Positions 1-64,000 of a DNA stretch of 64,000 nucleotides are shown in pieces. The DNA lies in contig JAJRTE010000022.1 in NCBI GenBank assembly GCA_024278455.1, positions 10,539 to 74,538 of the forward strand, in the 5' to 3' direction. Origin of the DNA: Myxococcota bacterium. Its GTDB lineage: Bacteria; Myxococcota_A; UBA796; JAJRTE01. The translations under genes and the position numbers were made by a program. How positions within the stretch are numbered: position 1 is the first letter of the stretch; every line of letters starts with the position of its first letter. The notes beneath the pieces were generated by a model. It was not told where the DNA came from and did no database searches. It saw only the letters and a list, made by a program, of their open reading frames with translations.

Positions 1-105
1 TACGTTCCGAACGTTGCGCGGAAAGGGAAAGTCGAGTACGCTTTGAGCAATTCGTTCGGGTTCGGCGGCAACAACGCCGTGCTCGTCATGGGAAGGGTTT
101 CGTGA
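1..105 (+). CDS. fabF: 3' end of beta-ketoacyl-ACP synthase II (partial, upstream part outside window)
   Basis: Frame 1 translates to ...[22 protein letters not shown], the characteristic FabF/KAS-II C-terminus; stop TGA 103-105 overlaps rpiB start. Confidence 0.75.
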
Positions 106-557
106 TGAAGATCGCGCTCGGCAGCGACCACGCCGGGTTTCCGTTGAAGGCCGCCATTGCGGACCGGATAGGCGGCGACCACGAATTGGCCGACATCGGC
201 ACCTTCGGGGAGGCGTCCGTGGACTACCCGGTCTTCGCCGAGCGAGTCGCTCGAGCCGTATCGTCCGGCCGGGCCGACCGTGGCATTCTCGTCTGCGGCA
301 CCGGGATCGGCATGGCCATCGCCGCCAACAAGATCGTCGGAGTCCGCGCATCCGTCGTCCACGACGCGTACTCGGCTCGAGCCGCGGTCGAACACAACGA
401 CCTCAACGTCCTGACCCTGGGCGGTCGGGTGATCGGTGTAGAACTCGCCCTTTCCGTCGTTCGCGTATTCCTGGAAGCACGGTTCACCGGGGGCCGTCAT
501 CAACGGCGTCTCGACTTGATTGCCGCCCTCGAAGCAGCCGGCGAACCTCCACAATAA
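105..557 (+). CDS. rpiB: ribose-5-phosphate isomerase B
   Basis: [12 protein letters not shown]... RpiB/LacAB signature N-terminus; ORF track 102..557, ATG at 105 gives canonical MKIA start with GGGAAGGG SD 7 nt upstream. Confidence 0.9.
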
Positions 558-574
558 CCTCACAAGGAGATGTC

Positions 575-1825
575 ATGGCAACGTTGCGCGATGTCGATCC
601 CGAAATCGCCGCCGCGATCGAACGAGAGATAGAACGGCAGTCCAACGGGATTGAACTGATAGCTTCGGAGAACTACGTCAGCGCCGCCGTGCTCGAGGCG
701 ATGGGCTCGATGATGACCAACAAGTACGCGGAGGGGCTTCCGGGGCGTCGTTACTACGGCGGTTGCGCCCACGTGGACGAGGCCGAAATCCTGGCCATCC
801 GCAGGGCCAAGAAGCTTTTCGGGGCCGAGCATGCCAATGTGCAGCCCCATTCCGGGGCGCAGGCCAACATGGCGGTCTATTTCGATGCCCTCGAGCCGGG
901 GGACACCTACCTGGGCATGAATCTTTCCCAGGGCGGGCACCTCACCCATGGTAGCCCGGTGAACTTCTCTGGACGGCTTTACAACGTGGTGCCCTACGGC
1001 GTCCACCCGGAGACCCACCGGATCGATTTCGACCAGGTCCGGGACCTGGCGAGGAAGCACCGGCCCAAGTTGATCGTGTGCGGTGCCAGTGCCTATCCTC
1101 GAGATATCCCGTTCCAGACGTTTCGGGAGATAGCCGAGGAGGTCGGCGCCCGGCTCATGGCCGACGTGGCCCACCCTGCCGGACTCATCGCCGCGGGACT
1201 CCACTCGGACCCGGTTCCCCATTGCGACTACGTCACCACCACGACGCACAAGACCCTGCGGGGGCCTCGAGGCGGCATGATCCTGTGCAAGCAGGTGCAC
1301 AAGAAGTCGGTCAACAGCAAGGTGTTCCCGGGCACGCAAGGCGGGCCGCTCATGCATGTCATCGCGGCCAAAGCGGTGGCCTTCCACGAAGCGTTGCAAC
1401 CTGCCTTTCGCGACTATGCGCGACGGATCATCGACAACGCCAAGGCCCTGGCCGACACCCTGGCCGCCGGCGGGCTGGACCTCGTGTCCGGCGGCACCGA
1501 CAACCACCTCATCCTCGTGGACCTGACGCGGACCGGCATCACCGGGAAGGAGGCCGAGGCCGCGCTCGGCGCCGCCGATATCACTGTCAACAAGAATACC
1601 GTGCCAAACGAAACCCGTAGTCCGTTCGTCACCAGCGGCATCAGGCTCGGCACGCCAGCCTTGACCACTCGAGGCATGGGGACCGGCGAAATGCAGACCA
1701 TCGGCGGCTGGATCCTCGAGGTGCTCGCTCACCCGGACTCGGAACAGGTGGCTCGAAAAGTGCAAGGGGAAGTCCAGGAACTGTGCCGCCGGTTCCCGCT
1801 CCCCGCCGTTCGAGTCGAACACTGA
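575..1825 (+). CDS. glyA: serine hydroxymethyltransferase
   Basis: 416 aa, full-length SHMT motifs (ASENY..., [13 protein letters not shown]); AAGGAGA SD 6 nt before ATG. Confidence 0.95.
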
Positions 1826-1835
1826 AGGACTCTCG

Positions 1836-2303
1836 ATGAAGTGCCCATTCTGCAGCGTCCTGGATAGCAAGGTCGTGGACAGCCGTCTGTCCCGGGATGG
1901 CCGGATCGTCCGGCGGCGTCGCGAGTGCGAGGCCTGCTCCAGCCGGTTCACCACATACGAGCGCGTCGAGGAGATACTCCCGCTCGTCATCAAGAAGGAC
2001 GGCAGGCGGGAGGCCTTCGAAAGAGCAAAGGTGGTGGGAGGTATCCAGCGCGCGTGCGAGAAGCGTCCGATCAGCATCGACGCGATCGAGACCATCGCCG
2101 ACAGGCTCGAGCGGACCTTGCAAGAGCGGGGGGACAAGGAGATATCGACGTCGGTCATCGGCGAGGAGATCATGCAAGAACTCCAGGCGATGGATGATGT
2201 CGCTTATGTCCGGTTCGCTTCCGTCTACCGGCAGTTTGCAGACCTCCACCAGTTCATGCAGGAACTCAAGGCGATGTTGAAAGCCAAGGACCAGGCACGA
2301 TGA
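1836..2303 (+). CDS. nrdR: transcriptional repressor NrdR
   Basis: MKCPFC...Zn-ribbon plus ATP-cone, 155 aa; AAGGA SD. Confidence 0.93.
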
Positions 2304-2372
2304 GGTGTGTGCACGGCCTGCCGGCGACTCTGGAGAGGCCTGCGACGGGCGGACCCCTATCATGAGCGACTC

Positions 2373-3500
2373 ATGAGCGACGAGCGATTCATGCGCATGG
2401 CGTTGAGGTTGGCACGCAGGGGCCGGCCCAGCCCCAATCCTCGAGTCGGGGCTGTCATCGCCCGTGACGGAGAGGTGCTGGCCACCGGCTACCACCGCGC
2501 TGCTGGCGAACCCCACGCCGAAGCGATGGCGCTCGCCAAGCTCGACTTTCGCGCCCCGGGCGCCACCCTCTACGTGACCCTCGAGCCCTGCGTCCACTAC
2601 GGACGCACCCCGCCGTGCGCTGAATCCATCGTGTCGGCCGGAATCTCGGAAGTCGTCGCAGGCATGGTCGACCCCAACCCTCGAGTGCGCGGGCGCGGCA
2701 TCGAAAGGCTGCGCGAAGCCGGAATCCGCGTGCGCGTGGGGGTACTCGAGCAGGAATGCACGGACCTGAACCGCGGATTCATCAAGGTGATGACTCTGGG
2801 CCTGCCCCATCTCACCCTGAAGGTGGCTGCCACCGCCGACGGCAAGCTCGCCACGGTGGCAGGTGCTTCGCGTTGGATAACCTCCGGCGAGGCGCGCCGG
2901 GCAGTCCACCGGCTACGCGCCGACAGCGACGCGATCATCGTGGGATCCGGTACTGTCGCAGCAGACGACCCGAGGCTCACGGCGCGACACGGGGGCCGCC
3001 CCCGCGGCCGCCAGCCCCTCCGTGTCGTACTCGACAGCACCTTGAGGTGCCCGCAGGACGCCCTCGTGTTCACGGATCGCGCGGCCCCCACCCTCGTCTT
3101 CACCACCCCGGGTGCCGACTCCCGGAAGCGGGACGAACTCGAGACCAGGGGGGTGGAAGTCGCCGAAGTGCCCGCCGATATTGCTGGCAAGGTCGCGCTC
3201 CCGGCCGTGTTACGCAACCTCGCCGGCCGCGGCGTGCTCTATGCCCTGGCGGAACCGGGGAGCACACTCGCCTGGAGCCTGGCCCGATCCGGCTTCGTGG
3301 ACAGATACTGGTTCTTCCATGCACCGAAACTCTTCGGCGGGGCCCGCGCCCCCACCATGATGGGCGGTGAAGGCGTCGCCCGCGTCGAGGAGGCCGTTCC
3401 CTTGCGCTGGTCTCGCATACGTCGCATCGGGCAGGACGTCTTGCTCGAGGCCGTTCCGATGGACCGGGAGGACGGCCCCGATCGCGACACGGGAGAGTAG
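2373..3500 (+). CDS. ribD: bifunctional riboflavin biosynthesis deaminase/reductase RibD
   Basis: CDA deaminase motif HAEAMAL...PCVHYGRTPPC followed by RibD_C reductase domain; ORF opens at 2307 but ATG 2373 (MSDERFMRMAL) fits family N-terminus. Confidence 0.85.
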   Translation: MSDERFMRMALRLARRGRPSPNPRVGAVIARDGEVLATGYHRAAGEPHAEAMALAKLDFRAPGATLYVTLEPCVHYGRTPPCAESIVSAGISEVVAGMVDPNPRVRGRGIERLREAGIRVRVGVLEQECTDLNRGFIKVMTLGLPHLTLKVAATADGKLATVAGASRWITSGEARRAVHRLRADSDAIIVGSGTVAADDPRLTARHGGRPRGRQPLRVVLDSTLRCPQDALVFTDRAAPTLVFTTPGADSRKRDELETRGVEVAEVPADIAGKVALPAVLRNLAGRGVLYALAEPGSTLAWSLARSGFVDRYWFFHAPKLFGGARAPTMMGGEGVARVEEAVPLRWSRIRRIGQDVLLEAVPMDREDGPDRDTGE

Positions 3501-4166
3501 ATGTTCACGGGTATCATCGAAGACATCGGCACCTTGAGGCGCACCGCTCCGGCCAGCGGAGGCCGGCTGACCATCCAGACCGCGCTCCCTCTCGAGCACG
3601 TCAAGCTGGGAGACAGTATCGCCGTCTGTGGCGCCTGCCTGACCGTGGTCGCCATCGACCCGCCTACTTTCGACGCCGAAATCTCTCGAGAGACGGCTAC
3701 TCGCACCACGCTCGGCGCATTGCCGCCTGGAGCCCGTGTGCACCTCGAGAGGGCACTGCGATTCGCAGACCGGCTCGACGGCCACCTCGTGCTCGGACAC
3801 GTGGACGGTGTGGGCACGATTCGAGAGCGCAGGGTGGGCGAGGACTCCACGCACATGGAGATCGCAGCGCCCCCGGCGGTCAGCCGCTACCTTGTCGAGA
3901 AGGGATCCGTCGCCGTGCACGGGGTGAGTCTGACGGTGAACACACTGCGTTCCGACAGGTTCAGCGTGACAGTGGTGCCGTTCACAGCCGGCAGGACATT
4001 TCTGAATACACTGCCTGTCGGTGCTCGAGTCAACCTCGAGGCCGACATCGTGGGCAAGTATGTGGAGAGGCTGCTCCAGGGGCTTGGCACGCGCCGTGCC
4101 GGTGGTGGGCTGACCCTGGAGACCCTGGCCCGGAGCGGGTTCCTCGACGGCACGCGAGACGGGTGA
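3501..4166 (+). CDS. ribE: riboflavin synthase alpha subunit
   Basis: [10 protein letters not shown]...two lumazine-binding repeats; starts immediately after ribD TAG. Confidence 0.92.
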
Positions 4167-4168
4167 GA

Positions 4169-4208
4169 GCCGGCTCGAGGCGATGGTGCCGCGCGTGTCG
4201 AGCCGGGC
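4169..4208 (+). repeat. 10-bp near-perfect inverted repeat (GCCGGCTCGA ... TCGAGCCGG) in the ribE-ribBA intergenic region
   Basis: Stem arms at about 4169-4178 and 4198-4207 separated by 19 nt; no downstream T-run. Confidence 0.5.
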
Positions 4209-4300
4209 ATCGGGAGATCGTGATGGAGGCAGCGAAGAGCGTTCCATCCCCTGCCGGCAGCATGCCGAGCACGGGGGGAAGTGACAAGAGGAGTGGGAGC

Positions 4301-5494
4301 ATGACCGATTTCGAGCCGATGGCGGAACGCTCGGAGAAGCGGGTTCTGGAGGCCATCGAAGACATGAAGGCCGGCCGTTTCGTCATTCTGACCGACGACG
4401 AAGACCGGGAGAACGAAGGTGACCTGGTCCTGGCGGCGGAAAAGGTGACACCGGAGGCCATCAACTTCATGGCTCGGTACGGGCGCGGGCTCATCTGCCT
4501 CGCCCTGACCGAACACCGGGCCGAGGAGTTGCACCTGACGCCCATGGTGTCTCAGAACACCTCCCGGTTCGAAACGGCGTTCACGGTGTCGATCGAGGCC
4601 AAGAGCGGGGTGACGACCGGGATCTCTGCGGCGGACCGGGCGCACACGGTGCGCGTGGCCATCGACCCTAACACGCGCCCCGAACACCTTGCCCGCCCCG
4701 GACACATCTTTCCGCTGCGTGCTCGAGACGGCGGCGTGCTCGTGCGTACGGGGCAGACAGAGGGTTCCGTGGACCTCGCGAGGCTGGCCGGATTGACACC
4801 GGCCGCCGTGATCTGCGAAATCATGAATGACGACGGAACCATGGCGCGCCTGCCCGACCTCCTGGCATTCGGGCGCAGGCACAAGATTCGCATCTGCACC
4901 GTCGCCGACCTGATCCGCTTCCGACTGCGCAACGAGAGCCTGGTGCACCGCGTGGGCGAAGCTCGGGTCGAGACCGGGCGCGGGCCATGTACGGCGATCC
5001 TGTTCGGGTCCGACGTCAGTCCGGCATACCATCTGGCGATACAGATCGGTGAACCGTCCCCGGATCAGCCGGTTACGGTCCGGGTACACCGTGCATCCGT
5101 GCTCGAGGATGTGTTCGGGTGTTTCCAAGGGGCCAACACGGTATCGTTGAGTCGCGTGCTGGACATGATGTGGGATCAGGATGGCCCGGGTGTCGTGCTA
5201 TACTTGTATGCGGCGGGGCAGGACCCACGAGAACTGCGCAACCATTTCGAGGTGTTCCGGTACCAGGTCGAGCGTGGTTGCCCATTTTCGGAGGCTCGAG
5301 CTTCGGTCGGGTGGCGGCATGATCCGAAGGACTTCGGTATCGGCGCGCAGATACTGGCGAACCTGGGTCTGCACAGGATCAAGCTGGTGACCAACGCACC
5401 TTATCGGCTGCGCGGGATCGAGGGGCACGGGCTGGTAGTGGACGATTTCGTGACCATGGCGCCAACGACAGAACAAGAGGAAACAGAAGGATGA
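4301..5494 (+). CDS. ribBA: bifunctional 3,4-dihydroxy-2-butanone-4-phosphate synthase / GTP cyclohydrolase II
   Basis: [14 protein letters not shown] synthase motif and C-terminal GTP cyclohydrolase II domain; ATG 4301 preceded by AGGAG; ORF track opens at 4163 (alternative start 4223). Confidence 0.85.
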
Positions 5495-5982
5495 GTGAAC
5501 ACCTTGAAAAAGTCCGCGTCATCGAGGGGCGCCTCTCTGCAGAGGGTGCCCGGTTCGGTGTCATCGTTTCCCGTTTCAACACCTTCATCACCGAACGGCT
5601 GCTCGAGGGTGCCCTGGATGCGCTGCTGCGCATGGGGGCGACCCCTGGGAGTATCACGGTCGTTCGCACGCCCGGGTCGTGGGAGATCCCGCTGACCGCC
5701 AAGAAGCTTGCCGAATCGGGGGCCTTCGATGCCGTCATCTGTCTCGGCGCGGTGATTCGTGGGGGCACGCCCCATTTCGACTACGTGGCCAACGAGGTAT
5801 CCAAGGGCATCGCGAGCGTCAGCCTATCTTCGGGCATTCCCATCGTGTTCGGCGTGCTGACCACGGATTCGATCGAGCAGGCTGTCGAGCGGGCAGGGAC
5901 CAAGATGGGGAACAAGGGGTTCGAGGCCGCGGAGGCTGCCATCGAGATGGTCAACCTCTACCGCTCTTTGGACAACGTTTGA
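5491..5982 (+). CDS. ribH: 6,7-dimethyl-8-ribityllumazine synthase
   Basis: 163 aa, VIVSRFN...lumazine synthase signature; ATGA start/stop overlap with ribBA. Confidence 0.93.
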
Positions 5983-5999
5983 TTGTTGGGTGGTGTCGG

Positions 6000-6422
6000 A
6001 TGGGCAGTCGAAGGAAGGCACGGGAATACGCCGTCCAGTTGCTCTATCTCCTGGATTTCCGCTCCGGCGAGGATCTCGAGGAACTCGTCGAGAGCTTCTG
6101 GCAGGGCGAGTCGTTCCACGCCGAGGACAGGGCGTTCGCCGAGACCCTGGCACGCGGCACGCGCGAGCACCTGGAGGAGATCGACCGCATCATCGACACC
6201 CACGCCAACAACTGGAAACTCGCGCGGATGCCGATAGTGGACCGCAACATCATGCGGATGGGCGTGTTCGAACTGTGCCATGCGCCAGACTGTCCGGTGT
6301 CGGTGGTCATCAACGAAGCCATCGAGTTGGGCAAGCGGTTTTCCGGAAGCGAGGCAGCGCCGTTCATCAATGGCGTCCTGGACCGGGTCAGGCGCACCTG
6401 CAGGGGGGAGGACCGCCGATGA
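6000..6422 (+). CDS. nusB: transcription antitermination factor NusB
   Basis: MGSRRKAREYAVQLLYLLDF... NusB family, 140 aa; ATG at 6000 inside longer ORF-track frame 5679..6422. Confidence 0.9.
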   Translation: MGSRRKAREYAVQLLYLLDFRSGEDLEELVESFWQGESFHAEDRAFAETLARGTREHLEEIDRIIDTHANNWKLARMPIVDRNIMRMGVFELCHAPDCPVSVVINEAIELGKRFSGSEAAPFINGVLDRVRRTCRGEDRR

Positions 6423-6988
6423 CCGACGACATGATCACCGTCTCGTTTTGCCACGACGGGGTGCTCGACCGTATCCGGGACGTGGAAGCGATCGTGCTGG
6501 GCCTGTTCGAAGACGAGCGGCCGCTCAAGGGCATGACCGGCTTCGTGGACTGGCGCCTCCACGGCCTCCTGTCCCGCCTCGTCCTGCAGCAACGCCTGGA
6601 GGGCACCCTTCTCGAGGGGTGTCTGATGCCGTCTCGAGGCCGGCTGCCGATGGACATGGTGTTCCTGTTCGGGCTCGGGTCGCTGGAAGAACTATCTGTC
6701 CAGACATTCCAGCGCGTCGCATTCCAGGTCGTCGGGACCATGGCACGAGCACGTGTGGGCCACTTCGCCCTCTCCCTCTGGGACCTGACTCGAGGTCGCG
6801 TGGCCCCCGAGGAGGCGGCGAGAATCGTGCTGCGAGCATTCCTGTCCGACAGGAGACACCGGCCTCGAGGGGGACGCACGGCCGTCACTTTCGTCGAAAC
6901 CGGCCCCTGGGGTCACGCACTTCGAGACGCTTTTCTCAAGCTGGCCGAACGCAAGGACGAATTGCCGGTGCGGCTCGAGTTGCATTGA
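6419..6988 (+). CDS. hypothetical protein, leucyl-aminopeptidase (M17) N-terminal-domain-like, translationally coupled to nusB
   Basis: ATG 6419 overlaps nusB TGA (ATGA); 190 aa MTDDMITVSFCHDGVLDRIRDVEAIVLGLFEDE...pattern resembles Peptidase_M17_N/macro-like fold; ORF track frame 5990..6988 is longer but upstream part overlaps nusB. Confidence 0.5.
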   Translation: MTDDMITVSFCHDGVLDRIRDVEAIVLGLFEDERPLKGMTGFVDWRLHGLLSRLVLQQRLEGTLLEGCLMPSRGRLPMDMVFLFGLGSLEELSVQTFQRVAFQVVGTMARARVGHFALSLWDLTRGRVAPEEAARIVLRAFLSDRRHRPRGGRTAVTFVETGPWGHALRDAFLKLAERKDELPVRLELH

Positions 6989-7038
6989 GGAGAACCATGG
7001 CGAGCACGCTTGCCTTTTCCGGGTGAAACTGATATTCA

Positions 7039-7674
7039 ATGATTGACCATCGGGTTGCTCGACGCCGCAGAATCGCCATCGTCGCCCTTGCGTTGGTGGC
7101 AGCGAGCACGCTGATGCTCACCACCGACCTCTTCTGGTTGGTCGTGCGTCCTCTCGTGGTCACGAGCACGCTCGAGAAGTCCGATGCACTGGTTGTGTTC
7201 GGCGGAGGGCTCCGCCATGACGGCCGGCTTGGTTCCAGTACGGAGGAACGGGTCCGATACGCCGCAGCCTTGTACCACCAGGGGTATGCAGAGCATGTCC
7301 TGTTGATGGGAGGATACCGGGTTCCCCCGCGATTCGAGGAATCCGAGGTCATGGCAGATGCACTGGTCCGGCTCGGCGTACCCCGGGACCGAATCCACCT
7401 GGACCGCAGCTCGCGCAACACGTACGAGAACGCCAGGCGGACCTTCGCACTTTGCTCGGAACTCGGCTTCCATCGAGTCATTCTGGTGACATCGCCCTAT
7501 CACATGAGAAGAGCGTGGATGTGCCTCAGACGTTATCCGCTTACCGTGCTCGCGGCACCCGTGGAACAGAGCGAGGCATACCGGCCAGGTCTGAGCGCCA
7601 GGCTCAGAGCCATCGACCTGGTACTGCACGAATATGGCGGTCTGCTCAGCTACTGGTGGCGCGGCTGGATCTGA
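7039..7674 (+). CDS. DUF218 / YdcF(ElyC-SanA)-family membrane-anchored protein
   Basis: N-terminal TM helix, then LVVFGGG...NTYENARRT...ILVTSPYHMRRA DUF218 signature. Confidence 0.8.
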   Translation: MIDHRVARRRRIAIVALALVAASTLMLTTDLFWLVVRPLVVTSTLEKSDALVVFGGGLRHDGRLGSSTEERVRYAAALYHQGYAEHVLLMGGYRVPPRFEESEVMADALVRLGVPRDRIHLDRSSRNTYENARRTFALCSELGFHRVILVTSPYHMRRAWMCLRRYPLTVLAAPVEQSEAYRPGLSARLRAIDLVLHEYGGLLSYWWRGWI

Positions 7675-7734
7675 CCGCCGGTCGATGATCGGCAGTCTCG
7701 AGGACGCCGCCGTGATTCGTTCAAGGAGGTGGGT

Positions 7735-8538
7735 GTGTACAGATATGCGAACCTGGGATGCTTGGTTGTCGGCGCGGGGCTCCTGCTGGTCTCCATCGGC
7801 GTGCATGCCTACGCCGGGGAGGCGGACCCTCTGAAACCGGACTTCTCCCTGAACCACAGGGGCCGGGACGAGTTCGGAAACACCAACTACCGGTACGACT
7901 TCTCCGAACGGCACCTCACCTTCGGCATGGACCTGGGCGCCGCCCTGCCCCAGGGCAACACGTTGAACGCCTTCCCGCTCGGCGGGCTGGTAACCCCCTA
8001 CTTCCGTGGCGCATTCGGTGACGGCAACGCCGTGGAATTCGCCCTCACCTTCGGGGCGCTCCTGCCAAGCGGCACCGAGGCGGACTGGCTCTTCTTCCGG
8101 ACCCCGATCGAAGAAGGCGGCACCGTCTCCGGCCACCTCGGTTTCCTTGCCCCGGTGGTGACCTTCCGGTACGAGATCGGGCTGACCGCATCCATCAGCC
8201 ATCGTGCCAGGGTGTTGACCTGGGGGGGGATCGGATTCGGCCCGGCCTTTACGAGCGGCGAGGTCACCATGACCGGCAACGGCACGCAGCCCGACAAGAC
8301 CGTGACCAACTACGAAGTGTTCTTCGACGTGGTACCCACCTGGGGATTCAAGCTCAGGCTGACCGAATTCGCTTTCCTGCAGCTTGGCGCGCGGTTCCAC
8401 CTCCTGTGGGTGATAGGCGCCAAGGTCACCGGCGAGGACCAGATGACCTACGGCTCACCGGAGGTCATCCAGGAGTTCTGGATTGGAAACTCGAAGATAA
8501 TCGACGCCTTTCTCGGTTTCGGATACGACTTCGGGTAA
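7735..8538 (+). CDS. secreted Gly/Thr/Phe-rich protein, putative outer-membrane beta-barrel
   Basis: Signal-peptide-like N-terminus, amphipathic alternating pattern, C-terminal GYDFG; AGGAGG SD 6 nt before GTG 7735 (ORF track opens 7729). Confidence 0.5.
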   Translation: MYRYANLGCLVVGAGLLLVSIGVHAYAGEADPLKPDFSLNHRGRDEFGNTNYRYDFSERHLTFGMDLGAALPQGNTLNAFPLGGLVTPYFRGAFGDGNAVEFALTFGALLPSGTEADWLFFRTPIEEGGTVSGHLGFLAPVVTFRYEIGLTASISHRARVLTWGGIGFGPAFTSGEVTMTGNGTQPDKTVTNYEVFFDVVPTWGFKLRLTEFAFLQLGARFHLLWVIGAKVTGEDQMTYGSPEVIQEFWIGNSKIIDAFLGFGYDFG

Positions 8539-8596
8539 CCCCCAAGGCCTCGAGGAGGAAGCGCGACCGGCCACGGATCCTCCCGTGCCGCCAGGC

Positions 8597-10627
8597 CTAT
8601 CCTCCAGCCCGTCTCTCGTCCGCCCGCCGCATGCCTTCCATCAGCAGGAAGTCATTGGTCTCGTAGATATCCCGCTCGGCCGTCGTTCGCCCCGCGATGA
8701 CCGCGAACGTACCAGACTCCCACGTGCAGAGTTCGTAGAACGCCTCCTTGCCCGCCAGGTCGCCCAGCCGGGCGGAAACGAGCGAACCCTGTTGGATGTG
8801 GAGAACGCACCGCTCCCCGTCCCGCTGGAGGTCGATCCGCGCCGTCTTCATGCCGAGCTGCAGGACCTGTAACAGGTCGAAGATGCCCAGTTCGGACAGC
8901 GACCCCTGCACGGCCGTGGGGGCCGCCGCCCGATTCGACACTCGCCGCATCCGCTCGATCCGCTTCACCTTGGACACCAGGACGTCGAGGTTGATGGGCT
9001 TGGTGAGGAAGTCGTCCGCGCCCAGTTCGAGCCCCTTGGTCACGTTGGCACCGTCGCTTCTCGAAGACAGGAAGAAGAAAGGGATGTCCTGGGCAGCCTC
9101 CCGACCCTTGAGTCTCGAACAAAGCTCGAAACCATCGACGCGCGGTAGCGTGATCTCGGAGATGACGAGGTTCGGAGGGGCCCGCCGGATTTCCGCCAGG
9201 GCCTCTTCGCCGGTGTGCGCTCTCCGTACCCCGAACCCCTCCTTGCGCAGGCGGAGTTCCAACACCTCGAGCGCCATGGGATCCTTGTCCACGAGAAGCA
9301 CATGGAAGCCGGACACCGGCCTGTCCTCGAGCTGGTCTAGCTTCTGCTCCTTTTCAACTAGTACCTTGAGCGCATCGAGGACCTCCGTATGGTACTTCTC
9401 CCCGCGTCCCTCCAGGAGACGGGCCAGCGCTTTCCGGGGACCGAGTTTCGGGCGCGAGGCCGTCCCGTCACGAAGGTGCAGATAGTCGGAGGCCGCGCGA
9501 AGAATGGCAACCGGGAGAGGCTCCTCGGCCGGATCTCGGGCCGGCTGCCCGAGCGCCTCGAGAATCCCTGTCACGGGCAGCGGCGGCTCGAAGGTCCCCC
9601 AGAGTTCCGCCACCAATTCCGGCCCTACCTTGTCGGATACCCGTTGCGCTGGCCGGCCGCGCTCGCCCAGGTAGTCGCCGAACTGGTAGAGATACCCGGC
9701 AAGCAACAGCGCATCGCGCTCCTCTGGCGAGAGTCCGAGCCGGCCCGCAACCAGACGGCACAACCCGGACACCTGCCGCGCATGCCGGTGAGATGGCGCC
9801 AACGGCTCCCCGCCAAGCAGGGACAGAAAGAAGTCCAGTGTCTTCAGGTAGAAGTTGAACATGCCTCGCGAAGTCCCGTTCTCCTCGAGAAGTTCCCTGG
9901 CTCGAGGCAGCATGCGCAACCGGTGCCTATCCCGCCGCGACAAGGTTGCCACGGCCGACTTGAACGTCCGTTCCTCGCACGTGGCGATCAGCGCGAGTGG
10001 GTTCTTCTCCGCGGCTTCCGCCAGTCCTTCCTCGTCCTGAACCCGCCTCACCTGGTACCCCTCCGCATCCAGCCACACACCCACCGCCCGGGCCTTCCGA
10101 TCGTCGGGCTCGTGGAGAATCAGCAGGGGGGAATGGGATACCTCCACCGGCGCGGCGAGCACTTCGTGTGCCGGAGACGCTTCCCCGTAGTGCAGCGGTA
10201 TCAACTCGTCAAGAAGAGACTCTTCGGCCAGCAACAGCCGGACTCGGTTCAGCCCGTTCTGCCTCTTGACGGCCTCCAGCGTCTCGGTATCGTTCGGTTC
10301 GCTCGTCACGACCGTCAGGCTCTTCTCCTGCTCCGAATAGAAAATCGGCAGAATCCGGCGGGCTCGCGCCACATCCCCAGGGACCATGGCCAGTGCCGCG
10401 CGCGACGGCCTGACGAGGCGAAGTCGTGCCGCCGGGGCTATCGCAACAAGAAGCTGCTCCGACAGCACATCCAGCAGGTCCCCGGTGTTGATGGCCCCCT
10501 GGTCCACGAGAATATGTCCCAGCTTTCCGTGAGAGTCTCGCTGTGCAGCCAGGGCCGTCTCGAGCTGTTCCGCGGTAAGGCGTCCCGCCTCGATCAGAAG
10601 TTGCCCCAGCAGTTTTCTCGCCTCCAT
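8597..10627 (-). CDS. multidomain signalling protein: tandem T2SSE_N/MshEN-like (c-di-GMP-binding type) motifs, degenerate HD/HDOD-like domain, REC receiver, C-terminal DUF4388
   Basis: 676 aa; N-terminus LGQLLIEAGRLTAEQLETALAAQRDSHGKLGHILVDQG matches MshEN 24-residue motif, second GspE_N-like copy at about aa 95-150; receiver with D and K positions (LLVDKD...LVISEITLPRVDG...LTKP); C-terminal LSELGIFDLLQVLQLG...GSLVSA...GKEAFYEL matches DUF4388. Confidence 0.8.
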   Translation of the reverse strand: MEARKLLGQLLIEAGRLTAEQLETALAAQRDSHGKLGHILVDQGAINTGDLLDVLSEQLLVAIAPAARLRLVRPSRAALAMVPGDVARARRILPIFYSEQEKSLTVVTSEPNDTETLEAVKRQNGLNRVRLLLAEESLLDELIPLHYGEASPAHEVLAAPVEVSHSPLLILHEPDDRKARAVGVWLDAEGYQVRRVQDEEGLAEAAEKNPLALIATCEERTFKSAVATLSRRDRHRLRMLPRARELLEENGTSRGMFNFYLKTLDFFLSLLGGEPLAPSHRHARQVSGLCRLVAGRLGLSPEERDALLLAGYLYQFGDYLGERGRPAQRVSDKVGPELVAELWGTFEPPLPVTGILEALGQPARDPAEEPLPVAILRAASDYLHLRDGTASRPKLGPRKALARLLEGRGEKYHTEVLDALKVLVEKEQKLDQLEDRPVSGFHVLLVDKDPMALEVLELRLRKEGFGVRRAHTGEEALAEIRRAPPNLVISEITLPRVDGFELCSRLKGREAAQDIPFFFLSSRSDGANVTKGLELGADDFLTKPINLDVLVSKVKRIERMRRVSNRAAAPTAVQGSLSELGIFDLLQVLQLGMKTARIDLQRDGERCVLHIQQGSLVSARLGDLAGKEAFYELCTWESGTFAVIAGRTTAERDIYETNDFLLMEGMRRADERRAGG

Positions 10628-10717
10628 TGAATCCCCTCTCCCAGCACGTGCCCGGCCCGCACCGTCCCACCTGGTCCATGCGCCCGGGTCACATCGCTCG
10701 AGGGTAGCCGAAAAAGA

Positions 10718-10745
10718 TTGAAAAATCCACCGCGTGACCTACAAT
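10718..10745 (+). promoter_or_regulatory. sigma70-like promoter TTGAAA-16-TACAAT for the HEAT/HD-GYP operon
   Basis: TTGAAA 10718-10723, 16-nt spacer, TACAAT 10740-10745 in the divergent intergenic region; places GTG 10734 inside the promoter and favours ATG 10791 as start. Confidence 0.45.
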
Positions 10746-10790
10746 ACTGCAAAACTACCACGTCCTTGGAACGTATCCGTGGGGGCAGAA

Positions 10791-12557
10791 ATGACATCTC
10801 CCCGCCTTCCCATCGCCGGCAGCGCTGCCGGACCCAGGCCCACCTTGTCGCCCGAAACCCTGGCAGCCAAGGAGTTGTGCGGCCTCCTCAGCAAGACAGC
10901 GAAGGCAACTCGGATCTACGCACGCAACAACGACATCTACCTGCGCTTCTGGAAAGAACTCGTCGCCAACATGTCCCGCTACCTCGAGGACTGCGGCCGG
11001 CTCAGCCTCCAGGTGGACTCGACCCGTATCACCATGGACGGCAACATCGTTTACGAACTCGATACTCGTGAAGACAATTTCGCGTTCCGCCTGTACAAGG
11101 ACGGCATTCGACGCCTCGACTTCGTCCAGGGGCTCACCGAGAACGAACTCGAGACGTTCATGGACATCATCACCATCGATTTCGACCGTGGTGACGCCAT
11201 GGATCGCGACGTCGTCAGCCTGATATGGGAAGCGGACTTCAAGCACATCCAGACACTGTCCGTGGACAGTTTTGCCGAGGAGGATCTCTCGGAGGCCGGC
11301 GAAGGCGAGGAAGCCGAGGACATCGACGAAAGAACGCTCATCGAGCAGGAGACCGAGGCCCTGGCGCAGGCGCTGGAGAAAAGCGCCGAACTGAAGCTGC
11401 TGAGACTCGACGCCGAGGAGCGGGAGACGTATCGTGACGTGTCTTCCGGTTCGGCCGCTTTCGAAGAACGTTCGGCGTTGGACGAAGGCGCCATCTTCCA
11501 AATCGACGCTGCCGAACGCGAGCGTATCAGGCAGGAGGTCGAGGGCTCGCGGGAGGACGAAATCCCCATGGAGCGCGTGGCCGAACTGATCTTCGAACTC
11601 TTCCGGCAGGAGACACCGGACGAGTTCGGAGAACTGACCACCGTCCTCCTCGGCGCCATGGACGTGCTGCTGGCCGAAGGTGCCCTGGAGACCGCGAACA
11701 AGATCTTGTTTCCGCTGAAGATGTTGAGTTCGGAGCACTATGCGCGCGCCTTCACGCACCACAAGCAAGTAGAGAAGCTCTTCCACAGGCTCGGTCAGCC
11801 TCAGCGGCTTGAGTATCTGAAGGTTAGCCTGAATGACGGCCGGCTGGAGGGCGGCCCAAGGGCACTCTTCGGTTTCCTGTCCGTGCAGCTTCCTGAAAAC
11901 GTGCCCGGCATCCTCGAATGGATGGAGGGCATCAAGGACGACGAACTGCGGAGGGCCGCGGTCGACGCCCTGATAACCGTTTCGCGCGACAACCTGAAGC
12001 CGTTTCACGATGTCGTCCGGACGGGCAGCGCGCAGCTTTTGGCCGATGTCATACACGGCATGGGGCGGATAGGGGATGTGCACAGCCTCGAGGTGATCCT
12101 GGGTGCTTTCGCCCATAGCGATCCTGTGGTCCGGGAGGAAGTGCTGGTCGCTTTGCGGTCGTTCGAGAGTCCTCGAGCACGCGAGATCATGTTGTCGGCC
12201 TTGAACGACCCTGTGGAGCAGGTACGCATGGCAGCACTCCGTTACGTGGCGGTGCGCCGTGATCGGCTTGCCGGTCAGCTCCTGGTGGAGAAGATCAACG
12301 GCCGAACGTTCAGGAACCGGTCCTTCGCGGAAAAGCGGGCCATATTCATGGCACTTGCGCACATTCGAGGCCGGGAGGCGCTCCCGTTGCTGCGCGCCCA
12401 GCTCAAGCAGCGGAACGCGGAGGTGCGGCGGGCCGTCGTTCACGGACTGGGCGTGGTCGGTGGCGCCGAGGCGCGCCGCATGTTGGAGCCTCTTGCGCGC
12501 GGCAAGGATGCCGAAATGGCTGCCGAGTGCAGGCAACTCTTGGGCAAGATGAGGTAG
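10791..12557 (+). CDS. DUF3391-like N-terminal domain / acidic coiled-coil / C-terminal HEAT (PBS-lyase type) repeat protein
   Basis: 589 aa from ATG 10791 (ORF track 10734); C-terminal repeated ...ALG.IG......L...L.D.......AA.AL... HEAT units; N-terminal domain paralogous to N-terminus of downstream HD-GYP protein. Confidence 0.7.
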   Translation: MTSPRLPIAGSAAGPRPTLSPETLAAKELCGLLSKTAKATRIYARNNDIYLRFWKELVANMSRYLEDCGRLSLQVDSTRITMDGNIVYELDTREDNFAFRLYKDGIRRLDFVQGLTENELETFMDIITIDFDRGDAMDRDVVSLIWEADFKHIQTLSVDSFAEEDLSEAGEGEEAEDIDERTLIEQETEALAQALEKSAELKLLRLDAEERETYRDVSSGSAAFEERSALDEGAIFQIDAAERERIRQEVEGSREDEIPMERVAELIFELFRQETPDEFGELTTVLLGAMDVLLAEGALETANKILFPLKMLSSEHYARAFTHHKQVEKLFHRLGQPQRLEYLKVSLNDGRLEGGPRALFGFLSVQLPENVPGILEWMEGIKDDELRRAAVDALITVSRDNLKPFHDVVRTGSAQLLADVIHGMGRIGDVHSLEVILGAFAHSDPVVREEVLVALRSFESPRAREIMLSALNDPVEQVRMAALRYVAVRRDRLAGQLLVEKINGRTFRNRSFAEKRAIFMALAHIRGREALPLLRAQLKQRNAEVRRAVVHGLGVVGGAEARRMLEPLARGKDAEMAAECRQLLGKMR

Positions 12558-12617
12558 TCCGGACCCCGCGCGAATCGACCCGGCAGCGAGCAGCGCGGAG
12601 GCGCATGAGGTGACAGC

Positions 12618-14135
12618 ATGGGGAGCCGAAAGGCAGGGAATGACGCAGCGACCGAGGCTCCGGAAAGATCCCTTGGCCTGGCCCGGTTTCATGGTGTCAA
12701 CACCAGGCAGCTCAACGTCAAGGGGCGGCAGTTGATCATCCGCTTCGCCCTGCTGCTTCGGACCGCGAGCATCCACGATGTCCACAACGAGGCGCTCCAG
12801 TCCTCGTTGGATTTCTTCCTCCAGGCGGCCAATGACCTGTTGAAGCTGCTCTCGCCGGTCGTGCTGCAGGGGGACCAAGACCAGATCTATATCAACGACT
12901 TCCGGATTCGGGGCGACGCCACGGTCTACAACAACATCAGGCTCCTGGTGGCCGAGTTCAATCGCAGGGGCACCGGAGGTGTCACCTTCCACTCTGAGCT
13001 GACTCGAGTCGATGTCCTGCGTTTCCTGGAGGTCATCAAGGAGCATCAACCGCAGAGCAAGCCGGACAGGGAGGGGTATCGGAAGCTGAACCAGGCACTG
13101 GCATCCGCCGACGTCAAGGCCATCTCCTGCAACCGCCACCTGGAGTTGGGCGCGGCCGGAGAGTTGAGCAGGTACGGCACCTACAACAGGCGCAAGGCAG
13201 CGCTCAAGACCTATGCCAAGATCCTGGTCGCCATGAAGCGCGTGGTGACCAAGGGAGTGGAGTTGAAGCCGGTAGAGCGGCTCAAGCTGGTCAAGAACGT
13301 CCAGACTCTGATCGACCTCTGCTACGACGACGAGCTGTTCTTCAGTGGACTGAACAGCCTCAAGTGCGAGGGGGACTATTCCTATTTCCATCCCGTACAT
13401 GTAGCCATGATCGCCATCCTCATGGGCAAGCACCTCGGCTTCACCAAGAAGGACCTGATGGACCTCGCGCTCGCAGCACTCTACTACGATGTCGGGCGTA
13501 TCAAGCTCGGACCAGTCCGCCTGGAGAAGCCCCAGACCCTGACAGCGGAAGAGTGGGACGCCGTCAGGCGCCATCCCCTTCGCTCGGCCCGCGAGGTCCT
13601 TCGTGGCGGACACCTCAACCGCTCTCTGCGCAGGAGACTTCTCGTCGCGTTCGAGCACCACCAGTGGGTGCATGAGGGAGGATACCCCCAGAGCATCCGG
13701 TTCCGGGAACCCCACATCTTCAGCCGTATCGTCGCCATCGCCGACACCTACGACGCGCTCACCACGAGCCGGCCCCATCGAGACGGGTACTTGCCCACCG
13801 AAGCCCTGCGCATCATGCTGGACGACGCCGGAAAAAAGTACGACCCGACCCTTCTGCGCGTGCTCGTGAACATTTTGCAGGTCTATCCCATGGGCACCAT
13901 GGTCCTGTTGGACACCCGTGAAATCGCAAGCGTGTACCACAACCACAGCGACCCCGAGCTGCACTTGCGCCCGATCGTGCGTATCCTGACCGATGGAAAG
14001 GGACAGCCCATCACGCCAGCCATCGCGGACTTGAGCGAGACCGACGACAGCGGCGACCACCCGCGCAGCATCGTGCGCACGCTGGAGCCTGACGAGGTGA
14101 ACGCCTATGTATCCGGAGATCTTGCCAATCGATGA
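12618..14135 (+). CDS. HD-GYP domain c-di-GMP phosphodiesterase with N-terminal DUF3391-like domain
   Basis: HPVHVAMIAILMGKHLGF ... HHQWVHEGGYP (HD...HH...GYP) motifs; 505 aa. Confidence 0.85.
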   Translation: MGSRKAGNDAATEAPERSLGLARFHGVNTRQLNVKGRQLIIRFALLLRTASIHDVHNEALQSSLDFFLQAANDLLKLLSPVVLQGDQDQIYINDFRIRGDATVYNNIRLLVAEFNRRGTGGVTFHSELTRVDVLRFLEVIKEHQPQSKPDREGYRKLNQALASADVKAISCNRHLELGAAGELSRYGTYNRRKAALKTYAKILVAMKRVVTKGVELKPVERLKLVKNVQTLIDLCYDDELFFSGLNSLKCEGDYSYFHPVHVAMIAILMGKHLGFTKKDLMDLALAALYYDVGRIKLGPVRLEKPQTLTAEEWDAVRRHPLRSAREVLRGGHLNRSLRRRLLVAFEHHQWVHEGGYPQSIRFREPHIFSRIVAIADTYDALTTSRPHRDGYLPTEALRIMLDDAGKKYDPTLLRVLVNILQVYPMGTMVLLDTREIASVYHNHSDPELHLRPIVRILTDGKGQPITPAIADLSETDDSGDHPRSIVRTLEPDEVNAYVSGDLANR

Positions 14136-14156
14136 CAAAACGGGGAGGAGACCGCG

Positions 14157-14972
14157 GTGACGGCGAAGGAAACTCCTCGAGGGACCGAAAAGCGGTGCCC
14201 GGTCTCCATCGTGACCGATTTCGGCACCGCCGACCCCTACGTTGGTATCATGAAGGGGGTCATGCTGACCATCAACTCCCAGGCCGTCCTGGTGGACGTC
14301 AGCCACGACGTATCTCCCGGGGCGATTCGGGAAGGGGCTTTCATCCTTGGCGCTTCGTGGCCGTTTTTCCCGCCCGGAACGGTGCACCTGGCTGTCGTGG
14401 ACCCGGGCGTCGGAACCGGGCGGGCGCCGGTCGTCCTTGCCGCGGGCGGTCACTTCTTCGTCGGTCCGGACAACGGCCTGTTCACCCTTCTCCTGGACGC
14501 CTTTCCCGGCGCCAGCGCCTGGCGTCTCGAGGCCGGCGCCTACAGGTTGCCTCGAGTCAGTGCCACGTTCCACGGCCGGGACCTGTTCGCGCCCGCCGCG
14601 GCCTGGTTGTCCCGCGGTGTGCCGCCGTCTGCATTCGGGTCGCGCATCCCTTCGCTCGTGCGGCTTCCAAGGGCCGTGCCCGAGCCCATTCCCGGGGGCC
14701 TGGAAGGTGCAATCTGCCATGTCGACAGGTTCGGCAACCTCGTCACGAACATCGAAGCGGGTGTCATCTCGAGGGGGCGGTGGACCGTTCGCCTCGCCGG
14801 GGAGACGATGGCCCTGCACCGCACCTATGGCGACGTCGCGTCCGGGCGGTTCCTGGCGCTCATCGGAAGTTTCGGCTACCTCGAGGTATCCGTGAATGGG
14901 GGCTCGGCGGCCGGCAGGCTCGGAGTCGGCGTGGGCGAACGGGTTGTGTTGGCGCAGGAGTCGCAGGACTAG
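14157..14972 (+). CDS. SAM hydroxide adenosyltransferase family protein (DUF62; fluorinase/chlorinase SalL-like fold)
   Basis: VSIVTDFGTADPYVGIMKGV... and C-terminal barrel motifs typical of DUF62; GGGGAGGAG SD 6 nt before GTG. Confidence 0.85.
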   Translation: MTAKETPRGTEKRCPVSIVTDFGTADPYVGIMKGVMLTINSQAVLVDVSHDVSPGAIREGAFILGASWPFFPPGTVHLAVVDPGVGTGRAPVVLAAGGHFFVGPDNGLFTLLLDAFPGASAWRLEAGAYRLPRVSATFHGRDLFAPAAAWLSRGVPPSAFGSRIPSLVRLPRAVPEPIPGGLEGAICHVDRFGNLVTNIEAGVISRGRWTVRLAGETMALHRTYGDVASGRFLALIGSFGYLEVSVNGGSAAGRLGVGVGERVVLAQESQD

Positions 14973-15038
14973 CACCGGCGAGGAGAGACATTGGCGGGTT
15001 CACCATCGGGAGCGCGTTTGAGCGAAGAAGCAACAGGA

Positions 15039-15713
15039 ATGGGTCGAGCGGTCCTGCTCGAGGTGTTCATCCTCTACGTGCTAACGCTACTGGCGATCCG
15101 TGGTGTCGTCTCCGCCCAGGTCAGGCTGGGATTGCCCGACTGGACCTTGCTGGCGATTCCAGCCCTGTTCATCTACGTGCCGGTCTGGTGGCTGGATCGC
15201 AAGAGGATGGACCCCCAGGATTTCGGCCTGGTCTTGGAGGGCGTCTGGCCTGCGGTGCGGCTGAACTTGCTTCTTTTCGTGGCCGTGCTCATGCCTTTCG
15301 CGGTGGGCAACCATTTCTACCAGGGCCTGCTGTTCGGTCGCAGTCCCCACTGGACGTTACCCCGCGACTTCCTGACACAGGTCGTCGCCTATCACGTTCT
15401 CGTCGTCGCGCTGCCCGAGGAATTCTTCTATCGCGGCTACGTGCAGTCCAGGCTGAACCAGGTGTTCGGGAGGCGTTGGCGGATCGCCGGGGTTCATTGC
15501 GGGTGGTCGCTGGTCATCACGGCGATGTTGTTCGCGGCAGGCCACTCCCTGGTCGTGGTTCGCTGGTGGCACTTCTCGATCATTTTTCCCGCCATGCTCT
15601 TCGGGTGGATAAGGGAGCGGACGGGCAATGTCCTTGCGCCGGCGATCTTTCATGCCTTGTGCAACGTGGTCATGATCACGCTGGACACCTGCTATGGCGT
15701 GGTGCCACCATGA
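15039..15713 (+). CDS. CPBP family intramembrane metalloprotease (CAAX protease / Abi-like)
   Basis: Motif 1 EEFFYRGYVQ, motif 2 FAAGH, motif 3 HALCN, multiple TM helices; ORF track opens 14991 (TTG), ATG 15039 chosen. Confidence 0.8.
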   Translation: MGRAVLLEVFILYVLTLLAIRGVVSAQVRLGLPDWTLLAIPALFIYVPVWWLDRKRMDPQDFGLVLEGVWPAVRLNLLLFVAVLMPFAVGNHFYQGLLFGRSPHWTLPRDFLTQVVAYHVLVVALPEEFFYRGYVQSRLNQVFGRRWRIAGVHCGWSLVITAMLFAAGHSLVVVRWWHFSIIFPAMLFGWIRERTGNVLAPAIFHALCNVVMITLDTCYGVVPP

Positions 15714-16384
15714 GCCGTCGCCGAACAGCGAGAAGGTATCTTGCCGCCTTGAGCATGGTCCTGGTTTTCCCGGTCATCGCGGTCACGGCCGCTGTTCTCC
15801 TCGACCGGATCCTGGTGGTGGTCAACGGCCAACCCATCACGCAGAGCAAGGTGGACCTGTTCAGGGACTACCTCGTCGTGACCGGAGCCGCCGGGCTCGG
15901 ATGGCCCCATGATTTCGACGACGCAAGGTCCCTCTCTCCTGACGCCATGCTGGACATCGTCGTCACCGACGAACTCCTGTTCGACAATGCCGGCAACGTC
16001 AATGTCGTGCGCGTATCCGACAGTGCCGTGGAAGACCGGCTGGCCGCCTTCAGGCGGCGGTTCGGCACCGGCGAGGCGTTCCGGGCTTTCGAGGCCAGGC
16101 AGGGATGGAACCTGGAGATGGAGCGTGAGTTCTTCAGCCGCCGGCTCCGGGTGGAGGGTTACATCAAGTTCAAGCTGGGGTTCGAGCCCCCGGACCGGGA
16201 CGAGTTGCACCGCTACTACGACGCTCACCGGCACCGCTACCGCAACAGGCCGTTCGAGGAAGTCCGGGACAGGGTATCGTTCGAGTATTTCCGGGACCGG
16301 TACAAGAAGGATTTCGACCGCTGGATCGTCGATCTCAAGAAGCGCGCCGTTCTGGTCGTACCCGAGCGGCAAATCGCGCGCTGA
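15710..16384 (+). CDS. SurA N-terminal-domain-like periplasmic chaperone-type protein (single N-terminal TM)
   Basis: ATGA overlap with CPBP stop; MSRRRTARRYLAALSMVLVFPVIAV TM then SurA_N-like fold; embedded in long ORF-track frame 14132..16384. Confidence 0.65.
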   Translation: MSRRRTARRYLAALSMVLVFPVIAVTAAVLLDRILVVVNGQPITQSKVDLFRDYLVVTGAAGLGWPHDFDDARSLSPDAMLDIVVTDELLFDNAGNVNVVRVSDSAVEDRLAAFRRRFGTGEAFRAFEARQGWNLEMEREFFSRRLRVEGYIKFKLGFEPPDRDELHRYYDAHRHRYRNRPFEEVRDRVSFEYFRDRYKKDFDRWIVDLKKRAVLVVPERQIAR

Positions 16385-16476
16385 CCGGTTCGAAGCCGGC
16401 GGCTTTCCGGCCGGTTCCCGCAGGTTCCCGGCACGTTTCGGAAATCCCGCCCATGCTTCGCGGCAGGAGACAACGC

Positions 16477-16505
16477 TTGACAACTCCAGCCGGCATGGAT
16501 ACAAT
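16477..16505 (+). promoter_or_regulatory. near-consensus sigma70 promoter TTGACA-17-TACAAT
   Basis: TTGACA 16477-16482, 17-nt spacer, TACAAT 16500-16505; about 260 nt upstream of rimI start. Confidence 0.5.
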
Positions 16506-16765
16506 GGCGACACTGGCCACGGTCCTGGAAGAAGCCACCGCGTACGACGCTGGTGACCCCCTCTGATTTTCCACCGCATGGCATGTCGGCCTGCTCCGCG
16601 CCGAGTCGAGCGTTCCGCCGCCGGGTCGTGTGATGTTGGCGTTTGCCGCGGCGCGCCGGTGCCTGATCCAGGGCGATCCCGGTGGGCGTTCGCAGCCGGA
16701 GCGGAGGGGCTGGATGTCACGGCGGAGAACGAACCGGCACCCGGGCCGCCGCGGACGGAGCGACA

Positions 16766-17251
16766 GTGGAGGCAACAAGCATCCGAGGCCGGGCAGAATG
16801 CCTTGAGACCCAGTGGGTTCGCGCTGCGACGCCGCGCGATATCCTCGCGATTCACCGACTGAGCATAGACTGTCTCGAATCCGATGCCTGGACCCTCGAG
16901 GATTTCATCCGGGAGGCGCGCGAGCCCTATACGCGGCTCCATGTCGTTGACCGCGCGGATGCTGGCATCGTGGCCTACGCGCTGGCGTGGTTGGTGGTGG
17001 ATGAAGCGACGGTCGTGCAGGTCGGAACGCACCCGCGGTGGCGCAGGCGTCGCATTGCCTTTCGCTTGCTCGAGGAGGTCTTGCTCGTCCTGGCGATTGC
17101 AGGCGCCCGCTCCTGCCACCTCGAGGTACGCCGGTCTCGAGCCGGCGTTCGGGCCCTCTACGAGAAGCTCGGCTTCTCGGTCCGAGGGGTGAGGAAGGGC
17201 TACTACCGGGCGCCCGCTGACGACGCCTGCGTGATGTCCATGGCGTTGTAG
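16766..17251 (+). CDS. rimI: ribosomal-protein-alanine N-acetyltransferase (GNAT)
   Basis: GNAT fold with RimI pattern ...VDEATVVQVGTHPRWRRRRIAFRLLEEV...YEKLGF...RKGYY; GTG 16766 has GGAG SD 6 nt upstream; ORF track opens at 16682. Confidence 0.75.
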   Translation: MEATSIRGRAECLETQWVRAATPRDILAIHRLSIDCLESDAWTLEDFIREAREPYTRLHVVDRADAGIVAYALAWLVVDEATVVQVGTHPRWRRRRIAFRLLEEVLLVLAIAGARSCHLEVRRSRAGVRALYEKLGFSVRGVRKGYYRAPADDACVMSMAL

Positions 17252-17279
17252 CCGTTTCGCTGAACGGCGGGCTTTTTTT
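17251..17279 (+). terminator. rho-independent terminator after rimI
   Basis: GCCGTT-tcgctg-AACGGC hairpin followed by gggc and TTTTTTT run immediately after rimI TAG. Confidence 0.7.
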
Positions 17280-17413
17280 CTTGCGGCCCTTCTTCCGCAG
17301 TGGCATCATGGCACGTTGGAAATGGGGGCGGTTCGAACCGGGGCCTTGAGCCCTTTCGTTTTTTGGGGTATCGCCGGGAGAACCCTGGCTGTTCGAGTCT
17401 ACTGCGGTGACCC

Positions 17414-17905
17414 ATGGACCTGGTGAGAATCCAGTCGATCGTGACCCCGAAAGTCGAAGCGCTCGGATACCGCGTCGTGGTCACCGAAATCGCCGGCAGG
17501 CGGCACGCACCGGTGCTGCGGGTGATCATCGAGCACGAAGACGAGGAAGCCAGGATTTCTCTTGACGACTGCGTGCGTGTCAGCCGTGCGCTGGGCGAGG
17601 TGCCGGGCCTCGATGCGCTTTTCCCGGGTTCCTACCACCTGGAAGTCTCGTCTCCCGGCTTGGAGCGACGACTGGTGGGAGAGCGAGACTTTCGCCGGTT
17701 CACGGGCAAGCGGGCGCGTATCTGGCTGGCAGAACCCAGGGAGGGACGACGGCGGTTTACCGGCAAGATCGCGGGCGTGCGAGACCGTGTACTGCAACTC
17801 GACATGGGCGGAACCACGGGATTGATCGTCATCCGGATGGACGAAATTTCGCGAGCGACCTTGAAACCCGAATATGCCGACCTGTTCGCGAATGGACAAG
17901 CCTGA
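17414..17905 (+). CDS. rimP: ribosome maturation factor RimP
   Basis: 163 aa, YHLEVSSPGLERRL signature (DUF150/RimP), classic position upstream of nusA. Confidence 0.9.
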   Translation: MDLVRIQSIVTPKVEALGYRVVVTEIAGRRHAPVLRVIIEHEDEEARISLDDCVRVSRALGEVPGLDALFPGSYHLEVSSPGLERRLVGERDFRRFTGKRARIWLAEPREGRRRFTGKIAGVRDRVLQLDMGGTTGLIVIRMDEISRATLKPEYADLFANGQA

Positions 17906-17993
17906 CATGTCCAGCGTGGCATGACGGGGACTTGCCGTGGTGGGGCGGTAGGCGGCCGTCCGGACGGCGCTTTCAGATTGGAGTGGCAACGAG

Positions 17994-19508
17994 ATGATGT
18001 CGGAACTCGCCCGCGCGATCGACCAGATCGCCAAGGACAAGGGGATCCCGCGGGAGGTGTTGGTGGAAGCGTGCGAGAAGTCCATTCTTGCCGCCGCCAG
18101 GAAGATGCTCGGCCCGAACACCGATATCGAAGCCCAGTACAACGAGGAACTCGGTGAGGTGGAATTGTTCGAGTTCAGGACCGTTGTCGAGGAGATCGAG
18201 GACCACGAGGTGGAGATATCGCTCGAGGAGGCCAGGGAACTCGATCCCGGAGCCGAAGTGGGTGACAGTCTTGGTATCAAGGCCAACCTGGACGATTTCG
18301 GCAGGATTGCCGCTCAAACAGCGAAGCAGGTGTTGCTCCAACACGTTCGGGATGCCGAGAGGGAGTACATCTACAACGAGTACAAGGACCGGAAGGACGA
18401 ACTCATCACCGGTATCGTGCGGCGTTTCGAGAAGGCCTCCTACATCGTCGATCTTGGCAAGGGCGAGGCCCTGCTGCCTCCCAGGGAGCAGGCGCCCACC
18501 GAGTCCTACCGCCCGGGCGACCGTTTGCAGGCCTACGTGCTCGATGTCCTTCGTACCTCGAGGGGTCCCCAGATCATTATCTCGAGGTCCCACCCGAACC
18601 TCATACGGCGCCTTTTCGAGATGGAGGTCCCGGAGATATTCGAAGGCATTGTCCGGATCGAAGGTGTTGCGCGCGAGCCCGGATATCGCGCAAAGATCGC
18701 CGTCGCGTCGCGAGATTCGGACGTGTACCCCGTGGGTGCCTGTGTCGGCATGAAGGGGTCTCGAGTCCAGGCCGTGGTGCAGGAACTGCGTGGCGAGAAG
18801 ATCGACATCATTCCCTGGAGTATCGACCCGGCCAAGTTCGTTTGCAACGCCATTGCTCCCGCCTCGGTCAGCAAGGTCATCATCGACGAGGAGAGCCGCT
18901 CCATGGAGTTGATCGTCCCGGATGACCAGTTGTCGCTCGCGATCGGCAAGCGCGGCCAGAACGTCAGGCTTGCCGCCCAGTTGACGGGATGGCGGATCGA
19001 CATCATCGGCGAGACCAAGATCCAGGAGTTGAACCTCGCCGCTCGAGAGGAACTCAAGGCTATCGAGGGCTTCTCCGAGACGCTGATTGAGATCCTCGTG
19101 CGTCACGGCTACCGCCACATGACCGATGTCGCCGACTCTGATCCCGAAGAACTTGTCGACCTCCTTGGGCTCGAACTCGAGAGGGCCACCCAGATCGTGA
19201 ACAGGGCACGCGAACTCGTCGCTGAACGCGGCACGGCGCCGGACGGCACATTGAAGCCGCCCCCTGAAGAGGCGCCTCCCGGCGACGAAGCGGCACAGGA
19301 TGCTGTCCCGGAGGTGGTCGAACCCGGCGAACCGGCTGTAGCGAGCCCTTCCGTGGGCCTCGAGGAACCAACCGAGGTTGCCGGCAGCGAGCCCGAGCCT
19401 GTCGCCGCGAGCGAGATCGAGGAACGTGGCGGAATATCGAACGCCAGCCCCGGGGTACCGCAGGCAGCGCCCGAAGGAGACGAGGAGAACGCAGACCGAA
19501 CCGAGTAA
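17994..19508 (+). CDS. nusA: transcription termination/antitermination factor NusA
   Basis: 504 aa, N-terminal domain, S1, tandem KH, acidic C-terminal tail; GGAG SD 10 nt upstream. Confidence 0.95.
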
Positions 19509-19571
19509 ATCGAGTAAAAGATGAGCCTCGCTCCGGCGAAAAACGGAATGCCACGACGGCGAGGAGACGGC

Positions 19572-20141
19572 ATGCGCCGGTGCCTGGGGTGCGGGTTGTC
19601 GGCCCCCCCGGGCGATCTGATCCGCCTGTCGGCCCCGGCGGGCACACCGCAGGTCGACATCAGGCGGCTCGCCGGGGGCCGCGGAGCGCATGTTTGCTAC
19701 AGCAGGAAGTGCCTCGAGGAGGCATTCAAAAAGCGGCGGTTGAGCAGGGCGTTGAAGGTATCCCACGTGGACGCCACCGCGGGCGACATCACAGCCGCGG
19801 TCGTACACCAGTTGAACCGACTCCTGGCATGCGAACTCGAGCGCGCCGCGAGAATGGGAGCGTTGATCGTCAAGCAGGAACGTGTTCGGATGGCGCTCGA
19901 TGCCGGCTCGGTCCGGCTGCTCCTCACCGCTTCGGACGACCGGGGCGACGCGGACGGGCTGGCCAGGGCCTTGTGGCGGCGTTGCCGCGTGCCGGCATTC
20001 CCGGTTCGACCCGACGCCGTCATCCGCCTGCTCCCGAAAGCGTGGAACGATCACGACGTGGTAGCTGTCCAGAAGCGGCCGTGCACATTGCGCGTCGAAA
20101 AGGTGCTCAGGCACCTTGACGCCATGGGCTGGCTCGACTAA
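19572..20141 (+). CDS. YlxR (DUF448) RNA-binding protein fused to L7Ae/YlxQ-like domain
   Basis: RRCLGCG...GRGAHVC DUF448 motif then GALIVKQERVRMALDAGSVRLLLTASD L7Ae-like segment; GGAGA SD before ATG 19572 (ORF track 19521). Confidence 0.75.
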   Translation: MRRCLGCGLSAPPGDLIRLSAPAGTPQVDIRRLAGGRGAHVCYSRKCLEEAFKKRRLSRALKVSHVDATAGDITAAVVHQLNRLLACELERAARMGALIVKQERVRMALDAGSVRLLLTASDDRGDADGLARALWRRCRVPAFPVRPDAVIRLLPKAWNDHDVVAVQKRPCTLRVEKVLRHLDAMGWLD

Positions 20142-20246
20142 CTTGATTGCACTTGCTCGGTCTGCACAGGAGCCATACTCAGACGAGCCGTGGACGGAAC
20201 TTGCCACGAACGCTGTGGCTCACGGCTTGGAGTTGCTGAAGGAATC

Positions 20247-21554
20247 ATGGGAAAGAGTGACCTGATTGACAAGATCAACGCCAGGGTCAGGAGCCAGATG
20301 AGTTCCCTGACCGCCCGCACGTCGCCTCGAGCCGCTACCGGCGAGCGGGAAGCCCGGGGTGCCGGGCGGGCTGAGAAGCGTATCACCAACGCGCGCACGG
20401 GCAAGGTCGTCGTCCGCCGCCGGGCTCAGCGCCCCCCGCCTACGGAGACCGAGCCAGGCGCGACGGATGCTCCCGCGACGGCGGCCGGCCACGAAGAGAC
20501 CGTCCCGGGCACGGTCGGGACGGCCCCCGTGGTTCGGCGGCAGCCCCAGGGTGCCATCGTGGAGGAGGTCCAGCCTGGCGCCCCGGAGGCCGTTGCCGAC
20601 TCCACCGCCGGCGAAGCACTGCCGGGCCATGAGCAAGAGGCGCAGCCATCGGCCACGGCCGGCCCTGCCGATGAAGCAGCCAGCCAGGTCGTCGCCCCGG
20701 AAAGCCTCGAGGAAGCCCCTCGAGACGCCGGTGCACAGGTGCCGGACGACGCGGAGACATCTGCCGGGGAGCAGCCGGCAGCCGAAGGCACGGCGGAGCC
20801 TTCCAGCAGTCCTGCCCCTGTCGAGACTGCCGCCGAGGCCCCGGAGCCAAGCAGCGACGACGCCACGCCCCAGCAGGAAGCCGATTCTGGCGCCGCCGAA
20901 GCCGGAGAGATGGCTTCGAGCGCACCAGCCGGCACTACCACCGAGTCAGCCGGCCAGCAATCCGGCGCACGGGGAGCCGCCCGGACACCAGCAAGCATCG
21001 AGGACGTGCTTGAGCGCGAACTGGGGCCCCTGGTGCAGCAGCGCAAGGCCGTGATCATCGGCGACGCACCGGTGCAGCAGCCCAGTGCCGGCAGGACCGT
21101 GGGCTCCCGATCGGTTTCCAGGCGCCCAAAGACCGCCACGGTCATCAAGCGCGCCACTCCTCAGACACCGGAAGAGATCAAGCGGGTCGCGAACGAAGAT
21201 CGCAAGAGAGAAAAGGGAGTGGTGAAACTCGTTTCGCGGGGCCGGGTCGGCAAGCCGGAGGATCGGACCATCGGCAGGGCCGCTCGCCCGCGCAAGGGTT
21301 CCCGGCGCAAGGAGGTCATACAGAGGCGGGATATTGGCGCCAACGGCGAGCATACCTATCGCAGGCAACGCAGGGTCGTCGCCAGGCGCGAGAGGGCCTC
21401 GACCCAACTGACCACGCCCAAGGCCATCAAGAGAATCATCAAGATCGAAGAGGCGATCTCCGTCGGAGAACTCGCCCACCGAATGGGCGTGAAGGCAGCA
21501 GCCGTCATCAAGAAGCTCATGGGCCTGGGCATGATGGCCAACATCTCCCAGTAG
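20247..21554 (+). CDS. infB: translation initiation factor IF-2, N-terminal region, terminated by in-frame TAG
   Basis: Ala/Pro/Glu-rich IF2 N-domain ending ...[32 protein letters not shown]; same frame as downstream G-domain ORF. Confidence 0.8.
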
Positions 21555-21611
21555 CTCGACTTCGACACCGCCTCGCTGGTCGCTGGCGAATTCGGCTACG
21601 AAGTCGAGAAC

Positions 21612-23177
21612 GTGGCTTTCGACGAATCGGCCTTGTTGGATATCGCCCCCGTGGACCCGGCCAAGTGTCTGCCTCGTCCCCCGGTGGTGACCGTCATGGG
21701 TCACGTCGATCATGGCAAGACCACCTTGTTGGACGCGATCCGCAACACCGACGTCGCCAGCCGGGAAGCCGGGGGAATCACCCAGCACATCGGCGCGCAC
21801 ACGGTCAACATCGACGCTGGCCGCATCGTCTTCCTGGACACCCCTGGTCATGAAGCTTTCACCGCCATGCGCGCGCGGGGTGCCCAGGCGACCGACATCG
21901 TCGTCCTCGTGGTGGCCGCGGACGACGGGGTCATGCCGCAAACCGTCGAAGCCATCAACCATGCCAAAGCGGCAGGGGTTCCGATCATTGTGGCCATCAA
22001 CAAGATCGACAAGGCCGGAGCATCTCCGGATCGCGTCAAACAGAAGTTGGCCGACTACGACTTGGTCCCTGAGGAGTGGGGCGGAGACACCATTTTCATC
22101 GAAGTATCGGCCAAGGAGGGGACCGGGATCAACGAGTTGCTCGATGTCATCCTGCTGCAAGCCGATATGTTGGAGCTGTCTGCCGATCCAGACCGCAGGG
22201 CCCAGGGCATTGTCATCGAGTCCCAGTTGGACAAGGGGCGTGGTCCCGTATGCACGGTCATCGTACAGCAGGGCACCTTGAAGCGAGGTGATGTCGTCGT
22301 GGTGGGCTCTGAGTTCGGCCGGATAAGAGCCATGACGAACGACAAGGGAACGTGGATCAAGGAGGCACTCCCATCCACGCCGGTGGAGGTCCAGGGACTG
22401 TCCGGCGTACCGAATGCAGGCGATCCCCTGGCCGTGCTGCCGGACCTGGAAACAGCCAAGAGAATCGCCCAATTCCGCGCTGAGCGGGCACGTCAAGAGC
22501 ACCTCGCCCGGAGTTCCAAGGTCACTCTCGAGGACCTCTATTCCCAGTTGCAGCAGCAGGAAGTCATGGAGCTGAAGATCGTTCTCAAGGCCGATGTGCA
22601 AGGCTCCATCGAGGCCATCAGGAAGGCCATCGGTGATCTGACTACCGAGAAGGTGAAGACGGTCATCCTTCACGCAGCAGTGGGAACCGTCAGCGAGGGC
22701 GACGTCACGCTGGCAAGTGCGTCCAATGCCATCGTCCTGGGATTTAATGTCGGCGTGGATACCAAGGCAGCGATCGTCGCGGAGCAGGAAGGTGTGCAGA
22801 TCAACACCTACAACGTGATCTACGAAGCGATCGACGAAATCAGAAAGGCCATGCACGGCCTCCTGAAACCGGTGTTCAAGGAGCATGTCACCGGACACGC
22901 GGAGGTGCGCGAGACGTTCCGCATCCCCAAGATTGGACTCATCGCCGGTTCGTCCGTCGTCGACGGAAAGATCAGCCGCGGCTCCATGGTCAGGGTGCTT
23001 CGCGACGGCGAGGTCATGTGGGAAGGCCGCCTCGTTTCCCTCCGCCGCTTCAAGGAGGACGTGCGCGAAGTGGAAAAGGGCTACGAGTGCGGTATCTGTC
23101 TGGACAGTTTCAATGACGTACGCCTCGGCGACGTGATCGAAGCGTTCATGCTCGAGGAGACGCAACCATCGATGTGA
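21612..23177 (+). CDS. infB: translation initiation factor IF-2, G-domain to C-terminus (downstream of in-frame TAG; GTG at 21612 is first possible restart)
   Basis: [17 protein letters not shown]1 motif, DTPGH, NKID, domains II-IV through C-terminal ...[12 protein letters not shown]; frame identical to 20247..21554. Confidence 0.85.
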
Positions 23178-23314
23178 AGGCGGCCGCTCTCCCGTGTCCT
23201 CGATGGACCCCCTGAATCTTCGCGCCATCGAGCCGTGCAGCACGCGAGGTTCCTGCGCGGCGGGACCACTACACGACGTCGCCCGCTTCCTTTCGCCTTT
23301 CCGGTGAGAAAACC

Positions 23315-23602
23315 ATGGTCGTAGGCGTCACCAGGCTCACTTTGCTCATTCACACGAGCTTCTCCCTCAAGGACAAGCGTGCCGTGCTCAGGCAGCTCAA
23401 AGACAGGACGCGCCGGCGCTTCAACGTGTCCATCGCCGAGGTGGGAGACAACGACATCATCAACCGTGCGGAAATCGGTATTGTCGTGGTGGGCAATGAG
23501 CGACGGCATGTCAATTCCATGTTGGACACCGTGTCGCATTTCATCGAGGAGCTGTATCTTGCCGAAGTCATCAACAGCGAACTCGAGTTGTTGAACTACT
23601 AG
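23315..23602 (+). CDS. DUF503 (YlxP-like) protein
   Basis: 95 aa, conserved DUF503 core (GVTRLTLLIHTSFSLKDKR...), typical nusA-infB operon member. Confidence 0.8.
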   Translation: MVVGVTRLTLLIHTSFSLKDKRAVLRQLKDRTRRRFNVSIAEVGDNDIINRAEIGIVVVGNERRHVNSMLDTVSHFIEELYLAEVINSELELLNY

Positions 23603-23605
23603 TCT

Positions 23606-24628
23606 ATGTCGCCACGAGACCCACCGTGGCCTGGCCACAGGGGAGTTGCAGTGAGGGACCTTCACAGGGTGCGCGAACGGGAAGGAATCGTGCTGTCCAC
23701 GTCACAGGTGTACCTGTTGCTCGGTCTTCTCTCCATCGTTGCCTGCCTGGTCTTCATCTTCGGGTACTATGTCGGGCGCCATGCCCCGGTGTCCGTGGCG
23801 ATGGAGAGCCCGGCCCCCCTGATCCCGGAGGACGTCGAACGCCAGACGGTCGCCTTGCTGCTCGCACGTGCCGCCGACGAAGGCGCCGAACGTATCGATG
23901 AGGACAGTCTGGACCTCGAGTTCCACGATGTGCTTCGCAGGCATGATGACACCCCGGTCGAATCGGCCGGCAAGGTTACGAGCACGCCTTCCGCGGTCAT
24001 GTCGAGCGAGGAGGAGGCGGGGAAGACCCTTGTTCCGGAAGCCCGGCCCACTGCCGAGCCCCCGGTATTCGAGGCCAGCCGGACTCCCGCGGAGGAGAGT
24101 GCACCGATGGCTGGCCCAACCGAGGTGTCGGGCGGCGATCGTGACCGCCCCGGCACAGGTGATGACGCACCGGAAGCGGGGACACCGGGGCGAAATGGTG
24201 CCATCGAGGACGGCGGATGGCCGTCGCGGGTCCAGCCGACCCCGAGCCGGGCGGTCCACGACGGATCCCAGTCCGCTGCTGTCTCGGATGAGCCGGGGCA
24301 GGGCCGGCGTGCCCTGAGCGCGCCGGAGGCCGTTCCCCCGGAGCCATCCCCCAGGACGACTGAGCACGCTCGAGCGGGGAGCCATCGCTGGGCGGCGCGC
24401 TACACGGTGCAGGTCTCATCTTTCAAGGACTCGGCTGTCGCGGACAGGCTGGTCAAGCAGTTGGAGTTGAAGGGGTTTGCCGCCTACCGTGTCTCCGCGG
24501 ATGTGAACGGCATGACCTGGTATCGCGTGCGCGTCGGTCTATTCGAGTCGAAGCCTGTGGCGGAAGCCGAGAGCGCGCGGCTGAGGGAGGCGAGGCCCGA
24601 CCTCAAGCCGATGATCACGCGCGAGTAG
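23606..24628 (+). CDS. SPOR-domain protein (single TM, long acidic/Pro-rich linker, C-terminal SPOR peptidoglycan-binding domain)
   Basis: TM LLLGLLSIVACLVFIFGYYVG; C-terminal YTVQVSSFKDSAVADRLVKQLELKGFAAYRV...WYRVRVGLFESKPVAEAE SPOR fold pattern. Confidence 0.7.
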   Translation: MSPRDPPWPGHRGVAVRDLHRVREREGIVLSTSQVYLLLGLLSIVACLVFIFGYYVGRHAPVSVAMESPAPLIPEDVERQTVALLLARAADEGAERIDEDSLDLEFHDVLRRHDDTPVESAGKVTSTPSAVMSSEEEAGKTLVPEARPTAEPPVFEASRTPAEESAPMAGPTEVSGGDRDRPGTGDDAPEAGTPGRNGAIEDGGWPSRVQPTPSRAVHDGSQSAAVSDEPGQGRRALSAPEAVPPEPSPRTTEHARAGSHRWAARYTVQVSSFKDSAVADRLVKQLELKGFAAYRVSADVNGMTWYRVRVGLFESKPVAEAESARLREARPDLKPMITRE

Positions 24629-24766
24629 GATGATTCGCGATTTACAGTTCTCTCGGGATGTGGTATTTGTCAAGGGAGATGGCAAACGTGCCGGTTCGGC
24701 CGAACCAGGCGTCCATCGCCGGTCATGGCCGGCAAAGACAATCCGCTGGCGGTTGGGAGACGAGAA

Positions 24767-26059
24767 ATGGGGACACGTGGGTGTCTTGTTTCGGGGTTCA
24801 TTGTCGTTCTTGGCGTCGCGCTGGCAACGCCTGGCTCCGCGCAATCGGGGGGGGATGGCGGCCGTTTCGAACGTCTCGCTCCGGGGTCGGTTCTTGTCGC
24901 CCGGGCGCAGAGCGAACCGGCAGGAGGTGTCACCGGACCCCAGGGCGTCGGGGACGCTTCGGTCTTGGGGCCCCAGGACGGCATGGGAGGCGCGGGATTG
25001 GCATCGCCAGCGCTCGAGACGCGTCCTGACCGGTACGCCATCCAGCATGGGGACACCCTCTGGGACATTGCCAGGCGTTTCTGGGGGGATCCCTTCTTAT
25101 GGCCGAAGCTCTGGTCCTTTAACCCATACATCGGCAACGCGCATCTCATCTACCCCGGCAACGTGCTCCGGCTGGACCAGGGGAGTTACGTGAGGCCGCC
25201 TTCGATTTCTCTCGAGCCTTTTACCGAAGAAGTCGAAGCCGCGAGGACGGAAGCGATCGCAACGACCTCGCACCAGGAGCAGGTACAGGAGTCCGTGGAG
25301 CCGGCGACGAGTTCCGTGACCACCGGTGCGGCGGCTTGCTCCCCGCACGTGCCATTCCTCGAGAGTACTGGCAAAGTGCAGGTACGCTCGGACGGGTTCC
25401 TGAGGGAGCAGGGGTTTGGGCCGCTGGGCAAAATTGCGAAGGCGCCCCAGCGCAAGCTGCTCTTCGCCGAGCGGGACGTGGTATACCTTCAGTTCAATCG
25501 TATCGCCGATGTGTCATGCGGCGATGTCTACACCATCTACATGTCCACACGCAAGAAGGTCTCCCACCCCATCTATCGGCGTCGCGTCATCGGAAGTCTC
25601 TACCGCGTCTTGGGAGAGGTCGAAGTAGTAGACATCAACGACTTCATGGCGACGGGGATCATCACCGCGTCCTACGGCGAAATCAGCCGGGGTGCGCTTT
25701 TGACCGAGCGTGTTCCTATCTGGCGGGAGGTCGAGATCCGTGACAACCCCAAGGAGGTCGACGGCTACATCGTGGAGACCCTGAACCAGGAGACCACGAC
25801 GTTGAGCAAGCACAATATCGTGTACATCGACCGTGGGGAGCAGGACGGCGTGAACGTCGGAGACGCCTTTTACATCGTCCGGCAGGGGGACGGTCTCGAG
25901 GGACTTCTCGCCAAGGGTAGCAGGGACATCACCCTCCCCTTCCAGATCGTGGGCAAGCTCGTGGTCAGCGTGCCCGGCGAGTATGTTTCGGAGGCCATCA
26001 TCACCGAAGCGGCCGAAGTCATCGAACTCGGTGATCACGTCACGACGCAGGTAAACTGA
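24767..26059 (+). CDS. secreted LysM-domain protein
   Basis: Signal peptide MGTRGCLVSGFIVVLGVALATPGSAQS; LysM YAIQHGDTLWDIARRFWGDPFLWPKLWSFNPYIGNAHLIYPGNVLRL; GGAGACGAG SD. Confidence 0.75.
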   Translation: MGTRGCLVSGFIVVLGVALATPGSAQSGGDGGRFERLAPGSVLVARAQSEPAGGVTGPQGVGDASVLGPQDGMGGAGLASPALETRPDRYAIQHGDTLWDIARRFWGDPFLWPKLWSFNPYIGNAHLIYPGNVLRLDQGSYVRPPSISLEPFTEEVEAARTEAIATTSHQEQVQESVEPATSSVTTGAAACSPHVPFLESTGKVQVRSDGFLREQGFGPLGKIAKAPQRKLLFAERDVVYLQFNRIADVSCGDVYTIYMSTRKKVSHPIYRRRVIGSLYRVLGEVEVVDINDFMATGIITASYGEISRGALLTERVPIWREVEIRDNPKEVDGYIVETLNQETTTLSKHNIVYIDRGEQDGVNVGDAFYIVRQGDGLEGLLAKGSRDITLPFQIVGKLVVSVPGEYVSEAIITEAAEVIELGDHVTTQVN

Positions 26060-26064
26060 CCGGC

Positions 26065-27183
26065 ATGAGCAATCCCGAGCAACGACTTGACGAACTCAAG
26101 GCGTGGGCGGCTCTCGCGGCGCTGAGGCTCCCGGTCGACCCTGCCCAGGTCGTAGACGCATTCGGTGGCCCGGCCGCGATGTTTCAGGCATCCATCGAGG
26201 GACTTCGCGCCAGGCTCCCCTGGTCCGCCGCCCAGATCGACCGTGTGGCACGGGCGGCGCCGGCTACCCTCTCCCAGGACCTCGAGGCGTTCCTCTCCCA
26301 GGGTGGGCATCTCATCCCTTTCGACGACCCGCGTTATCCGCCCTTGCTCAAGGAGATATCGAAGCCACCCGCGGCATTGTGGTGTCGGGGGGACCCTGCG
26401 GCGTTGCGCGACCCCCTCATCGGAATCGTGGGATCCAGGCGGCCGACCCAATATGGGCGCCGCGTCGCCAGCACGCTTTCCGCCGATCTTGCCACCGCCG
26501 GTTTCGGTGTGGTCAGTGGAGGGGCCTACGGGATCGATGCCGCCGGCCATGCCGGAGCGCTCCAGGCAGGTGGACGGTCGGTCGCCGTGCTCGGCACGGG
26601 CATCGACCGGGACTACCCTGCGGCCCACGCCGACCTTTTTTCGCACTTGGCTCGAGATGGCGCGTGCGTGACCGAGTTTCCTCCGGGAGCGCCGCCGAGG
26701 CCTGCACACTTCCCGATCAGGAATCGTATCATCAGCGGCCTGGCAAGGGGGGTCGTCGTGGTGGAAGCCGGGGCGCGAAGCGGGGCACTCATCACCGCAA
26801 GGTTCGCCATGGAGCAGAATCGTGAGGTGTTTGCCGTTCCGGGTGAATTGTTCAACGAGTTGAGTGCCGGACCTCATGCGTTGATTCGCAGGGGGGCTGT
26901 GCTTGTGACCGGCGTCGAGGATATCTTGGAGGAGATCACCGCGCTGTTTCCGCCCCGGCACGGCGTGTCCGCGAAGCCGCGCAGGAAGGAAGCGCTCCCC
27001 CCGGTCGACTTGCCAGAGGAACTCGAGCGCATCCTGGCCTTGGTGGAGACGTCACCCAGGTCCGGCGACAGTATCATCCAGAGCAGCGGTTTATCCCCGG
27101 CGGTGACTCTCGAGGCCTTGACGCAGCTTGAACTATTGAACCTGGTCGAGCAACTGCCCGGGCAACGATTCGCGCGCAGATAG
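26065..27183 (+). CDS. dprA: DNA processing protein DprA (Smf)
   Basis: Rossmann-like DprA core IVGSRRPTQYG...VSGGAYGIDAAGH...VLGTGIDRDYP, C-terminal wHTH. Confidence 0.9.
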   Translation: MSNPEQRLDELKAWAALAALRLPVDPAQVVDAFGGPAAMFQASIEGLRARLPWSAAQIDRVARAAPATLSQDLEAFLSQGGHLIPFDDPRYPPLLKEISKPPAALWCRGDPAALRDPLIGIVGSRRPTQYGRRVASTLSADLATAGFGVVSGGAYGIDAAGHAGALQAGGRSVAVLGTGIDRDYPAAHADLFSHLARDGACVTEFPPGAPPRPAHFPIRNRIISGLARGVVVVEAGARSGALITARFAMEQNREVFAVPGELFNELSAGPHALIRRGAVLVTGVEDILEEITALFPPRHGVSAKPRRKEALPPVDLPEELERILALVETSPRSGDSIIQSSGLSPAVTLEALTQLELLNLVEQLPGQRFARR

Positions 27184-27210
27184 TCGTTGCCGGTCGCGCC
27201 ACCTCTCATC

Positions 27211-27702
27211 ATGGTACGCCACATGCTCATGGGACGACGACTGCTTGCGATTATCCGCGCCATCATGGCAGCCGGCCCGGATGTCCTGGAAACAGACGCT
27301 GCCCGCTCCCGTCTCGAGAAAAGCCTGACCGAGGACGGGTTTCTCAAGGAGGAAATCGAAACCGTGTTCGAGTGGTTCAGCGTGCCTGTGGTGAGACAAG
27401 AGATGTTATCGAGACTCGATCCCGCGTTCCTCGATGCGGGCCACGTGCCCGAACGGGATCCATCGGTGTCGGTCGTCGGCAAGGAAGCCATGGATTTCCT
27501 CTTCGGACTCAAGGACCTGGGTTTGGTGGATCCGTCGATCGAGGAGGACATCCTGAACCGGCTCCTGGTGTTGCACCGTGGGGAGGTGAGTCTCGACGAC
27601 ATGAGGAGGATGGCAGCGACCATCATGTTCGAGCGTCAGTTCAGTCCTGGCAACGAGGACTACAACGTTTTCGACGAGGAGTGGAGGCTGCTGTTCGACT
27701 AG
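27211..27702 (+). CDS. smg: Smg (DUF494) protein
   Basis: Conserved partner downstream of dprA; ...EEIETVFEWF... aligns with Smg; start uncertain (ORF track TTG 27187, ATGs at 27211/27223/27229, no SD). Confidence 0.65.
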   Translation: MVRHMLMGRRLLAIIRAIMAAGPDVLETDAARSRLEKSLTEDGFLKEEIETVFEWFSVPVVRQEMLSRLDPAFLDAGHVPERDPSVSVVGKEAMDFLFGLKDLGLVDPSIEEDILNRLLVLHRGEVSLDDMRRMAATIMFERQFSPGNEDYNVFDEEWRLLFD

Positions 27703-28024
27703 CAGGCGTCGTGTCGAGACCCTGCTCCCGGCCCGTCCAGACTCCGGGATGCGGCCTGGGTTTCGCACCGTACCGGCTGGCGTCTGTCCGGTCTCGTCAC
27801 CGGCCTTCCGGCACTCGCCCTTCCCGGCATGCCACCAGACCGGTGTCCGCGCCGGGCGGCCTGTACCGCTTTGCGAACAGCCTGCGCTCGAGCCCGTGGC
27901 GTCGGAACACAGGGCTTTCGAAAACTCGCCACCCGCAGCTTTTCGCGAGGCGGGAGAACGCCAGGGGGCGCAAGCGGAGCCGCCACGGTTCGGACGTGGC
28001 GGTCCGAGCACGAGGAGGCGACAC

Positions 28025-29353
28025 TTGGGTGACGCGGAGGTGACCATAGTCGGTGGAGGTCTTGCCGGTGCGGAAGCCGCGTGGCAGCTTGCTCAGCGTG
28101 GAGTTCGTGTCGCCCTGATCGAAATGAAGCCGGCGGCGTTCACTCCCGCCCACCAGGATCCCGGGCTAGCGGAGTTGGTATGTTCCAACTCGTTCGGTGC
28201 CAGGGGGATCGAGACCGCTGCCGGCCTGCTTCAGTGGGAAGCCAGCACGCTCGGGTCGCTCCTGGTCCACGAGGCCCGAAGGCAGGCGGTCCCAGCAGGT
28301 CGGGCCCTCGCGGTGGACAGAAAGAAGTTCTCGAGCGCGATCACGGCCCGCCTGTCGGCGCACCCGGCCATCCAGATACGCCGGGAGGTCGCGCGCGCCA
28401 TCCCGTCTTCCCGGCCAGCGCTGCTATGTACCGGGCCGCTGACAGCAGACGCACTCGCCAGGGACCTGCAGCACCGCATCGGTGAGGCCAGTCTCTACTT
28501 CCAAGACGCTATCTCACCTATCCTGCTCGGGGAGTCGATAGATCGATCCGTCGTGTTCCCGGCGTCGCGTCATGACAGGACCGGGGCCGACTATCTCAAC
28601 TGTCCGCTCGACCGGGCCACCTATGAAGCGTTCGTCGCCGCCCTGGTCGAAGCGGACCAGGTGCAACCCCGTCCTTTCGAGGACCAGAAGCTGTTTCACG
28701 GGTGTCAGCCCATAGAAGCGCTTGCGGCACGTGGCGTGGACACCTTGGCCTTCGGACCCATGCGACCGGTCGGGCTCGTCGATCCCAGAACGGGGAAGCG
28801 TCCTCACGCCGTCGTCCAGCTTCGTCGAGAGGACAAGGAAGGCCTCCTGTGGAACATGGTGGGGTGCCAGACCAGGCTGAAGCACGGCGCGCAGCGCAGG
28901 GTCTTCCGCATGATTCCAGGCATCGAGAAGGCTGTCTTCGTCCGGCTCGGCAGCGTCCATCGCAACACTTTTCTCAACGCGCCGCGGGTGCTCTCGGACA
29001 CGCTCGCGCTCCGCCAGGACCCGGGTGTCCACATCGGCGGGCAACTCGCTGGTGTCGAGGGGTACCTCGAATCGATCGTTTGTGGTTTGATGGCTGCGTT
29101 GTTCGTCCACGGAGCACTGGCGGGACGCCTGGTCCCGCCGCCTCCGCCAGAGACCATGACCGGCGGACTCATGCGCTACCTGCGCGAAGCCGATCCGGCC
29201 ACATTTCAACCTATGAACGCAAACTTCGGGCTGCTGCCCGCGCTGCCGCAACGCCTGCCGCGCCAGCAGCGGCGGTTAGCTAAAGTCGAGCGAGCGCGCG
29301 CCGCTTTTCTCGAGTGGGTGCGACGGATCGAAGTCGTGGGAGTTGAACGTTGA
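28025..29353 (+). CDS. trmFO: methylenetetrahydrofolate--tRNA-(uracil54-C5)-methyltransferase TrmFO (Gid)
   Basis: VTIVGGGLAGAEAAWQ FAD-binding GxGxxG and full TrmFO body; TTG 28025 with GGAGG SD 6 nt upstream (ORF track frame opens 27749). Confidence 0.85.
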   Translation: MGDAEVTIVGGGLAGAEAAWQLAQRGVRVALIEMKPAAFTPAHQDPGLAELVCSNSFGARGIETAAGLLQWEASTLGSLLVHEARRQAVPAGRALAVDRKKFSSAITARLSAHPAIQIRREVARAIPSSRPALLCTGPLTADALARDLQHRIGEASLYFQDAISPILLGESIDRSVVFPASRHDRTGADYLNCPLDRATYEAFVAALVEADQVQPRPFEDQKLFHGCQPIEALAARGVDTLAFGPMRPVGLVDPRTGKRPHAVVQLRREDKEGLLWNMVGCQTRLKHGAQRRVFRMIPGIEKAVFVRLGSVHRNTFLNAPRVLSDTLALRQDPGVHIGGQLAGVEGYLESIVCGLMAALFVHGALAGRLVPPPPPETMTGGLMRYLREADPATFQPMNANFGLLPALPQRLPRQQRRLAKVERARAAFLEWVRRIEVVGVER

Positions 29354-29370
29354 GCTGGAGAGTGCGCACA

Positions 29371-30402
29371 ATGAGCACCGGGGAACGGCCTAGAACGAAC
29401 TCGTCCTCGGCGCGAAAGAATAGAGCGGGGCCTCCCGGGGACGGCGAGCATCCGGGAGCGAGACGAACGGAACCGTCTGAAGCAATCGTCCCGGCGGTCC
29501 TCGAGGCCGATATTCGTCTCTTTGAGAAGCACCTGCGCTCGGAGCGCGACCTTTCGCCGCACACGCTGCGAAACTACGGCCTGGACGTGCGCCAGTTCGC
29601 CCGCTTCCTGGCCAACCAGCCCTTTGCAGGATGGGTCGAGACACCGGCGTGGCGGAACGTCGATCCGGTGGACGTGCGTGCCTTCCTCGCGTCCGGGTAT
29701 GGCCGGCTGAGCCCGGCCACGCTCAGCCGAAAGCTGTCAGCGCTGCGGACTTTCTTCAAGTTCCTGCTGCGCGAGGGGCGGGTGGATCGCAACCCCGCGA
29801 TCCACGTCGAGCGCATGAAGCAGGTACGGAAGCAGCCTGACTTCCTCTCCGTGGACGACATGTTCAGGCTGCTGGATATTCCATCGCCAGACTCGCCGCT
29901 GGCCGTGCGTGACAAGGCAATCCTGGAACTCATCTACGGTTCCGGCATCCGCGTGGGAGAACTGGAGAGTCTCGACCTCTCGCACGTCGACATGAAGAGC
30001 CAGTTAGTGCGCGTACTTGGAAAGGGCCGAAAGGAGCGGATCGTCCCCATCGGGAAGACGGCCGGGGAGGCGCTCGAGGCATACCTGGCGTTGCGGCATA
30101 CCCGTTTTGGCGAGTCGCCGGACCTCGAAGCGTTGTTTCTCAACTACAAGGGTGGACGGCTAACGAGTCGAAGCGTTGAGCGGATCACCAAGCGGTACTG
30201 CCTGTTGGCCGGACTGGTGCGCGATGTGGGTCCACACGCGCTCAGGCACTCGTTTGCAACCCATCTGCTCGCGGGCGGCGCCGACCTGCGCGCCATCCAG
30301 GAGTTGCTTGGGCACGCATCTTTATCGACGACACAGCGCTACACCCATGTCGCCGTTGAACAGTTGATGGATGTCTATGATCGGGCGCACCCACGCGCCT
30401 GA
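29371..30402 (+). CDS. xerC: tyrosine site-specific recombinase XerC/XerD family
   Basis: Phage-integrase N-terminal SAM-like domain plus catalytic R...K...HxxR...Y (ARHSFATHLL...TQRYTHV); trmFO-xerC synteny as in gid-codV. Confidence 0.85.
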   Translation: MSTGERPRTNSSSARKNRAGPPGDGEHPGARRTEPSEAIVPAVLEADIRLFEKHLRSERDLSPHTLRNYGLDVRQFARFLANQPFAGWVETPAWRNVDPVDVRAFLASGYGRLSPATLSRKLSALRTFFKFLLREGRVDRNPAIHVERMKQVRKQPDFLSVDDMFRLLDIPSPDSPLAVRDKAILELIYGSGIRVGELESLDLSHVDMKSQLVRVLGKGRKERIVPIGKTAGEALEAYLALRHTRFGESPDLEALFLNYKGGRLTSRSVERITKRYCLLAGLVRDVGPHALRHSFATHLLAGGADLRAIQELLGHASLSTTQRYTHVAVEQLMDVYDRAHPRA

Positions 30403-30646
30403 TCTGTCACCATCACCCTGCGTGGACCATGGCGCGTGCCGCGTCGATCGACGCCGCTGGCCCGGCGGTATGCTGCGATTGCTGCGGAAAGACCGCTTAG
30501 GTCTACACGAAGGCGCAGACATCTGCTATTCTGTGAGCATTCGCGGCCCGCAGCCGTATCCCGGCGATGGCCTGACACGTTCGACTCGGCATACAGCGCA
30601 CCGGCACCGACCAGACGACCGGACTCATGAGGAACAGGATCCTGGG

Positions 30647-31738
30647 ATGGAAGCAAGACGAGAGCCAGAGGCTGAAACAGACCTGACCGACGTGGAGTGC
30701 ATCAAGATCGACCGGGCGTATGACCGGTTCCGCCGATTCGACTACTATGAGATCCTGAGCGTCCCCCGGACGGCCACTCGAGCCCAGATCAAGAAAAACT
30801 ACCACCGGATCTCCAAGGAATATCATCCAGACAGGTTCTTTCGCAGGCAACTCGGCGCGTACAAGGACAAGCTCGAGTTTGTGTTCGATCAGATAAACAA
30901 GGCCTACAACACACTGATCGACGATGAGGCTCGAAAGAAGTACGACCAGGAGCTGATCGAGATCAGCATGTTGCAGGCGCCCACGGTTCACGAAGTCGAG
31001 ATGGAAGTCGGTTCCGCCCCGCCGGAACCCGCGCCGCCCGGGCCGCCTGCCGACGGGGAGCCACGCGCAGAGGACGCCGAGCCGCAACGGCAGCCCCTGT
31101 CCGACTCTACTGTCGAGTCCGGAAAGGAGGCACCGAAGAAGCCACCCGCCCGATCGAGACCCCGGCGTCAAGGTCCGAGCCCGCTCTTCATCCAGCGGCT
31201 TCAGAAGCAGATCATGGCACGCATGTTGAAAGCCAAGGCCTATTTCAAGGCGGGGCGTGAAGCATTCGAAAAGGAGCGATACGCCACGGCCGTCGCCCAT
31301 CTCCAGCTCGCGCTCGCCTACGAGCCCAAGCTGGCCGGCGTCAGTGAACTCTTGCAGACCGCCACGGAGAGGGTCAACGAGGTCAAGGCCGAGGCCCACT
31401 ACCAGCGAGCGCAGCAGGAACTGGCCATCGGCAACGTGGACAACGGCCGCATATACCTCAAGGCAGCGGTAGACTGCAATCCCGCGCGCGGCCACTACTA
31501 TTTCAAGTACGCCATGTTCCTCATGGACCACGGTATCGACCACCGCGAAGGTGTCGAGCAATTGAAACGGGCCGTCGAGCATGACCCGAAAAACGTGGAA
31601 TACAGGCTCGCCTTCGCCCGGGCGCTTGAGAATCGGGATATGCCCTTGAACGCCAAGCGGGAGTATGAGAGAGTGCTGCAGATCGACAAATCGAACCAGG
31701 AAGCCCAGAAAGCAGTCAGGCGACTCAGAGCGGTCTAG
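30647..31738 (+). CDS. J-domain protein with C-terminal TPR repeats
   Basis: DYYEILSVPRTATRAQIKKNYHRISKEYHPDRF (HPD motif) then TPR-like repeats; GAGGAACAGGA SD; ORF track opens 30371. Confidence 0.8.
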   Translation: MEARREPEAETDLTDVECIKIDRAYDRFRRFDYYEILSVPRTATRAQIKKNYHRISKEYHPDRFFRRQLGAYKDKLEFVFDQINKAYNTLIDDEARKKYDQELIEISMLQAPTVHEVEMEVGSAPPEPAPPGPPADGEPRAEDAEPQRQPLSDSTVESGKEAPKKPPARSRPRRQGPSPLFIQRLQKQIMARMLKAKAYFKAGREAFEKERYATAVAHLQLALAYEPKLAGVSELLQTATERVNEVKAEAHYQRAQQELAIGNVDNGRIYLKAAVDCNPARGHYYFKYAMFLMDHGIDHREGVEQLKRAVEHDPKNVEYRLAFARALENRDMPLNAKREYERVLQIDKSNQEAQKAVRRLRAV

Positions 31739-31755
31739 GACGGAGGGGCAGACAG

Positions 31756-33555
31756 ATGGAGAAGGTGATTGGTATCGACCTGGGAACCACGAACTCCTGT
31801 GTCGCGACATTCGAGAACGGGCGCCCCGTCGTCATCCCGAACAAGGGGGGGTACAAGACGACCCCTTCGATCGTTGCAGTCGCTGAGAACGGCAAGCGCC
31901 TTGTCGGCCACGTGGCGAAGCGGCAAGCCGTGACCAATGCCGAGAACACGGTGTTCGCCTCCAAGCGGTTGATCGGCCGTTCGTTCGACTCCCCCGAGGT
32001 CCAGCACACCATCAAGACAGCAGCCTTCGCCGCAGTTTGTGGGCCGAACAGCGATGTACGCATCAGGTTGCACGGAAAGGACCACTCCATCTCCGAGCTG
32101 ACTGCCTTGATTTTGAGCGAAATGCGCCGCGTGGCAGAGGACTACCTCGGCGAGCCCATTTCGGGCGCTGTCATCACGGTGCCCGCCTACTTCAACGACG
32201 CCCAGCGGCAGGCTACCAAGCAAGCCGGGGAGATCGCGGGCCTCAACATACTCAGGATCATCAACGAACCCACTGCCGCCGCGCTGGCCTACGGGTTCGA
32301 CAAGAAGGTTGACAAGAAAGTCGCCATCTTCGATTTCGGCGGCGGCACGTTCGACATCTCCATCCTCGAGATCGCCGATGGCGTGTTCGAGGTCATGGCC
32401 ACCGCGGGCGACACCTTTCTCGGCGGAGAGGACTTCGACCACCGTATCATCAACCACCTCGTGGAGGAGTTCAAGCAGGAGAACGACGTTGACCTATCCA
32501 TCGAGAGGATGGCCATGCAGCGCCTGAAGGACGAGGCGGAGAAGGCCAAGTGCGAGTTGTCGTTTTCGACGAGTCGTGCGCTGAATCTTCCCTTCATCGC
32601 GACCCGGGACAAGCGTCCTCTCCATTTGAGGACCACCCTGACGAGGGAGAAGCTCGAGGAGATGACCGGGGATCTCGTGGCTCAGTGCATCGACATCTGC
32701 CGCACGGCCCTTGACGACGCGGGCGTATCGGTCGAAGAAATCGGCGAAGTCATCCTCGTTGGGGGGCAGACCCGGATGCCGCTCATCCAACGGGAAGTGG
32801 AGGCGTTTTTCGGACGGCCTCCATGCAAGAACGTGCACCCGGACGAAGTCGTCGCCATGGGTGCCGCAATCCAGGCGCACGTCCTCATCGATGACAGTGC
32901 TGACATGTTGCTGCTCGACGTCACACCCATGTCGATGGGTATCGCGACCGCGGGTGGCCAGTTCTGTGTCCTGATACCTCGCAACACCACGATTCCCACG
33001 CAGCACAGCCACATGTTCACCACCGCCCACGACAATCAGCCTGCGGTGAAAATCGCCGTGCTCCAGGGTGAGAGCCGCCGAGTCAGCGAGAACCAGTTGC
33101 TCGGTGAGTTCCTGCTCAGCGGAATCCGCGAAATGCCGAAGGGACTTCCCGAGATCGAGGTGACTTTCGCCATCGATTCCAACGGCATCGTCAACGTCTC
33201 CGCGCTTGACAGGGACACGGGAAAACGCCAATCCATCAAGGTCACGTGCACCGGGGGTCTTGCGGAGGAAGAACTTCAGCGCGTCATCGAAGAACAGCGC
33301 GAGTACGAAATCAAGGAACGGGACGAGGAAGCGGTGACTCGAGAATGCGACCGTATCGAGTCATTGACCCAGGAAATCAAGAAGCTCCTGCCCCGTGCCG
33401 AGCGTCTCCTGGGCAGCGCCGGTGTTCAGGCCATGGACAGGAAGCTTTCCGCGGCTCGAGAAGCCCAGGCGTCCAGGGATGCGGCACGTATCCGTGGTGC
33501 CGGACAGGAACTCGAGAGATCGTTGACCACACTCAGAGGATTGGTGACACCTTGA
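31756..33555 (+). CDS. Hsp70-family chaperone (DnaK paralogue, short C-terminal lid)
   Basis: IGIDLGTTNSCVA, DLGGGTFD, IINEPTAAALAYG, VLVGGQTRMP motifs; 599 aa; GGAGGGG SD. Confidence 0.92.
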   Translation: MEKVIGIDLGTTNSCVATFENGRPVVIPNKGGYKTTPSIVAVAENGKRLVGHVAKRQAVTNAENTVFASKRLIGRSFDSPEVQHTIKTAAFAAVCGPNSDVRIRLHGKDHSISELTALILSEMRRVAEDYLGEPISGAVITVPAYFNDAQRQATKQAGEIAGLNILRIINEPTAAALAYGFDKKVDKKVAIFDFGGGTFDISILEIADGVFEVMATAGDTFLGGEDFDHRIINHLVEEFKQENDVDLSIERMAMQRLKDEAEKAKCELSFSTSRALNLPFIATRDKRPLHLRTTLTREKLEEMTGDLVAQCIDICRTALDDAGVSVEEIGEVILVGGQTRMPLIQREVEAFFGRPPCKNVHPDEVVAMGAAIQAHVLIDDSADMLLLDVTPMSMGIATAGGQFCVLIPRNTTIPTQHSHMFTTAHDNQPAVKIAVLQGESRRVSENQLLGEFLLSGIREMPKGLPEIEVTFAIDSNGIVNVSALDRDTGKRQSIKVTCTGGLAEEELQRVIEEQREYEIKERDEEAVTRECDRIESLTQEIKKLLPRAERLLGSAGVQAMDRKLSAAREAQASRDAARIRGAGQELERSLTTLRGLVTP

Positions 33556-33632
33556 GGTCTGCACCCAAGACTTCCCCAAACGGCAGTTTGACCAACCCGA
33601 CCGATGTGCAGCACCACTTGGAGCGGGGTCTC

Positions 33633-34778
33633 ATGCTTTTGTCTCGAGGCATGGTCTACGAGGCCCGGCAGTCGTGGCGCGCCGCCCTCCGGATCGAGCC
33701 GGCGAACTCGGCGGCCCAAGACTACCTGGCCAGCACCGAGCATGAACTCAACGACTACGACCGGAAGCGCGAAGAGGCGGCCAGGCGGCTCGAGGATTCC
33801 AAGCAGGACCGTGTCATCGAGACATGGGACGCGGGTGCGGACGTGGACCAGGTGACGATTCCCGGCCAACCTGATGCCGGGCCTTCGGGGGAAGACGAAC
33901 GTCTTACCGCCCTTTCCGCACTCGCGCAAGTCGGCCAGGCGTTGCCGGGCATGGGACGGGGAGCGATGGGAGAACCGGGATTGCATGACGATTCCCAGCC
34001 CACCCCTGGCACCGAGCCCATCCCTGGCCCTCGCCGCGTCGAGGAAGAAGGCGTGGAGCCCGCCCGCCTGCCTGACGCACCCGCGGTGCGGGAGCTTGCC
34101 GGAGGTGGCGATGTGCCGGACGAGTCGCCGGACACCGAGAGCACGGTCTCGACCGAACCCTCGCCGGACGGAGCCCCGGACCAGGAGACCATGGCGAGTG
34201 ATGACTGGGAGCCTCTCGACTGGTTGGGAGATGACACCGAGGAGGACACGCCCATCGACGCGATGGAGGAAACCGCCTTCGACGAGGATGAGCAGGAGCC
34301 CATCGACCTGCCCACCGCAGGTCGAGACAGCCCCCTCCAAGCCGTCGGCCCGCTGTCCCCGGCTGTTTCTTCGGAAGACGAAAAGGCCGACCCGGCCAGC
34401 GACGTTCTGCGAGAGGTCACTACTCTCCTGGAAAAACGTGACTTCGGATCCGCCAGGCGGGTGCTCCAGGCCGAACTCGAGACCAATCCCGGCCACGAAC
34501 CGTTGCTCGAGGAACTCGAGCGCGTCGAACGGGACATGCAGGCCTATTATGCCCGGCTCCTCGGCGACCTCGACAGTGTTCCCGAACTCACCGTGGACAT
34601 GGATGACCTCTATTCCCTCGAGTTCGACCAGGTGGGGGGCTACATCATCTCGCTCGTCGATGGCATCCTGACCCTGGAGGACATCTTCACGCTGAGTGCG
34701 CAGGTCGATCGCCTGACCGTGATGCAGGTCCTGGGCGACCTGCTCGAGAAGGAACTCGTCACACTGAAACGCACCTGA
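33633..34778 (+). CDS. acidic TPR-containing hypothetical protein downstream of Hsp70
   Basis: N-terminal TPR-like unit (MVYEARQSWRAALRIEPANSAAQDYL), long Asp/Glu/Pro-rich disordered centre, conserved C-terminal block; start among several candidates (TTG 33552, ATG 33633). Confidence 0.55.
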   Translation: MLLSRGMVYEARQSWRAALRIEPANSAAQDYLASTEHELNDYDRKREEAARRLEDSKQDRVIETWDAGADVDQVTIPGQPDAGPSGEDERLTALSALAQVGQALPGMGRGAMGEPGLHDDSQPTPGTEPIPGPRRVEEEGVEPARLPDAPAVRELAGGGDVPDESPDTESTVSTEPSPDGAPDQETMASDDWEPLDWLGDDTEEDTPIDAMEETAFDEDEQEPIDLPTAGRDSPLQAVGPLSPAVSSEDEKADPASDVLREVTTLLEKRDFGSARRVLQAELETNPGHEPLLEELERVERDMQAYYARLLGDLDSVPELTVDMDDLYSLEFDQVGGYIISLVDGILTLEDIFTLSAQVDRLTVMQVLGDLLEKELVTLKRT

Positions 34779-34817
34779 TGGGGTATCCGGCCTGGTCCCC
34801 CGCGCCCTGCACGCTTC

Positions 34818-37052
34818 TCACCCGCCCGAGGCCTTCTCGCCGGCCTGCTCCCGCGACTCCCGGCCGAAACGCGACCGGTACAGAGCCTCGAGGGCGCTCG
34901 CGACCTGGTCCCTGCCGGTCTTGCGCGCCAGTCGAATGAGGTGCGTGACGGCTCGAGGCGTGTAGGGCCCCTTCTCGAGCGCCGTCTTGTAGGCATCGAA
35001 GGCTCCGCCCGTGTCGCCGGCGGCCTCGCGGGACTCGCCCACCGCGACCCATCGACCGGCCTCCAGGGTCCCGTAGAGCAGTGCGGGCCCGGCCTCTCGA
35101 GGCTGTCCTGGCTGTGCGCCGGGCACATTGGGATCGAACACGGCGGCGTAGGGTACCGGGACGGGTGGCACGCGAGCCCCGGGGTCGTCGAGCACCTTGA
35201 AAACCCGGAAGAAGTCGTTCTGGTACACGAGTTGGAACCCGGGCGTGTCCTTTGGGGTGTAGTGAAGGTGGTAGGCTGCCTCCTCCCCGGTGATATCCAG
35301 GTGGTCGGCCACGTACCGGTAGGACATCCAGGGGTCCACGCGGAGCAGGAAGTTGGCCTCGTACACCAGGTAGGTAGCATCGAGCTTCCTGGCGAACGCA
35401 TGGAGGTCCTGGAGAGGCCCGAACAGCTTCAGGTTGAACGCCTCGAACCGCAGTACGACGTCGCACTCGAAAAAGCTGTGCAGATTGGTGTTCCGGTCGA
35501 GGTAGGTGAACAGGTGGGGAGACAGGGCCCAGGACGCCAGGAACACGTCTTTCGGGCTTGTTGAGTGGGTGATCCACCGGGAGAGTCCATCCATCGAGCG
35601 CACGTCGTAGACGAGGCCCGCGTCGTCCTCGGAAGCGCGGAGGCCCAGCCCGGAATCCGCGCCAACGCCCGTCCAGGCCGCCGCGCTGCTGGCCACCAGG
35701 GCCGCCCCGAGCACGCCGATCGCCAGCTTGCGGCGATGTTTGGCTCGCTCGAGGATCGTGCGTGCGCCGAGCGCCACCGCCGGGGTGAGGAACATGGCCA
35801 GGAACGTCCCGAACTTACGGAACAGCAGGTAGCCCACGATGAACCCGGCCACCCCGAGCACCAGGAACGCCGTGCCGAATCGATCGGAGGCAACCGTCTC
35901 ATCCCGAGCGCCTCGGCCCAGCCTGCGGAACAGCATGACGCACAACAAGGCCGGCAGCGCAAAATCCCGCGTGACCATGGCGAGCGTCGGGGACCGGTAG
36001 TTGCCGGTCCAGTAGTGCCGGGCGTGGATGGTCAGCAGCGCCGGGTCGGCGGGCTTCATCCCCAGGAATCGGAGTTTGGCTATCAGCGTGTCCCAGGCGT
36101 GGTCGTAGGAGAGCGGTCCGGGGAGCGCCAGGTACAACCCCGCGGTCGCGCCAACGAGCAGGGCGGCTCTGGCCGCCGGGTGGGCGTTCCAGGATGGTCG
36201 CAGCCGCGCCGCGACGCAGACCAGCACCAAGGCGACGGTCAAGGCAGCCTGGGGAGACCCCCAGTACCGATCGATCCGGAGGGCCACCGGCAGAAGGAGC
36301 GACACGAGCAGCGGCGGCAAGGACAGCGCGTACACCGCCGCTCGAGTTTTCTTGCCGGGAGGCCGCGCCAGGACGAACAGCGCCAAGGATCCGAGTACGA
36401 AGAGTTGGTAGAAGGTGGTGACCTTCCAGGCGAAGTGGCATAGCAGCAAGGCCGCTCCGGAAAGCCACGCGAACACCTCCCCGCGGTCGCGCCGAAAGTG
36501 CGCGTACAGGGCCGCGACGTGGAGAGCGAAGAATGGGAGTGCCACGTTCTCGCGGTAGACCACGAGTCCCGTGCTGCGGTCGAGCGCCGGGGGGAGGGTG
36601 ACGTAGAGTGCCACCGCGAACAGCGCCGCCCATTTCCGCCTGGACGCCTCGAGGGAGACCCAGAAGAGGGGAAACACGATGACGCAGAACACGTAGGGAG
36701 TCGCGGTCCGCACGAACGTCTCGAGACGCGGGGGGGCGAACGCTCGAGCGAGCAGACCCAGTACATACTCCTGGACAACCGTGTCCCGGTCTGGGTCGAA
36801 CCCGTCCGGCCACTGGATCTGCCGGTCCGGGTCGGGCAGGGGCTTGCCTTCGGCGATGAAACGTATCCCGCGGTAATGCTGGGCGGACTCGAGCCAGAAC
36901 GGGGCGAGGGGATTGAGCAACGTCTGCTCGAGCCGGTGGGCACGCACCTGGACCCCGGCGAAGTAGACCGCCAGCAGCGCCGCGGCGATCAAGAGTGTCG
37001 TACCGGTCTTGGCGGAGGGGGCTCGGAACATCACGTCGCGCCGGAATCCCAT
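34818..37052 (-). CDS. large polytopic membrane protein, GT-C-fold glycosyltransferase-like (PMT/ArnT/DUF2723 class) with C-terminal soluble domain
   Basis: About 12 predicted TM helices followed by about 300-aa soluble C-terminal region; ORF track extends to 37883 but N-terminal 277 aa are Arg/Pro-rich non-protein-like; ATG 37052 precedes first TM. Confidence 0.6.
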   Translation of the reverse strand: MGFRRDVMFRAPSAKTGTTLLIAAALLAVYFAGVQVRAHRLEQTLLNPLAPFWLESAQHYRGIRFIAEGKPLPDPDRQIQWPDGFDPDRDTVVQEYVLGLLARAFAPPRLETFVRTATPYVFCVIVFPLFWVSLEASRRKWAALFAVALYVTLPPALDRSTGLVVYRENVALPFFALHVAALYAHFRRDRGEVFAWLSGAALLLCHFAWKVTTFYQLFVLGSLALFVLARPPGKKTRAAVYALSLPPLLVSLLLPVALRIDRYWGSPQAALTVALVLVCVAARLRPSWNAHPAARAALLVGATAGLYLALPGPLSYDHAWDTLIAKLRFLGMKPADPALLTIHARHYWTGNYRSPTLAMVTRDFALPALLCVMLFRRLGRGARDETVASDRFGTAFLVLGVAGFIVGYLLFRKFGTFLAMFLTPAVALGARTILERAKHRRKLAIGVLGAALVASSAAAWTGVGADSGLGLRASEDDAGLVYDVRSMDGLSRWITHSTSPKDVFLASWALSPHLFTYLDRNTNLHSFFECDVVLRFEAFNLKLFGPLQDLHAFARKLDATYLVYEANFLLRVDPWMSYRYVADHLDITGEEAAYHLHYTPKDTPGFQLVYQNDFFRVFKVLDDPGARVPPVPVPYAAVFDPNVPGAQPGQPREAGPALLYGTLEAGRWVAVGESREAAGDTGGAFDAYKTALEKGPYTPRAVTHLIRLARKTGRDQVASALEALYRSRFGRESREQAGEKASGG

Positions 37053-37229
37053 CGGAGGTTTGCAGCCGCTCGCAGCACGGCCGGGCCAGGGTCGTGTGAC
37101 CGGTTTTAGCACCAGGGAGCACGCAAGCAAAGCAAAACCGAAATGTTCTGGATCGTGCCGCCTGCTCGTGCCATCCTGTAGCCGGGCCGAAGATCGCGGC
37201 AACATTTCGAATTCGGGAGAGGAAATACC

Positions 37230-38084
37230 ATGAAACTCTACAGTATCAGGGGGAATTCTCAACGGCTCGACGGCGGCGCCATGTATGGAAACTGCCCCAG
37301 GGCGCTGTGGTCCCGGTGGAGCCCCCCGGACGAAGCACACCGGATCGATCTTGCCTGTCGCGCGCTGCTCGTCGAGGACGGCGACCTGTTGATTCTCGCC
37401 GAAACCGGCATCGGGGCCTACATGGAGCCACGACTCAGGGAGCGTTTCGGCGTCGTGGAATCGGAGCACATGCTCCTCGAGGCCCTGGACGAAGTAGGGG
37501 TAGCGCCATCGGACATCACCCACGTCGTGCTTTCTCACCTCCATTTCGACCATGCCGGGGGGCTGCTCACGGCCTACCAGGAGGGTGCCGAGCCGGAGTT
37601 GTTGTTCGAGCGGGCGACCTACATGGTCGGCGAACGGGCGTTCGAGCGAGCGAGAGCCCCCCATCTCCGCGACCGGGCGTCGTTCATTCCAGGCCTGACC
37701 GAACGTCTGCGTCGCTCCGGGCGACTGAAGCTTGTCAAGCACGCCCACGACCATTCGTTCGGCCCTCGCTACCGGTTCCGGTTCACGGATGGCCACACCC
37801 CGGGCTCCACCCACCTGGAGATCCTCGAGCCGCGGCATGTTCTTTTCGCAGCGGACCTCATTCCCGGCACCCCGTGGCTCCACCTCCCGATTACGATGGG
37901 CTACGACCGGTTCCCGGAACTGCTGGTAGACGAAAAACGCAGGCTACTCGAGGCAGTAGAGAAGCGGGGGGGGTTCCTGTTCTATACCCACGATCCGAAG
38001 TGGGCCATGAGCCGGGTCGCGCGAGACGAGAAGGGCCGGTTCAGACCGGTCGACGCCATCGAGACCCTGGATGGATGGCCGTAG
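37230..38084 (+). CDS. MBL-fold metallo-hydrolase
   Basis: HLHFDHAGG metallo-beta-lactamase motif; GGGAGAGGA SD 6 nt before ATG. Confidence 0.85.
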
Positions 38085-38233
38085 CCGGAGCACGGCAGCA
38101 GCAGGCGAACCCTTCACGCCACTCGCTTGACGGCGCGACCCCACTCCCGCCCCGGCCAGGGGGGCCGGGCGGCGGCCTCGCCGACTACCCCACACCGAAC
38201 TTGCCCAGTCCCGGCTTCATCGGTCCGCTGGTG

Positions 38234-38261
38234 TTGACTCCCATTCCACCATGCCTATATT
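38234..38261 (+). promoter_or_regulatory. promoter TTGACT-16-TATATT upstream of htpG
   Basis: Strong -35/-10 hexamers about 100 nt upstream of htpG ATG; -10 region CCATGCCTATAT also partly resembles sigma32 CCCCATAT. Confidence 0.5.
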
Positions 38262-38361
38262 CACCCGGTGATACCTTGCGGGAAGCGCTCGAGACGGGAC
38301 ACACCCGAAATTCATTCGGACGGATACACATCGGCACGAGAATGTGAAAGGAGCTTCGACC

Positions 38362-40404
38362 ATGGCAGACGAACCTCTTGAAAAGAAAGAGGCAACCGAA
38401 GATGAGACGTCCAGCCGGGAGGACTTCGCGTTCCAGACCGAGGTCAACCAGGTCCTCCAACTGCTGGTCCACTCCCTCTACACCAAGCGAGAGGTGTTCC
38501 TGCGCGAACTGGTATCCAATGCGGCGGACGCCTTGAGCAAGGTGCAGTTCGAACTGTTGACCCAACGGGAGGTAGCCTCGAGGGAGGCCGACCTGGAGAT
38601 CCTCGTCGATTTCAACGTCGATGACAGGACCATCACGGTCAGCGACACCGGCGTGGGAATGACTCGAGACGAACTCATCACCAGCCTCGGGACAATCGCC
38701 CATTCCGGCTCGAAGGCGTTTCTCGATGCCATCGAGGCACGGCGCAAGGAAGCGGGTGAAGGCGCGGTGCTGGACCTGATCGGCCAGTTCGGAGTGGGTT
38801 TCTACTCGGTGTTCATGGTCGCCGATCGGGTCGTGGTCGAGTCCCGGTCCATGGAACCCGACGCGCCGGCCCATCGCTGGGTCGCCACCGGTGGCGATTC
38901 GTTCAGCATCGAACCTGCCGGGCGGACCTTGCGCGGCACCACGGTGACCCTCCATCTGAAGGACGACGCCAGCGAATTCCTGTCCAGACATCGGCTCGAA
39001 GAGATCATCAATACCTACTCCAATTTCGTGCCATTCCCGGTGAAGCTCCAGGGGAACGTGGTCAATCGGCAGAAGGCCTTGTGGGCGGTGTCCAAGTCGG
39101 AAATCACCGAGGAGATGTACACCGAGTTCTACGGGCACCTCAACCACACGACCAAGGCGCCCCTGGCGCACGTCCATCTCCAGGCGGATGTGCCTATCCA
39201 GTTCAACGCCATCCTCTACGTGCCTCATGAATCGCCGCTCATGCAGTACTACGCCATCGAGACGCGCCACGGCGTGCGACTGTATGTCAAGCGGATGTTC
39301 ATCCAGGAGAACTGCGAGGAACTCGTCCCGCGCTACCTCCGGTTCCTGGTGGGCGTCGTCGACGTGGACGACCTGCCGCTCAACGTAAGCCGGGAAATGA
39401 TCCAGAAGAACCCCTTGCTGGCCAAGGTGCGATCCAACCTGACGCGCAAGACGTTGAAGCTGCTCCAGGACATCGCATCCCGGGACCCGGAGAAGTATGC
39501 CACGTTCTGGCGGCAGTTCGGTCTCTACCTCAAGGAAGGCGTGAGGGACGACCCGGCGAGCAGCGACACCATTGCGGAACTCCTGCGATTCAACTCGAGC
39601 CACCACGTCGACGACAAGGGGTTGACATCCCTCGCCGAATACGTGGAACGCATGCCGGAAGGCCAGGAGGAGATCTACTACTTCACGGGTCCGAACCGCC
39701 AGACCATCGAGCGCACCCCGCACCTCGAGCAGTTCCGCAAGAAGCACTACGAAGTGCTCTACATGACCGATCCCATCGACCCCCTGGTCGTGCTGGGCCT
39801 CGGCGACTACAAGGGCAAGAAATTCCGCATCATCGACGACCCAAAGCTCGACCTCGGGGCGGGCGACACGAGCGACGAGGGGGGAGACGAGCCGGACATC
39901 GGCAAGGACTTCGTGTCGTTCGCCGGCAAGGTCCTGGGCGACAAGGTGGAGTCTGTCCGCCTGTCCCGCCGCCTGGTGGAGAGTCCGGCCTGCCTCGTCA
40001 ACCCGGAAAACAGCATGAGTTCCGACATGCAGCGGCTGTACAGCATGGTGGACAGGGATTTCAAGTTCAGCCGCAAGATCCTCGAGCTGAACGCCTCCCA
40101 CCCGATCGTCCGGAACCTGAATGCGGCCTTTGCCGGTGTGGTCGGCGACCCGTCAGGCCAGGAGCGGTTGAGGCCCTATGTCGAGAACCTGCTCGACGTG
40201 GCCCTGCTGGCCGAGGGGATCCATCCGAACCCGGCGGACCTGGTGGATGATTTCAACCGGCTGCTCGCCGTGGCGACCGGGACCCTGACCCACGGCCCGG
40301 ACACCTCGAGCGTGGGGGAGCCGGCCCTTTCCCCGGATGAGGAGGCCAAGCCACCAGACCAGGGCGTGGACACCTCGCCGGCCACGGAGGACACGGCCTC
40401 TTGA
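38362..40404 (+). CDS. htpG: molecular chaperone HtpG (Hsp90)
   Basis: HATPase_c Bergerat fold N-domain (LRELVSNAADAL), middle and C-terminal dimerisation domains, 680 aa; AAAGGAG SD 8 nt before ATG 38362. Confidence 0.93.
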   Translation: MADEPLEKKEATEDETSSREDFAFQTEVNQVLQLLVHSLYTKREVFLRELVSNAADALSKVQFELLTQREVASREADLEILVDFNVDDRTITVSDTGVGMTRDELITSLGTIAHSGSKAFLDAIEARRKEAGEGAVLDLIGQFGVGFYSVFMVADRVVVESRSMEPDAPAHRWVATGGDSFSIEPAGRTLRGTTVTLHLKDDASEFLSRHRLEEIINTYSNFVPFPVKLQGNVVNRQKALWAVSKSEITEEMYTEFYGHLNHTTKAPLAHVHLQADVPIQFNAILYVPHESPLMQYYAIETRHGVRLYVKRMFIQENCEELVPRYLRFLVGVVDVDDLPLNVSREMIQKNPLLAKVRSNLTRKTLKLLQDIASRDPEKYATFWRQFGLYLKEGVRDDPASSDTIAELLRFNSSHHVDDKGLTSLAEYVERMPEGQEEIYYFTGPNRQTIERTPHLEQFRKKHYEVLYMTDPIDPLVVLGLGDYKGKKFRIIDDPKLDLGAGDTSDEGGDEPDIGKDFVSFAGKVLGDKVESVRLSRRLVESPACLVNPENSMSSDMQRLYSMVDRDFKFSRKILELNASHPIVRNLNAAFAGVVGDPSGQERLRPYVENLLDVALLAEGIHPNPADLVDDFNRLLAVATGTLTHGPDTSSVGEPALSPDEEAKPPDQGVDTSPATEDTAS

Positions 40405-40521
40405 GTCACCCGCGAAGTTCCTGGCCAGGCGTTGGTGTCCGGTTGTGAAACTCCACCAAGAGTCGAGTTCCATCCCGGCCCATTCCCCGGGTTGCGACGA
40501 AATGGATGGTCTCCCCACACC

Positions 40522-42819
40522 TCAGGGGACCCCGCCGGGAGACCCAGAGCGCGATGCCGGTAGGACTCCCTCGAGACGCGCCGCCTGCTCCACCGATTCG
40601 AAGACGGCGTCCGACGGTTCGGTGAACTCGGTAATGGTGTAGGGATAGACATCGCTGACCGCCGTGGTCCCCAGCACCTCCTCTGCCACGAACCCGAGCA
40701 ACGCCTTGCGCATGGTCGCGACCAGGGCGGAGTCGGTGTCCGGAGCGGCGCAGAACATGTCCGACGGAATCGCGCGCGTCCCGGTCAGAATCTGCACTTT
40801 GCGCTGGAACCCCTGGTCCACGTGGAAGGCCCGCATAAAGGCCTCGGAGTAGACCGCGGCCACATCGCAGCGCCCGGCGAGGAGGTCCATGATGGCCTGC
40901 ACGTGGGCGCCGCTGAACACGACTCGCGAGAACAGCGTGTCCGGGTCGTACCCCTGTTCGCGCAGGTAGAGTCTTGGAAAGAGGTATCCGCTGGTCGAAC
41001 CCCGGTCCACGTAGCAAATGCGCTTGCCCGCCAGGTCCGCCACCGTCTCGATGCCGCTCTCCGCCGGCACGACGAGCAACCCTTGTGACGCGCTGTCATA
41101 TCGTGCATAAGCGACCGGCGTTACATCGGACCGTGCGTGCCGGGCCAGTACATACTGCACCGGTGGGAGCATGCCGAAGTCGTAGGATCCGGCCTCGAGC
41201 CCGGTCCGCAATGCCCGGTAGCTGGGTGCGACCTCCACGTCGATGGGCCGGGCGATACTGGCCTCGAGGTAGCGTAGCAGGGGTGCGAGTTCGCGTGCGG
41301 CGTCGGTGGTCGGGGAGGCGGGATACAGGCCGATTCTCACCACGGGTCCTGCCGGACGCACGGCAGGTGTGGGCATGGTTGCAAGGGTCAGGGCGGTGAC
41401 GAGGATCAGGCCAAGGGCGACCCCCACGGCCGGCGCCTTCCAGCCCACTCTGGCAGCCAACCGCCGGAGCACGCTTGCCCACGGCCGGGCGGCGCGGCCG
41501 AACACGGGCACATCCGGCACACCACCCCGCTCGGCTCCTCTCCCGCCCGTACCAAGGCGATCCACGCCGGCCTGCGCTCGAGACGCGCCCGATTCGGAAG
41601 CCACGAGCCGGGTGTACAGCGCCTCCAGGCGTTCAACGGCCTGCTTCGATGACGGGCGCTCGGCAGCCACTTTCCGGAGGCACTGGTCGATCAGCGCGGC
41701 GAGGTCCTTGGGCAGGTCCCCGGCGACCTGGGAGACCGAGGGCACCGGCTCGAGGCCGGCCACCGCATCCGGGATGTGTTGGAGCGGGACCCCATGATAG
41801 GGACGCCGCCCGGTCACCAACTGGTACAGAACAAGCCCGAAGGCCCACATGTCGGTCTCGGGACCTATCGGCTCCTCCCGCCACTGTTCCGGCGCCATGT
41901 AGGCGGGCGTACCCAGGAATCGGCTCTTCACCGTGGTCGATTCGCCCCCAGCCAGGCTCTGGAGCCCGGACGCGGTGACGCGAACGTCCTCCATCTTCGC
42001 ACCAACGCCGTCGCCGGTGGACGCCAGTCCCTTGGCAAGGCCGAAGTCGAGCACGCGCAACCGGCCGTCAGCGGGCAGCATGATGTTGCCAGGCTTGAGA
42101 TCCCGGTGCAGCACGCCGTGCTGATGTGCTTCGGCGAGCGCTCGAGCAATCGGCAGGCCCAGCCGAATGGCCTCCTCGGCGCTCGGCACGGTCCGGGCCA
42201 TGTGCTCGCGCAGCGTCAAGCCCTCGAGGTACTCGAGCGCCATGTACGGGCGCCCGGCATGCTCCCCGACGGCATAGATGGAGACGATGTGTGGGTGGTT
42301 GAACCGTGCCGTGGTGCGTGCCTCGAGGAGGAAGCGCTGGCGAGTGGCATAGGAGCCGAGGTAGCCCGGGGAGATCACCTTGAGGGCCACGGGCCTGCCG
42401 AGGGTATCGTCTCGAGCCAAGTAGACCTCTCCCATACCGCCCCGGCCGACCAGGCGCTCGACAACGAAGTGATCCACGACGGTGCCCGGGGCCAACGGCG
42501 CCATGCCAGGGGCCGGGGTCGCCAGCGTCCGGGTCACGGTCGCGGCCGAAACCTCCATGCCCGAAGCGGCGGACAGGGTGTCGACGAGCGCCCGGCAACG
42601 CACGCACTGTTGCAGGTGCCGGCCGATGGCAGACGCCTCATCGAGTGGCACGATCCCATCCAGGACCTGCTGGATCGTGTCGGGGTCGAGGTGTACATGA
42701 TCGGCATCGACGGGGGGAGTGTGCTTCCCGGCCTCGTCGCCGGGCTGAGCCGAACATGCGGGCTGCTCGCCCATGTCGATCGGCACGCCCTGTCCTGGTG
42801 CGTCGTCTCGATCTGTCAC
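40522..42819 (-). CDS. Ser/Thr protein kinase with N-terminal zf-HC2 (anti-sigma-like) segment, TM helix and periplasmic PhnD/SsuA-like phosphonate-binding-protein domain
   Basis: Kinase subdomains GRGGMGEVY, ALK, HRDLKPGNIM, DFGLAK, APE; N-terminal H..C..C motif; C-terminal 300 aa matches PBP phosphonate-binding fold; GTG 42819 has GAGAGG SD (ORF track TTG 42834). Confidence 0.8.
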   Translation of the reverse strand: MTDRDDAPGQGVPIDMGEQPACSAQPGDEAGKHTPPVDADHVHLDPDTIQQVLDGIVPLDEASAIGRHLQQCVRCRALVDTLSAASGMEVSAATVTRTLATPAPGMAPLAPGTVVDHFVVERLVGRGGMGEVYLARDDTLGRPVALKVISPGYLGSYATRQRFLLEARTTARFNHPHIVSIYAVGEHAGRPYMALEYLEGLTLREHMARTVPSAEEAIRLGLPIARALAEAHQHGVLHRDLKPGNIMLPADGRLRVLDFGLAKGLASTGDGVGAKMEDVRVTASGLQSLAGGESTTVKSRFLGTPAYMAPEQWREEPIGPETDMWAFGLVLYQLVTGRRPYHGVPLQHIPDAVAGLEPVPSVSQVAGDLPKDLAALIDQCLRKVAAERPSSKQAVERLEALYTRLVASESGASRAQAGVDRLGTGGRGAERGGVPDVPVFGRAARPWASVLRRLAARVGWKAPAVGVALGLILVTALTLATMPTPAVRPAGPVVRIGLYPASPTTDAARELAPLLRYLEASIARPIDVEVAPSYRALRTGLEAGSYDFGMLPPVQYVLARHARSDVTPVAYARYDSASQGLLVVPAESGIETVADLAGKRICYVDRGSTSGYLFPRLYLREQGYDPDTLFSRVVFSGAHVQAIMDLLAGRCDVAAVYSEAFMRAFHVDQGFQRKVQILTGTRAIPSDMFCAAPDTDSALVATMRKALLGFVAEEVLGTTAVSDVYPYTITEFTEPSDAVFESVEQAARLEGVLPASRSGSPGGVP

Positions 42820-43001
42820 GCGTTCCTCTCGCAAGCTGTCCGGGGGCGGCCCGGTTGCCGAAGTGTCATGCGGTCTACCTGCCGGTTTCAGGCTAACACT
42901 CCGGCTCGGTGCCAGTCAAGGTGGAGGGCGGCGCCGACGAACGCGTACCGCACCCTGTTCAGGAAACGGGGTGAGCTTGCCGAACCGGAAACTGGTCTGG
43001 C

Positions 43002-43030
43002 TTGCCGTCCGTTCGAGTCCGCGCCATAAT
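43002..43030 (+). promoter_or_regulatory. possible promoter TTGCCG-17-CATAAT upstream of OPT transporter gene
   Basis: Hexamers with 17-nt spacing in the STK/OPT divergent intergenic region. Confidence 0.25.
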
Positions 43031-43140
43031 CACGGGACCATGCCGGGGGCTTCGAGGCGCTCGAGGCGGTTCGCGGGGCGGAGCGGACCGGAAGGAATCG
43101 AGGCATGCCGGGAGGGTGATCCAGAAAACAGGAGTGTGTC

Positions 43141-45048
43141 ATGCCAACCCCCTACGTCGCGGCGGAAAGCGCGACTCGAGACTTCTCCCTCAAGGCCGTC
43201 GTGTTCGGCGTGCTGTTCGGCGCCATCTTCGGTTCGGCCAATGCCTACCTCGGGCTCAAGGTCGGGCTGACCATCAGCACCGCGATACCGCTTGCGGTGA
43301 TATCTGTTGCGTTGTTCAAGTTTCTGCAGCCGGTGCTTGGACCGTCGTCGATTCTCGAGTGCAACATCACCCAGACCGCGGGGTCCTCGAGTTCGTCCCT
43401 GGCGTCGGGGGTCATCTTCACTATCCCGGCCCTGTTCATGTGGGGGTTTGCGCCGAGCCTGCTTCAAATGTCGCTCCTGGCAGCGCTTGGGGGCGTGCTC
43501 GGCATCCTGTTCATGATCCCGTTGCGGCGATTCCTCATCGTGCGCGAACACGCCACCCTGCCCTACCCGGAGGGCACGGCGGCCGCTCAGGTCCTGATCG
43601 CCGCCGACCAGGGCGGGGCGACGGCGCGAGCGGTGTTCACCGGGCTCGGCATCGGAGCCATATACAAGGCGTTCCTCAGCTTCCTCCGGGTCATCCCGGA
43701 CGCGGTCGCGATTCGGCTGCCGGTCATCCCCAAGGCCGTCGTGGAACTCGAGACCATGCCGGCGCTCCTGGGCGTTGGGTATATTCTCAACTACCGGGTC
43801 TCCGCGATCATGGTCGCGGGCGGACTGCTGTCGTGGCTGGTGCTGATCCCTGTCATCGCCTGGTTCGGCGCCGGCTCCCAGGTGCCGCTGTTCCCCGAAA
43901 CGGTCCAGGTGATCTCGGACATGAGCGCATCGGCCTTGTGGAGCCGCTACGTCCGGTACATCGGCGCGGGCGCCGTGGCAGCGGCCGGGATTCTGACCGT
44001 CATCAAGTCTGTCCCGACCATGTACGACTCGTTGCGCGTTGGACTGGCCGGGCTGCGAGGAGGCACGGGACAAGAGCGGGCGGCGGGCACGGCGCGAACG
44101 GATCGCGACTTGCCCATGACCGTGGTGTTCGGTGGGGTCGCGCTGGTCATCGCGGTGCTCACCCTGCTGCCCAACGTCATCGGGGTCCACACGAACCTGG
44201 GGATGCGCGCCGTGGCGGCCGTCTGTATCGCCGTGTTCGCGTTCATGTTCGTCACCGTGTCGTCGCGTATCGTGGGATTGATCGGCGTCTCGTCCAATCC
44301 CACGTCGGGCATGACCATCGTGACACTCCTGGGTGTCAGCCTGGTATTCAGCCTCCTGGGCTGGACGGACGATTTCGGCAAGGCCACCGCGGTTACCATC
44401 GGGACGGTGGTGTGCGTGGCCGCGTCGATCGCCGGCGACATCTCCCAGGATCTCAAGAGCGGGTTCCTCCTCGGGGCGACACCCGCGCGGCAGCAAACAG
44501 CCGAACTGCTCGGCGCCGTCTTTTCCGCCGCGTTCGTCTGCCTGGCCGTATGGGTCCTGGGAGAAACCTTCACGTTCGGTTCCGAGGCGCTCCCCGCGCC
44601 CCAGGCCACGCTCATGAAGACCGTGGTCGATGGCGTCCTCTCGGCGAACCTGCCATGGGGACTGGTGTTGACCGGCGCCGCCATCGCGATAGTGGTGGAA
44701 CTGCTGGGACTTCCGTCACTGCCGTTCGCCGTCGGGGTCTATCTCCCCCTATCGGCGATGACGCCGGTGTTCTTGGGGGGCGTGGTCAGGCACATCGTGG
44801 AGAGAAGCAAGAAGACGGCACGTGAGGCAAGTGCGGACGGCGACGCCCGAGAACAGGGTATCTTGCTGAGTTCGGGACTGATTGCCGGGGAAGGCATCAT
44901 GGGGGTCGCCCTGGCGGTATTCGCCTTCGTCTCGGGGACCAAGCCCACCGGCATCGGCATGGCGTTGGAAGGCATCCCCGGGCAGATCGCCTCGTTCGGG
45001 CTGTTCCTCCTCCTCGCTGCCTACCTCTACCGCGTCGGGCGGCGGTGA
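43141..45048 (+). CDS. OPT-family oligopeptide transporter
   Basis: 635 aa, about 16 TM helices, OPT family conserved blocks; AGGAG SD 6 nt upstream. Confidence 0.8.
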   Translation: MPTPYVAAESATRDFSLKAVVFGVLFGAIFGSANAYLGLKVGLTISTAIPLAVISVALFKFLQPVLGPSSILECNITQTAGSSSSSLASGVIFTIPALFMWGFAPSLLQMSLLAALGGVLGILFMIPLRRFLIVREHATLPYPEGTAAAQVLIAADQGGATARAVFTGLGIGAIYKAFLSFLRVIPDAVAIRLPVIPKAVVELETMPALLGVGYILNYRVSAIMVAGGLLSWLVLIPVIAWFGAGSQVPLFPETVQVISDMSASALWSRYVRYIGAGAVAAAGILTVIKSVPTMYDSLRVGLAGLRGGTGQERAAGTARTDRDLPMTVVFGGVALVIAVLTLLPNVIGVHTNLGMRAVAAVCIAVFAFMFVTVSSRIVGLIGVSSNPTSGMTIVTLLGVSLVFSLLGWTDDFGKATAVTIGTVVCVAASIAGDISQDLKSGFLLGATPARQQTAELLGAVFSAAFVCLAVWVLGETFTFGSEALPAPQATLMKTVVDGVLSANLPWGLVLTGAAIAIVVELLGLPSLPFAVGVYLPLSAMTPVFLGGVVRHIVERSKKTAREASADGDAREQGILLSSGLIAGEGIMGVALAVFAFVSGTKPTGIGMALEGIPGQIASFGLFLLLAAYLYRVGRR

Positions 45049-45090
45049 TGGCGCAGGAGCAGCAACCGCCGGGAGGAGGGCGGCACGCCA

Positions 45091-45876
45091 TCAGGCATGG
45101 AGCACGACCGGATACTGCCTCAGGGCGGACTTCAGCTTGCGACGTGCCCTGAGTTCGATCTGGTGGATCCGCTGCCGAGAGAGGTGGAGGTACTCCCCAA
45201 TCTCCTTCAGCGTCCAGGCCCGGTCGCCCAGGTACCGCCGTTCGATCACCTCCCGCTCCTGCGACGTGAGGTCCTCGAGCGCCTCTCGCAGCCACGCCTG
45301 GTGATGCCTCGATGCCTCGCGATCCATGTACTCCGACTCCTGGGTCGGGCGGTCGTCGGCAATCGTGTCGTACATCGTCTTCCGGGTGCTCCACGCCGGG
45401 GTCTGATCGAGGGAAATCTCCACCATCCGCGACCATGCTCCGTGCGATGCCGGTGCCTGCCGCCCCCCTCCCCCGGTGGTGCGCTCCGCATTCGACAGCG
45501 CCGTGGTCACGCGACTCGCCTTGTACCTGCGCTGCAGGAACCGCTGGATGTAGGCGCGAATCCACCAGGAAGCGTAGGTTACCAACCGCACATTCCGCTC
45601 TGGATCGAACCGCTCCACAGCCTGGAGCAGGCCCAGGTTGCCTTCCTGGACCAGTTCGGCAAGTCCGACTTCGGGATGCGTGTACTGCACCGCTATCTTC
45701 ACGACCGCCCGGAGGTTGGACCGGATCAACCGATGGGCAGCGTCCAGGTCTCGCGTGTCACGGTACTTCCGCGCGAGCACCACCTCCTCCTCTCGAGACA
45801 GCGGTTCGCAGTCTCGCAATCCCTTGAGGTAGTGGGTCAGTGGGGTCGCTGGCAGCTTCCGCTCTCGAGGGGTCAT
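45091..45876 (-). CDS. sigma-70 family RNA polymerase sigma factor (RpoH-like/group 3 architecture, no RpoH box)
   Basis: Region 2 (LVQEGNLGLLQAVERFDPERNVRLVTYASWWIRAYI) and region 4 HTH (TLKEIGEYLHLSRQRIHQIELRARRKL). Confidence 0.8.
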   Translation of the reverse strand: MTPRERKLPATPLTHYLKGLRDCEPLSREEEVVLARKYRDTRDLDAAHRLIRSNLRAVVKIAVQYTHPEVGLAELVQEGNLGLLQAVERFDPERNVRLVTYASWWIRAYIQRFLQRRYKASRVTTALSNAERTTGGGGRQAPASHGAWSRMVEISLDQTPAWSTRKTMYDTIADDRPTQESEYMDREASRHHQAWLREALEDLTSQEREVIERRYLGDRAWTLKEIGEYLHLSRQRIHQIELRARRKLKSALRQYPVVLHA

Positions 45877-46231
45877 CGTGGTATCCTCCGCGTGTTCGGT
45901 TTCCTGGTCTGCCTTCTACCTGTGCATGGTGTGGACCAGGAACCCGAGTCGTGGGTTTTTGGTAGCCTCCCCTACAGTTCCCTGGCGGATACCACGATCT
46001 GCCTGCCGATCTTGCAGATCCCGGCGCGCCCGACCTGTCTCCAGGTGTCTCGATGAGACGGTCCGGAACCGATTTGAGACGCCCGAGACACTCGAACGTC
46101 AGGCAGGTCGCACCCGGCCCGCCTCGAGACCGCCGGCGCGATGTGTACGATTTTGGGGGTACCTGGGCTCCGGCGGGGAACAACAGGTCGGGAGGTCTCC
46201 CCGGCCGAAAGCCCGGCTAGGTTGGCGGGCT

Positions 46232-46882
46232 TCAGAAATGGAAATTCGAGCTGCCGGCTTCTTGCTGGGAGTTGAACAGTTCCTGGATCTCCCGCTCCGA
46301 CAGATCCGACAGGCCGGACAGGAGCATGGCGACGTTGTCCTTCTCGAGGAGCTTCACCATGTAGTTCACGTATACGCGCAAGGTCGGGGCCGTGATGCCG
46401 TCCTCGAGGGGCAGGGTGATGATCGCCCACACCTCGCCGTCGGAACTATCCCAGCTATACTTGAGGAACTGGTGTTCGAAGTTGAGGTTCATCATGTAGC
46501 TCAACATCATGAGGTTGATCAGCATTCTCTCTTCGGACTGGTTGTCGAGGCTTACGGTGCCGACATCGGGTGCGACGATGTTCAACTGGTCTCCCTCGGC
46601 GGCGTGCAGCACGAGGCGGTGCTTGGCGTCTTCCCCCGCCACGGAGATGATGAAAAGGTCGTCCTTGCGGTCGAACTCCCAGCCAAGCCGGCGAATATGG
46701 TCGCCCAGCACCTCGGGGTCGACCGAAGGAGGACAACTGCCGCTCATCCCGCCCGCCTGACAGTTGCTGAGGTCCCTGGTGCATGTCCTGTAGTCTTGGT
46801 TGCATTGATCTACGGTGTGTTGCAACGTCGTGCAACAGCCTGACGCCGCAAGCGCCACGCTCAAGCAAACCAGCCATTTCAT
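46232..46882 (-). CDS. Cys-rich lipoprotein with YbjN-like (T3SS-chaperone-like) domain
   Basis: Lipobox LAASGC, 7 Cys in first 45 mature residues, C-terminal YbjN-like pattern; local GC lower (about 58%) than surroundings. Confidence 0.6.
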   Translation of the reverse strand: MKWLVCLSVALAASGCCTTLQHTVDQCNQDYRTCTRDLSNCQAGGMSGSCPPSVDPEVLGDHIRRLGWEFDRKDDLFIISVAGEDAKHRLVLHAAEGDQLNIVAPDVGTVSLDNQSEERMLINLMMLSYMMNLNFEHQFLKYSWDSSDGEVWAIITLPLEDGITAPTLRVYVNYMVKLLEKDNVAMLLSGLSDLSEREIQELFNSQQEAGSSNFHF

Positions 46883-47200
46883 GGAGTCACCTCAAAAGGC
46901 TCGTGGTGGAAAGGAGCACACGCCAGGACCGGGAATGGCACGAGCGCGAAGGGTCTGTTCAGCCCTTTTCGCGAGCGTACCACGCTGCCAACCTCGAGAT
47001 CAAGGGTTGCATGGGAAATGGTGGCCGGACGCCCGGTGCCGCGGCAACCCCGCCCATGGGGACTTGCCCCTGGGCGGGCTGGCGGCGGGCCTCGCAAGGT
47101 CGGGGAAAAACTCATCAAACGCCCGGTGAAGGCCCGGGCTGTGGACAGAAGCACCACTCCAAGCTACGCTATGGTCACAACCCTGCACGACGAGGTGATC

Positions 47201-48238
47201 ATGAGCCACTCGAGAGCCTTCCTGGTATGCATGATGCTCGCCTCGCCTGGCGTGGCCATGGCGGCGGGACTTACACAACACCAGTTCATGGCGGACATTG
47301 CTCGCGACCTGGTCACGAATGCGGATCTGGAGGCATGTCTCTCCGAGAACCGGAACGCCTACCTGATGGGCGCGCCTTTCCCGGACACGGGCTGGGTCGT
47401 GTTCGACGACCCCTTGTCGGAAGATGCCCACAGCCCGGCCTTCATCAGCGCGTTCGTCGAGCACATCCGCGAAACCTATCCCTACCCCTACGCGGAGCAG
47501 CAGCGCCTCATTTCCTTCATGATGGGCGTCGCGTCCCACGTCGCCGATGACCCGCCGTACCACTCGGGATTCATCCAGGCCGTTGCCGAGCACGACTTCC
47601 GCGGCGACTACGACCTGGCCCACACCATGTGCGACGCCGGTCTCGAGTTCATTGCCATCGTCGACCACGACCGGTGGGAGGACGTGCCGGAGTACTGGCT
47701 GCCTCTCCGGGACATCGAGCAGGTGTATGCGCGGCTGGGGTCCTCCTATGACCGTTGGGAGTTCGTCCTGGGCAACATGATCCTGATCGTCGCGGAAGAG
47801 GCGGAACGCTGGGTGGCGTCGCCGTTGTACCGGCCGCTGGAGCGGGTCATGCCCTGGGCGGTGGCCAACTACTACACCTATCCGGACGGCGGCCTGCTCA
47901 ACGGCGGGGAGATCGCTGCCGGCTACTACCTGGACACGTGGCGGGCGCTTTTCGCGTCGCCGGGCGCCGCCAGGCTCGGCCCGCTGGCTGGAAGTGGACT
48001 CGCCGCCGATGATCGGGCCCGCATTCACCGTGACCCGGCGATCGCCTTCGCCAGGCGAAGCCTAGAGGATGGCGTCGTCCGCATCGAGGTCTCCTACGAC
48101 TCCGACGGGAGCGTCACGCTACGTGGTCCGGTCATCCTGGACATGGATGCCTGGACTGGTGGAGTGAACGAACTGGCGCGGGCGTTTTCCGGCGCAATGC
48201 AACAGGGCGGTGTCCGGGGCGGAACGAGGACGCCGTGA
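47201..48238 (+). CDS. secreted hypothetical protein, possibly Zn-dependent phospholipase C / P1-nuclease superfamily
   Basis: Signal peptide MSHSRAFLVCMMLASPGVAMA; His/Asp clusters (SHVADDPPYH, AEHDFRGDYDLAH) reminiscent of PLC Zn ligands; GAGGTGA SD; ORF track opens 47018. Confidence 0.4.
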   Translation: MSHSRAFLVCMMLASPGVAMAAGLTQHQFMADIARDLVTNADLEACLSENRNAYLMGAPFPDTGWVVFDDPLSEDAHSPAFISAFVEHIRETYPYPYAEQQRLISFMMGVASHVADDPPYHSGFIQAVAEHDFRGDYDLAHTMCDAGLEFIAIVDHDRWEDVPEYWLPLRDIEQVYARLGSSYDRWEFVLGNMILIVAEEAERWVASPLYRPLERVMPWAVANYYTYPDGGLLNGGEIAAGYYLDTWRALFASPGAARLGPLAGSGLAADDRARIHRDPAIAFARRSLEDGVVRIEVSYDSDGSVTLRGPVILDMDAWTGGVNELARAFSGAMQQGGVRGGTRTP

Positions 48239-48368
48239 CCGTTCGACCGGCGTTCCGGCGTGGCCGTTCGAGGTGGGCCCCTGCCGTTTCGCGCCGGAGG
48301 TGCCAGCGCACCTGCCGCGTTGACGCCTCGTGCGTCGATGGCGAGAACACGCGCAAGGGGGACATCGC

Positions 48369-49325
48369 ATGACCGAGGGGCCAGTGCCGGGCGACACCCG
48401 GGAAACCGTGTACCCTTTCGAGCGGAAGAAGAGGACGAGGCGCCAGCGGGAGGAGGCGGAGGCGATCAGGGAGATCCTGGGGGCCCGACTCGGTCTCCCC
48501 GCCCTGGACACCCTGCCTCCCGAGGTCCGTGACCTCCTGCTCAAGTATACCACCGCATGCCACCTCAACATCGCCTGGTACCAGTCGCAGCGGGAGCGGG
48601 AAATCAGGCTCTACCGCGGGTTCTTCGCCCTGACCGTACTCCTGGTCGCAGGAACGCCCGCCGCCGTCACCTTCCTCTCCACGTCGCTCGACGCCTCGCT
48701 TGCTCCCCTGGTGACCGCCGTTCTCGCGGGCGTGTTCGGCACGCTCAAGTCTCTCGCCGCCATCCTCGAGCAACGCAAGCTCGTGGGGCTGTTCTGGAAA
48801 GCGGAAGCCGATCTGAAGACGGACCTCTACGCATTCGAGGACCGGTGGCGCGGGAAGGTCCTCGAGGAGCCTGGTTTCGGCGAGGAGCCTGTCACCGGCG
48901 TGCGGGTGAAAAAGGACTTCATTCGCGGCCTCCACCTGCAGATCCAGAAGGCGGAGCAGACGCGAAGGGAGGAACAGGACAAGTTCTTCTCACGGTTCGA
49001 TCGCGTGCCGTTCGACGTTACCGAGGTGATTTCTGGAGGAACGCGCCGCGCGGAGGGTGTGGTGAAGACCTTCTCCTCGAGCGAGAAGAGTCCGTCCGAA
49101 CTCGAGGGGGAGGTCGAGCGGGCGCGTTTGAAGCTTTCCTACATCGAACAGCGGCTGGCTGCGGCCGGTGCGCGGTTGGCAGCCCTCGAGGGAGACACGA
49201 CGACGCTGGGCGACACCAGCCGCCAGGTCCTGGTGGACGAGATCGAGCGCTTGCATGCCCTTCGGTTCGACACGGAAACGGAGATTTCGGAGAAGCTGGC
49301 ACGGGTCGGCCGGCTGCATTCGTGA
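48369..49325 (+). CDS. SLATT/DUF4231-like 2TM protein with C-terminal coiled-coil
   Basis: WY...REIRLYRGFF, two TM helices (ALTVLLVAGTPAAVTFL; LAPLVTAVLAGVFGTL), then LFWKAEADLKTDLYAFEDRW block typical of SLATT-clan proteins; AAGGGGGA SD; stop overlaps next gene region. Confidence 0.55.
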   Translation: MTEGPVPGDTRETVYPFERKKRTRRQREEAEAIREILGARLGLPALDTLPPEVRDLLLKYTTACHLNIAWYQSQREREIRLYRGFFALTVLLVAGTPAAVTFLSTSLDASLAPLVTAVLAGVFGTLKSLAAILEQRKLVGLFWKAEADLKTDLYAFEDRWRGKVLEEPGFGEEPVTGVRVKKDFIRGLHLQIQKAEQTRREEQDKFFSRFDRVPFDVTEVISGGTRRAEGVVKTFSSSEKSPSELEGEVERARLKLSYIEQRLAAAGARLAALEGDTTTLGDTSRQVLVDEIERLHALRFDTETEISEKLARVGRLHS

Positions 49326-49327
49326 CC

Positions 49328-50851
49328 ATGCGCGTACTGTTCGTTACCTCCCTCACCGGTGCCATCACGCCGCGGCACCCGCTCAGGTCGCCGGAACAGA
49401 TACAGTTCGGCATATCCTACCTTTCGGCCGTACTCCGCCAGCACGGCCACGAGACGCGCCTCGTGGTCCTCAGCCACGCCTGGGGCCGACGCAACCTCCA
49501 CCTCGTGAACCAGGTCGCACGCGACTTCCTCCCGCAACTGGTGCTCTTGACCGCCGTCACGTCGGAATTCCCGTTCATCTCGACCATGGCGTCCCGGTTG
49601 CGGAAGCGGTTTCCCGGCGCCTACCTCGTGCTCGGCGGACCGCACGCCTCCCTGCGTCCGGATGAGGCCATCCAGGCCGACGTCGACGCCGTCTGCGTGG
49701 GTGAGGGGGAGGAGGCGGTGGTTCAACTCGCGACTCAGATCGAGACCTTGAACGGACCACACGCCGTCGCGGGGTTGTGGATGAAGGTGTCCGGCCGGAT
49801 CGTGCGCTACCCCCCCGGCTTGCGGGTCGAGGACCTCGACACCCTGCCCTACCCGGACCGGGACATCTGGACGCCCTGGATCGATCCCACCTCACACGGG
49901 CGCCCCGCCGTGCTCCTCGGCAGGGGATGTCCATTCCTGTGCACCTACTGCTGCAACCACGCGCTGAGACGCACCGCACCGGGCACCTACGTCCGACTTC
50001 GACGCCCGGACGCCATCGTGGAGGAAATCGAGAACCTCGTGTCCCGATCGACACGGGTGGCGGACCCACCGCGAGAAATCGCCCTCGAAGTCGAATCCAT
50101 CGATCTGGATCGGCGCTGGGCCCTCGAGCTTTGCCACCGGCTCGAACGGTTCAACGCTGGCCAGGAAACCCCGGTGGGGTTTGCCACCAATTTCCGGGTA
50201 CGCCGGCGCATCGACCCGGAACCTCTCTTCCGTGCCATGGCTCGAGCCGGGTTTCGTGGGGTCACCATCGGGCTCGAGGCCGGTAGCGACCGGATTCGGA
50301 GGGAGGTGCTGCGCCGTGCCTGCACGACCCAGGACGTCCTCGACGGGGTGCGGTGTGCGCGGCGACACGGCTTGCGGGTGGTTCTCCAGAACATGATAGG
50401 GGTCCCGGGCGAGACCGAGGAGGACGCGATCGAGACTGCGCTGCTCAACCGGGTGCTGCGTCCGGACCGGTACTACGTGAGCATCTTCCACCCGTACCCG
50501 GGGACAGAACTCCATGCAACCTGCCTCGAGCGGGGCCTCGAGGTGCGACCGCTGCGTGGCGGAAGGGAACGAAGCGTCCCGGTCATCGATCCGCCCGAGT
50601 TTCCCGCGAGACGCATCCGTCGCACCTACGTCTGGTTCGACCGGCACGTCCAGGAGGGCGTTGCACCGTGGCGGCAGATAGCGCCTCGAGTGTTCAAGGC
50701 ATGGGTGAGAACGCACCCACGCCTCGACGAAGCAGCTCAGCGTATCAGGGCGATGCTGTCATGGCGCGAGGTGCGCCTGGGCCCACGCCGCGGTCACGTT
50801 CCCGCACGCGCACATCGGCCGGCACGCCTCTCGAGGCCCGGGGGGGCATGA
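49328..50851 (+). CDS. B12-binding domain radical SAM enzyme (class B rSAM, likely methyltransferase)
   Basis: N-terminal cobalamin-binding Rossmann-like domain, CPFLCTYC CxxxCxxC cluster motif; ATG 2 nt after upstream stop. Confidence 0.85.
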   Translation: MRVLFVTSLTGAITPRHPLRSPEQIQFGISYLSAVLRQHGHETRLVVLSHAWGRRNLHLVNQVARDFLPQLVLLTAVTSEFPFISTMASRLRKRFPGAYLVLGGPHASLRPDEAIQADVDAVCVGEGEEAVVQLATQIETLNGPHAVAGLWMKVSGRIVRYPPGLRVEDLDTLPYPDRDIWTPWIDPTSHGRPAVLLGRGCPFLCTYCCNHALRRTAPGTYVRLRRPDAIVEEIENLVSRSTRVADPPREIALEVESIDLDRRWALELCHRLERFNAGQETPVGFATNFRVRRRIDPEPLFRAMARAGFRGVTIGLEAGSDRIRREVLRRACTTQDVLDGVRCARRHGLRVVLQNMIGVPGETEEDAIETALLNRVLRPDRYYVSIFHPYPGTELHATCLERGLEVRPLRGGRERSVPVIDPPEFPARRIRRTYVWFDRHVQEGVAPWRQIAPRVFKAWVRTHPRLDEAAQRIRAMLSWREVRLGPRRGHVPARAHRPARLSRPGGA

Positions 50852-50852
50852 G

Positions 50853-52028
50853 ATGGGCCATGCCGCGACCTTCGTGGACCGCCACCTGGCCCGCATCACT
50901 ACGGGGGGTGGATTCATCCCGGAAATCGACGGGTTGCGGTTCCTTGCCATCCTCCCGGTCGTGCTTCACCATCTCCAGATCTACGTGGTCGAGAAGTCGG
51001 GGTTGACGTTCCACGCAGCGCCGGCGACCTCTCTCATGCAGGACGTAATCCGGCAAGGCCGGTACGGTGTGGACCTCTTTTTCGTCTTGAGCGGATTCAT
51101 CCTCGCCCTGCCGTTTGCCCGAGCCTCTCGAAAACGTGGCCGTTCGGTCGACCTGAAGCGTTACTACCTGCGGCGCCTGACGCGGATCGAACCTCCTTAC
51201 GTCGCGTCGATGCTGTTCTTCTTCGCCATGCTGGGCGTGACCCGGGGGGCCGCCGAGGCCCGGGCGTTGCTGCCGAACCTGGGAGCGAGCCTGCTGTACC
51301 TGCACACACCGGTATTCGGCACCAGCAGCCTGATCAACAGCGTCGCATGGTCCCTCGAGGTGGAGGTGCAGTTCTACCTGGTGGTTCCGCTCCTGGCGAT
51401 GGTCTTCCGGCTACCGAGCCGGCGGCGGCGGGCAGGACTCATCGCGGTCGCAGCCCTGTTCAGCGCCGGCAGGCCGTTCTGGTGGCCGGACATGCCCCTC
51501 GTTCTCCCGGCGTTCCTCCAGTACTTCCTGGTGGGGTTTCTTCTCGCCGATCTGTACTTGGCCCGTCACGGCTGGGCAGGTGCCTCCCCCTCCTGGACCG
51601 CGGACCTCGCAACGCTGGGGGCAGCCGTGTGCTGGTACCTGCTCCATCGCGCCCACCCCGGCCTGGCCGACGCCCTGCTCCCCGCCGTGCTCGCGGTGGT
51701 CGTCCGGGGGGCATTTCGCGGGCGGCTTCTCAATGCCCTGTGTCGCAACCTCTTCGTGCGCACGACAGGAGGCATGTGCTATTCCATCTACCTCCTCCAC
51801 TACCCCGTCATCTCGTTCCTCGGACGCCATACCGTGGGCCTGGGACGAACATCTGTCTATCCCCTGTTCTTCGCCGTGCAATCCTGCCTGGTCGTCGTGC
51901 CGGTACTGCTTCTCTCGGCGGTGTTCTACATGCTGATCGAGCGGCCTTGCATGGTTCCGGACTGGCCCGCGCGGGTCGCACGACGGGTGCGGGCGACCCG
52001 GGTTCGAGGGCGAAGGGCCGGTGATTGA
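50853..52028 (+). CDS. acyltransferase family 3 (OatA/OafA-like) membrane protein
   Basis: EIDGLRFLAILPVVLHH... Acyl_transf_3 N-terminal signature, 10 TM; starts 1 nt after rSAM stop. Confidence 0.85.
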   Translation: MGHAATFVDRHLARITTGGGFIPEIDGLRFLAILPVVLHHLQIYVVEKSGLTFHAAPATSLMQDVIRQGRYGVDLFFVLSGFILALPFARASRKRGRSVDLKRYYLRRLTRIEPPYVASMLFFFAMLGVTRGAAEARALLPNLGASLLYLHTPVFGTSSLINSVAWSLEVEVQFYLVVPLLAMVFRLPSRRRRAGLIAVAALFSAGRPFWWPDMPLVLPAFLQYFLVGFLLADLYLARHGWAGASPSWTADLATLGAAVCWYLLHRAHPGLADALLPAVLAVVVRGAFRGRLLNALCRNLFVRTTGGMCYSIYLLHYPVISFLGRHTVGLGRTSVYPLFFAVQSCLVVVPVLLLSAVFYMLIERPCMVPDWPARVARRVRATRVRGRRAGD

Positions 52029-52301
52029 GTGTTCGGCCACGGCAGGCCGCCCATCGCACCGGTCCAATGACCCGGGGGAGAATGCGGGTCGGCAAACTCC
52101 GGGACAACGCCGGCAAACAGGCAAACGGTGCCGCAGCAGCAGATCGAACACCACGGTGGAGCGCTGGAGGGGAAAGAGACGGCCCGCCCGTCCCGGATCT
52201 CCTTGCACCCCGACTGCCTCGATGATACGTTGGCAAGGAGATATGCGCGTTCGCGAGGGGAGCGACGATACCCTCGAGGTTCGGAACGCGGGGGCGACGC
52301 G

Positions 52302-53969
52302 GTGGCTCGAGACACAACGACGGGGGAGCCTGTCCGGAAGGTTGCGCAGCACGCGATGGCGGCATCGCTGGTGTTCTGGATCCTGTTCCTCGCCTACCAG
52401 GCGAACCTGGACTTCCTGCCTGCCTCGGACGCCGCCGGCAGCACCTATCTTCCCGTCAGCCTGCTCGCCGATGGTGACCTCACCTTCACGCCGGAAGAAG
52501 ATCCCTTCCTGTTCGACTGGTACCTGGACACCGAACACGGCCCCAGGCCGGTGGAGGTGCACGACCTGGACCAGCGCATCGACGGTACGCCCGCTCGAGA
52601 CCTCTACGCCGCCGGCAGGCTTCGCCTCGCCGACATACCCTACTACCTGACACCGACGACCCGGGAGGGCGTCTACGCCAACACGTTTTCCCTCGGGGCG
52701 GGTTTGACGGCACTGCCCGTCTTCATCGTGGCCCGGCTCGTGTGGGGCCGGGCCATGTATGCCCGGCCCGACGTGATCTGGTACGCCGGAAAGGTCGCCG
52801 CCTCCCTGGCCGTGGCCCTGTCCGGCCTGTTCGTCTTCTTGGCAGCAGCGACATTCGTCCCCATTGGCCGAGCAGCGTTGATCGCCATCCTCTACGGCCT
52901 GGGGACCTGCGCCTGGAGCATCGCCAGCCAAAGCCTGTGGCAGCACGGACCCAACATGCTCTTTCTTGCCGCCGGAACCTGGATGTTCCTCGAGGCGCCC
53001 CGGCGACGATGGGCCGCCGCGGGAGCGGGCCTGGCCTACGGGCTTGCCGTCGCCTGCCGGCCCACCAGCCTGATCGTCGTCATGGTGACCGGCCTGTACC
53101 TGTGCCTGTCCCACCGGGACCGCTGCCTCCCGTTCGCATTGGCCGCCGGGGTCGCCGGGGCCGGACTGGCCTACTATAACCAGGTGATGTTCGGGTCCCC
53201 CTTCGTCTTCGGGCAGACGGAAGTGTCCGTCGCGATGGCCGAGTCCTTGACAGGCTCGCCGAACCTCTGGGGTACGCCTCCCTGGAAAGGGGCTGCCGGC
53301 CTCCTGATGAGCCCTTCGAGGGGCCTGCTCGTCTATTCCCCGGTGGCTGCCGTGGCACTCCCGGGCCTGGTGGCTGCCTGGCGGAACAACACATACCGCG
53401 TGCTCCGTCCCATCGCCGTATCCCTCCTCCTCACCTGGGTGGTAGCATTCACCTGGTACGATTGGTGGGGCGGCTGGTCGTTCGGCTACCGGCCCCTGGT
53501 GGACAGCATGGTACTATTGAGCCTGCTCGCGACTCCCGCGCTTCCGAACGTCCTCTCCTCCCGGTGGCTCAGGGTTCCGATCGCGCTGTTGGCAGCCTGG
53601 TCGATCTTCGTCCAGGTGCTGGGAGCGTTCGCCTACAACGGGTTCGGCTGGAACAATCGTACCCAGTTCGAGATTGCGTTGCCCGGCCGGACGGACACGG
53701 TGGTGACTCGAGATCACGACGAAGCGGTGACCCTGGTGGACGGCGAGGGGGGACGCATCGTCGGCGTGGAGAAACTTGACGTGTGCCGCCGCGCCCACCT
53801 CGACAGGCTATGGTCATGGTCGGACAGCCAGTTGCTCTACTACCTGAAGTACCCACTGCTCTCCCGGGCGGACAAACAGGACTTCATCGTATCGTGGCTG
53901 GCGCGGTACGCCCCCTTCCCCGAAGAGCGAAAACCGTTGACACCGCCCGGCACACCCCCCACCCTGTGA
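52302..53969 (+). CDS. polytopic membrane protein, GT-C-like glycosyltransferase candidate (DUF2029/ArnT-like)
   Basis: 11-13 TM helices, first periplasmic loop with DGD acidic motif; GTG 52302 with GGGGG SD (alternative ATG 52356; ORF track 52128). Confidence 0.55.
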   Translation: MARDTTTGEPVRKVAQHAMAASLVFWILFLAYQANLDFLPASDAAGSTYLPVSLLADGDLTFTPEEDPFLFDWYLDTEHGPRPVEVHDLDQRIDGTPARDLYAAGRLRLADIPYYLTPTTREGVYANTFSLGAGLTALPVFIVARLVWGRAMYARPDVIWYAGKVAASLAVALSGLFVFLAAATFVPIGRAALIAILYGLGTCAWSIASQSLWQHGPNMLFLAAGTWMFLEAPRRRWAAAGAGLAYGLAVACRPTSLIVVMVTGLYLCLSHRDRCLPFALAAGVAGAGLAYYNQVMFGSPFVFGQTEVSVAMAESLTGSPNLWGTPPWKGAAGLLMSPSRGLLVYSPVAAVALPGLVAAWRNNTYRVLRPIAVSLLLTWVVAFTWYDWWGGWSFGYRPLVDSMVLLSLLATPALPNVLSSRWLRVPIALLAAWSIFVQVLGAFAYNGFGWNNRTQFEIALPGRTDTVVTRDHDEAVTLVDGEGGRIVGVEKLDVCRRAHLDRLWSWSDSQLLYYLKYPLLSRADKQDFIVSWLARYAPFPEERKPLTPPGTPPTL

Positions 53970-54119
53970 CCCGACCGCGTTGGATGATGTTGCCGCAAAA
54001 GATGCAGCACATGCCAACCGAGGTGTTATCTTTCTACCAGGAGCGCGGCGGCCGTCGATGGGACGTCCTTGGAGACAGCGGTCTTCGACGCCGATACGGC
54101 CTCCCGCGCAGCTTCGAGG

Positions 54120-56981
54120 ATGACAAAAGGAGAGATGGTGTTGACCGATAGCAAGACAAGGGTGTCGGCCCGCGTGCTCTACGTGGACGACAACTCGCAC
54201 GACGTGGCCCTCGTGCGCCGCGCCCTCGAGGAGGCTGGGGAGGACTTCGAACTGGTGGTCGCGCCGAGCCGGACATTGCTGGAGCACACGTTGGAGACGC
54301 GACGGTTCGACGTGGCGCTGACCGATTTCGACGTGCTCGGCCACGCGGGGCTGGACATCGTGGACAGGATCCGGGAGCGTCTCGACGACGTACCCGTTGT
54401 TCTGCTGACGGGCACAGGTTCGGAAGCGGTCGCCGCCGAGGCGTTGCGCCGGGGTGTGGACGACTATGTCATCAAGACCCCGGAGCAAATCCGCCGGCTC
54501 CCCAAGCGGCTGAATCTCCTCCTCGAAGCGCGGCGGCTGCGGAGGGAGAATGTCGAGGCGGCGGCCGAGCTGGTATCCACGTCCGAGAGCTACCTGGAGA
54601 TCCTGCGGACGAGCCCGGATGCCATGCTGGTTCTTGGCCCGGACCGCGAGATACGGTTTGCGAATCCGGCCGCGGAGGCCATGTTCGGCCACGACACCGG
54701 CACGCTTCTGGGCGAAGTCTTCTCTCATCCGATCGGATCGCCGGGCGAATCGATCGATATCGAGATTTCGCAGGGAGGAGGCGGGATCCGTTTCGGCGAA
54801 CTCCGGGCGGTGGGCATCACCTGGGAAGGGGAACCGGCCACCCTGGCGGTCATCCGGGACATCACCGAGCGTTCACGGCTCCTGGCGGAGCAGCAAGCCC
54901 TGGCCCGGACATCGAGCATTTTCCTGGAGAGCGACACCCTGGCCGACGTTTTCCAGGAAGTCCTCGATCAGCTCAAGCAGGTCGTGCACGCCGATGCAGG
55001 ATACGTGTCGAGACGGACGCCGGAAGACGAGAACGAGGTGGTCATTCTCGACCCCGGCGCACAGATATGTCGCATCGACGTCACATCGACCCGGATTCGC
55101 GGGCTGCGGGAGCTAGCCTACCGCAGTTCGCGGCCGATCTATGAAAACGCCTTTTCCGCCAGTGCCGCCTGGGCCCTGGTCCCGCCTGGACACATCGCGA
55201 TCGAGAACGTGCTATTTTGCCCGATCCAGACACGGGAGGGTGTCTGGGGACTCATCGGGCTGGCCAACAAACCTGGCGGCTTCGACGAGTCGGACGCTCG
55301 AATCACCGAGGCATTCAGCGGTGTCATCTCCCTCGCGATCCAGCGGCAATCCCACCTGGACGCCTTGCGCGAATCCGAGACGCGCTTCAAAGTGATCTTC
55401 CACAACGCCATGGACGGTATCGTGCTTGCCGACATGGAAACCGGGCGTGTTCTCCTGGCGAATCGCGCGATGGAGCAGTTGCTGGGCTACACGCCGGACA
55501 GTCTTCTCGAGCGTCCGCTGTCTGACGTCGTTTCGGCCCACACGGGGCACGGAGAGGCGGTCGATCCCGCCGGCGAGGGAGACGGCCGGATTCTGGGCGA
55601 GTTGTCGATCCGGCGTCCCGATGGCGAAACACGGGACGCCGAGGTTCACGCGGCCCGGCTTCTCCTCGAGGGCAGAGACGTCGTGGTGGGTGTATTCCGC
55701 GACGTGACGGAACGCAAGCGGTTGCAGGCAGCGATGGCGCAGTCGGACCGGCTTGCCACCATGGGCATGCTTGCGGCGGGCGTGGCCCACGAGATCAACA
55801 ACCCCCTCTCCTACCTCCTGTACAACCTCGAGACCAGCGTGGAGGATCTCGGGAAGATTCTCGGTCAAGCCCGGCTTTCGGACGGAATGGAAACGGCCGG
55901 CGCGCGGGCGAAGGCACGGGGCCTGTCGTTGTGGGCAGGAAAGGACGGCTGCCCGCGGGACCTCCTCGAGGATGTCTATTCGCGGGTCCGTGAGGCGGCC
56001 ACGGCTGCGCAACGTATCAAGGACATCGCCCGCGGCCTGGGCACCTTCTCTCGAGTGGAGCGCCCGGAGCAGTTCGAGGTCGACCTTGTCGAAGCGGTCG
56101 AGCACGCGGTCAGCATGGCGCACAACGAGATCAAGTACCGGGCACGGCTGGTCAAGCGACTCGAGCCGGTCCCACCGGTTCTCGCCAGCGAGGGGCGCCT
56201 CGCCCAGGTCGCGCTCAACCTGGTCGTCAACGCGGCCCAGTCCATGGACGAAGGGGACGTGGAGCACAACGAGATCCGGATCCGGACATGGGTCGACGAT
56301 GACCAGGTATGCCTCGAGGTGGCCGACACTGGCCACGGCATTCCGGAAAAGGACCTTGAACGGATCTTCGACCCGTTCTTCAGCACCAAGCCGGCCGGCG
56401 TGGGATCCGGCCTGGGCCTGACCATTTGCAAGACGATCGTGTCCGAGTATGGCGGCGACATCTCTGTTTCCAGCGCAGCGGGTGCCGGCACGACCTTTGT
56501 CGTGCGCCTGCCGCACATCGGCACGTCGACCGGCGCGCGAGCGGCTCCTCGACACCAGCCCGAGCCCCTGGAACTGGCGGCTCGCGGGCGCGTGTTGGTG
56601 GTGGACGATGAACCGGCCATCCGGCGCATCCTTCAGCGGCTCCTGGAGAGAGACCACCAGGTCGTGCTCGTGGCGTCTGGAGATGCGGCCAGGAGCGTGC
56701 TCGATGCCGACCAGGCGTTCGACGTGATTCTGTGCGACATCATGATGTCGGAAGGCTCAGGCATGGACCTGCATGCTTGGCTCGAGGATGTCCACCCCGT
56801 ACTCTCCCGGCGGGTCATCTTCATGAGCGGCGGAGCATTCACTCCCCGGGCCCGGGACTACATGGCGAAAGTCGACACGCCCCACATCGACAAGCCATTC
56901 GACATGCCGAGACTGAGACGTCTCGTGGCCGAACGTGTGCGGGCTGCCCGAGGCAGCGGTTCGTCATCCCGCGCCGGGTAG
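54120..56981 (+). CDS. hybrid sensor histidine kinase / response regulator (REC-PAS-GAF-PAS-HisKA-HATPase-REC)
   Basis: N-terminal receiver (YVDDN...D...K), PAS/GAF, H-box AAGVAHEINNPL, N/G boxes, C-terminal receiver VLVVDDEP...CDIMM; start among ATG 54120/54135. Confidence 0.85.
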   Translation: MTKGEMVLTDSKTRVSARVLYVDDNSHDVALVRRALEEAGEDFELVVAPSRTLLEHTLETRRFDVALTDFDVLGHAGLDIVDRIRERLDDVPVVLLTGTGSEAVAAEALRRGVDDYVIKTPEQIRRLPKRLNLLLEARRLRRENVEAAAELVSTSESYLEILRTSPDAMLVLGPDREIRFANPAAEAMFGHDTGTLLGEVFSHPIGSPGESIDIEISQGGGGIRFGELRAVGITWEGEPATLAVIRDITERSRLLAEQQALARTSSIFLESDTLADVFQEVLDQLKQVVHADAGYVSRRTPEDENEVVILDPGAQICRIDVTSTRIRGLRELAYRSSRPIYENAFSASAAWALVPPGHIAIENVLFCPIQTREGVWGLIGLANKPGGFDESDARITEAFSGVISLAIQRQSHLDALRESETRFKVIFHNAMDGIVLADMETGRVLLANRAMEQLLGYTPDSLLERPLSDVVSAHTGHGEAVDPAGEGDGRILGELSIRRPDGETRDAEVHAARLLLEGRDVVVGVFRDVTERKRLQAAMAQSDRLATMGMLAAGVAHEINNPLSYLLYNLETSVEDLGKILGQARLSDGMETAGARAKARGLSLWAGKDGCPRDLLEDVYSRVREAATAAQRIKDIARGLGTFSRVERPEQFEVDLVEAVEHAVSMAHNEIKYRARLVKRLEPVPPVLASEGRLAQVALNLVVNAAQSMDEGDVEHNEIRIRTWVDDDQVCLEVADTGHGIPEKDLERIFDPFFSTKPAGVGSGLGLTICKTIVSEYGGDISVSSAAGAGTTFVVRLPHIGTSTGARAAPRHQPEPLELAARGRVLVVDDEPAIRRILQRLLERDHQVVLVASGDAARSVLDADQAFDVILCDIMMSEGSGMDLHAWLEDVHPVLSRRVIFMSGGAFTPRARDYMAKVDTPHIDKPFDMPRLRRLVAERVRAARGSGSSSRAG

Positions 56982-57082
56982 CCGTACCACCGGCATTGTC
57001 ACCTTCCCGTGATGTGGTATCATGGGACGCATGTTGCCGTGTCGCCGTGGAGGCGATGGAAACCACGAAGGAAGGAGTGTCC

Positions 57083-59266
<2,184 letters not shown>

Positions 59267-59319
59267 CGCCGAGCCTTCGTCACGCGCGAACGCCCACACC
59301 GCTCACGAGGAGGTCCATC

Positions 59320-59928
59320 GTGATTTCCTGCCGGATGAAGCATTTCCTGCTCGCCGTCCTCCTCGCGGGGATGGCTGCCTGCCCGGCAGCATCGACTCCG
59401 GAGCCGACACCCAACCCGACAGGGGAGACACCGGCGGCGAGCCCGGAGACCTCGCCGGTGGCGCATGCCACTGCCACACCTAGACCCCCCTCCCCTGCCC
59501 CTTCGCCGGCCCAGGGATCGCCTACCCCGGCCGCTTTCTCGCAGACTCACGCCGACGTGCTGGCGGTCAACGTGGCCGGCGACCCGGGGTCCTACACGTT
59601 CGCGGTGACGCTCCACTCCCCGGACACGGGCTGCGACAACTACGCCGACTGGTGGGAAGTGCTCGACGAGCAGGGAGCGCTGGTCTTCCGGCGTATTCTC
59701 AACCACAGCCACCCGGACGAACAGCCGTTCACCCGTTCGGGCGGTCCGGTCCCCGCCCAGCCCGACCAGAAGCTCATCGTTCGCGGCCACATGAACACCA
59801 CGGGCTACGGTGGCAGGGCCATGTCCGGGACCGTGGCGGCGGGTTTCCAGGAGGACGCGAGCATCGGGTCCGACTTCGCCCCTGGGGTGGGCGAGCAGGA
59901 TCCTCAACCCACTGGCTGCGCGTTCTAG
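59320..59928 (+). CDS. lipoprotein with Pro/Thr-rich linker and C-terminal domain of unknown function
   Basis: Lipobox LLAGMAAC; GAGGAGG SD 6 nt before GTG 59320 (ORF track 59263). Confidence 0.6.
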   Translation: MISCRMKHFLLAVLLAGMAACPAASTPEPTPNPTGETPAASPETSPVAHATATPRPPSPAPSPAQGSPTPAAFSQTHADVLAVNVAGDPGSYTFAVTLHSPDTGCDNYADWWEVLDEQGALVFRRILNHSHPDEQPFTRSGGPVPAQPDQKLIVRGHMNTTGYGGRAMSGTVAAGFQEDASIGSDFAPGVGEQDPQPTGCAF

Positions 59929-59950
59929 CCACGGGCTGCGCGTTCTAGCC
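59911..59950 (+). repeat. 20-bp tandem direct repeat straddling the stop codon of the upstream lipoprotein gene
   Basis: actggctgcgcgttctagcc / acgggctgcgcgttctagcc, 19/20 identical. Confidence 0.8.
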
Positions 59951-59974
59951 TGACGTGGCCGGTTCCCGGCGCCG

Positions 59975-60588
59975 TCAATCCTCCCGGAAGTAGATGTAGA
60001 GGTAGGCGACCGGGGTGGATACGTTGTTCTGCCAGGAGTAGAGGGTGTTGTTGGCGTGGAGCATGCTCAGTTGCCAGCAGTTGGTGTACCACCAGCCCCC
60101 GTTGTAGCCCACGTTGTCCCGGGCACAGTTGTACACCCAGATGTCGTTGTCACTGTCGTGGGTCGTGAACCCCTGTCCCCGCACATCCGCCATGGTGTTG
60201 TACCCTGGAACACGGCTTGCCCAGTCGATGGCGTAGGCGGTATCCGGGCCGCCGATGGAGAAGTCATCCATTCGGAGGTCGAAGCTGCTCATGCCGGCGT
60301 CGAGGATCTGCTTACAGGACACTCCCAACGCGCACACGCCTCCGGGTTCGGGCCGGATCGCCGGGTCGCTGTCGTTGCAGTCGGTGCCCCCGCATTCCGC
60401 GTCGGAGTAGCCGTCTCCGTCCGCGTCGTGTCATCGTCCCCGGGTACGGTCGCGTCGTCGTCCTCGAGGGGGGCGGTTTCTTCGGCAGGTGGCACGGTGG
60501 GGCTGGACGCATCGTCGTCGGCTGGAGGGCAACCGGCGAGAAGCAGGTCGGCCAGGAGCAGGCAGGGGGCAAGGTCCTACCGCGTCAT
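59975..60588 (-). pseudogene. disrupted lipoprotein gene with D-x-DGDG Cys-rich motif and fibrinogen-related (FReD-like) C-terminal domain
   Basis: ATG 60588 MTR then in-frame TAG (60577-60579) then lipoprotein signal DLAPCLLLADLLLAGC; frameshift near 60420-60440 joins ...LEDDDATVPGDDD to ADGDGYSDAECGGTDCNDSDPAIRPE...; C-terminal FTTHDSDNDIWVYNCARDNVGYNGGWWYTNCWQLSMLHANN matches FReD FSTWDNDND...NCA...GGWW..C signature. Confidence 0.65.
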
Positions 60589-60761
60589 CGTGTTTCTCTG
60601 GTTCCGCTTACGCGTTCGCATGGTGTTCCCCAGCAGCGAGGGGACGTTCCGGTGCATGTTCGAGCACGGCGGGCCTGGCGTGGTCCGTTTCCTCGAGTCG
60701 GACGGGACAGGCCAGATCCCGCAACCATCGAAGCAGCGTGTTCTCGATGTCTCGAGACGAG

Positions 60762-60791
60762 AGTATAGCAGGCAGCCTGCTGTGGATTCAA
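60762..60791 (-). promoter_or_regulatory. sigma70-like promoter TTGAAT-18-TATACT upstream of the FReD-like pseudogene
   Basis: Minus-strand -35 at 60791-60786 and -10 at 60767-60762, about 170 nt upstream of ATG 60588. Confidence 0.4.
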
Positions 60792-60988
60792 TGGGGAGGT
60801 GTCGTGGGCGTTCCCCGGCCGGCAGCCAGAACTGGTGGCCCGGCCCCGAATCGGTCGAGGCGAGTGCCACGGTTGTCGAGGGCGACGGCTGTGGGGCGAC
60901 GCATGCGTTGCCCCCCCTGGCCGCTACGGTTCCTCTGACGTATGCGTTGCCAGGTTCCCGACGACCTGGACGCGGAAGACATTCGAAC

Positions 60989-62923
60989 TCACCCGCTGAA
61001 ACGAACCAGGCGCGAGGAAAACTTGTATTCTCCCACCCACAGGTAACGCCCGTCGTAGGCGAGCGCGGCCGGCCAGAAGAGACGATCGCGCCCGATCGCC
61101 GGGTCGGTGTGCACACAGTCCTCTTGCCCCAGGATAGCCGTGCAGGGTATCCCAGCCACGGCGTCCCTGATGTCTTCCCAGAGCAATACCCGGTTGAATC
61201 CGGTATCGGCGATGAAAAGGTGTCCGTGGGACACGATCGCGTCCTCGGGACGATTCAGCGCGAACAGGCCCGATTGGGTCTCATCCGCCTTGCCCACCAC
61301 GACCGGGAAGCCCCCTTCCGAAAGCCTGCCGACCTCGAAAATCGTAACCGATTGGTCGTCGACGCTCGTCGCGACCAGGTACGAACCGTCACTGGACAGC
61401 CGTACCGGTCGGGTTGCGGGGATGACGTAGGTCGGGGGCGTGTCCTGGTCCGGAAACGAGGGCCAGACGAGGATACGGTCTCCTGACGTATCTGCGAGGT
61501 AGAACCCCTGGTCGTCCATGGTGACGCCACCCACGTCTCGCAGGCTGACACCGCCCACCTGGTCCCTGTACTCCGTGTCGGGCTGTTCACCGCCGAGGGG
61601 GAGGTGGTTCCAGGCGAGGAGCATGTTTCCGCCGACCAGCACGAGGTGGTCATCGTGCAGCGCGATACTCCAGGGAGAGGCGTCCTTGTTCAGTTCACAG
61701 GTCACGTCCGGCGCCTGGCCGCTTTCGGTCGGAATCTCGCGCCAGACAGAGAGCGTCCCGTCGAAATCGGATGAGACGAACAGGTGCTTCCCGTCGGTCG
61801 CCGGGCGTGGGTTGTTGATTAACCCATGTTCCCGCAAGGTGTTCGTGTACGGGTCCGGCGCGCCCACGGAGAAGTCGGGTGGTCGCGGCGGTGAGAACGG
61901 GTCTCCGAAATAGCCCGCGATGAAGTTCCCGTTGTTCACGGACACGTAGGTCGCCTGCTCGGTCCAGGCAACGCCGGAGCCATCCCCTCCCGAAAAGGCG
62001 TAGACCGATTCCGGCAAGCGTGCATCCGGCTCCAGGTCATCGGGAGCAAGGAAGGAGTCCCAGGCATACAGCTCGGAGCCGAGCATGATGAGTCGTCCTT
62101 GTGCATCGAACGTTCCCTGGAGGATGGCTCGAGCCGGATCCATGGGGTCCGTCATGAACAGGTCGTAGGGCGCTCCGTCCGTGGTGGGGAACCTGGTCCA
62201 CACGAAACACCCCTGCGCCAGCGTGGGACTGGCTCGAGACCCCGGGTTGTGGTCCCCAATGATGAGCCGGTTCCCATCCGAGGTGATCGTGCGCGGCGTG
62301 CCGATGTCGCCATCGCCGGTGAGTTCGATGTCGGGCGGTTCGTCGTTCCGAGTGGGGAATGTGTTCCAGACGAAGACGACCCCTTCCCTCGTGCCACTGA
62401 CGACGAGCCGCTGCCCATCACTCCACACTCCCCACGGCCAGGGTGCCGCGATCGCGAGGTCGGCGGGAGCGCCATTCTCCTCCGGAAAACGGTTCCATAT
62501 CAGAACCCGGTCGTTGTAGGCGTCCGTGACCAGGAGGTGCGTGCCGTCGAGCACGGCGCTGACAGGCCAATTCATCTTGTCCAGCGTCGTGCCCGGAGCG
62601 TTGGTGTAGAAGTCTTTTTGCCCGAGGACGATGTCCGGGGCCACGTTTTCCATCGGGAGTTCGCTCCAGATCAGCACGCGATTGTTGTTTCTGTCCGCCA
62701 GTACCAAGTGCTCCCCGTCTGTCGACACGAGCCCTGGATGGTTGAACAGGAGCGGGCCTCCCGTGTCGTTGAAATCGATCCCGGACAGCAGCAGGTCGGC
62801 CTCCATGCCGGTATGGAAAGTGAAGTCGTCAGAAGGGGGCCCCTCCTGCTCCTCCGCGCAACCGGCAAACACAGCCCACCCGAGAACCGCGACTGGAACG
62901 ACCAGACGACCACACGTCACCAT
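60989..62923 (-). CDS. NHL-repeat beta-propeller lipoprotein
   Basis: Lipobox AVFAGC; multiple NNRVLIW/NDRVLIWN-type NHL repeat cores; GAGGAGGG SD 5 nt before ATG 62923 (ORF track 63034). Confidence 0.75.
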   Translation of the reverse strand: MVTCGRLVVPVAVLGWAVFAGCAEEQEGPPSDDFTFHTGMEADLLLSGIDFNDTGGPLLFNHPGLVSTDGEHLVLADRNNNRVLIWSELPMENVAPDIVLGQKDFYTNAPGTTLDKMNWPVSAVLDGTHLLVTDAYNDRVLIWNRFPEENGAPADLAIAAPWPWGVWSDGQRLVVSGTREGVVFVWNTFPTRNDEPPDIELTGDGDIGTPRTITSDGNRLIIGDHNPGSRASPTLAQGCFVWTRFPTTDGAPYDLFMTDPMDPARAILQGTFDAQGRLIMLGSELYAWDSFLAPDDLEPDARLPESVYAFSGGDGSGVAWTEQATYVSVNNGNFIAGYFGDPFSPPRPPDFSVGAPDPYTNTLREHGLINNPRPATDGKHLFVSSDFDGTLSVWREIPTESGQAPDVTCELNKDASPWSIALHDDHLVLVGGNMLLAWNHLPLGGEQPDTEYRDQVGGVSLRDVGGVTMDDQGFYLADTSGDRILVWPSFPDQDTPPTYVIPATRPVRLSSDGSYLVATSVDDQSVTIFEVGRLSEGGFPVVVGKADETQSGLFALNRPEDAIVSHGHLFIADTGFNRVLLWEDIRDAVAGIPCTAILGQEDCVHTDPAIGRDRLFWPAALAYDGRYLWVGEYKFSSRLVRFSG

Positions 62924-63138
62924 TGCCGCCCTCCTCATGCATTCGACACCCGCTCGAGAAATCACGACAGCCGCCCAAGAACCAGTGGATTGTATGCAGA
63001 AGGTTGGATGTGATGTCAAGTATCCGGAGAGCATGGTCCCGACAACGGACAGGGTACGACAGCATCGTTCGGGGGTACGGGAAGTGGAAGAAGGGGGCGC
63101 GCGCGACTCTTCCTCCGCGCCACCCCCGGCGGAGAGGC

Positions 63139-63840
63139 CTACCTCGTCCAGGAATAGGTCGTGCCGTAGGCGGTGGTGTATTCGTTCGTGTGGCTCACAC
63201 CGGAACCGGTTTCGTACGTGGTCGCCCCTTCGTAGGTCGAGCCGGTGTAGGTGGAGACATCGGTCGTGCGGCCCCAGGCGGTGTATCCTGAGCCGTCATG
63301 AACGAAGGCGCCGCTGCTCTCGACCGTTCCGCGGTTGCCGTCCGCGACGAACCCGCTGGCGTGGCTGATGTTCCCGGTGGAGGTCCGCACCGTCGCACCG
63401 CCTCGAGCCCCCGAGTGGCCGAAGGCGCCCGTGGTTGCCGCCGCGAATCCACCCACCGTGTTTCCGTAGGTATCCTGGGCGAGGCCGCCCGTGTACCCGT
63501 TGACCGTGTAGGGCGTGTAGAACGCGCCGGCCCGGCCCGCCGCCGAGCTGCCCCAGTAGGTCTCCGCCGCTCCGCCGGCGTGCGCGGCCGCGGAGTTCGC
63601 GGAGGTGTAACCGGACACGCGACCGATCGAAGCGCCGCCGGCCCCGGTGACATGGGCGCCAGTGGCCATGCCGCCGCTCACGGACGGCGACCAGGCCGCG
63701 CGGGCCGTCCCGGCGGACCGTCCCCCGCCGGGGTTGGCCATGGCGCCGGCGCGCGCGGCGCTGCCTGCTTGAGCGTCGAAAGCGGTGAAGGAAAGGGAAC
63801 CGAGAGCGACGAGACCAGCAGCGATGATGGAAGTCTTCAT
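63139..63840 (-). CDS. secreted Gly/Ala/Thr/Tyr-rich low-complexity protein
   Basis: Signal peptide MKTSIIAAGLVALGSLSFTAFDAQA; AAGGAG SD 6 nt upstream; AT-richer 5' flank. Confidence 0.55.
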   Translation of the reverse strand: MKTSIIAAGLVALGSLSFTAFDAQAGSAARAGAMANPGGGRSAGTARAAWSPSVSGGMATGAHVTGAGGASIGRVSGYTSANSAAAHAGGAAETYWGSSAAGRAGAFYTPYTVNGYTGGLAQDTYGNTVGGFAAATTGAFGHSGARGGATVRTSTGNISHASGFVADGNRGTVESSGAFVHDGSGYTAWGRTTDVSTYTGSTYEGATTYETGSGVSHTNEYTTAYGTTYSWTR

Positions 63841-64000
63841 GATTTTCTCCTTCTATGACGAATCCGCATGAGCGGCGTTCGTTTTGGTTGTCCTGTCATC
63901 TTCGATGGACGCCAGGGAGAATTGCAGGTCGCGTGCCAGTCAGGGAATATTTTCATGGCATTACATCAGGCCACCCGTAACATCTTGATATTCTTGCGAG

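Follow-up and report, generated by a model that had tools for sequence, protein, structure and literature searches.

A 64-kb window, the whole stretch of DNA that was analysed here, contains an MshEN-type gene that lies back to back with five closely spaced genes on the opposite strand, which raises the question of whether these genes form one signalling system. The sequence-only reading had proposed as much, namely a module that senses and degrades c-di-GMP and is coupled to envelope proteolysis or chaperoning. Our analysis indicates that this six-gene module does not hold together. As the best explanation, which we consider probable though well short of certain, the interval consists of three separate things: a two-gene HEAT/HD-GYP cassette, a protein of the MXAN_2809 type, and the neighbouring DUF62, CPBP and membrane-protein genes.

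Gene content and the HEAT/HD-GYP cassette

All of the ORFs described previously are present, and most of their domain calls are correct. The minus-strand gene (8597..10627; ORF and Pfam evidence) encodes a 676-aa protein, identical to database protein P0001, with MshEN, degenerate HD-GYP, receiver (REC) and DUF4388 domains. It is separated by a divergent intergenic region of 163 nt (10628..10790) from the plus-strand genes for a 588-aa HEAT-repeat protein (10791..12557), a 505-aa protein termed here YD-GYP (12618..14135), a member of the DUF62 / SAM hydroxide adenosyltransferase family with both SAM_HAT domains (14157..14972), a Rce1-like intramembrane protease of the CPBP type that belongs to the myxosortase family (14991..15713), and a 224-aa putative membrane protein without family assignment (15710..16384). 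The start of the HEAT gene is ATG 10791, as in the database gene call (588 aa, P0155), not GTG 10734. Successive gaps measure 60 nt (HEAT to HD-GYP), 21 nt (HD-GYP to DUF62) and either 18 nt (DUF62 to CPBP, with the TTG start at 14991) or 63 nt (with an ATG start); the values of 61, 22 and 66 nt given before differ by one base or by the choice of start codon, and the ATGA overlap reported with them is real, joining the CPBP stop to the membrane-protein start at 15710-15713. Between the divergent genes lies a promoter-like site, TTGAAA-16-TACAAT (10718-10745, plus strand), which scores 10/12 in a consensus scan and is a pattern match only. No ORF of the window carries a GGDEF motif by regular-expression search only, in agreement with the claimed absence of a diguanylate cyclase.

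The conserved unit is a pair of genes, that for the HEAT-repeat protein followed by that for the HD-GYP protein, a feature that the sequence-only reading had overlooked. A HEAT orthologue lies directly upstream of the HD-GYP orthologue at 35 of the 37 full-length loci outside the window's clade, compared with 1 of 35 generic HD-GYP genes taken as a control. The two genes abut or overlap (a gap of 2 nt in L003, an overlap of 4 nt in L005), and by record titles the cassette occurs in Gemmatimonadota, Nitrospirota/Thermodesulfovibrionia, Omnitrophota, Eisenbacteria, Myxococcales, Actinomycetota, Bacteroidota and others; the pair is widespread and, it appears, so far undescribed. In the window, the respective Pfam domains are HEAT_2 in the C-terminal third of the 588-aa protein (84.7 bits) and HD_5 in the 505-aa protein (75.6 bits).

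Both proteins begin with a homologous domain of about 145 aa, encoded on the plus strand at 10839..11267 in the HEAT gene and at 12696..13142 (residues 27-175) in the YD-GYP gene. The homology was found by hhalign with profiles of about 40 sequences (probability 98.8%, E 7.7e-17) and, independently, by phmmer, in which the HEAT N-terminus cross-matches the HD-GYP orthologue in L078. The domain is modelled confidently (pLDDT 92); it has no Pfam match, even at E up to 10, and no fold match was found in the PDB. We infer that the cassette proteins associate via these paralogous N-domains, in which case the HEAT subunit would serve as a regulator or scaffold of the HD-GYP subunit in cyclic-dinucleotide signalling.

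Motif states of the YD-GYP protein and the facing putative receptor

The YD-GYP protein consists of the novel N-domain, the HD-GYP domain and a small C-terminal beta domain (AF2 model, pLDDT 81), and Foldseek matches its model to PmGH (4mcw), Bd1817, PA4781 and DvhD with E-values from 1e-7 to 1e-4. The HD-GYP domain previously taken for a c-di-GMP phosphodiesterase is thus present, but its dyad is YD (LYYDVGR) and its catalytic Lys is Arg, which leaves the degrading function doubtful. When aligned to PmGH, YDVGR (13485..13499, plus strand) replaces HDxGK, such that Y290, D291 and R294 correspond to H221, D222 and K225. All members of the clade carry Tyr for the HD histidine, against His in 40/40 other orthologues, and Arg for the lysine, against Lys in the other orthologues; the Asp preceding GYP has changed to Glu or Gly, so that three conserved positions are altered jointly. 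Since PmGH activity is abolished by H221A and by K225A (PMC4159591), hydrolysis by YD-GYP is doubtful. In the YN-GYP protein PA2572, activity is undetectable, yet the protein still signals (PMC3411652). Judged from these residues, YD-GYP would more probably serve as a nucleotide sensor or adaptor that hydrolyses weakly or not at all than as a phosphodiesterase.

The Pfam MshEN model matches residues 65-150 of the 676-aa protein with 42.1 bits (cut-off 23.1), and residues 3-150 find PilF (3e-19), PilB (2.7e-11) and MshE (5htl, 1.6e-9) among PDB sequences. Two tandem 24-residue motifs, LLGQLLIEAGRLTAEQLETALAAQ (residues 6-29) and KLGHILVDQGAINTGDLLDVLSEQ (residues 35-58), are joined by the 5-residue spacer RDSHG into the 53-residue c-di-GMP motif pair (residues 6-58; 10454..10612, minus strand) that is modelled by NF053729 of NCBIfam (60.2 bits, cut-off 38). 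The MshEN-like segment claimed from the sequence therefore passes both HMMs, and most binding-motif positions are kept. The relaxed pattern from the literature is matched by motif II, whereas motif I departs from it twice, with Leu instead of R/K/P/N at position 1 and Arg instead of a hydrophobic residue at position 11. As Leu6 stands in place of the stacking Arg, and Arg16 at the site of the inactivating I19R change in XpsE, c-di-GMP binding is not assured, and we regard the protein as a putative c-di-GMP receptor of the MXAN_2809 type.

Its middle domain (9338..9859, minus strand; about residues 257-430) matches HD_5 at residues 280-318 with 17 bits, below the cut-off of 27.2, compared with 78-84 bits in the relatives P0173 and P0175. 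The dyad position reads YLYQFGDY in the alignment, and neither an HD dyad nor HH..GYP is present; among 30 family members checked, HH..GYP occurs in none, and the HDxG match is kept in only two, both outside the clade. To judge from these residues, the HD-GYP remnant is dead. In the receiver domain (8966..9301, minus strand; Response_reg, residues 443-554, 84.9 bits), Glu491 (9155-9157) replaces the phospho-acceptor Asp (CheY D57; VISEITL against VISDWNM in the phmmer alignment), and Glu is found there in most family members. The protein ends in a DUF4388 / PATAN (PatA_N) domain (8612..8908, minus strand; residues 574-672, 76.8 bits against a cut-off of 25). Its likely input would be c-di-GMP bound at the MshEN motif rather than phosphorylation, and the output may consist of protein-protein contacts made by PATAN.

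Extent of the proposed signalling unit

How far, then, does the unit extend? That all six or seven genes make up one sense-and-degrade system, with DUF62 as an integral enzyme and with CPBP and the SurA-like protein providing envelope proteolysis or chaperoning, is favoured by the tight packing of the plus-strand genes and their overlap, and by recurrence of the order HEAT, HD-GYP, DUF62, CPBP, membrane protein in L001, L095, L007 and L094, with L095 keeping the block although its downstream genes are unlike those of the window. Orthologues of the 224-aa protein follow CPBP in L001, L007 and L095, and DUF62 comes directly after the HD-GYP gene in 5/6 clade lineages, at times only 10-30 nt away, so that co-transcription, and thus some coupling, is possible. 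However, conservation of gene order fails beyond close relatives: homologues of DUF62, CPBP or the SurA-like protein occur within 10 kb at 0/72 loci from other phyla, and in L002, a 59-61%-identical relative, their places after the HD-GYP gene are taken by a permease and pilB/C/S/R. In L007 and L094, moreover, an opposite-strand methyltransferase interrupts the block between DUF62 and CPBP. Both families have annotated roles of their own, unrelated to such signalling, as (R)-SAM hydrolase (SAM_HAT_N 181 bits and SAM_HAT_C 85.5 bits; closest NCBIfam model 230 bits, below its cut-off of 350) and as myxosortase (Rce1-like 61.5 bits; Mrt_core 123.5 bits, cut-off 100). The SurA-N-like label for 15710-16384 finds no HMM support, the sole match at E up to 10 being Rotamase_2, whose 17 bits fall below the cut-off of 27; a hydrophobic N-terminal segment, recognized by eye, suggests a membrane anchor. 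Given also the YD dyad of the supposed degrading enzyme, we consider a single system very unlikely and judge DUF62, CPBP and the membrane protein to be inherited neighbours that lie outside the signalling unit, between it and the rimP-nusA-infB block.

The divergent pairing of the MshEN gene with the HEAT/HD-GYP genes fared better, being kept in 4/4 clade lineages with a readable junction (the window, L001/L093, L007-10 and L012; 48-72% identity). Four lineages of one clade carry this link, which could be inherited synteny. Receptor and cassette might accordingly be functionally independent, with the cassette working as in other phyla; outside the clade, none of the 37 full-length loci has a receptor gene near it, L040 and L045 from Myxococcales MAGs carry the cassette without one, and the MshEN protein finds matches to its receiver domain alone at the 72 loci from other phyla. 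Synteny with L001 extends from the rib operon and nusB through rimP-nusA, pointing to slow rearrangement. Yet the junction persists down to about 48% identity and survives differing genes beyond the receptor in L012, and probably also a different flank beyond the HD-GYP gene in L002 (L012 and L002 are taken to adjoin because they come from one sample; no sequence overlap between them was found). All three proteins carry domains related to cyclic dinucleotides, and the clade-specific change from HD to YD coincides with the receptor as neighbour; independence thus appears to us rather improbable. We give similarly little credence to YD-GYP as a still active phosphodiesterase, regulated by its HEAT partner and acting through Tyr as ligand of the metal or through a mononuclear/binuclear site, perhaps on another substrate such as 3'3'-cGAMP or pGpG, whereby degradation would stand for the core pair. 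Hydrolysis may persist, given that Tyr is able to coordinate iron and that Arg can stand in for the charge of Lys; the metal ligands H258, H319, H347, H348 and D376 are kept along with D291 and GYP, the cGAMP-specific HD-GYP 5z7c is the second-best PDB sequence match, and the strictly conserved Tyr of the clade points to selection instead of decay. Against this stand the joint alteration of three positions, the inactive PmGH variants and the inactive PA2572. Within the clade, receptor, HEAT protein and YD-GYP would instead constitute one c-di-GMP-responsive unit of the sense-and-transduce, not the sense-and-degrade, kind.

Relation to known systems

The architecture of the receptor is not new, as MshEN-HD-GYP-REC-DUF4388 was catalogued earlier for M. 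xanthus MXAN_2809 (Wang et al. 2016, Nat Commun, Suppl. Table 4). The order of these four domains is shared by the 676-aa protein, with tandem 24-residue motifs in MshEN, and dozens of same-architecture relatives (27-50% identity) match it in the middle domain, REC and PATAN, some members of the family with a low-complexity insert of 100-200 aa. In contrast to the catalogued type, the HD-GYP part of the window's clade falls below the Pfam cut-off. Our search brought up no functional work on MXAN_2809.

With the c-di-GMP receptors V. cholerae MshE, T. thermophilus PilF and Geobacter PilB (PDB 5htl, 6f8l, 8pe0 and 5tsg; homologous to residues 3-150, E 1.6e-9 to 3e-19), the protein shares two motifs, the 5-residue spacer and conserved Gly, Leu and Gln positions. 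Unlike them, it lacks an ATPase domain, and it has Leu for the motif I Arg (preceded by Arg-Lys), Arg after the turn Gly, and Lys for the motif II Arg. Cyanobacterial PATAN-REC regulators of the PixG, PixE and PatA type likewise combine REC with PATAN and attach to the motor of type IV pili (bioRxiv 10.1101/2021.06.11.447907); the 676-aa protein differs in its reversed order (REC then PATAN), its Glu acceptor in place of Asp, and its additional MshEN and HD-like domains. As to pili, the cassette relative in L002 adjoins the pil genes mentioned above, and the 64 kb of the window contain no pilus genes.

Pseudomonas aeruginosa PA2572 resembles YD-GYP in having Tyr for the HD histidine and retaining GYP, and is inactive yet regulatory (PMC3411652); however, it is a REC-YN-GYP protein that lacks both the Asp and a HEAT partner and works with an orphan chemoreceptor. 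Finally, PmGH, PA4781, Bd1817 and DvhD have the same HD-GYP fold, with most metal ligands and GYP kept, whereas the YD-GYP clade is distinguished from them by its YD dyad, its Arg, an N-domain of unmatched fold and an obligatory HEAT-repeat partner gene.

A HEAT/HD-GYP cassette across phyla

The undescribed element of this locus is a cassette of two genes on the plus strand, one for a HEAT-repeat protein (10791..12557) and one for an HD-GYP protein (12618-14135), whose products have an N-terminal domain of ~145 aa (the N-domain) in common. Full-length homologues of the 505-aa HD-GYP protein are found in many phyla at ~30% identity. From species-representative genomes, 80 loci were retrieved and every ORF in them was scanned with the proteins of the window. 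A HEAT orthologue lies directly upstream on the same strand in 35 of the 37 full-length HD-GYP orthologues that come with 1.5 kb or more of sequence upstream and belong outside the clade formed by the window and its close relatives, as opposed to only one of 35 generic HD-GYP genes. According to public gene calls the two genes abut or overlap: 2 nt separate them in a Nitrospirota MAG, and in Gemmatimonadaceae they share 4 nt. At Gemmatimonadaceae loci L005 and L006 (8307-11485) the cassette sits inside a tryptophan operon, flanked by trpB (PALP) and trpA, and the genes overlap at their ends. The homology of the two N-domains is seen by profile-profile comparison only; when the N-termini were aligned pairwise by BLASTP, the match did not reach significance. 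Fold searches with the N-domain returned helical-hairpin matches only. Literature searches (HD-GYP with HEAT repeat, Bd2402, MXAN_2809) turned up nothing on the HEAT/HD-GYP pair.

The sequence-only reading had joined this cassette with the divergent gene for a 676-aa receptor and with downstream DUF62, CPBP and SurA-N-like genes in a six-gene c-di-GMP module. Its receptor survives comparison with domain models, and the pairing of receptor and cassette holds within the clade; the six-gene system is not supported, because outside the clade the HEAT and HD-GYP genes alone co-occur, and the other four genes accompany them at none of 72 loci (for DUF62, CPBP and the membrane protein, no homologue within 10 kb). 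All clade lineages with a readable junction have the receptor gene opposite the HEAT gene in divergent orientation: the window itself, L001/L093 (72%), L007-L010 (48%) and L012 (49-51%). Beyond the receptor, L012 carries different genes, for a prephenate dehydrogenase and a ParA-like ATPase. L002 (3691-11570), a relative with 59-61% identity, has a cytosine/purine permease gene after its YD-GYP gene, and then pilB, pilC, pilS, pilR and two pilin genes. The L002 contig, which begins with the HD-GYP gene, comes from the same sample as that of L012, and no exact end overlap was found between the two. DUF62, CPBP and membrane-protein genes follow the pair in L001, L095, L007 and L094, with an opposite-strand methyltransferase gene separating DUF62 from CPBP in L007 and L094. 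In L095 (GCA_964516475.1, 82% identity; 4645-7596) the overlapping same-strand string runs on beyond CPBP and the membrane-protein gene into genes for a 213-aa protein, a 581-aa GAF and class III nucleotidyl cyclase protein and a 198-aa protein, where the window has GNAT-rimP.

Gene layout and downstream neighbors

All ORFs of the sequence-only reading are present in the window, whose G+C is ~64%. The receptor gene (8597-10627, minus strand; ORF and Pfam) is separated by a divergent spacer of 163 nt, with a promoter-like TTGAAA-16-TACAAT pattern match at 10718-10745, from the HEAT gene, the 588-aa product of which begins at the ATG at 10791 in the database gene call. Next on the plus strand come the HD_5/HD-GYP gene, the DUF62 gene (14157-14972; both SAM_HAT domains by Pfam), the gene for an Rce1-like CPBP protease (14991-15713; Pfam) and a 224-aa ORF (15710-16384) whose first codon shares an ATGA with the CPBP stop codon. 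From the HEAT gene to the CPBP gene the successive spacings are 60, 21 and 18 nt, the last becoming 63 nt with an alternative ATG start. The best sigma-70-like match of the region, TTGACA-17-TACAAT (11/12, plus strand), lies at 16477-16505, between the membrane-protein and GNAT genes, and suggests that a transcription unit of its own begins at this point.

The SAM_HAT domains of the DUF62 protein score 181 and 85.5 bits, and its nearest NCBIfam model, the (R)-SAM hydrolase equivalog, scores 230 bits, under the cut-off of 350. The CPBP protease passes the NCBIfam Mrt_core model NF040914 (123.5 bits, cut-off 100) and falls below the cut-offs of the specific MrtP, MrtC and MrtX models. Myxosortases have been proposed to act as sorting enzymes on C-terminal sorting signals. 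The label "SurA-N-like" has to be dropped for the 15710-16384 product, which matches neither SurA_N nor any NCBIfam model and reaches 17.3 bits with Rotamase_2 (cut-off 27). None of these three proteins should be annotated as a component of a c-di-GMP system on the strength of this locus.

Housekeeping genes flank the region, the rib operon, nusB, an M17_N-only protein, DUF218 and a 269-aa ORF on one side and GNAT, rimP, nusA and infB on the other. The 269-aa ORF (7729-8538, plus strand), which has no Pfam or NCBIfam family, also lies beside the receptor gene in L001 (66%) and is missing from that position in L012. The M17_N-only protein (195 aa; 6401-6988, plus strand) consists of the Peptidase_M17 N-terminal domain alone and stands between nusB and DUF218 in L001 as well. 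The remainder of the window encodes chaperones, transporters, a kinase and a single hybrid histidine kinase. At 40522-42915 (minus strand) a Ser/Thr protein kinase is joined to a periplasmic binding domain of the phosphonate type, and the hybrid histidine kinase, of GAF-PAS type, lies at 53988-56981. A Ser/Thr kinase of the window, the myxosortase match and the MXAN_2809-type protein together hint at a Myxococcota-like affiliation. The window holds no pilus genes, and a regex scan found the GGDEF motif in none of its ORFs. An Rfam scan of the window gave no riboswitch or other RNA, and PADLOC gave no link to a defense system.

The putative 676-aa receptor and its family

The 676-aa protein had been read as carrying a c-di-GMP-type motif pair, and the domain models bear this out: NCBIfam NF053729, which describes the 53-residue motif, scores 60.2 bits (cut-off 38), and Pfam MshEN (PF05157) scores 42.1 bits at residues 65-150 (cut-off 23.1). 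Residues 1-150 also match the solved c-di-GMP-binding MshEN domains of PilF (3e-19), Geobacter PilB (2.7e-11) and V. cholerae MshE (5htl, 1.6e-9). MshEN is defined by two 24-residue motifs with a 5-residue spacer (Wang et al., PMC5013675), and here the motifs lie at residues 6-29 and 35-58 with RDSHG between them. Motif II agrees with the relaxed pattern [RKPN]hGxxhhxx[GAS]hhxxxxhxxxhxx[QNKRYWST] (PMC5013675), and with the strict one except for Arg to Lys. Motif I departs from the relaxed pattern at position 1, where Leu replaces the guanine-stacking Arg, and at position 11, where Arg16 occupies the position of the inactivating I19R change of XpsE (PMC5013675). The Leu is kept in the clade relatives, and the residue before it is mostly Arg or Lys (Gln in P0168). 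Perfect conservation of the motifs is not needed, according to the authors of the definition (PMC5013675). Binding of c-di-GMP by this segment is thus plausible as a prediction, given the motifs and HMM matches, yet motif I deviates in its Leu and Arg16.

The HD_5 match at residues 280-318 is sub-threshold in the window protein, although this part is homologous to full HD_5 domains of relatives; it has neither an HD dyad nor HH..GYP, as in most of the family, so that by its residues it is to be regarded as a dead HD-GYP remnant. The receiver (Response_reg, residues 443-554) carries Glu491 where CheY has the phospho-acceptor D57, and Glu likewise stands there in most of the family; this receiver is not a conventional target of phosphorylation. 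A DUF4388/PatA_N domain (residues 574-672) completes the four-domain order. This architecture is already catalogued and is not new: "MshEN - HD-GYP - REC - DUF4388" is listed for Myxococcales, with M. xanthus MXAN_2809 as the example (Suppl. Table 4, PMC5013675), and the 676-aa protein has the domain order of that type. In a word-index search with the whole protein, receiver domains dominated and two real homologues were returned; an exhaustive search made the family visible, with dozens of representatives of 50%-identity clusters that share this layout, at identities of 27-50%. A metagenome scan with the clade-specific middle domain gave one locus, a duplicate of the P0002 lineage. Between the MshEN and HD-like domains, residues ~167-235 (window 10126-10130 region) form a stretch, PLLILHEPDDRKARAV...YQVRRV...ALIATCEE, that by eye recalls the N-terminal half of a receiver domain. 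This stretch is retained in the database proteins P0002, P0167 and P0191, with low-complexity Pro/Ala-rich inserts in its place in P0168 and P0169.

The hydrolase site and a reading of the locus

Among c-di-GMP phosphodiesterases, HD-GYP proteins are the less well understood class, and to our knowledge few protein partners of theirs have been described. The cassette protein had been taken for an active member of this class. Domain and fold speak for that (HD_5 75.6 bits versus 27.2; Foldseek matches to 4mcw, 3tm8, 4r8z and 9rbz), but its dyad is YD and the Lys of HDxGK is Arg. In a direct alignment with the reference protein PmGH, Y290 pairs with H221 and R294 with K225. These two changes, along with Glu or Gly for the Asp before GYP, are found in every member of the clade (52-83% identity), whereas orthologues outside it have His in 40 of 40 and keep Lys in 37 of 40. 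H258, D291, H319, H347, H348, D376 and G355-Y356-P357 are invariant or almost so in the family alignment. Since PmGH H221A and K225A abolish activity (PMC4159591), and since P. aeruginosa PA2572, a YN-GYP protein, shows no detectable activity while retaining signaling (PMC3411652), the YD/Arg site makes the label "c-di-GMP phosphodiesterase" doubtful for the 12618-14135 product. The orthologue family has also degenerated in another, independent way: in L040 and L045 (Myxococcales MAGs, ~10001-11300) HD is kept, GYP is lost (GNVS/GNIS), HK stands for HH and the C-terminus is shorter.

As the best reading of the locus we infer three layers, and with them a heteromer, a loss of hydrolysis, c-di-GMP binding and a tie between receptor and cassette. 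The widespread cassette would form the first, its products probably pairing via their paralogous N-domains. In the second, the catalogued MshEN receptor would have been recruited beside the cassette in one lineage, in which the hydrolase site was changed to YD. The DUF62, CPBP and membrane proteins would be unrelated neighbors. In this lineage three checked catalytic or phospho-acceptor sites are altered across three signaling proteins (YD-GYP, dead HD-GYP remnant, Glu-receiver), and for this reason a role that senses and transduces is favored over one that senses and degrades. Cyanobacterial PATAN-REC regulators contact the type IV pilus motor (bioRxiv 10.1101/2021.06.11.447907), which, together with the pil genes beside the cassette in L002, hints at this pilus as a possible output, although the window itself lacks pilus genes.

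A further reading, which as a whole we consider improbable, takes the cassette for an unrecognized, phylogenetically broad two-subunit cyclic-dinucleotide device, its subunits paired by a new N-domain. In this lineage the device would have been converted, along with a recruited MshEN/pseudo-receiver/PATAN protein, into a c-di-GMP sensing complex devoid of any catalysis that relays the signal by protein contacts, possibly to the type IV pilus or polarity machinery.

An obligatory partner gene with a common sensor-side domain, from Nitrospira to Gemmatimonadota, would be a testable handle on how a large HD-GYP subfamily is regulated, and the N-domain would constitute a new family of domains. With its own YD variant next to an MshEN receptor, this lineage lets hydrolase and sensor states be compared in nature; PA2572, too, has Tyr at the position of the HD histidine.

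Follow-up and report, generated by a model that had tools for sequence, protein, structure and literature searches.

The infB gene in the 64-kb window (the whole stretch of DNA that was analyzed) carries an in-frame TAG at 21552-21554, which most likely misrepresents the way the organism produces IF2. The leading explanation, and a probable one, is an error in the consensus or assembly, or else a minority allele. A wrong base, or a minority or erroneous allele, would have been fixed in the consensus of one metagenome-assembled contig, while the cell itself would make a normal 976-amino acid IF2 in which codon 436 specifies Ser or some other residue.

The infB frame (20247-23177, + strand) comprises 976 codons followed by a terminal TGA. 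Translation of this interval (977 codons) reveals a single internal stop, the TAG at codon 436 (+ strand), bearing out the claim of the preliminary description that the frame is otherwise continuous. The gene encodes the P-loop GHVDHGKT of the G2 GTPase domain (21699-21722, + strand, 49 codons past the TAG) and the DTPGH motif, followed by EF-G_D2, IF-2 (C1) and GTP_EFTU_D2 (C2). Its Pfam profiles (IF2_N, GTP_EFTU, EF-G_D2, IF-2 and GTP_EFTU_D2) are fully covered and the match to E. coli IF2 has an E-value of 2e-198. The 14 N-terminal residues agree with those of the homologs P0002 and P0003. The gene also has the canonical infB context of rimP (17414-17905), nusA (17994-19508), ylxR (19521-20141), infB and then a DUF503 gene; the rimP-nusA-ylxR-infB order is identical in L081 (an NCBI MAG of a sister lineage), in L082 (a second assembly of the same population as L081) and in L083. 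What this infB lacks is a single uninterrupted ORF that includes G1 (IF2_N), owing to the TAG at 21552-21554.

IF2 homology continues without a break across the stop, and in a gapless alignment the stop pairs with V348 of E. coli IF2 (PDB 3jcj, chain f). This column is variable among 116 IF2 proteins (P in 48, L in 22, S in 15, V in 12, F in 10 and A in 6), M and H also occurring in other IF2 proteins. Ser occupies the site in both of the closest relatives, at 85% and 68% identity (TCG in the closest, the sister genome; Ser in P0003). The comparison with related infB genes suggested in the preliminary description thus gives a sense codon in the closest relatives, and its statements that other IF2 proteins have a sense residue at this site and that homology resumes directly afterwards both hold. 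Since the closest relative has TCG, the TAG is a single C>A change at 21553, a transversion, and the ancestral codon is TCG. The stop does not, as had been thought, lie between the N-domain and the G-domain; it falls inside G1 (IF2_N), at position 36 of the 53 positions of Pfam profile PF04760, the portion of the domain that precedes it (profile positions 2-36 of 53) being encoded by 21450-21551 (+ strand).

The sequences flanking the TAG have the appearance of a normal, fully constrained gene. The N-terminal ORF of 435 amino acids (20247-21554, + strand; a separate database protein, P0121) has no frameshift or further stop and keeps its conserved blocks relative to P0002 and P0003. The 19 codons from the TAG to the next in-frame start (LDFDTASLVAGEFGYEVEN, 21555-21611, + strand) are fully conserved at the protein level, with 14 of 19 columns identical in the window, P0002 and P0003, and zero window-specific changes. 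Counts of window-specific against sister-specific changes came to 37 vs. 21 upstream of the TAG, 0 vs. 0 across the 19 codons and 25 vs. 20 for the C-terminal portion. Relaxed selection in infB was considered and rejected: judged by the counts themselves, 37 vs. 21 and 25 vs. 20 are not clearly different, and the near-invariant columns gave a normal picture. At near-invariant IF2 columns, the window infB deviates in just 2 of 172, and one of these deviations is common to the sister. Both halves of infB and the 19 intervening codons are free of decay, and nothing in them is adapted to a stop. The N-terminal part of infB is of low complexity.

A precedent for spurious stops is provided by the sister MAG. 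The dnaK gene of L081 contains three in-frame TAGs and five radical substitutions within 115 bp; all eight changes are transversions to T or A, and two of them are C>A. In L082, dnaK is intact, and the TAGs in the L081 copy are demonstrably spurious. Together, the TCG ancestry of the infB codon, the lack of decay and the spurious dnaK TAGs in a sister MAG shift the weight toward an error or a very young allele. Within the window, about 50 genes were examined for coverage of their Pfam profiles; infB alone is broken, and there are no frameshifts elsewhere. A lone broken gene fits one isolated wrong base and speaks against a decaying or recoded genome. Counting against an error, the window otherwise looks like a clean assembly and, unlike in L081 dnaK, no cluster of errors surrounds the TAG.

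The TAG allele is present in one assembly. Both halves of infB form singleton clusters, with NCBI as their only source, among about 15 billion proteins, and a protein search for the same species elsewhere returned only these two halves ahead of the 85% and 68% identical relatives. Metagenomes scanned for the exact DNA pattern, the variable base being entered as N, yielded 0 matches. A metagenome scan with the N-terminal part recovered one 76% relative (L084), on a contig ending 7 codons before the TAG site. A scan of genome contigs for the same species gave matches at 53-60% identity only, swamped by universal motifs. The named neighbors of the window IF2 include Desulfuromonas, Geobacteraceae, Thermodesulfobacteriota and Myxococcota. 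We infer that the base at 21553 is wrong or unrepresentative of the population.

The preliminary description had offered three options (an error, a recent nonsense mutation with re-initiation, and readthrough), which we judge to be the right ones. A real, recent nonsense allele, survived by means of a G1-less IF2 fragment or by readthrough, is possible, but clearly less probable than an error. It would not necessarily be lethal, since E. coli IF2 lacking residues 1-387 (delta-G1), expressed from a plasmid, sustains growth, albeit 25-50% more slowly (PMC12919033). A further engineered N-terminal truncation, delta 1-294 (Laalami et al. 1991), is cited in the same paper (PMC12919033). The stronger proposal, that the TAG is both real and fixed in the population, with IF2 supplied either as a re-initiated G1-less protein once the hairpin described below is opened or by hairpin-promoted UAG readthrough, is improbable.

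Re-initiation is the better placed of the two ways in which a real allele might survive, and still a rather unlikely one. The 435-amino acid fragment would be released at a very recent nonsense codon, and 70S scanning or translational coupling would allow a restart at GTG 21612, yielding a 521-amino acid G2-G3-C1-C2 protein with enough IF2 activity. GTG 21612 is indeed the first in-frame start after the TAG, 57 nt downstream, and the 521-amino acid ORF (21612-23177, + strand; database protein P0001) was confirmed to begin at this GTG, the one named in the preliminary description; the gene caller of the source database also chose this start. By alignment, the ORF corresponds approximately to E. 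coli IF2 residues 368-890, a span within which the whole viable delta 1-387 construct falls, but G1 would be lost. The likeness that had been drawn to the internal starts of E. coli IF2 beta and gamma is weak for this reason, a start at around residue 368 deleting G1. The beta and gamma starts lie at codons 158 and 165, and G1 would stay in the protein.

Several observations weigh against a restart at this site. No Shine-Dalgarno-like motif was found in the 22 nt upstream of GTG 21612, in a genome that uses such sequences (GGAGG or AGGAG is common at 5-9 nt before the starts of window genes); termination-reinitiation is expected at a start with a Shine-Dalgarno sequence near the stop, and an adapted restart site was rejected on this ground. 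The corresponding Val codon is GTC in L081 and GTG in L083, suggesting that GTG 21612 is ordinary synonymous variation. The perfect conservation of the 19 would-be untranslated codons and the undecayed N-terminal ORF mean that a nonsense allele would need to be extremely young. In addition, an allele with the growth cost of 25-50% seen for delta-G1 in E. coli (PMC12919033) should not reach the majority in a natural population. Lastly, 75 other genomes were sampled as species representatives with sufficient sequence upstream; in each of them the infB frame stays open for 136 codons or more ahead of the P-loop (median 408), with 0 of 75 interrupted there or missing G1, indicating that IF2 without G1 does not occur naturally in this sample.

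A hairpin occupies almost exactly the interval between the stop and the GTG (21555-21608, + strand), its perfect 10-bp stem being formed by CTCGACTTCG (21555-21564) and CGAAGTCGAG (21599-21608). The first base of the hairpin directly follows the TAG and the last lies 3 nt short of GTG 21612, so that a ribosome terminating at the TAG would open the structure and expose the region upstream of the GTG, a point in favor of re-initiation. Comparable perfect 10-bp stems number only five in the 64 kb, this one included. Its folding z-score is -1.26, however, and 2-5% of synonymous recodings match it (p about 0.02-0.05; top 4.7% once the protein sequence is taken into account). Neither L081 nor L083 has the hairpin. 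The structure probably arises incidentally from the LDF...EVE codons, which weakens its value for re-initiation, and a role as a recoding signal is unlikely, the stem being unconserved in relatives and marginal once the amino-acid sequence is controlled for. We also considered quasi-palindrome template switching or a fold-back library artefact as the source of the TAG. By eye, neither TAG nor TCG would add base pairs to the stem, and the 3' flank, read as its reverse complement, would yield GTT rather than TAG; both were rejected. An error leaves the position of the hairpin between TAG and GTG, a mild coincidence, unexplained.

Readthrough of a real TAG to give full-length IF2, through a suppressor tRNA (CUA) encoded elsewhere or a near-cognate tRNA, perhaps helped by the adjoining hairpin, is quite unlikely. 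Conservation of both halves and of the 19 codons between them is what would be expected if translation continued through the stop, and a column in which other IF2 proteins carry P, L, S, V, F, A, M or H should tolerate almost any inserted residue. Against this, the closest relatives have a sense codon, no tRNA was found in the 64-kb window, and 13 of its approximately 50 genes depend on TAG for termination. The +4 base after the infB TAG is C, also the commonest context at genuine TAG stops in the window (5 of 13), arguing against a special, leaky stop context. Basal UAG readthrough in bacteria is usually about 1% or less, probably too little for an abundant factor. Overall, a sequence error or a very young mutation is more likely than a special decoding mechanism.

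The same use of TAG leaves programmed recoding, whether by a dedicated signal that has UAG read as pyrrolysine or some other residue or by a genetic code with TAG as sense, very improbable. The genes that end in TAG include ribD (3500), the GNAT/rimI-like gene (17251), the DUF503 gene (23602) and dprA (27183); all four, named in the preliminary description as evidence that TAG is a genuine terminator, do end in this codon. Three TAG-ended genes agree in length with their sister orthologs (95 vs. 95 amino acids for DUF503, 340 vs. 342 for the SPOR-domain protein and 372 vs. 371 for dprA, respectively, in the window and the sister). Normal termination at TAG, at ends matching those of the relative, excludes genome-wide recoding, strengthening the earlier view that it was unlikely; reassignment of TAG was likewise rejected since infB alone, of the roughly 50 genes, has the codon in frame. 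Some deltaproteobacterial lineages do encode a Pyl system. The sole support for recoding here is the stem-loop right after the UAG, loosely recalling a PYLIS- or SECIS-type placement, and this structure is not conserved and is marginal given the amino-acid sequence. The TAG itself is not conserved in the orthologs at 85% and 68% identity, no Rfam RNA element was matched, no pyl genes (pylT tRNA-CUA or pylS/B/C/D) occur in the 64-kb window, and infB is not a methylamine methyltransferase gene. It is equally hard to credit that this infB is a newly inactivated pseudogene, with IF2 supplied by a second, intact copy elsewhere, given its canonical rimP-nusA-ylxR-infB context, common to the sister genome, and its lack of any other lesion; to our knowledge, duplicate infB genes are rare in bacteria.

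If the TAG is an error, as we favor, the database proteins of 435 and 521 amino acids should be merged into one IF2, and infB, together with the dnaK TAGs of the sister MAG, would illustrate how MAG consensus errors break essential genes. If it is real, a free-living bacterium would survive with IF2 split inside the conserved G1 domain, extending what laboratory work in E. coli has shown, namely that cells can do without G1, though at a cost. The organism would then offer either a counterpart in nature to the engineered delta-G1 IF2 of E. coli or a rare instance of a stop codon being bypassed in an essential translation gene of bacteria, and re-initiation or readthrough in such a gene would become directly testable.

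Compared with known systems, the infB TAG resembles pyrrolysine decoding in that a stable stem-loop comes straight after an in-frame UAG, but infB belongs to the wrong gene family, the UAG and hairpin are unconserved, pyl genes and tRNAs are missing from the window and TAG is a common terminator there. As for E. coli IF2 beta and gamma, translation would begin in frame inside infB and yield an IF2 shortened at its N-terminus; the E. coli starts, however, lie upstream of G1 and need no stop, whereas here the start would follow a premature stop and G1 would be lost. The product of GTG 21612 would resemble the engineered delta 1-387 protein, consisting of G2-G3-C1-C2 and being slightly longer than that construct (PMC12919033). 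The engineered proteins, however, are made from plasmids with starts placed for the purpose, whereas the GTG has no Shine-Dalgarno sequence, G1 is cut internally and not at its edge, and no natural counterpart was seen in the 75 genomes. With MAG consensus errors that create spurious stops, the infB TAG shares a frame-preserving single-base change, confined to one assembly, in a gene that is fully constrained; the difference is that the substitution in infB is isolated, whereas those in L081 dnaK form an error-like cluster.

The 976-codon IF2 frame at 20247-23177 (+) contains, upon translation, a single internal stop, the TAG at 21552-21554. The in-frame TAG pointed out in the preliminary description is real: the translation agrees with two separate proteins in the public collection, P0121 (435 aa) and P0001 (521 aa, with GTG 21612 as its start codon), which are the same two pieces into which the ORF listing splits infB (20190/20247-21554 and 21612-23177). 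Both are sourced from NCBI only, from one contig, and each forms a singleton cluster. The stop had been placed between the N-domain and the G-domain; it falls instead within IF2_N, since the last 34 residues of the N-terminal piece match positions 2-36 of the 53-position Pfam profile (PF04760), and the TAG thus cuts this small domain at profile position 36. In the alignment to E. coli IF2 (PDB 3jcj chain f), which has no gaps at this point, the TAG column corresponds to V348; GTG 21612 lies at about residue 368 and the P-loop GHVDHGKT (21699-21722) begins 49 codons 3' of the TAG.

The closest relative of the window IF2, P0002 (85% identity across the conserved region), has its gene both on L081 (from the sister MAG, GCA_964418585.1) and on L082, which is a second assembly of that population, from ENA; the gene order rimP-nusA-ylxR-infB-DUF503-SPOR-LysM-dprA is common to both and to the window. 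Around the site P0002 reads ANISQSLDVDTASL, with a TCG codon opposite the TAG, and the next relative, P0003 (68% identity), also has Ser in this column, indicating that the lesion is one C>A transversion at 21553. The column is variable in 116 further IF2 proteins (P 48, L 22, S 15, V 12, F 10, A 6). With P0003 as outgroup, the N-terminal part, which is of low complexity, has 37 changes specific to the window vs. 21 specific to the sister (P0002); the C-terminal part has 25 vs. 20, and the 19 codons from the TAG to GTG 21612 have none of either kind. Of 172 columns that are near-invariant among 117 aligned IF2 proteins, the window IF2 is deviant at only 2, and at one of these the sister is deviant too. 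infB has not adapted to the stop, which is either translated as sense, extremely young, or absent from the true genome. Codon 518 (21798-21800), in an otherwise highly conserved G-domain motif that here reads ...HIGAH, encodes a rare His (Tyr in 114 of 116 homologues, His in 2).

The TAG is probably a consensus error or a minority allele. A direct precedent comes from the sister lineage: over 23 kb, L081 and L082 are separated by one 3-nt indel and 18 substitutions, of which nine crowd into 115 bp of dnaK (L081 21569-21683). In L081, this cluster includes three in-frame TAGs (GAG>TAG, AAG>TAG, AAG>TAG) and five radical replacements; each of the eight is a transversion that yields T or A (C>A in two cases), and both L082 and the window have the conserved residues at these positions. 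Spurious TAGs in essential genes thus do occur in MAGs of this clade, and the cluster itself resembles an error-rich read that became part of the consensus. It should be noted that three of its nine differences create a TAG, more than random substitution would give. As for a second copy of the infB allele, no other protein at least 90% identical to the window IF2 was found among ~15 billion sequences, a search of the metagenome collection with the exact DNA pattern, the variable base being given as N, gave 0 matches, and the one other relative that was recovered (L084, 76% identical) stops 7 codons short of the TAG site.

Folding of the downstream region revealed a perfect 10-bp stem between CTCGACTTCG (21555-21564) and CGAAGTCGAG (21599-21608), with a 34-nt loop; its first base directly follows the TAG, and 3 nt separate its end from GTG 21612. 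This position is striking, since only five such stems (loop of at most 45 nt) occur in the 64 kb. LDF(D) and (Y)EVE, which the two arms encode, are conserved among IF2 proteins; under this genome's codon usage, a stem of 10 bp or longer arises in 1.9% of synonymous recodings, and 4.7% equal or exceed its folding stability. The 141-nt fold has a z-score of just -1.26. The stem is not present in L081 or in L083, the locus of a further relative. The LDF...EVE codons account for the hairpin to a large extent (2-5% of synonymous recodings), and we treat it as a mild, unexplained coincidence. By inspection, the stem gains nothing from either TAG or TCG, and a fold-back artefact should leave GTT where TAG is observed; the hairpin thus offers no account of the substitution by template switching or a library chimera.

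That the nonsense allele is real and very recent, with rescue by a re-initiated G2-C2 fragment that retains the GTPase domain (G2), is rather unlikely. E. coli relying on plasmid-borne IF2 without residues 1-387 ('delta-G1') grows, with a deficit of ~25% at 30-37 °C and ~50% at 25 °C, 42 °C or pH 8 (PMC12919033, a 2026 preprint, which also cites Laalami et al. 1991 for a delta 1-294 form). By alignment, the 521-aa ORF includes everything in delta-G1, so a truncated IF2 could keep cells alive and a real nonsense allele would in principle be survivable; its cost should keep such an allele from dominating a natural population. No Shine-Dalgarno-like sequence lies upstream of GTG 21612; GGAGG or AGGAG at 5-9 nt is common 5' of genes in the window. 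In each of 75 other species-representative genomes with enough sequence upstream, the infB frame stays open over at least 136 codons 5' of the P-loop, so IF2 lacking the IF2_N-type domain (G1) does not occur as a natural form among the genomes sampled.

Readthrough or a suppressor tRNA, by which the stop would be translated as sense, is improbable. TAG is not special in this genome: 13 of the ~50 genes in a self-trained gene call of the window end in TAG, the infB fragment not counted, with many TGA and a few TAA among the other stops, and the TAG-terminated genes compared with L081 match their orthologues there in length (DUF503, 95 vs. 95 aa; SPOR-domain protein, 340 vs. 342; DprA, 372 vs. 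371), which bears out the earlier view that genome-wide recoding is unlikely. Judged by Pfam profile coverage, infB alone is interrupted, and every other gene that matches a family appears to be of full length. Genuine TAG stops in the window are most often followed by C at +4, and the TAG-C of infB is not unusual. No tRNA lies in the 64-kb window, and no Rfam family reaches the gathering threshold there, nor is anything relevant found around the TAG site at E <= 10. Programmed recoding or pyrrolysine (Pyl) is very improbable, with no pyl-like gene among the Pfam-annotated genes of the window, as is a pseudogene with a second infB copy elsewhere.

The window has other peculiarities. The operon-like row nrdR-ribD-ribE-ribBA-ribH-nusB (1836-6422, +) has no FMN riboswitch. 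A 189-aa ORF 3' of nusB (6419-6988, +) matches only Peptidase_M17_N (profile 1-112 of 129), the N-terminal domain of the leucyl aminopeptidase family, with no catalytic M17 domain after it; it represents a gene remnant or else an N-domain protein that stands alone. Two ORFs weakly match families known chiefly from eukaryotes, one of 120 aa (59975-60337, -; Fibrinogen_C, E = 4e-7) and one of 1021 aa (34818-37883, -; Dpy19, E = 5e-8). A 770-aa protein (40522-42834, -), possibly a ligand-sensing kinase, combines a Ser/Thr protein kinase domain with a C-terminal phosphonate-type periplasmic binding domain (Phosphonate-bd, full profile).

Error, recent nonsense mutation with re-initiation, and readthrough, the three options initially proposed, were the right ones and are now ranked; nothing found requires a new mechanism. 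The consensus error or minority allele that we favour for infB would differ in form from its precedent: the dnaK of L081 carries a nine-change cluster, whereas infB carries a single isolated change in an otherwise clean 64 kb.

What the first reader, a model, noticed from the sequence alone, without database searches (positions are those of the whole stretch)
40522..45876. Ser/Thr kinase with anti-sigma-like zinc finger and periplasmic phosphonate-binding-protein sensor, next to an OPT transporter and a sigma factor
The kinase fuses three parts: an N-terminal H..C..C zf-HC2-like segment, as found in ECF anti-sigma factors; a complete Hanks kinase domain; and, after a TM helix, a PhnD/SsuA-type periplasmic binding domain. 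Its neighbours are an OPT oligopeptide transporter (divergent) and a group-3/RpoH-like sigma factor (convergent with the transporter). Together they suggest a ligand-sensing kinase/anti-sigma hybrid controlling that sigma factor.
Basis: partly seen in the sequence, partly recalled or inferred. Interest (0 to 1): 0.5.

Follow-up and report, generated by a model that had tools for sequence, protein, structure and literature searches.

The report
Receptor kinase with anti-sigma-like zinc finger
A myxobacterial membrane Ser/Thr kinase really does combine an anti-sigma-type zinc finger, a kinase domain and a periplasmic phosphite/phosphonate-type binding domain, but comparative evidence links such kinases to a different (ECF-type) sigma family, not to the heat-shock-like sigma factor next door.

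Summary
Gene 40522..42786(-) encodes a 754-aa protein with four parts: an N-terminal H-x24-H-x3-C-x2-C three-helix zinc finger, an intact Hanks kinase domain, one TM helix, and a periplasmic PtxB/PhnD-type binding domain. The zinc finger is below Pfam's cut-off on its own. A profile of 25 homologous kinase N-termini, however, hits the solved anti-sigma factors RslA, DdvA, ChrR and RsiW. The OPT transporter and an RpoH-like sigma are also real.

In the closest related genome, the OPT-sigma block is syntenic with the window, but the kinase ortholog lies on another contig, so the kinase/OPT junction is a rearrangement breakpoint. None of five kinase-PBP loci has an RpoH-like sigma or an OPT gene nearby.

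Zinc-finger kinases of this family instead sit within 3 kb of a TIGR03001 ("Myxococcales family 1") ECF-type sigma in 6 of 8 loci. This was true of 0 of 7 Myxococcota loci with kinases that lack the finger. No such sigma is in the 64-kb window, so this kinase is an orphan.

The most likely mechanism is inferred, not shown: periplasmic oxyanion sensing, with the anti-sigma-like domain docking an ECF-type sigma encoded elsewhere. The triple fusion is rare, with 3 clusters among 1.84 billion representatives. Interest is moderate.

The parts
40522..42786 (-). Receptor Ser/Thr kinase gene (754 aa from GTG 42786; the ORF is open up to TTG 42834). Identical to database protein P0001.
42535..42699 (-). 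N-terminal ZAS-like (zf-HC2) three-helix zinc finger, residues ~30-84. Candidate ligands are H32 (or H30), H57 (42616-42618), C61 (42604-42606) and C64 (42595-42597).
   Evidence: Pfam zf-HC2 16.8 bits, below cut-off. The motif is invariant in 27 homologs. The N-terminus profile hits RslA, DdvA, ChrR and RsiW. AF2 helices 35-43, 48-60 and 62-84. Foldseek matches are ZAS anti-sigma chains only.
41632..42465 (-). Hanks-type kinase domain, residues ~108-385, with all catalytic motifs: G-loop GRGGMGEV (114), VALK (133), HRDLKPGN (227), DFG (247), APE (298). The activation segment is long, about 45 aa.
   Evidence: Pfam Pkinase E 1.9e-46. Motif positions. Closest solved kinases are StkP and PknB, E ~1e-40.
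41374..41436 (-). Single transmembrane helix, residues ~451-471, preceded by an Arg/Lys-rich segment. This places the N-terminus inside and the C-terminal domain in the periplasm.
   Evidence: It is the only hydrophobic peak, Kyte-Doolittle mean 2.2.
40606..41334 (-). Periplasmic PtxB/PhnD-type substrate-binding sensor domain, residues ~485-727. It keeps the STS...H oxyanion motif (GSTSGY at 596, SGAHV at 625) and the Tyr of PSYRAL (521). The phosphite-capping Tyr is replaced by an invariant Asp (IPSD at 673).
   Evidence: PF12974 E 5.3e-51 and TIGR01098 143 bits, above its cut-off of 112. PDB profile hits: PtxB 1e-31, Te_PtxB 1.4e-28, AioX 3.6e-23, HtxB, ArrX 1.6e-18. Binding-site residues taken from PMC5700983.
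43141..45048 (+). OPT-family oligopeptide transporter, divergent from the kinase. It is a neighbour and not part of the kinase system.
   Evidence: PF03169 E 9.6e-96; TIGR00733 358 bits. It stays with the sigma, not with the kinase, in GCA_964418585.1.
45091..45876 (-). RpoH-like (sigma-32-related) sigma-70 family factor of 261 aa, with regions 1.2, 2 and 4. It is a neighbour and not linked to the kinase by conserved synteny.
42787..43140 (.). Divergent intergenic region between the kinase and OPT; this is the synteny breakpoint. Upstream of the kinase it holds a TTGACT-N17-TTAGCCTGA element that is conserved upstream of the ortholog in L001.

Best explanation
The gene encodes a single-pass receptor Ser/Thr kinase of a Myxococcota family.

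**Shown**
- It has four parts: a cytoplasmic N-terminal three-helix H-H-C-C zinc finger homologous to the ZAS (class I) anti-sigma domain, a catalytically intact Hanks kinase domain, one TM helix, and a periplasmic PtxB/PhnD/AioX-type binding domain.
- The binding domain keeps the oxyanion-binding STS-H core but lacks the residues that define phosphite specificity.
- Kinases with this N-terminal finger are usually encoded next to a TIGR03001 ECF-type sigma factor.
- This kinase and its closest ortholog are not next to such a sigma.
- Its adjacency to OPT and the RpoH-like sigma is not conserved.

**Inferred**
- A small periplasmic oxyanion (a phosph(on)ate- or arsenic-oxyanion-like ligand, identity unknown) closes the binding domain and changes kinase oligomerisation or activity.
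- The ZAS-like domain acts as a built-in docking or sequestering site for an ECF-type sigma of the TIGR03001 kind, encoded elsewhere in this genome.
- That sigma is then released and/or phosphorylated, by analogy with PknT-EcfP and PknS-EcfK.
- The OPT transporter and the RpoH-like sigma are unrelated neighbours brought next to the kinase by rearrangement.
For: - **Architecture:**
- **ZAS homology:**
- **Sensor homology and binding-site mapping:**
- **Sigma association.** ZAS-type kinases P0003, P0011, P0053, P0090 and P0111, plus metagenome locus L153, each have a sigma within 3 kb. Five of these sigmas scored above the TIGR03001 cut-off (191-223 bits against 154.6). The L153 sigma was identified only by tblastn and by an HMM built from those five. 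They are homologous to one another (35-48% identity).
- **Controls.** Kinases without the finger had no such sigma: 0 of 7 in Myxococcota loci and 0 of about 90 in metagenome loci. Fisher p = 0.007 and 2e-8 respectively.
- **No linkage to the neighbouring sigma:**
- **No TIGR03001-like ORF** in the window, L001 or L083, by HMM at E <= 10.
- **Precedent.** ECF sigmas are directly phosphorylated by adjacent STKs (PMC7826278, PMC8999054). PknS carries an 83-aa N-terminal helical segment of unknown role (PMC13147305).
Against: - No binding or phosphorylation has been tested.
- In this protein's own clade only 1 of 4 members (P0003) has the adjacent TIGR03001 sigma. The partner for the window protein is therefore hypothetical, and the finger may have another role here.
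- The domain has three helices and lacks the fourth helix of classical class I anti-sigma domains.
- The Pfam zf-HC2 score is below the gathering cut-off.
- The TIGR03001 sigmas keep acidic residues where region 2.2's DAED motif would lie (by-eye reading, no structure-based alignment). The EcfP-style mechanism of phosphate replacing missing charge therefore need not apply.
- The ZAS-less controls from metagenomes are mostly other taxa, so that contrast is partly confounded by phylogeny.
- The ligand is unknown.
Confidence: 0.55

Rival explanations
1. One reading: the kinase is an anti-sigma/kinase hybrid that sequesters or phosphorylates the adjacent RpoH-like sigma (45091..45876), perhaps together with the OPT transporter.
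For: - The genes are close: 2.3 kb apart with one gene between them.
- The N-terminal domain really is anti-sigma-like.
- No ECF-type partner is present in the 64-kb window, so the partner slot is open.
- A weak sigma-32-like match (CTGAAA-N12-CCGCAT) lies upstream of the kinase, but 11 such matches occur in the window by the same criterion.
Against: - The OPT-sigma block is conserved without the kinase in the closest genome, and the kinase ortholog lies elsewhere.
- None of five kinase-PBP loci has such a sigma.
- Two more distant homologs of the sigma (56% and 50% identity) sit in unrelated contexts without kinases.
- The ZAS structures recovered all pair with ECF sigmas.
- The family's recurrent neighbour is TIGR03001, and a profile of it does not even detect the RpoH-like sigma at E <= 10.
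Confidence: 0.07
2. The zinc finger is not a sigma-binding module in this protein. It acts as a redox- or zinc-sensing, dimerisation or auto-inhibitory element of the kinase. The kinase signals only by phosphorylating other substrates, as most multi-substrate Hanks kinases do.
For: - Three of the four members of the ZAS-kinase-PBP clade lack an adjacent sigma.
- The domain is truncated to three helices.
- The same N-terminal finger is combined with many unrelated C-terminal modules: TPR, WD40, STAND NTPase, SBP_bac_5, PEGA and FGE-sulfatase.
- ZAS domains are known redox sensors (PMC8999054).
Against: - Finger-bearing kinases co-occur strongly with TIGR03001 sigma genes (6 of 8 loci against 0 of 7).
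- Sequence homology points specifically to sigma-binding ASDs.
Confidence: 0.3
3. The protein is simply a phosphite or phosphonate nutrient sensor that regulates phosphorus acquisition, and the N-terminal motif is incidental.
For: - The best solved relatives are the phosphite binders PtxB and Te_PtxB (E 1e-31 and 1e-28).
- The STS-H motif is conserved.
Against: - The capping Tyr and hinge Tyr that give phosphite specificity are replaced (Asp in IPSD; the Tyr is missing in SASQG).
- No phn, ptx or pst genes lie in the window or in the ortholog loci.
- The arsenite and arsenate sensors AioX and ArrX are almost equally close.
- The N-terminal motif is invariant across the family.
Confidence: 0.08

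Closest known systems
ZAS / class I anti-sigma domains (Pfam zf-HC2, PF13490): RslA, ChrR, RsiW, M. xanthus DdvA
   Same: - Same H/C-x24-H-x3-C-x2-C ligand spacing.
- Same helix-turn-helix-helix core.
- The family profile hits these proteins at E 2e-7 to 1e-2, and they are the only fold matches.
- DdvA shows that a ZAS domain can head a large multidomain transmembrane protein (8rot hit; PMC11506125).
   Different: - Here the domain is fused directly to a Hanks kinase.
- It has three helices, not four.
- It scores below Pfam's cut-off.
- In this locus it has no adjacent ECF sigma.
- Sigma binding is untested.
ECF sigma / Ser-Thr kinase pairs: PknT-EcfP (Vibrio parahaemolyticus) and PknS-EcfK (Xanthomonas citri), group ECF43 and other kinase-associated ECF groups
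   Same: - A transmembrane receptor Hanks kinase with a periplasmic sensor is encoded next to an ECF-type sigma and no separate anti-sigma (PMC7826278, PMC8999054, PMC13147305).
- Relatives of the window kinase show exactly this gene pairing.
- PknS also has an N-terminal helical extension of unknown role.
   Different: - The partner family here is TIGR03001 (Myxococcales family 1), whose place in the ECF group numbering I could not determine.
- It appears to keep acidic region-2.2 residues, unlike ECF43.
- The probable PknS chain 9eed is not matched by the ZAS profile, and its N-terminal residues 1-67 do not align with the window protein.
- The window kinase itself has no adjacent sigma.
PtxB / PhnD / HtxB / AioX / ArrX periplasmic binding proteins (PF12974)
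   Same: - Full-length domain homology (E 1e-31 to 1e-18).
- Conserved STS-H oxyanion motif.
- AioX and ArrX are precedents for this fold acting as a signalling sensor rather than a transport component (PMC8050422).
   Different: - Here the domain is covalently fused to the kinase through one TM helix, rather than being a free protein that docks on a histidine kinase or an ABC transporter.
- The phosphite-specific Tyr residues are not conserved.
- The ligand is unknown.
Myxococcota kinase-PBP fusions without the zinc finger (kinase subfamily with GGMAEIYLAR and VHRDVSPHN motifs; L004, L005, L007, P0311, P0320 and others)
   Same: The same type of periplasmic PhnD-like sensor (about 40% identity) sits behind one TM helix of a Hanks kinase.
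   Different: - A different kinase subfamily.
- No N-terminal ZAS-like domain.
- No sigma gene nearby.
RpoH (sigma-32) family, for the neighbouring sigma
   Same: The best NCBIfam matches are the RpoH models, and regions 1.2, 2 and 4 are present.
   Different: - The score of 178 bits is far below the RpoH cut-offs of 241-323.
- There is no region 3 Pfam hit.
- No RpoH-box-like motif was found by a strict regular expression.

Membership tests
Hanks-type (eukaryotic-like) Ser/Thr protein kinase | Pkinase domain above the Pfam cut-off, with G-loop, VAxK lysine, HRDxKxxN catalytic loop, DFG and APE motifs | tested here: met
   PF00069 159 bits against a cut-off of 31.7. Motifs GRGGMGEV, VALK, HRDLKPGN, DFGLAK and APEQW are all present.
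zf-HC2 / ZAS class I anti-sigma domain | Pfam PF13490 gathering score reached | tested here: not met
   16.8 bits against 22.2 for the window protein. Orthologs score 18.1, 21.9 and 16.2 bits. Several more distant homologs do carry a precomputed PF13490 hit.
zf-HC2 / ZAS class I anti-sigma domain | Zinc-ligand signature H/C-x23-26-H-x3-C-x2-C | tested here: met
   H32-x24-H57-x3-C61-x2-C64. The same register occurs in 27 homologs, and H57, C61 and C64 are invariant.
zf-HC2 / ZAS class I anti-sigma domain | Detectable homology to experimentally characterised anti-sigma domains | tested here: met
   The profile of 25 kinase N-termini hits RslA at 2.3e-7, DdvA at 2.1e-6, ChrR at 1.8e-4 and RsiW at 0.014.
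zf-HC2 / ZAS class I anti-sigma domain | Four-helix ASD fold (helices I-III plus helix IV) | tested here: inconclusive
   AF2 predicts only three helices (35-43, 48-60, 62-84) followed by a low-confidence linker. Foldseek matches are ZAS anti-sigma chains only, but at E >= 1.
zf-HC2 / ZAS class I anti-sigma domain | Binds zinc and a cognate ECF sigma factor, usually encoded adjacently | not testable with these tools
   No ECF sigma is in the window. Relatives have an adjacent TIGR03001 sigma in 6 of 8 loci. Binding itself needs experiment.
PhnD/PtxB phosphonate-phosphite binding protein family (PF12974 / TIGR01098) | Domain score above the curated cut-offs | tested here: met
   PF12974 173.8 bits against 27, and TIGR01098 143 bits against 112. 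The equivalog TIGR03431 PhnD is not reached: 107 bits against 261.
PhnD/PtxB phosphonate-phosphite binding protein family (PF12974 / TIGR01098) | STS-H oxyanion-binding motif, plus Tyr55-equivalent | tested here: met
   GSTSGY, SGAHV and PSYRAL align with S130, T131, S132, H160 and Y55 of Te_PtxB.
PtxB-type phosphite specificity | Capping Tyr (Te_PtxB Y208) and hinge Tyr (Y100) | tested here: not met
   Y208 aligns with the invariant Asp of IPSD. The hinge Tyr falls in a gap (SASQG). Both were mapped by hand from the alignment, using residues from PMC5700983.
STK-regulated ECF sigma systems (ECF43-like) | Kinase gene adjacent to an ECF-type sigma gene, with no separate anti-sigma | tested here: not met
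   This is not met for the window locus: the HMM of TIGR03001-type sigmas finds nothing in 64 kb. It is met for relatives L002, L089, L090, L091, L092 and L153.
RpoH (sigma-32), for the neighbouring sigma 45091..45876 | NCBIfam RpoH equivalog or subfamily cut-off, and RpoH box | tested here: not met
   TIGR02392 scores 178 bits against 323, and NF005143 scores 178 against 241. A strict regular expression found no RpoH-box-like motif.
OPT oligopeptide transporter, for the neighbour 43141..45048 | TIGR00733 / PF03169 cut-offs | tested here: met
   358 bits against 182.5, and 322 bits against 25.8.

The most novel reading that the evidence does not exclude
The N-terminal ZAS-like fingers of Myxococcota Hanks kinases may be genuine, built-in anti-sigma domains. 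One polypeptide would then sense a periplasmic ligand, hold an ECF-type (TIGR03001) sigma, and release or activate it by phosphorylation. That would merge the 'anti-sigma' and 'Ser/Thr kinase' routes of ECF control, which the literature I could read treats as alternatives. In this window an orphaned member, with an oxyanion-binding sensor, would act in trans on a sigma encoded elsewhere or, least likely, would have been rewired to the adjacent RpoH-like sigma.
Probability: 0.35. Interest if true: 0.65.

Novelty: new variant of a known kind. Interest (0 to 1): 0.42.

Why it matters
ECF sigma factors next to Ser/Thr kinases are described as lacking anti-sigma factors and as being controlled by direct phosphorylation (PMC7826278, PMC8999054). 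If the kinases of the large Myxococcota family carry the anti-sigma domain themselves, several things follow.
- It would explain how kinase and sigma find each other.
- It would suggest a combined mechanism of sequestration plus phosphorylation.
- It would give a simple sequence rule for pairing kinases with sigma factors in genomes that hold about a hundred of each.

The window protein adds a defined, probably small-oxyanion, periplasmic input domain. That makes it an attractive but orphan test case. For annotating this locus, the practical message is negative: the kinase, the OPT transporter and the RpoH-like sigma should not be annotated as one system.

Tried and rejected
- **ECF partner in the window.** I searched with tblastn using the L002 sigma and with an HMM of five TIGR03001 sigmas over all six-frame ORFs. 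Neither found anything. Pfam annotation of most other window genes showed housekeeping genes and no second sigma.
- **Sensor domain search in the 5.8-billion-protein index.** It returned only 16 weak PhnD-like hits and oddly did not return P0001-P0004, so I did not use it for counting. The exhaustive profile search replaced it.
- **Metagenome scan for ZAS-kinase loci.** It returned mostly finger-less kinases from other taxa, with only one ZAS locus (L153). It serves as a negative control rather than as extra positives.
- **Sigma-32-type promoter search.** Nothing was found upstream of htpG, dnaK or the sigma. One weak match lies upstream of the kinase, at the chance level of 11 per window.
- **Rest of the 78-kb contig.** The look-up through the last gene failed because the start codon did not match the record. 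I did not pursue it.
- **Literature.** Searches for an explicit description of zf-HC2-kinase fusions or of TIGR03001 found none in the held library. Perez et al. 2008 (the myxobacterial kinome paper) is not held, so prior description cannot be excluded.
- **AlphaFold of a kinase-N-terminus/sigma chimera.** I rejected this because the tool returns no inter-domain error or contact information, and chimeric sequences are not accepted.

Full report
**1. What is there**

The window is high-GC (about 65%) chromosomal DNA of a Myxococcota-like organism. Pfam annotation of the genes gives glyA, nrdR, the rib operon, nusA, infB, dprA, xerC, a DnaJ/TPR protein, dnaK, a large membrane protein and htpG. 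These are followed by the three genes of the finding and a conserved block of PLC, radical SAM and acyltransferase genes.

The kinase ORF runs from 42834 (TTG) to 40522 on the minus strand. The identical public protein P0001 starts at GTG 42786 and has 754 aa.

Pfam and NCBIfam confirm most of the annotation.
- The kinase has a complete Hanks domain (E 1.9e-46) and a PF12974 Phosphonate-bd domain (E 5.3e-51; TIGR01098 is above its cut-off).
- The divergent neighbour is an OPT transporter (E 9.6e-96).
- The next gene is a sigma-70 family protein whose best models are RpoH, but it scores far below their cut-offs (178 bits against 241-323). It has regions 1.2, 2 and 4, and no region 3 hit.

All kinase catalytic motifs are present. 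There is one hydrophobic helix (residues 451-471) after an Arg/Lys-rich stretch. The finger and kinase are therefore cytoplasmic and the binding domain periplasmic.

**2. Is the zinc finger real?**

On its own it is sub-threshold: zf-HC2 scores 16.8 bits against a cut-off of 22.2, E 0.0076. Its three full-length orthologs score 16-22 bits. The comparative evidence is nevertheless strong.
- Among the 120 best kinase homologs, 27 carry [C/H]-x24-H-x3-C-x2-C in exactly the same register, ahead of the glycine loop.
- In an alignment of those 27 proteins, H57, C61 and C64 are invariant. Nearly all the other invariant columns lie in the kinase domain.
- A profile built from 25 such N-termini, searched against all PDB sequences, returns M. 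tuberculosis RslA (E 2.3e-7), M. xanthus DdvA (2.1e-6), ChrR (1.8e-4) and RsiW (0.014).
- AlphaFold2 with that alignment gives three helices (35-43, 48-60, 62-84), with block-mean pLDDT of 92-94 over residues 31-70.
- Foldseek against the PDB returns nine matches. All are chains of the ChrR, RsiW and RslA complexes, each individually weak (E >= 1) as expected for a 50-residue domain.

I conclude that the N-terminus is a homolog of the ZAS class I anti-sigma domain, truncated to three helices. The ligand set here is H-H-C-C, whereas most relatives are C-H-C-C.

**3. The sensor domain**

A profile of the periplasmic domain hits several solved proteins over the full domain: P. stutzeri PtxB (1e-31), Trichodesmium PtxB (1.4e-28), the arsenite sensor AioX (3.6e-23), HtxB, the arsenate sensor ArrX (1.6e-18) and, more distantly, E. 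coli PhnD.

I mapped the published binding-site residues (PMC5700983) onto the alignment. The STS...H motif and the Tyr55 equivalent are conserved (GSTSGY, SGAHV, PSYRAL). The capping tyrosine that confers phosphite specificity aligns with an invariant Asp (IPSD), and the hinge tyrosine is absent.

The domain therefore probably binds a small oxyanion. Phosphite specificity is not supported, and the ligand is unknown. AioX and ArrX show that this fold is used as a signalling sensor (PMC8050422).

**4. How common is the architecture?**

An exhaustive profile search of 1.84 billion representatives finds only three 50%-identity clusters covering finger, kinase and sensor in a single stretch: P0001 (with P0002), P0003 and P0004.

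About nine further representatives are kinase-sensor fusions from a different kinase subfamily without the finger. The genome scan gave three more such loci: L004, L005 and L007.

The finger itself is combined with many other C-terminal modules in Myxococcota kinases: TPR, WD40, STAND NTPase, SBP_bac_5, PEGA and FGE-sulfatase. The triple fusion is thus a rare shuffle of two common modules.

**5. Does it control the neighbouring sigma?**

The evidence says no.
- MAG GCA_964418585.1 carries the closest kinase ortholog (P0002, 64% identical). Its contig 107 contains OPT (87%), the sigma (73%), the 216-aa protein (70%), PLC, a hypothetical gene, radical SAM and an acyltransferase, in the same order as the window.
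- In that contig the gene beyond OPT is a 1387-aa NB-ARC protein.
- The kinase ortholog lies in the middle of a 160-kb contig, between a signal peptidase and a MopE-like gene, with no sigma or OPT within 10 kb.
- The kinase/OPT intergenic region is therefore a synteny breakpoint.
- None of the five kinase-sensor loci has an RpoH-like sigma, OPT or HtpG nearby.
- Two more distant homologs of the sigma (56% and 50% identity) sit beside an M24 peptidase and a PfkB kinase, with no Ser/Thr kinase.
- All ZAS structures recovered pair with ECF (group 4) sigmas.

**6. What do the relatives pair with?**

P0003, a member of the same clade, has a divergent 282-aa sigma-like gene 17 bp upstream. I then looked up four further finger-bearing kinases chosen only for long contigs: P0011, P0053, P0090 and P0111. 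Each has a homologous 276-365-aa gene. It is adjacent and divergent in two cases, adjacent and convergent in one, and 2.8 kb away in one.

All five proteins score 191-223 bits on TIGR03001, "RNA polymerase sigma-70 factor, Myxococcales family 1" (cut-off 154.6), and also pass the ECF superfamily model. They are 35-48% identical to each other.

The metagenome scan returned 80 loci. Exactly one kinase among them has the finger, and it is the only locus with such a sigma, 318 bp away and divergent. That sigma was identified by tblastn and by an HMM of the five, not by the NCBIfam model.

In total, 6 of 8 finger-bearing kinases with adequate flanks have this sigma within 3 kb. The comparison groups are 0 of 7 finger-less kinases in Myxococcota loci and 0 of about 90 in metagenome loci. 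Fisher p is 0.007 and 2e-8 respectively, and the second contrast is confounded by taxonomy.

An HMM of these sigmas finds no ORF in the 64-kb window, in L001 or in L083 at E <= 10. It does not even detect the RpoH-like sigma. The window kinase and its closest ortholog are therefore orphans. P0004's short contig shows a methyltransferase upstream.

**7. Mechanism**

The architecture, the homologies and the gene associations above are shown. The rest is inferred.
- The periplasmic domain closes on an oxyanion ligand and modulates kinase activity.
- The cytoplasmic ZAS-like domain docks an ECF-type sigma of the TIGR03001 kind.
- That sigma is sequestered and/or phosphorylated and then released.

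This extends the known logic of ECF sigma/kinase pairs such as PknT-EcfP and PknS-EcfK (PMC7826278, PMC8999054, PMC13147305). [quoted passage not shown] Here the anti-sigma-like module would be part of the kinase.

Several caveats apply.
- Helix IV of the canonical domain is missing.
- The TIGR03001 sigmas seem to keep acidic residues at region 2.2 (by eye), so the EcfP charge-replacement mechanism need not apply.
- PknS's own N-terminal extension is not detectably ZAS-like.
- Only one of four members of the window protein's own clade has the adjacent sigma.

The main rival, at about 0.3, is that in this clade the finger serves another role, such as redox or zinc sensing, dimerisation or autoinhibition.

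**8. Novelty and score**

Every module and the kinase-ECF pairing are known kinds. What may be new is recognising the kinase N-terminus as an anti-sigma homolog that tracks a specific ECF family, and the rare combination with a PtxB/AioX-like sensor.

I found no description of this in the searchable literature. Key older papers are not held, so prior knowledge cannot be excluded.

Overall this is a new variant of a known kind, of moderate interest (0.42).

Noticed in passing
window 30371-33555, 38344-40404, 45091-45876: Chaperone genes cluster near the RpoH-like sigma: a DnaJ-domain/TPR protein, DnaK and HtpG. The sigma may therefore be a heat-shock-type regulator, but no sigma-32-type promoter consensus was found upstream of these genes.
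   Followed up: partly
window ~42905-42945 (- strand); L001 ~9880-9915: A TTGAC(T/G)-N17-(T/A)TAGCCTGA element is conserved upstream of the kinase and of its 64% ortholog, although the rest of the two upstream regions differs. It is a candidate housekeeping-type promoter, which would argue against dependence on an alternative sigma.
   Followed up: partly
window 43141-52028; L083 1882-10918: The block OPT, RpoH-like sigma, 216-aa Cys-rich putative lipoprotein (faint YbjN hit in the ortholog), Zn-dependent phospholipase C, hypothetical protein, B12-binding radical SAM and Acyl_transf_3 is syntenic between the window and GCA_964418585.1 (57-87% protein identity).
   Followed up: yes
L002:9136-9984, L089:2868-3965, L090:5792-6718, L091:1408-2238, L092:8360-9301, L153:2985-3803: The TIGR03001 ECF-type sigmas beside finger-bearing kinases carry a conserved C-terminal extension of about 40 aa (EFxS(I/L)xRLxxSQLDxSL) and variable N-terminal extensions. 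Such extensions are regulatory in other ECF groups, and their role here is unknown.
   Followed up: no
L004, L005, L007; proteins P0311, P0320, P0363, P0374, P0378, P0385, P0389, P0393: The same PhnD-like periplasmic sensor (about 40% identity) is fused to a different Hanks kinase subfamily (GGMAEIYLAR, LPHLAEE, VHRDVSPHN) that lacks the zinc finger. The sensor module has therefore moved between kinase lineages in Myxococcota.
   Followed up: partly
window 34818-37883 (-): A 1021-aa protein has only a weak Dpy19 (GT-C glycosyltransferase-like) hit, E 4.6e-8. The ortholog locus L001 also has a large PMT/PTPS_related GT-C protein within 8 kb of the kinase, but the two are not detectably homologous by tblastn.
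   Followed up: partly
window 8597-10627 (-): A 676-aa protein combines MshEN, a response-regulator receiver and DUF4388 (PATAN-like) domains, next to a HEAT-repeat protein and an HD-domain (HD_5) protein. This is a signalling cluster unrelated to the finding.
   Followed up: no
window 54069-59266: A hybrid histidine kinase (GAF-PAS-HATPase-REC) is followed by a prolyl oligopeptidase. The longest ORFs overlap by about 250 nt, so the peptidase start is probably further downstream.
   Followed up: no

Follow-up and report, generated by a model that had tools for sequence, protein, structure and literature searches.

SLATT_1 (NF033634/PF18181) and DUF4231 (PF14015) proteins share a W-Y helix, a hairpin of two transmembrane (TM) helices and a conserved cytoplasmic helix, and the genes next to SLATT superfamily members vary between loci. 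Their pore activity is a prediction even for canonical SLATT proteins (PMC7159879; DRT10 preprint), and we found no biochemically demonstrated SLATT pore in the literature consulted. In the DRT10/UG17 SLATT-RT system, a gene of the SLATT-5 family lies immediately upstream of the gene for a reverse transcriptase, which works with an ncRNA, and the two genes are tightly or translationally coupled. Class-B radical-SAM (rSAM) enzymes, such as QCMT (9CCB), BchE, HpnJ, TokK and TsrM, combine an N-terminal B12-binding Rossmann domain with a radical-SAM core and a CxxxCxxC motif. The AT3-only acyltransferases Oac, WbaK, Lag-1, IcaC and WecH consist of a full Acyl_transf_3 domain with R-x10-H and FFxxSG motifs and no fused SGNH domain, and the LA_3751/LA_3752 putative glycosyltransferases (NF047440), like GT-C fold enzymes in general, are polytopic proteins whose first loop is long and acidic and whose C-terminal domain is soluble.

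Here we describe a locus in a 64,000-nucleotide stretch of DNA from a Myxococcota bacterium (the window), in which a gene for a SLATT-like protein (g1) is followed by genes for a B12-type rSAM enzyme (g2), an acyltransferase (g3) and a polytopic membrane protein (g4). As in DRT10/UG17, the SLATT-type gene immediately precedes an enzyme gene to which it appears coupled; the enzyme here is of the B12-type rSAM class, followed by an acyltransferase, and any defence role of the locus would be putative.

Gene organisation of the locus

All four ORFs proposed in the initial annotation are real, being present on the forward strand at the coordinates given there, and the NCBI gene calls agree (318, 507, 391 and 537 aa for g1, g2, g3 and g4). 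A phospholipase C-like gene (PLC) lies directly upstream.

47201..48238, + strand: PLC, secreted Zn-dependent phospholipase C-like protein (Pfam Zn_dep_PLPC, E 3.7e-11, above the cut-off)
48369..49325, + strand: g1, 318-aa 2TM hairpin protein of an unnamed SLATT_1/DUF4231-related family
49328..50851, + strand: g2, soluble class-B (B12-binding domain) radical-SAM enzyme, 507 aa
50853..52028, + strand: g3, AT3-only membrane O-acyltransferase, 391 aa
52356..53969, + strand: g4, polytopic membrane protein, 537 aa, possible GT-C-type glycosyltransferase

The tight packing claimed for the first three genes was borne out by measured gaps of 2 and 1 nt. The g1 stop codon (49325) and the g2 start codon (49328) are arranged as TGA-CC-ATG, and the g2 stop (50851) is followed by the g3 start (50853). 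This spacing is conserved in one related genome (L002), in which g1 and the rSAM gene are also 2 nt apart and the acyltransferase (AT3) gene overlaps the rSAM stop (ATGA). A Shine-Dalgarno-like AAGGGGG was found 7 nt upstream of the g1 ATG, and no such sequence was found before g2. The 2-nt and 1-nt junctions suggest translational coupling, and g1, g2 and g3 are probably both co-transcribed and translationally coupled. For g4, the ATG at 52356 called by NCBI is most likely the start and leaves a gap of 327 nt after g3; the GTG at 52128 implied earlier would shorten the gap to 99 nt.

PLC ends 130 nt before g1 and has a signal-peptide-like N-terminus (MSHSRAFLVCMMLASPGVAMA). The gene belongs to the block conserved with L002, where its counterpart stands at the corresponding place, and its assignment to the g1 unit is tentative. 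The GC3 of g1 (0.82) is the same as that of the neighbouring genes, indicating that g1 is not a recent insertion. On either side, the locus is flanked by housekeeping genes of host-like GC3 instead of a defence island. A promoter and terminator scan with RNA folding of two intergenic regions yielded nothing above shuffled controls, and Rfam detected neither a cobalamin riboswitch nor any other RNA family in the whole window.

The SLATT-like protein and its family

The motifs attributed to g1, namely NIAWY...RLYRGFF, two hydrophobic segments and a block after them, were all found. The core is ordered as the NIAWY helix, TM1, a 5-aa loop, TM2 and the amphipathic helix LFWKAEADLKTDLYAFEDRW, so that g1 carries the two adjacent TM helices, forming a hairpin with flanking conserved cytoplasmic helices, by which SLATT proteins are recognised.

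48567..48848, + strand: SLATT-like core of g1, aa 67-160 (SLATT_1 and DUF4231 alignments)
48618-48683, + strand: TM1 of g1, aa 84-105 (hydrophobic segment)
48699-48767, + strand: TM2 of g1, aa 111-133 (hydrophobic segment)
49086..49319, + strand: C-terminal coiled-coil hairpin of g1, aa 240-317 (AF2 helices and PDB profile matches)

The region after the TM helices comprises 185 aa and is all-helical in a confident AF2 model (pLDDT 88.5), in which helices 51-106, 109-133 and 137-160 have pLDDT values above 87, and helices 242-272 and 279-317 values above 90. Against the PDB, the g1 profile matched GCN4, keratin and designed coiled coils only. The 170-aa coiled-coil tail described previously was thus roughly right, but the canonical coiled-coil hairpin covers only about aa 240-317. 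The short inter-TM loop is free of K and R and its flanks are K/R-rich, so both large soluble parts of g1 are predicted to be cytoplasmic. Judged by its sequence, g1 would be a hairpin in the membrane whose N- and C-termini both lie in the cytoplasm.

The matches of g1 to curated SLATT models all fall below the cut-offs. NCBIfam SLATT_1 (NF033634) gave an E value of 1.6e-4 (21.6 bits versus a cut-off of 41), aligning aa 67-132 to model positions 9-74, and Pfam DUF4231 gave an E value of 0.0034 (18.2 bits versus a cut-off of 24.7), aligning aa 68-156 to model positions 3-88. The profile comparison with PF14015 and the SLATT models that had been suggested therefore returned matches, but none above the cut-off.

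We then considered the family of g1 (membership threshold E<=1e-3), which has about 293 cluster representatives among 1.84 billion; its members are mostly about 300-340 aa long and match g1 over most of their length. SLATT_1 matched 28 of 42 members, DUF4231 8 and PF18181 4, and no other TM or membrane family recurred among the profile matches of these 42. The best SLATT_1 score was that of P0034, with 40.9 bits against the cut-off of 41 over model positions 10-130 of 132. No tested member reached a curated SLATT cut-off; the matches are nevertheless specific and recurrent. The remote homology of g1 to SLATT/DUF4231 is thus real, although the assignment does not extend to the curated cut-offs. 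Two elements set the g1 family apart from SLATT_1 and DUF4231: a conserved YxFE helix at the N-terminus and, at the C-terminus, a coiled-coil hairpin some 80 aa long. The protein retains the family-invariant Y71 and K150 and all of the nearly invariant W70, F142, A145, L149, E157 and W160. By these sequence comparisons, g1 is a true member of its family, which is rare and unnamed and forms a divergent branch of SLATT_1/DUF4231.

Searches of other collections returned few relatives. A word-indexed homologue search with g1 retrieved g1 itself and one relative only, the same search with the g1-family alignment retrieved only 10 proteins, and a metagenome pattern scan retrieved no more than 5 loci, most of them short. 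In the GTDB genomes the scan yielded a single locus, which belonged to the relative already seen in the word-indexed search, and a scan of viral contigs found nothing. There was no tblastn match of g1 in 50,697 phage records, nor of g1, P0034, P0019, P0027 and P0003 in 72,556 plasmid records. PADLOC models matched neither g1, the g1 family, g2 nor PLC, and when the family was scanned together with neighbouring proteins, the sole match was that of a generic kinase to PD-T4-6.

The putative glycan-modification genes

The annotation of g2 as a class-B B12 radical-SAM enzyme was upheld, with both Pfam cut-offs passed: B12-binding (PF02310) scored 58.8 bits against 32.1 and Radical_SAM (PF04055) 73.5 against 29.5. 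The protein has the N-terminal B12-binding domain, the radical-SAM core and the CxxxCxxC cluster motif (CPFLCTYC, aa 201-208, nt 49928-49951), and no TM segment was found in it. Unlike the known class-B enzymes, g2 is far below every equivalog cut-off, and its own orthologous family is uncharacterised. Its best NCBIfam matches are BchE and HpnJ, which are not methylases; the match to the model of a methylase (QCMT/TIGR04014) is also far below cut-off. Among proteins of solved structure, g2 comes closest to QCMT (9CCB), a glutamine C-methyltransferase, though the similarity is low. Methylation is one of several possible reactions for such enzymes, and AprD4 is an example from the sequence space of g2 that binds no cobalamin at all (PMC12931638). 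C-methyltransferase chemistry would be a candidate activity of g2 and is unproven.

More than 600 homologues of g2 were found at 41-47% identity, about 485 aa long. Surface-polysaccharide clusters host four of the five g2-family loci sampled, with genes for Wzy_C, PMT_2, GT4, GT2, DegT, WbqC, NeuB and UDP-glucose dehydrogenase, and we found no literature report of a g2-type rSAM family in polysaccharide clusters.

For g3, the proposed O-acyltransferase function gained support from Pfam Acyl_transf_3 (PF01757), which scored 122 bits against a cut-off of 31 (E 3.7e-35) and aligned over nearly its full length (model positions 2-325 of 326). The protein is polytopic, with six or more hydrophobic segments even under a strict threshold, and it carries R29-x10-H40 and FFVLSG (aa 76-81), so that the full-length domain and the R-x10-H and FFxxSG motifs of AT3 enzymes are all present; it has no fused SGNH domain. 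In mutagenesis of OafA/Oac, the R-x10-H motif in TM1 and the FFxxSG motif were reportedly functionally important. Substrates acylated by AT3-only proteins include O-antigen, EPS, ECA and periplasmic glucans (PMC9558356). Unlike the known AT3-only enzymes, g3 lies outside any recognisable O-antigen or EPS cluster.

The fourth protein matched the NCBIfam LA_3751/LA_3752 putative glycosyltransferase (NF047440) with an E value of 4.6e-14. The protein has about 9-11 hydrophobic segments; its first loop is long and acidic (D and E) and its C-terminal domain soluble, as in those putative glycosyltransferases. The score was 52 bits against a cut-off of 200, and no Pfam family, GT-C or other, matched g4 at E<=1. 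There was no sequence match in the PDB and no similarity to the PMT_2 protein of locus L014, and the single-sequence AF2 model (pLDDT 44.7) was too poor for a test of the GT-C fold. On the sequence, g4 is a possible GT-C-type glycosyltransferase. Its place as a conserved operon partner was not confirmed, as g4 is absent from L002, where a GT4 gene and an asparagine-synthase gene stand in its place.

Neighbourhoods and competing explanations

The order g1-rSAM-AT3 recurs in one other genome only, L002, inside a seven-gene syntenic block. Between the window and L002, the proteins of this block are 87% (OPT), 73% (sigma), 70% (YbjN), 67% (PLC), 57% (g1), 63% (rSAM) and 62% (AT3) identical, and synteny is lost on both sides of it. 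We sampled six other g1-family and five g2-family loci by phmmer and hmmsearch against six-frame ORFs. No homologue of g2, g3, g4 or PLC, and no GT-C gene, was found in the six independent g1-family loci, a result (0/6) still compatible with such a partner in as much as about 39% of the family, and no g1-like ORF lay within 8 kb of the five g2-family genes. The co-occurrence proposed between the two families was thus seen in one relative but was absent elsewhere in the loci sampled, and no general SLATT-rSAM coupling was found. The six g1-family genes instead adjoin a Ser/Thr kinase (L008), an AAA_16/STAND-like ATPase (L010), a 486-aa protein with a TIR protein nearby (L012), a pYEATS-TIR protein and a trypsin/cell-wall hydrolase (L005), an FRG protein with a 4-nt overlap (P0050 contig), or a ceramidase and a calcineurin-like phosphoesterase, the latter overlapping the g1-like gene (L017). 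Upstream of the g1-like gene, L008 and L012 carry partners that are not related to each other. Unlike in known SLATT systems, no SMODS, SLOG or RT partner was seen across seven g1-family contexts.

We consider the best explanation, at a probability of about 0.55, to be that a glycan-modification module (g2 and g3, probably with g4) and the SLATT-like g1 have been joined only in this lineage. The module would be a small one acting on an envelope glycan or glycolipid, in which g2 may perform a cytoplasmic cobalamin-type radical-SAM step and g3 may carry an acyl group through the inner membrane and transfer it to a sugar outside the cytoplasm, with a variable glycosyltransferase slot that would be GT-C-like here and GT4 in L002. 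As no glycan cluster, sugar-nucleotide gene or substrate lies near the locus within the window, the glycan, a presumed substrate of g2 and g3, is read from family context only. The SLATT-like g1 would face the cytoplasm and act in the generic role of its family, which by analogy with SLATT proteins may be to oligomerise in the membrane and alter permeability or signalling upon a cytoplasmic cue; any pore or effector activity of g1 is likewise predicted. Because no family-conserved residue is missing from g1 and other members of the family adjoin quite different genes, this generic role is most likely its biochemical role. The placement of g1 and rSAM-AT3 in one transcription unit looks like a lineage-specific arrangement, not a defining partnership.

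A real coupling, with g1 recruited as an anchor in the membrane, a scaffold or a regulator that keeps the soluble g2 at the inner membrane beside g3 and so coordinates the modification and acylation of a lipid-linked glycan, seems to us unlikely, at about one chance in five. The topology suits it, since both g1 and g3 are membrane proteins, and g2, which lacks TM segments, must work in the cytoplasm, the side on which the large helical domains of g1 are predicted to lie. The junctions do as well: a 2-nt junction that lacks a separate ribosome-binding site and has persisted through about 40% protein divergence is an arrangement expected for fixed-ratio subunits, and a DUF4231 (SLATT-superfamily) protein has a non-conflict role, in flagellar motility, in Agrobacterium (PMC9812332). 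However, the arrangement is known from two genomes only, neither family accompanies the other in the remaining loci sampled, and g1 keeps all generic family residues and has no lineage-specific domain. Slightly more doubtful is a true three-part machine in this lineage, in which g1 would serve as a SLATT-type tether or gate for radical glycan modification or, in a new module of the defence type, an rSAM product would activate a SLATT-like pore.

Still less probable is a defence module modelled on SLATT-RT (DRT10) and SLATT-SMODS/SLOG systems, with the SLATT-like hairpin as a membrane-permeabilising effector and the rSAM enzyme, with or without AT3 and PLC, as a sensor or signal-generating enzyme. 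SLATT proteins are modular effectors paired with varied enzymes, and the TIR, STAND-like ATPase, FRG and calcineurin-like phosphoesterase genes at other g1-family loci fit SLATT conflict themes (PMC7159879), but the locus lacks nearby SMODS, SLOG or RT genes, a PADLOC match and defence-island flanks, the g2 family resides in polysaccharide clusters, and no match was found for g1 in the phage records, nor for g1 and the four other family members queried in the plasmid records. The two TM helices, coiled coil and adjacent glycan genes could also recall a Wzz-like polysaccharide co-polymerase or chain-length regulator, an alternative raised in the initial annotation, and the distant member at L008 adjoins a cluster with a weak Wzz match, an AAA_31-type ATPase and a GT4 gene. 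That cluster, however, is on the opposite strand and convergent with the g1-like gene, and g1 itself has no Wzz match in Pfam at E<=1. Wzz/PCP proteins have a large periplasmic coiled-coil domain between their two TM helices, whereas in g1 the inter-TM loop is 5 aa long and the coiled coil is C-terminal and predicted to be cytoplasmic. A chain-length factor in this sense fails on the topology of g1, and we rejected it as very improbable.

The pairing of g1 with the rSAM and acyltransferase genes does not look like a new general system, and adjacency in one lineage should not be taken for one. If functional coupling were true, radical envelope chemistry would be tied to a fold predicted for pore-forming effectors, a connection not described before, and a three-part machine, as the first known partnership of a SLATT and an rSAM protein, would add a new kind of enzyme to those wired to SLATT effectors. 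Beyond this locus, the analysis defines a rare SLATT_1-related family, with its YxFE helix and C-terminal coiled coil, that no curated model captures, and it places a large B12-rSAM family, so far uncharacterised, mostly within clusters for surface polysaccharides, a pointer to the substrate class of these enzymes.

The g1–g4 genes and their products

The initial annotation described four closely packed genes, and these were borne out, with open reading frames coinciding with the NCBI gene calls (318, 507, 391, and 537 aa by exact-sequence look-up).

48369-49325 (+): g1, SLATT-like protein with two transmembrane (TM) helices, 318 aa
49328-50851 (+): g2, B12-binding radical-SAM (rSAM) enzyme, 507 aa
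50853-52028 (+): g3, AT3 acyltransferase, 391 aa
end at 53969 (+): g4, polytopic membrane protein, 537 aa if started at ATG 52356, 613 aa if at GTG 52128

All four NCBI proteins are unnamed, each the sole member of its own 90% cluster, and GC content is even (~65%) across the whole window. The g1/g2 junction reads TGA-CC-ATG and the g2/g3 junction TGA-G-ATG; the AAGGGGG ribosome-binding site belongs to g1 itself, and no obvious site was seen for g2. These features point to co-transcription of g1-g2-g3, probably with translational coupling. The g3-to-g4 gap is 327 nt, in which RNA folding and a terminator scan detected neither unusual structure nor a terminator.

The enzyme classes assigned to g2 and g3 hold. 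g2 exceeded the Pfam cut-offs for both B12-binding and Radical_SAM and carries CPFLCTYC, and hydropathy analysis found no hydrophobic segment in it. Every NCBIfam equivalog fell far under its cut-off, the top ones being BchE, HpnJ, TIGR04013, ApyD, and MCR glutamine C-methyltransferase. The nearest solved chain was 9CCB (E 8e-18), identified as QCMT in a 2026 review (PMC12931638), followed by AprD4; since that review stresses the widely varied chemistry of this class, C-methyltransferase is only one possibility among several for g2. g3 matches the AT3 domain over its full length (122 bits), is of the AT3-only type, and carries R29-x10-H40 and FFVLSG; enzymes of this type acylate periplasmic glucans as well as O-antigen, EPS, and ECA (PMC9558356). 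For g4, nothing matched in Pfam or by PDB sequence search, and a significant match to the putative glycosyltransferases of NCBIfam family LA_3751/LA_3752 was under cut-off. It has ~9-11 hydrophobic segments, and a GT-C-like assignment is plausible but tentative.

g1 and its family

The proposed SLATT relationship of g1 stands as remote homology. Alone, g1 gave sub-threshold matches to DUF4231 (Pfam, E 0.0034) and SLATT_1 (NCBIfam, E 1.6e-4), and a word-indexed search returned a single relative (57% identity). When the N-terminal 218 aa of g1 were used in an exhaustive HMMER search, 167 cluster representatives were recovered at E<=1e-10, rising to 293 at E<=1e-3; most have ~300-340 aa and cover most of the length of g1. 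An alignment of 42 members revealed a coherent architecture: an N-terminal YxFE motif, HLNIxWY, two TM helices, FWKAxADLKxxLYxFExxW, an AR..EE..FF helix, and a coiled-coil tail. The invariant positions Y71, K150, and E202 are all present in g1, as are the nearly invariant ones.

SLATT_1 was matched by 28 of the 42 members, DUF4231 by eight, and PF18181 by four, and no further membrane family recurred among their profile matches. On closer inspection, eight of ten members matched SLATT_1, the best of them reaching 40.9 bits, just short of the cut-off of 41, across model positions 10-130 of 132. Judged from these recurrent sub-cut-off matches, the family belongs to the SLATT_1 lineage as a divergent branch captured by no curated model.

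Genomic contexts

The order OPT, sigma-70, YbjN-like, Zn-phospholipase C (PLC), g1, rSAM, AT3 is shared with one related genome, which is represented both by a JGI metagenome contig (L001/L003) and by a MAG carrying the label 'uncultured Gammaproteobacteria' (L002). The g1/rSAM gap is again 2 nt there, and rSAM and AT3 overlap by ATGA. Protein identities to L002 were 87% (OPT), 73% (sigma-70), 70% (YbjN-like), 67% (PLC), 57% (g1), 63% (rSAM), and 62% (AT3). Synteny breaks off at both block ends: the upstream kinase and HtpG, and the downstream g4, hybrid kinase, and prolyl oligopeptidase, are not in L002, where AT3 precedes a GT4 glycosyltransferase gene and an asparagine synthase gene in convergent orientation. 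The position after AT3 thus appears to be a variable glycosyltransferase slot, which would fit a surface-glycan locus. g4 is no conserved part of the unit.

Other genes were observed in the window:

34818-37883 (-): 1021-aa polytopic protein (Pfam Dpy19, E 4.6e-8, above cut-off), a second GT-C-like gene ~10 kb upstream of the operon
40522-42834 (-): Hanks-type Ser/Thr kinase (Pkinase, E 1.9e-46) fused to a periplasmic phosphonate-binding-protein-like domain (Phosphonate-bd, E 5.3e-51)
47201-48238 (+): secreted Zn-dependent PLC-like protein, 130 nt upstream of g1, same position in the related genome
54069-56981 (+): hybrid sensor kinase (REC, PAS, GAF, PAS, HisKA/HATPase, REC) directly downstream of g4
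59975-60430 (-): small protein matching Fibrinogen_C (E 7e-7)
60989-63295 (-): NHL-repeat protein, 768 aa

Dpy19 is a GT-C-type C-mannosyltransferase family seldom annotated in bacteria, where Fibrinogen_C-type and 768-aa NHL-repeat proteins are also uncommon.

The g2 family gave >600 matches of uniform length (41-47% identity), spread over Omnitrophota, Margulisbacteria, Planctomycetota, and Actinomycetota. Among the five loci sampled, four are polysaccharide-type clusters, the fifth being otherwise. Genes in those four include Wzy_C, PMT_2, GT4, GT2, DegT, WbqC, NeuB, and UDP-glucose dehydrogenase, together with tandem B12-rSAM paralogues and SPASM rSAMs. Neither a g1-like ORF nor an AT3 homologue lay within 8 kb in any of the five. 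In locus L018 (705-6507), four consecutive B12-binding rSAM paralogues, three on one strand and one convergent, adjoin GT2 glycosyltransferases and a SPASM rSAM gene, resembling a glycan cluster unusually rich in radical chemistry.

Six independent g1-family loci have neighbours differing from those in the window, and a search of all six-frame ORFs found no g2, g3, g4, or PLC homologues in them.

Neighbours of g1-like genes
L008: Ser/Thr kinase, 17 nt upstream
L010: AAA_16/STAND-like ATPase, divergent
L012: unknown 486-aa protein upstream; TIR protein elsewhere on contig
L005: pYEATS-TIR and trypsin/cell-wall-hydrolase genes
P0050 contig: FRG protein, 4-nt overlap
L017: ceramidase; overlapping calcineurin-like phosphoesterase; then archaeal-type SAM synthetase

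The L017 synthetase (5550-6740, +; PF01941, E 4e-152) follows the g1-family gene at a distance of 57 nt, a position occupied in the window by a SAM-consuming radical enzyme, which may be coincidence. The upstream ceramidase and phosphoesterase of L017 and the window PLC form a possible lipid-hydrolase theme, with two examples only.

Interpretation of the operon

A general g1-rSAM association was not established: pairing occurred in 0/6 g1-family and 0/5 g2-family loci, small samples that allow upper bounds of ~40-45%. In the best-supported reading, g2-g3 and a variable glycosyltransferase would make a small envelope-glycan modification module, g1 would belong, as a generic member, to a rare family of SLATT-like proteins with varying partners, and their joining into one operon would be lineage-specific. 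The TIR, STAND-like ATPase, calcineurin-like phosphoesterase, and trypsin partners found elsewhere recall the conflict systems from which SLATT proteins are known (PMC7159879). PADLOC had no model matching the g1 family or its neighbours, save one generic kinase match, and the five members queried were absent from the phage and plasmid collections searched. Functional coupling of g1 with its rSAM/AT3 partners is kept alive as a less likely alternative, with a non-conflict precedent in this superfamily: Agrobacterium flagellar motility requires a DUF4231 protein (PMC9812332). A Wzz-like role for g1 was rejected on its predicted topology. What is new here is the uncharacterised family related to SLATT_1 and its place in an unusual operon restricted to this lineage.
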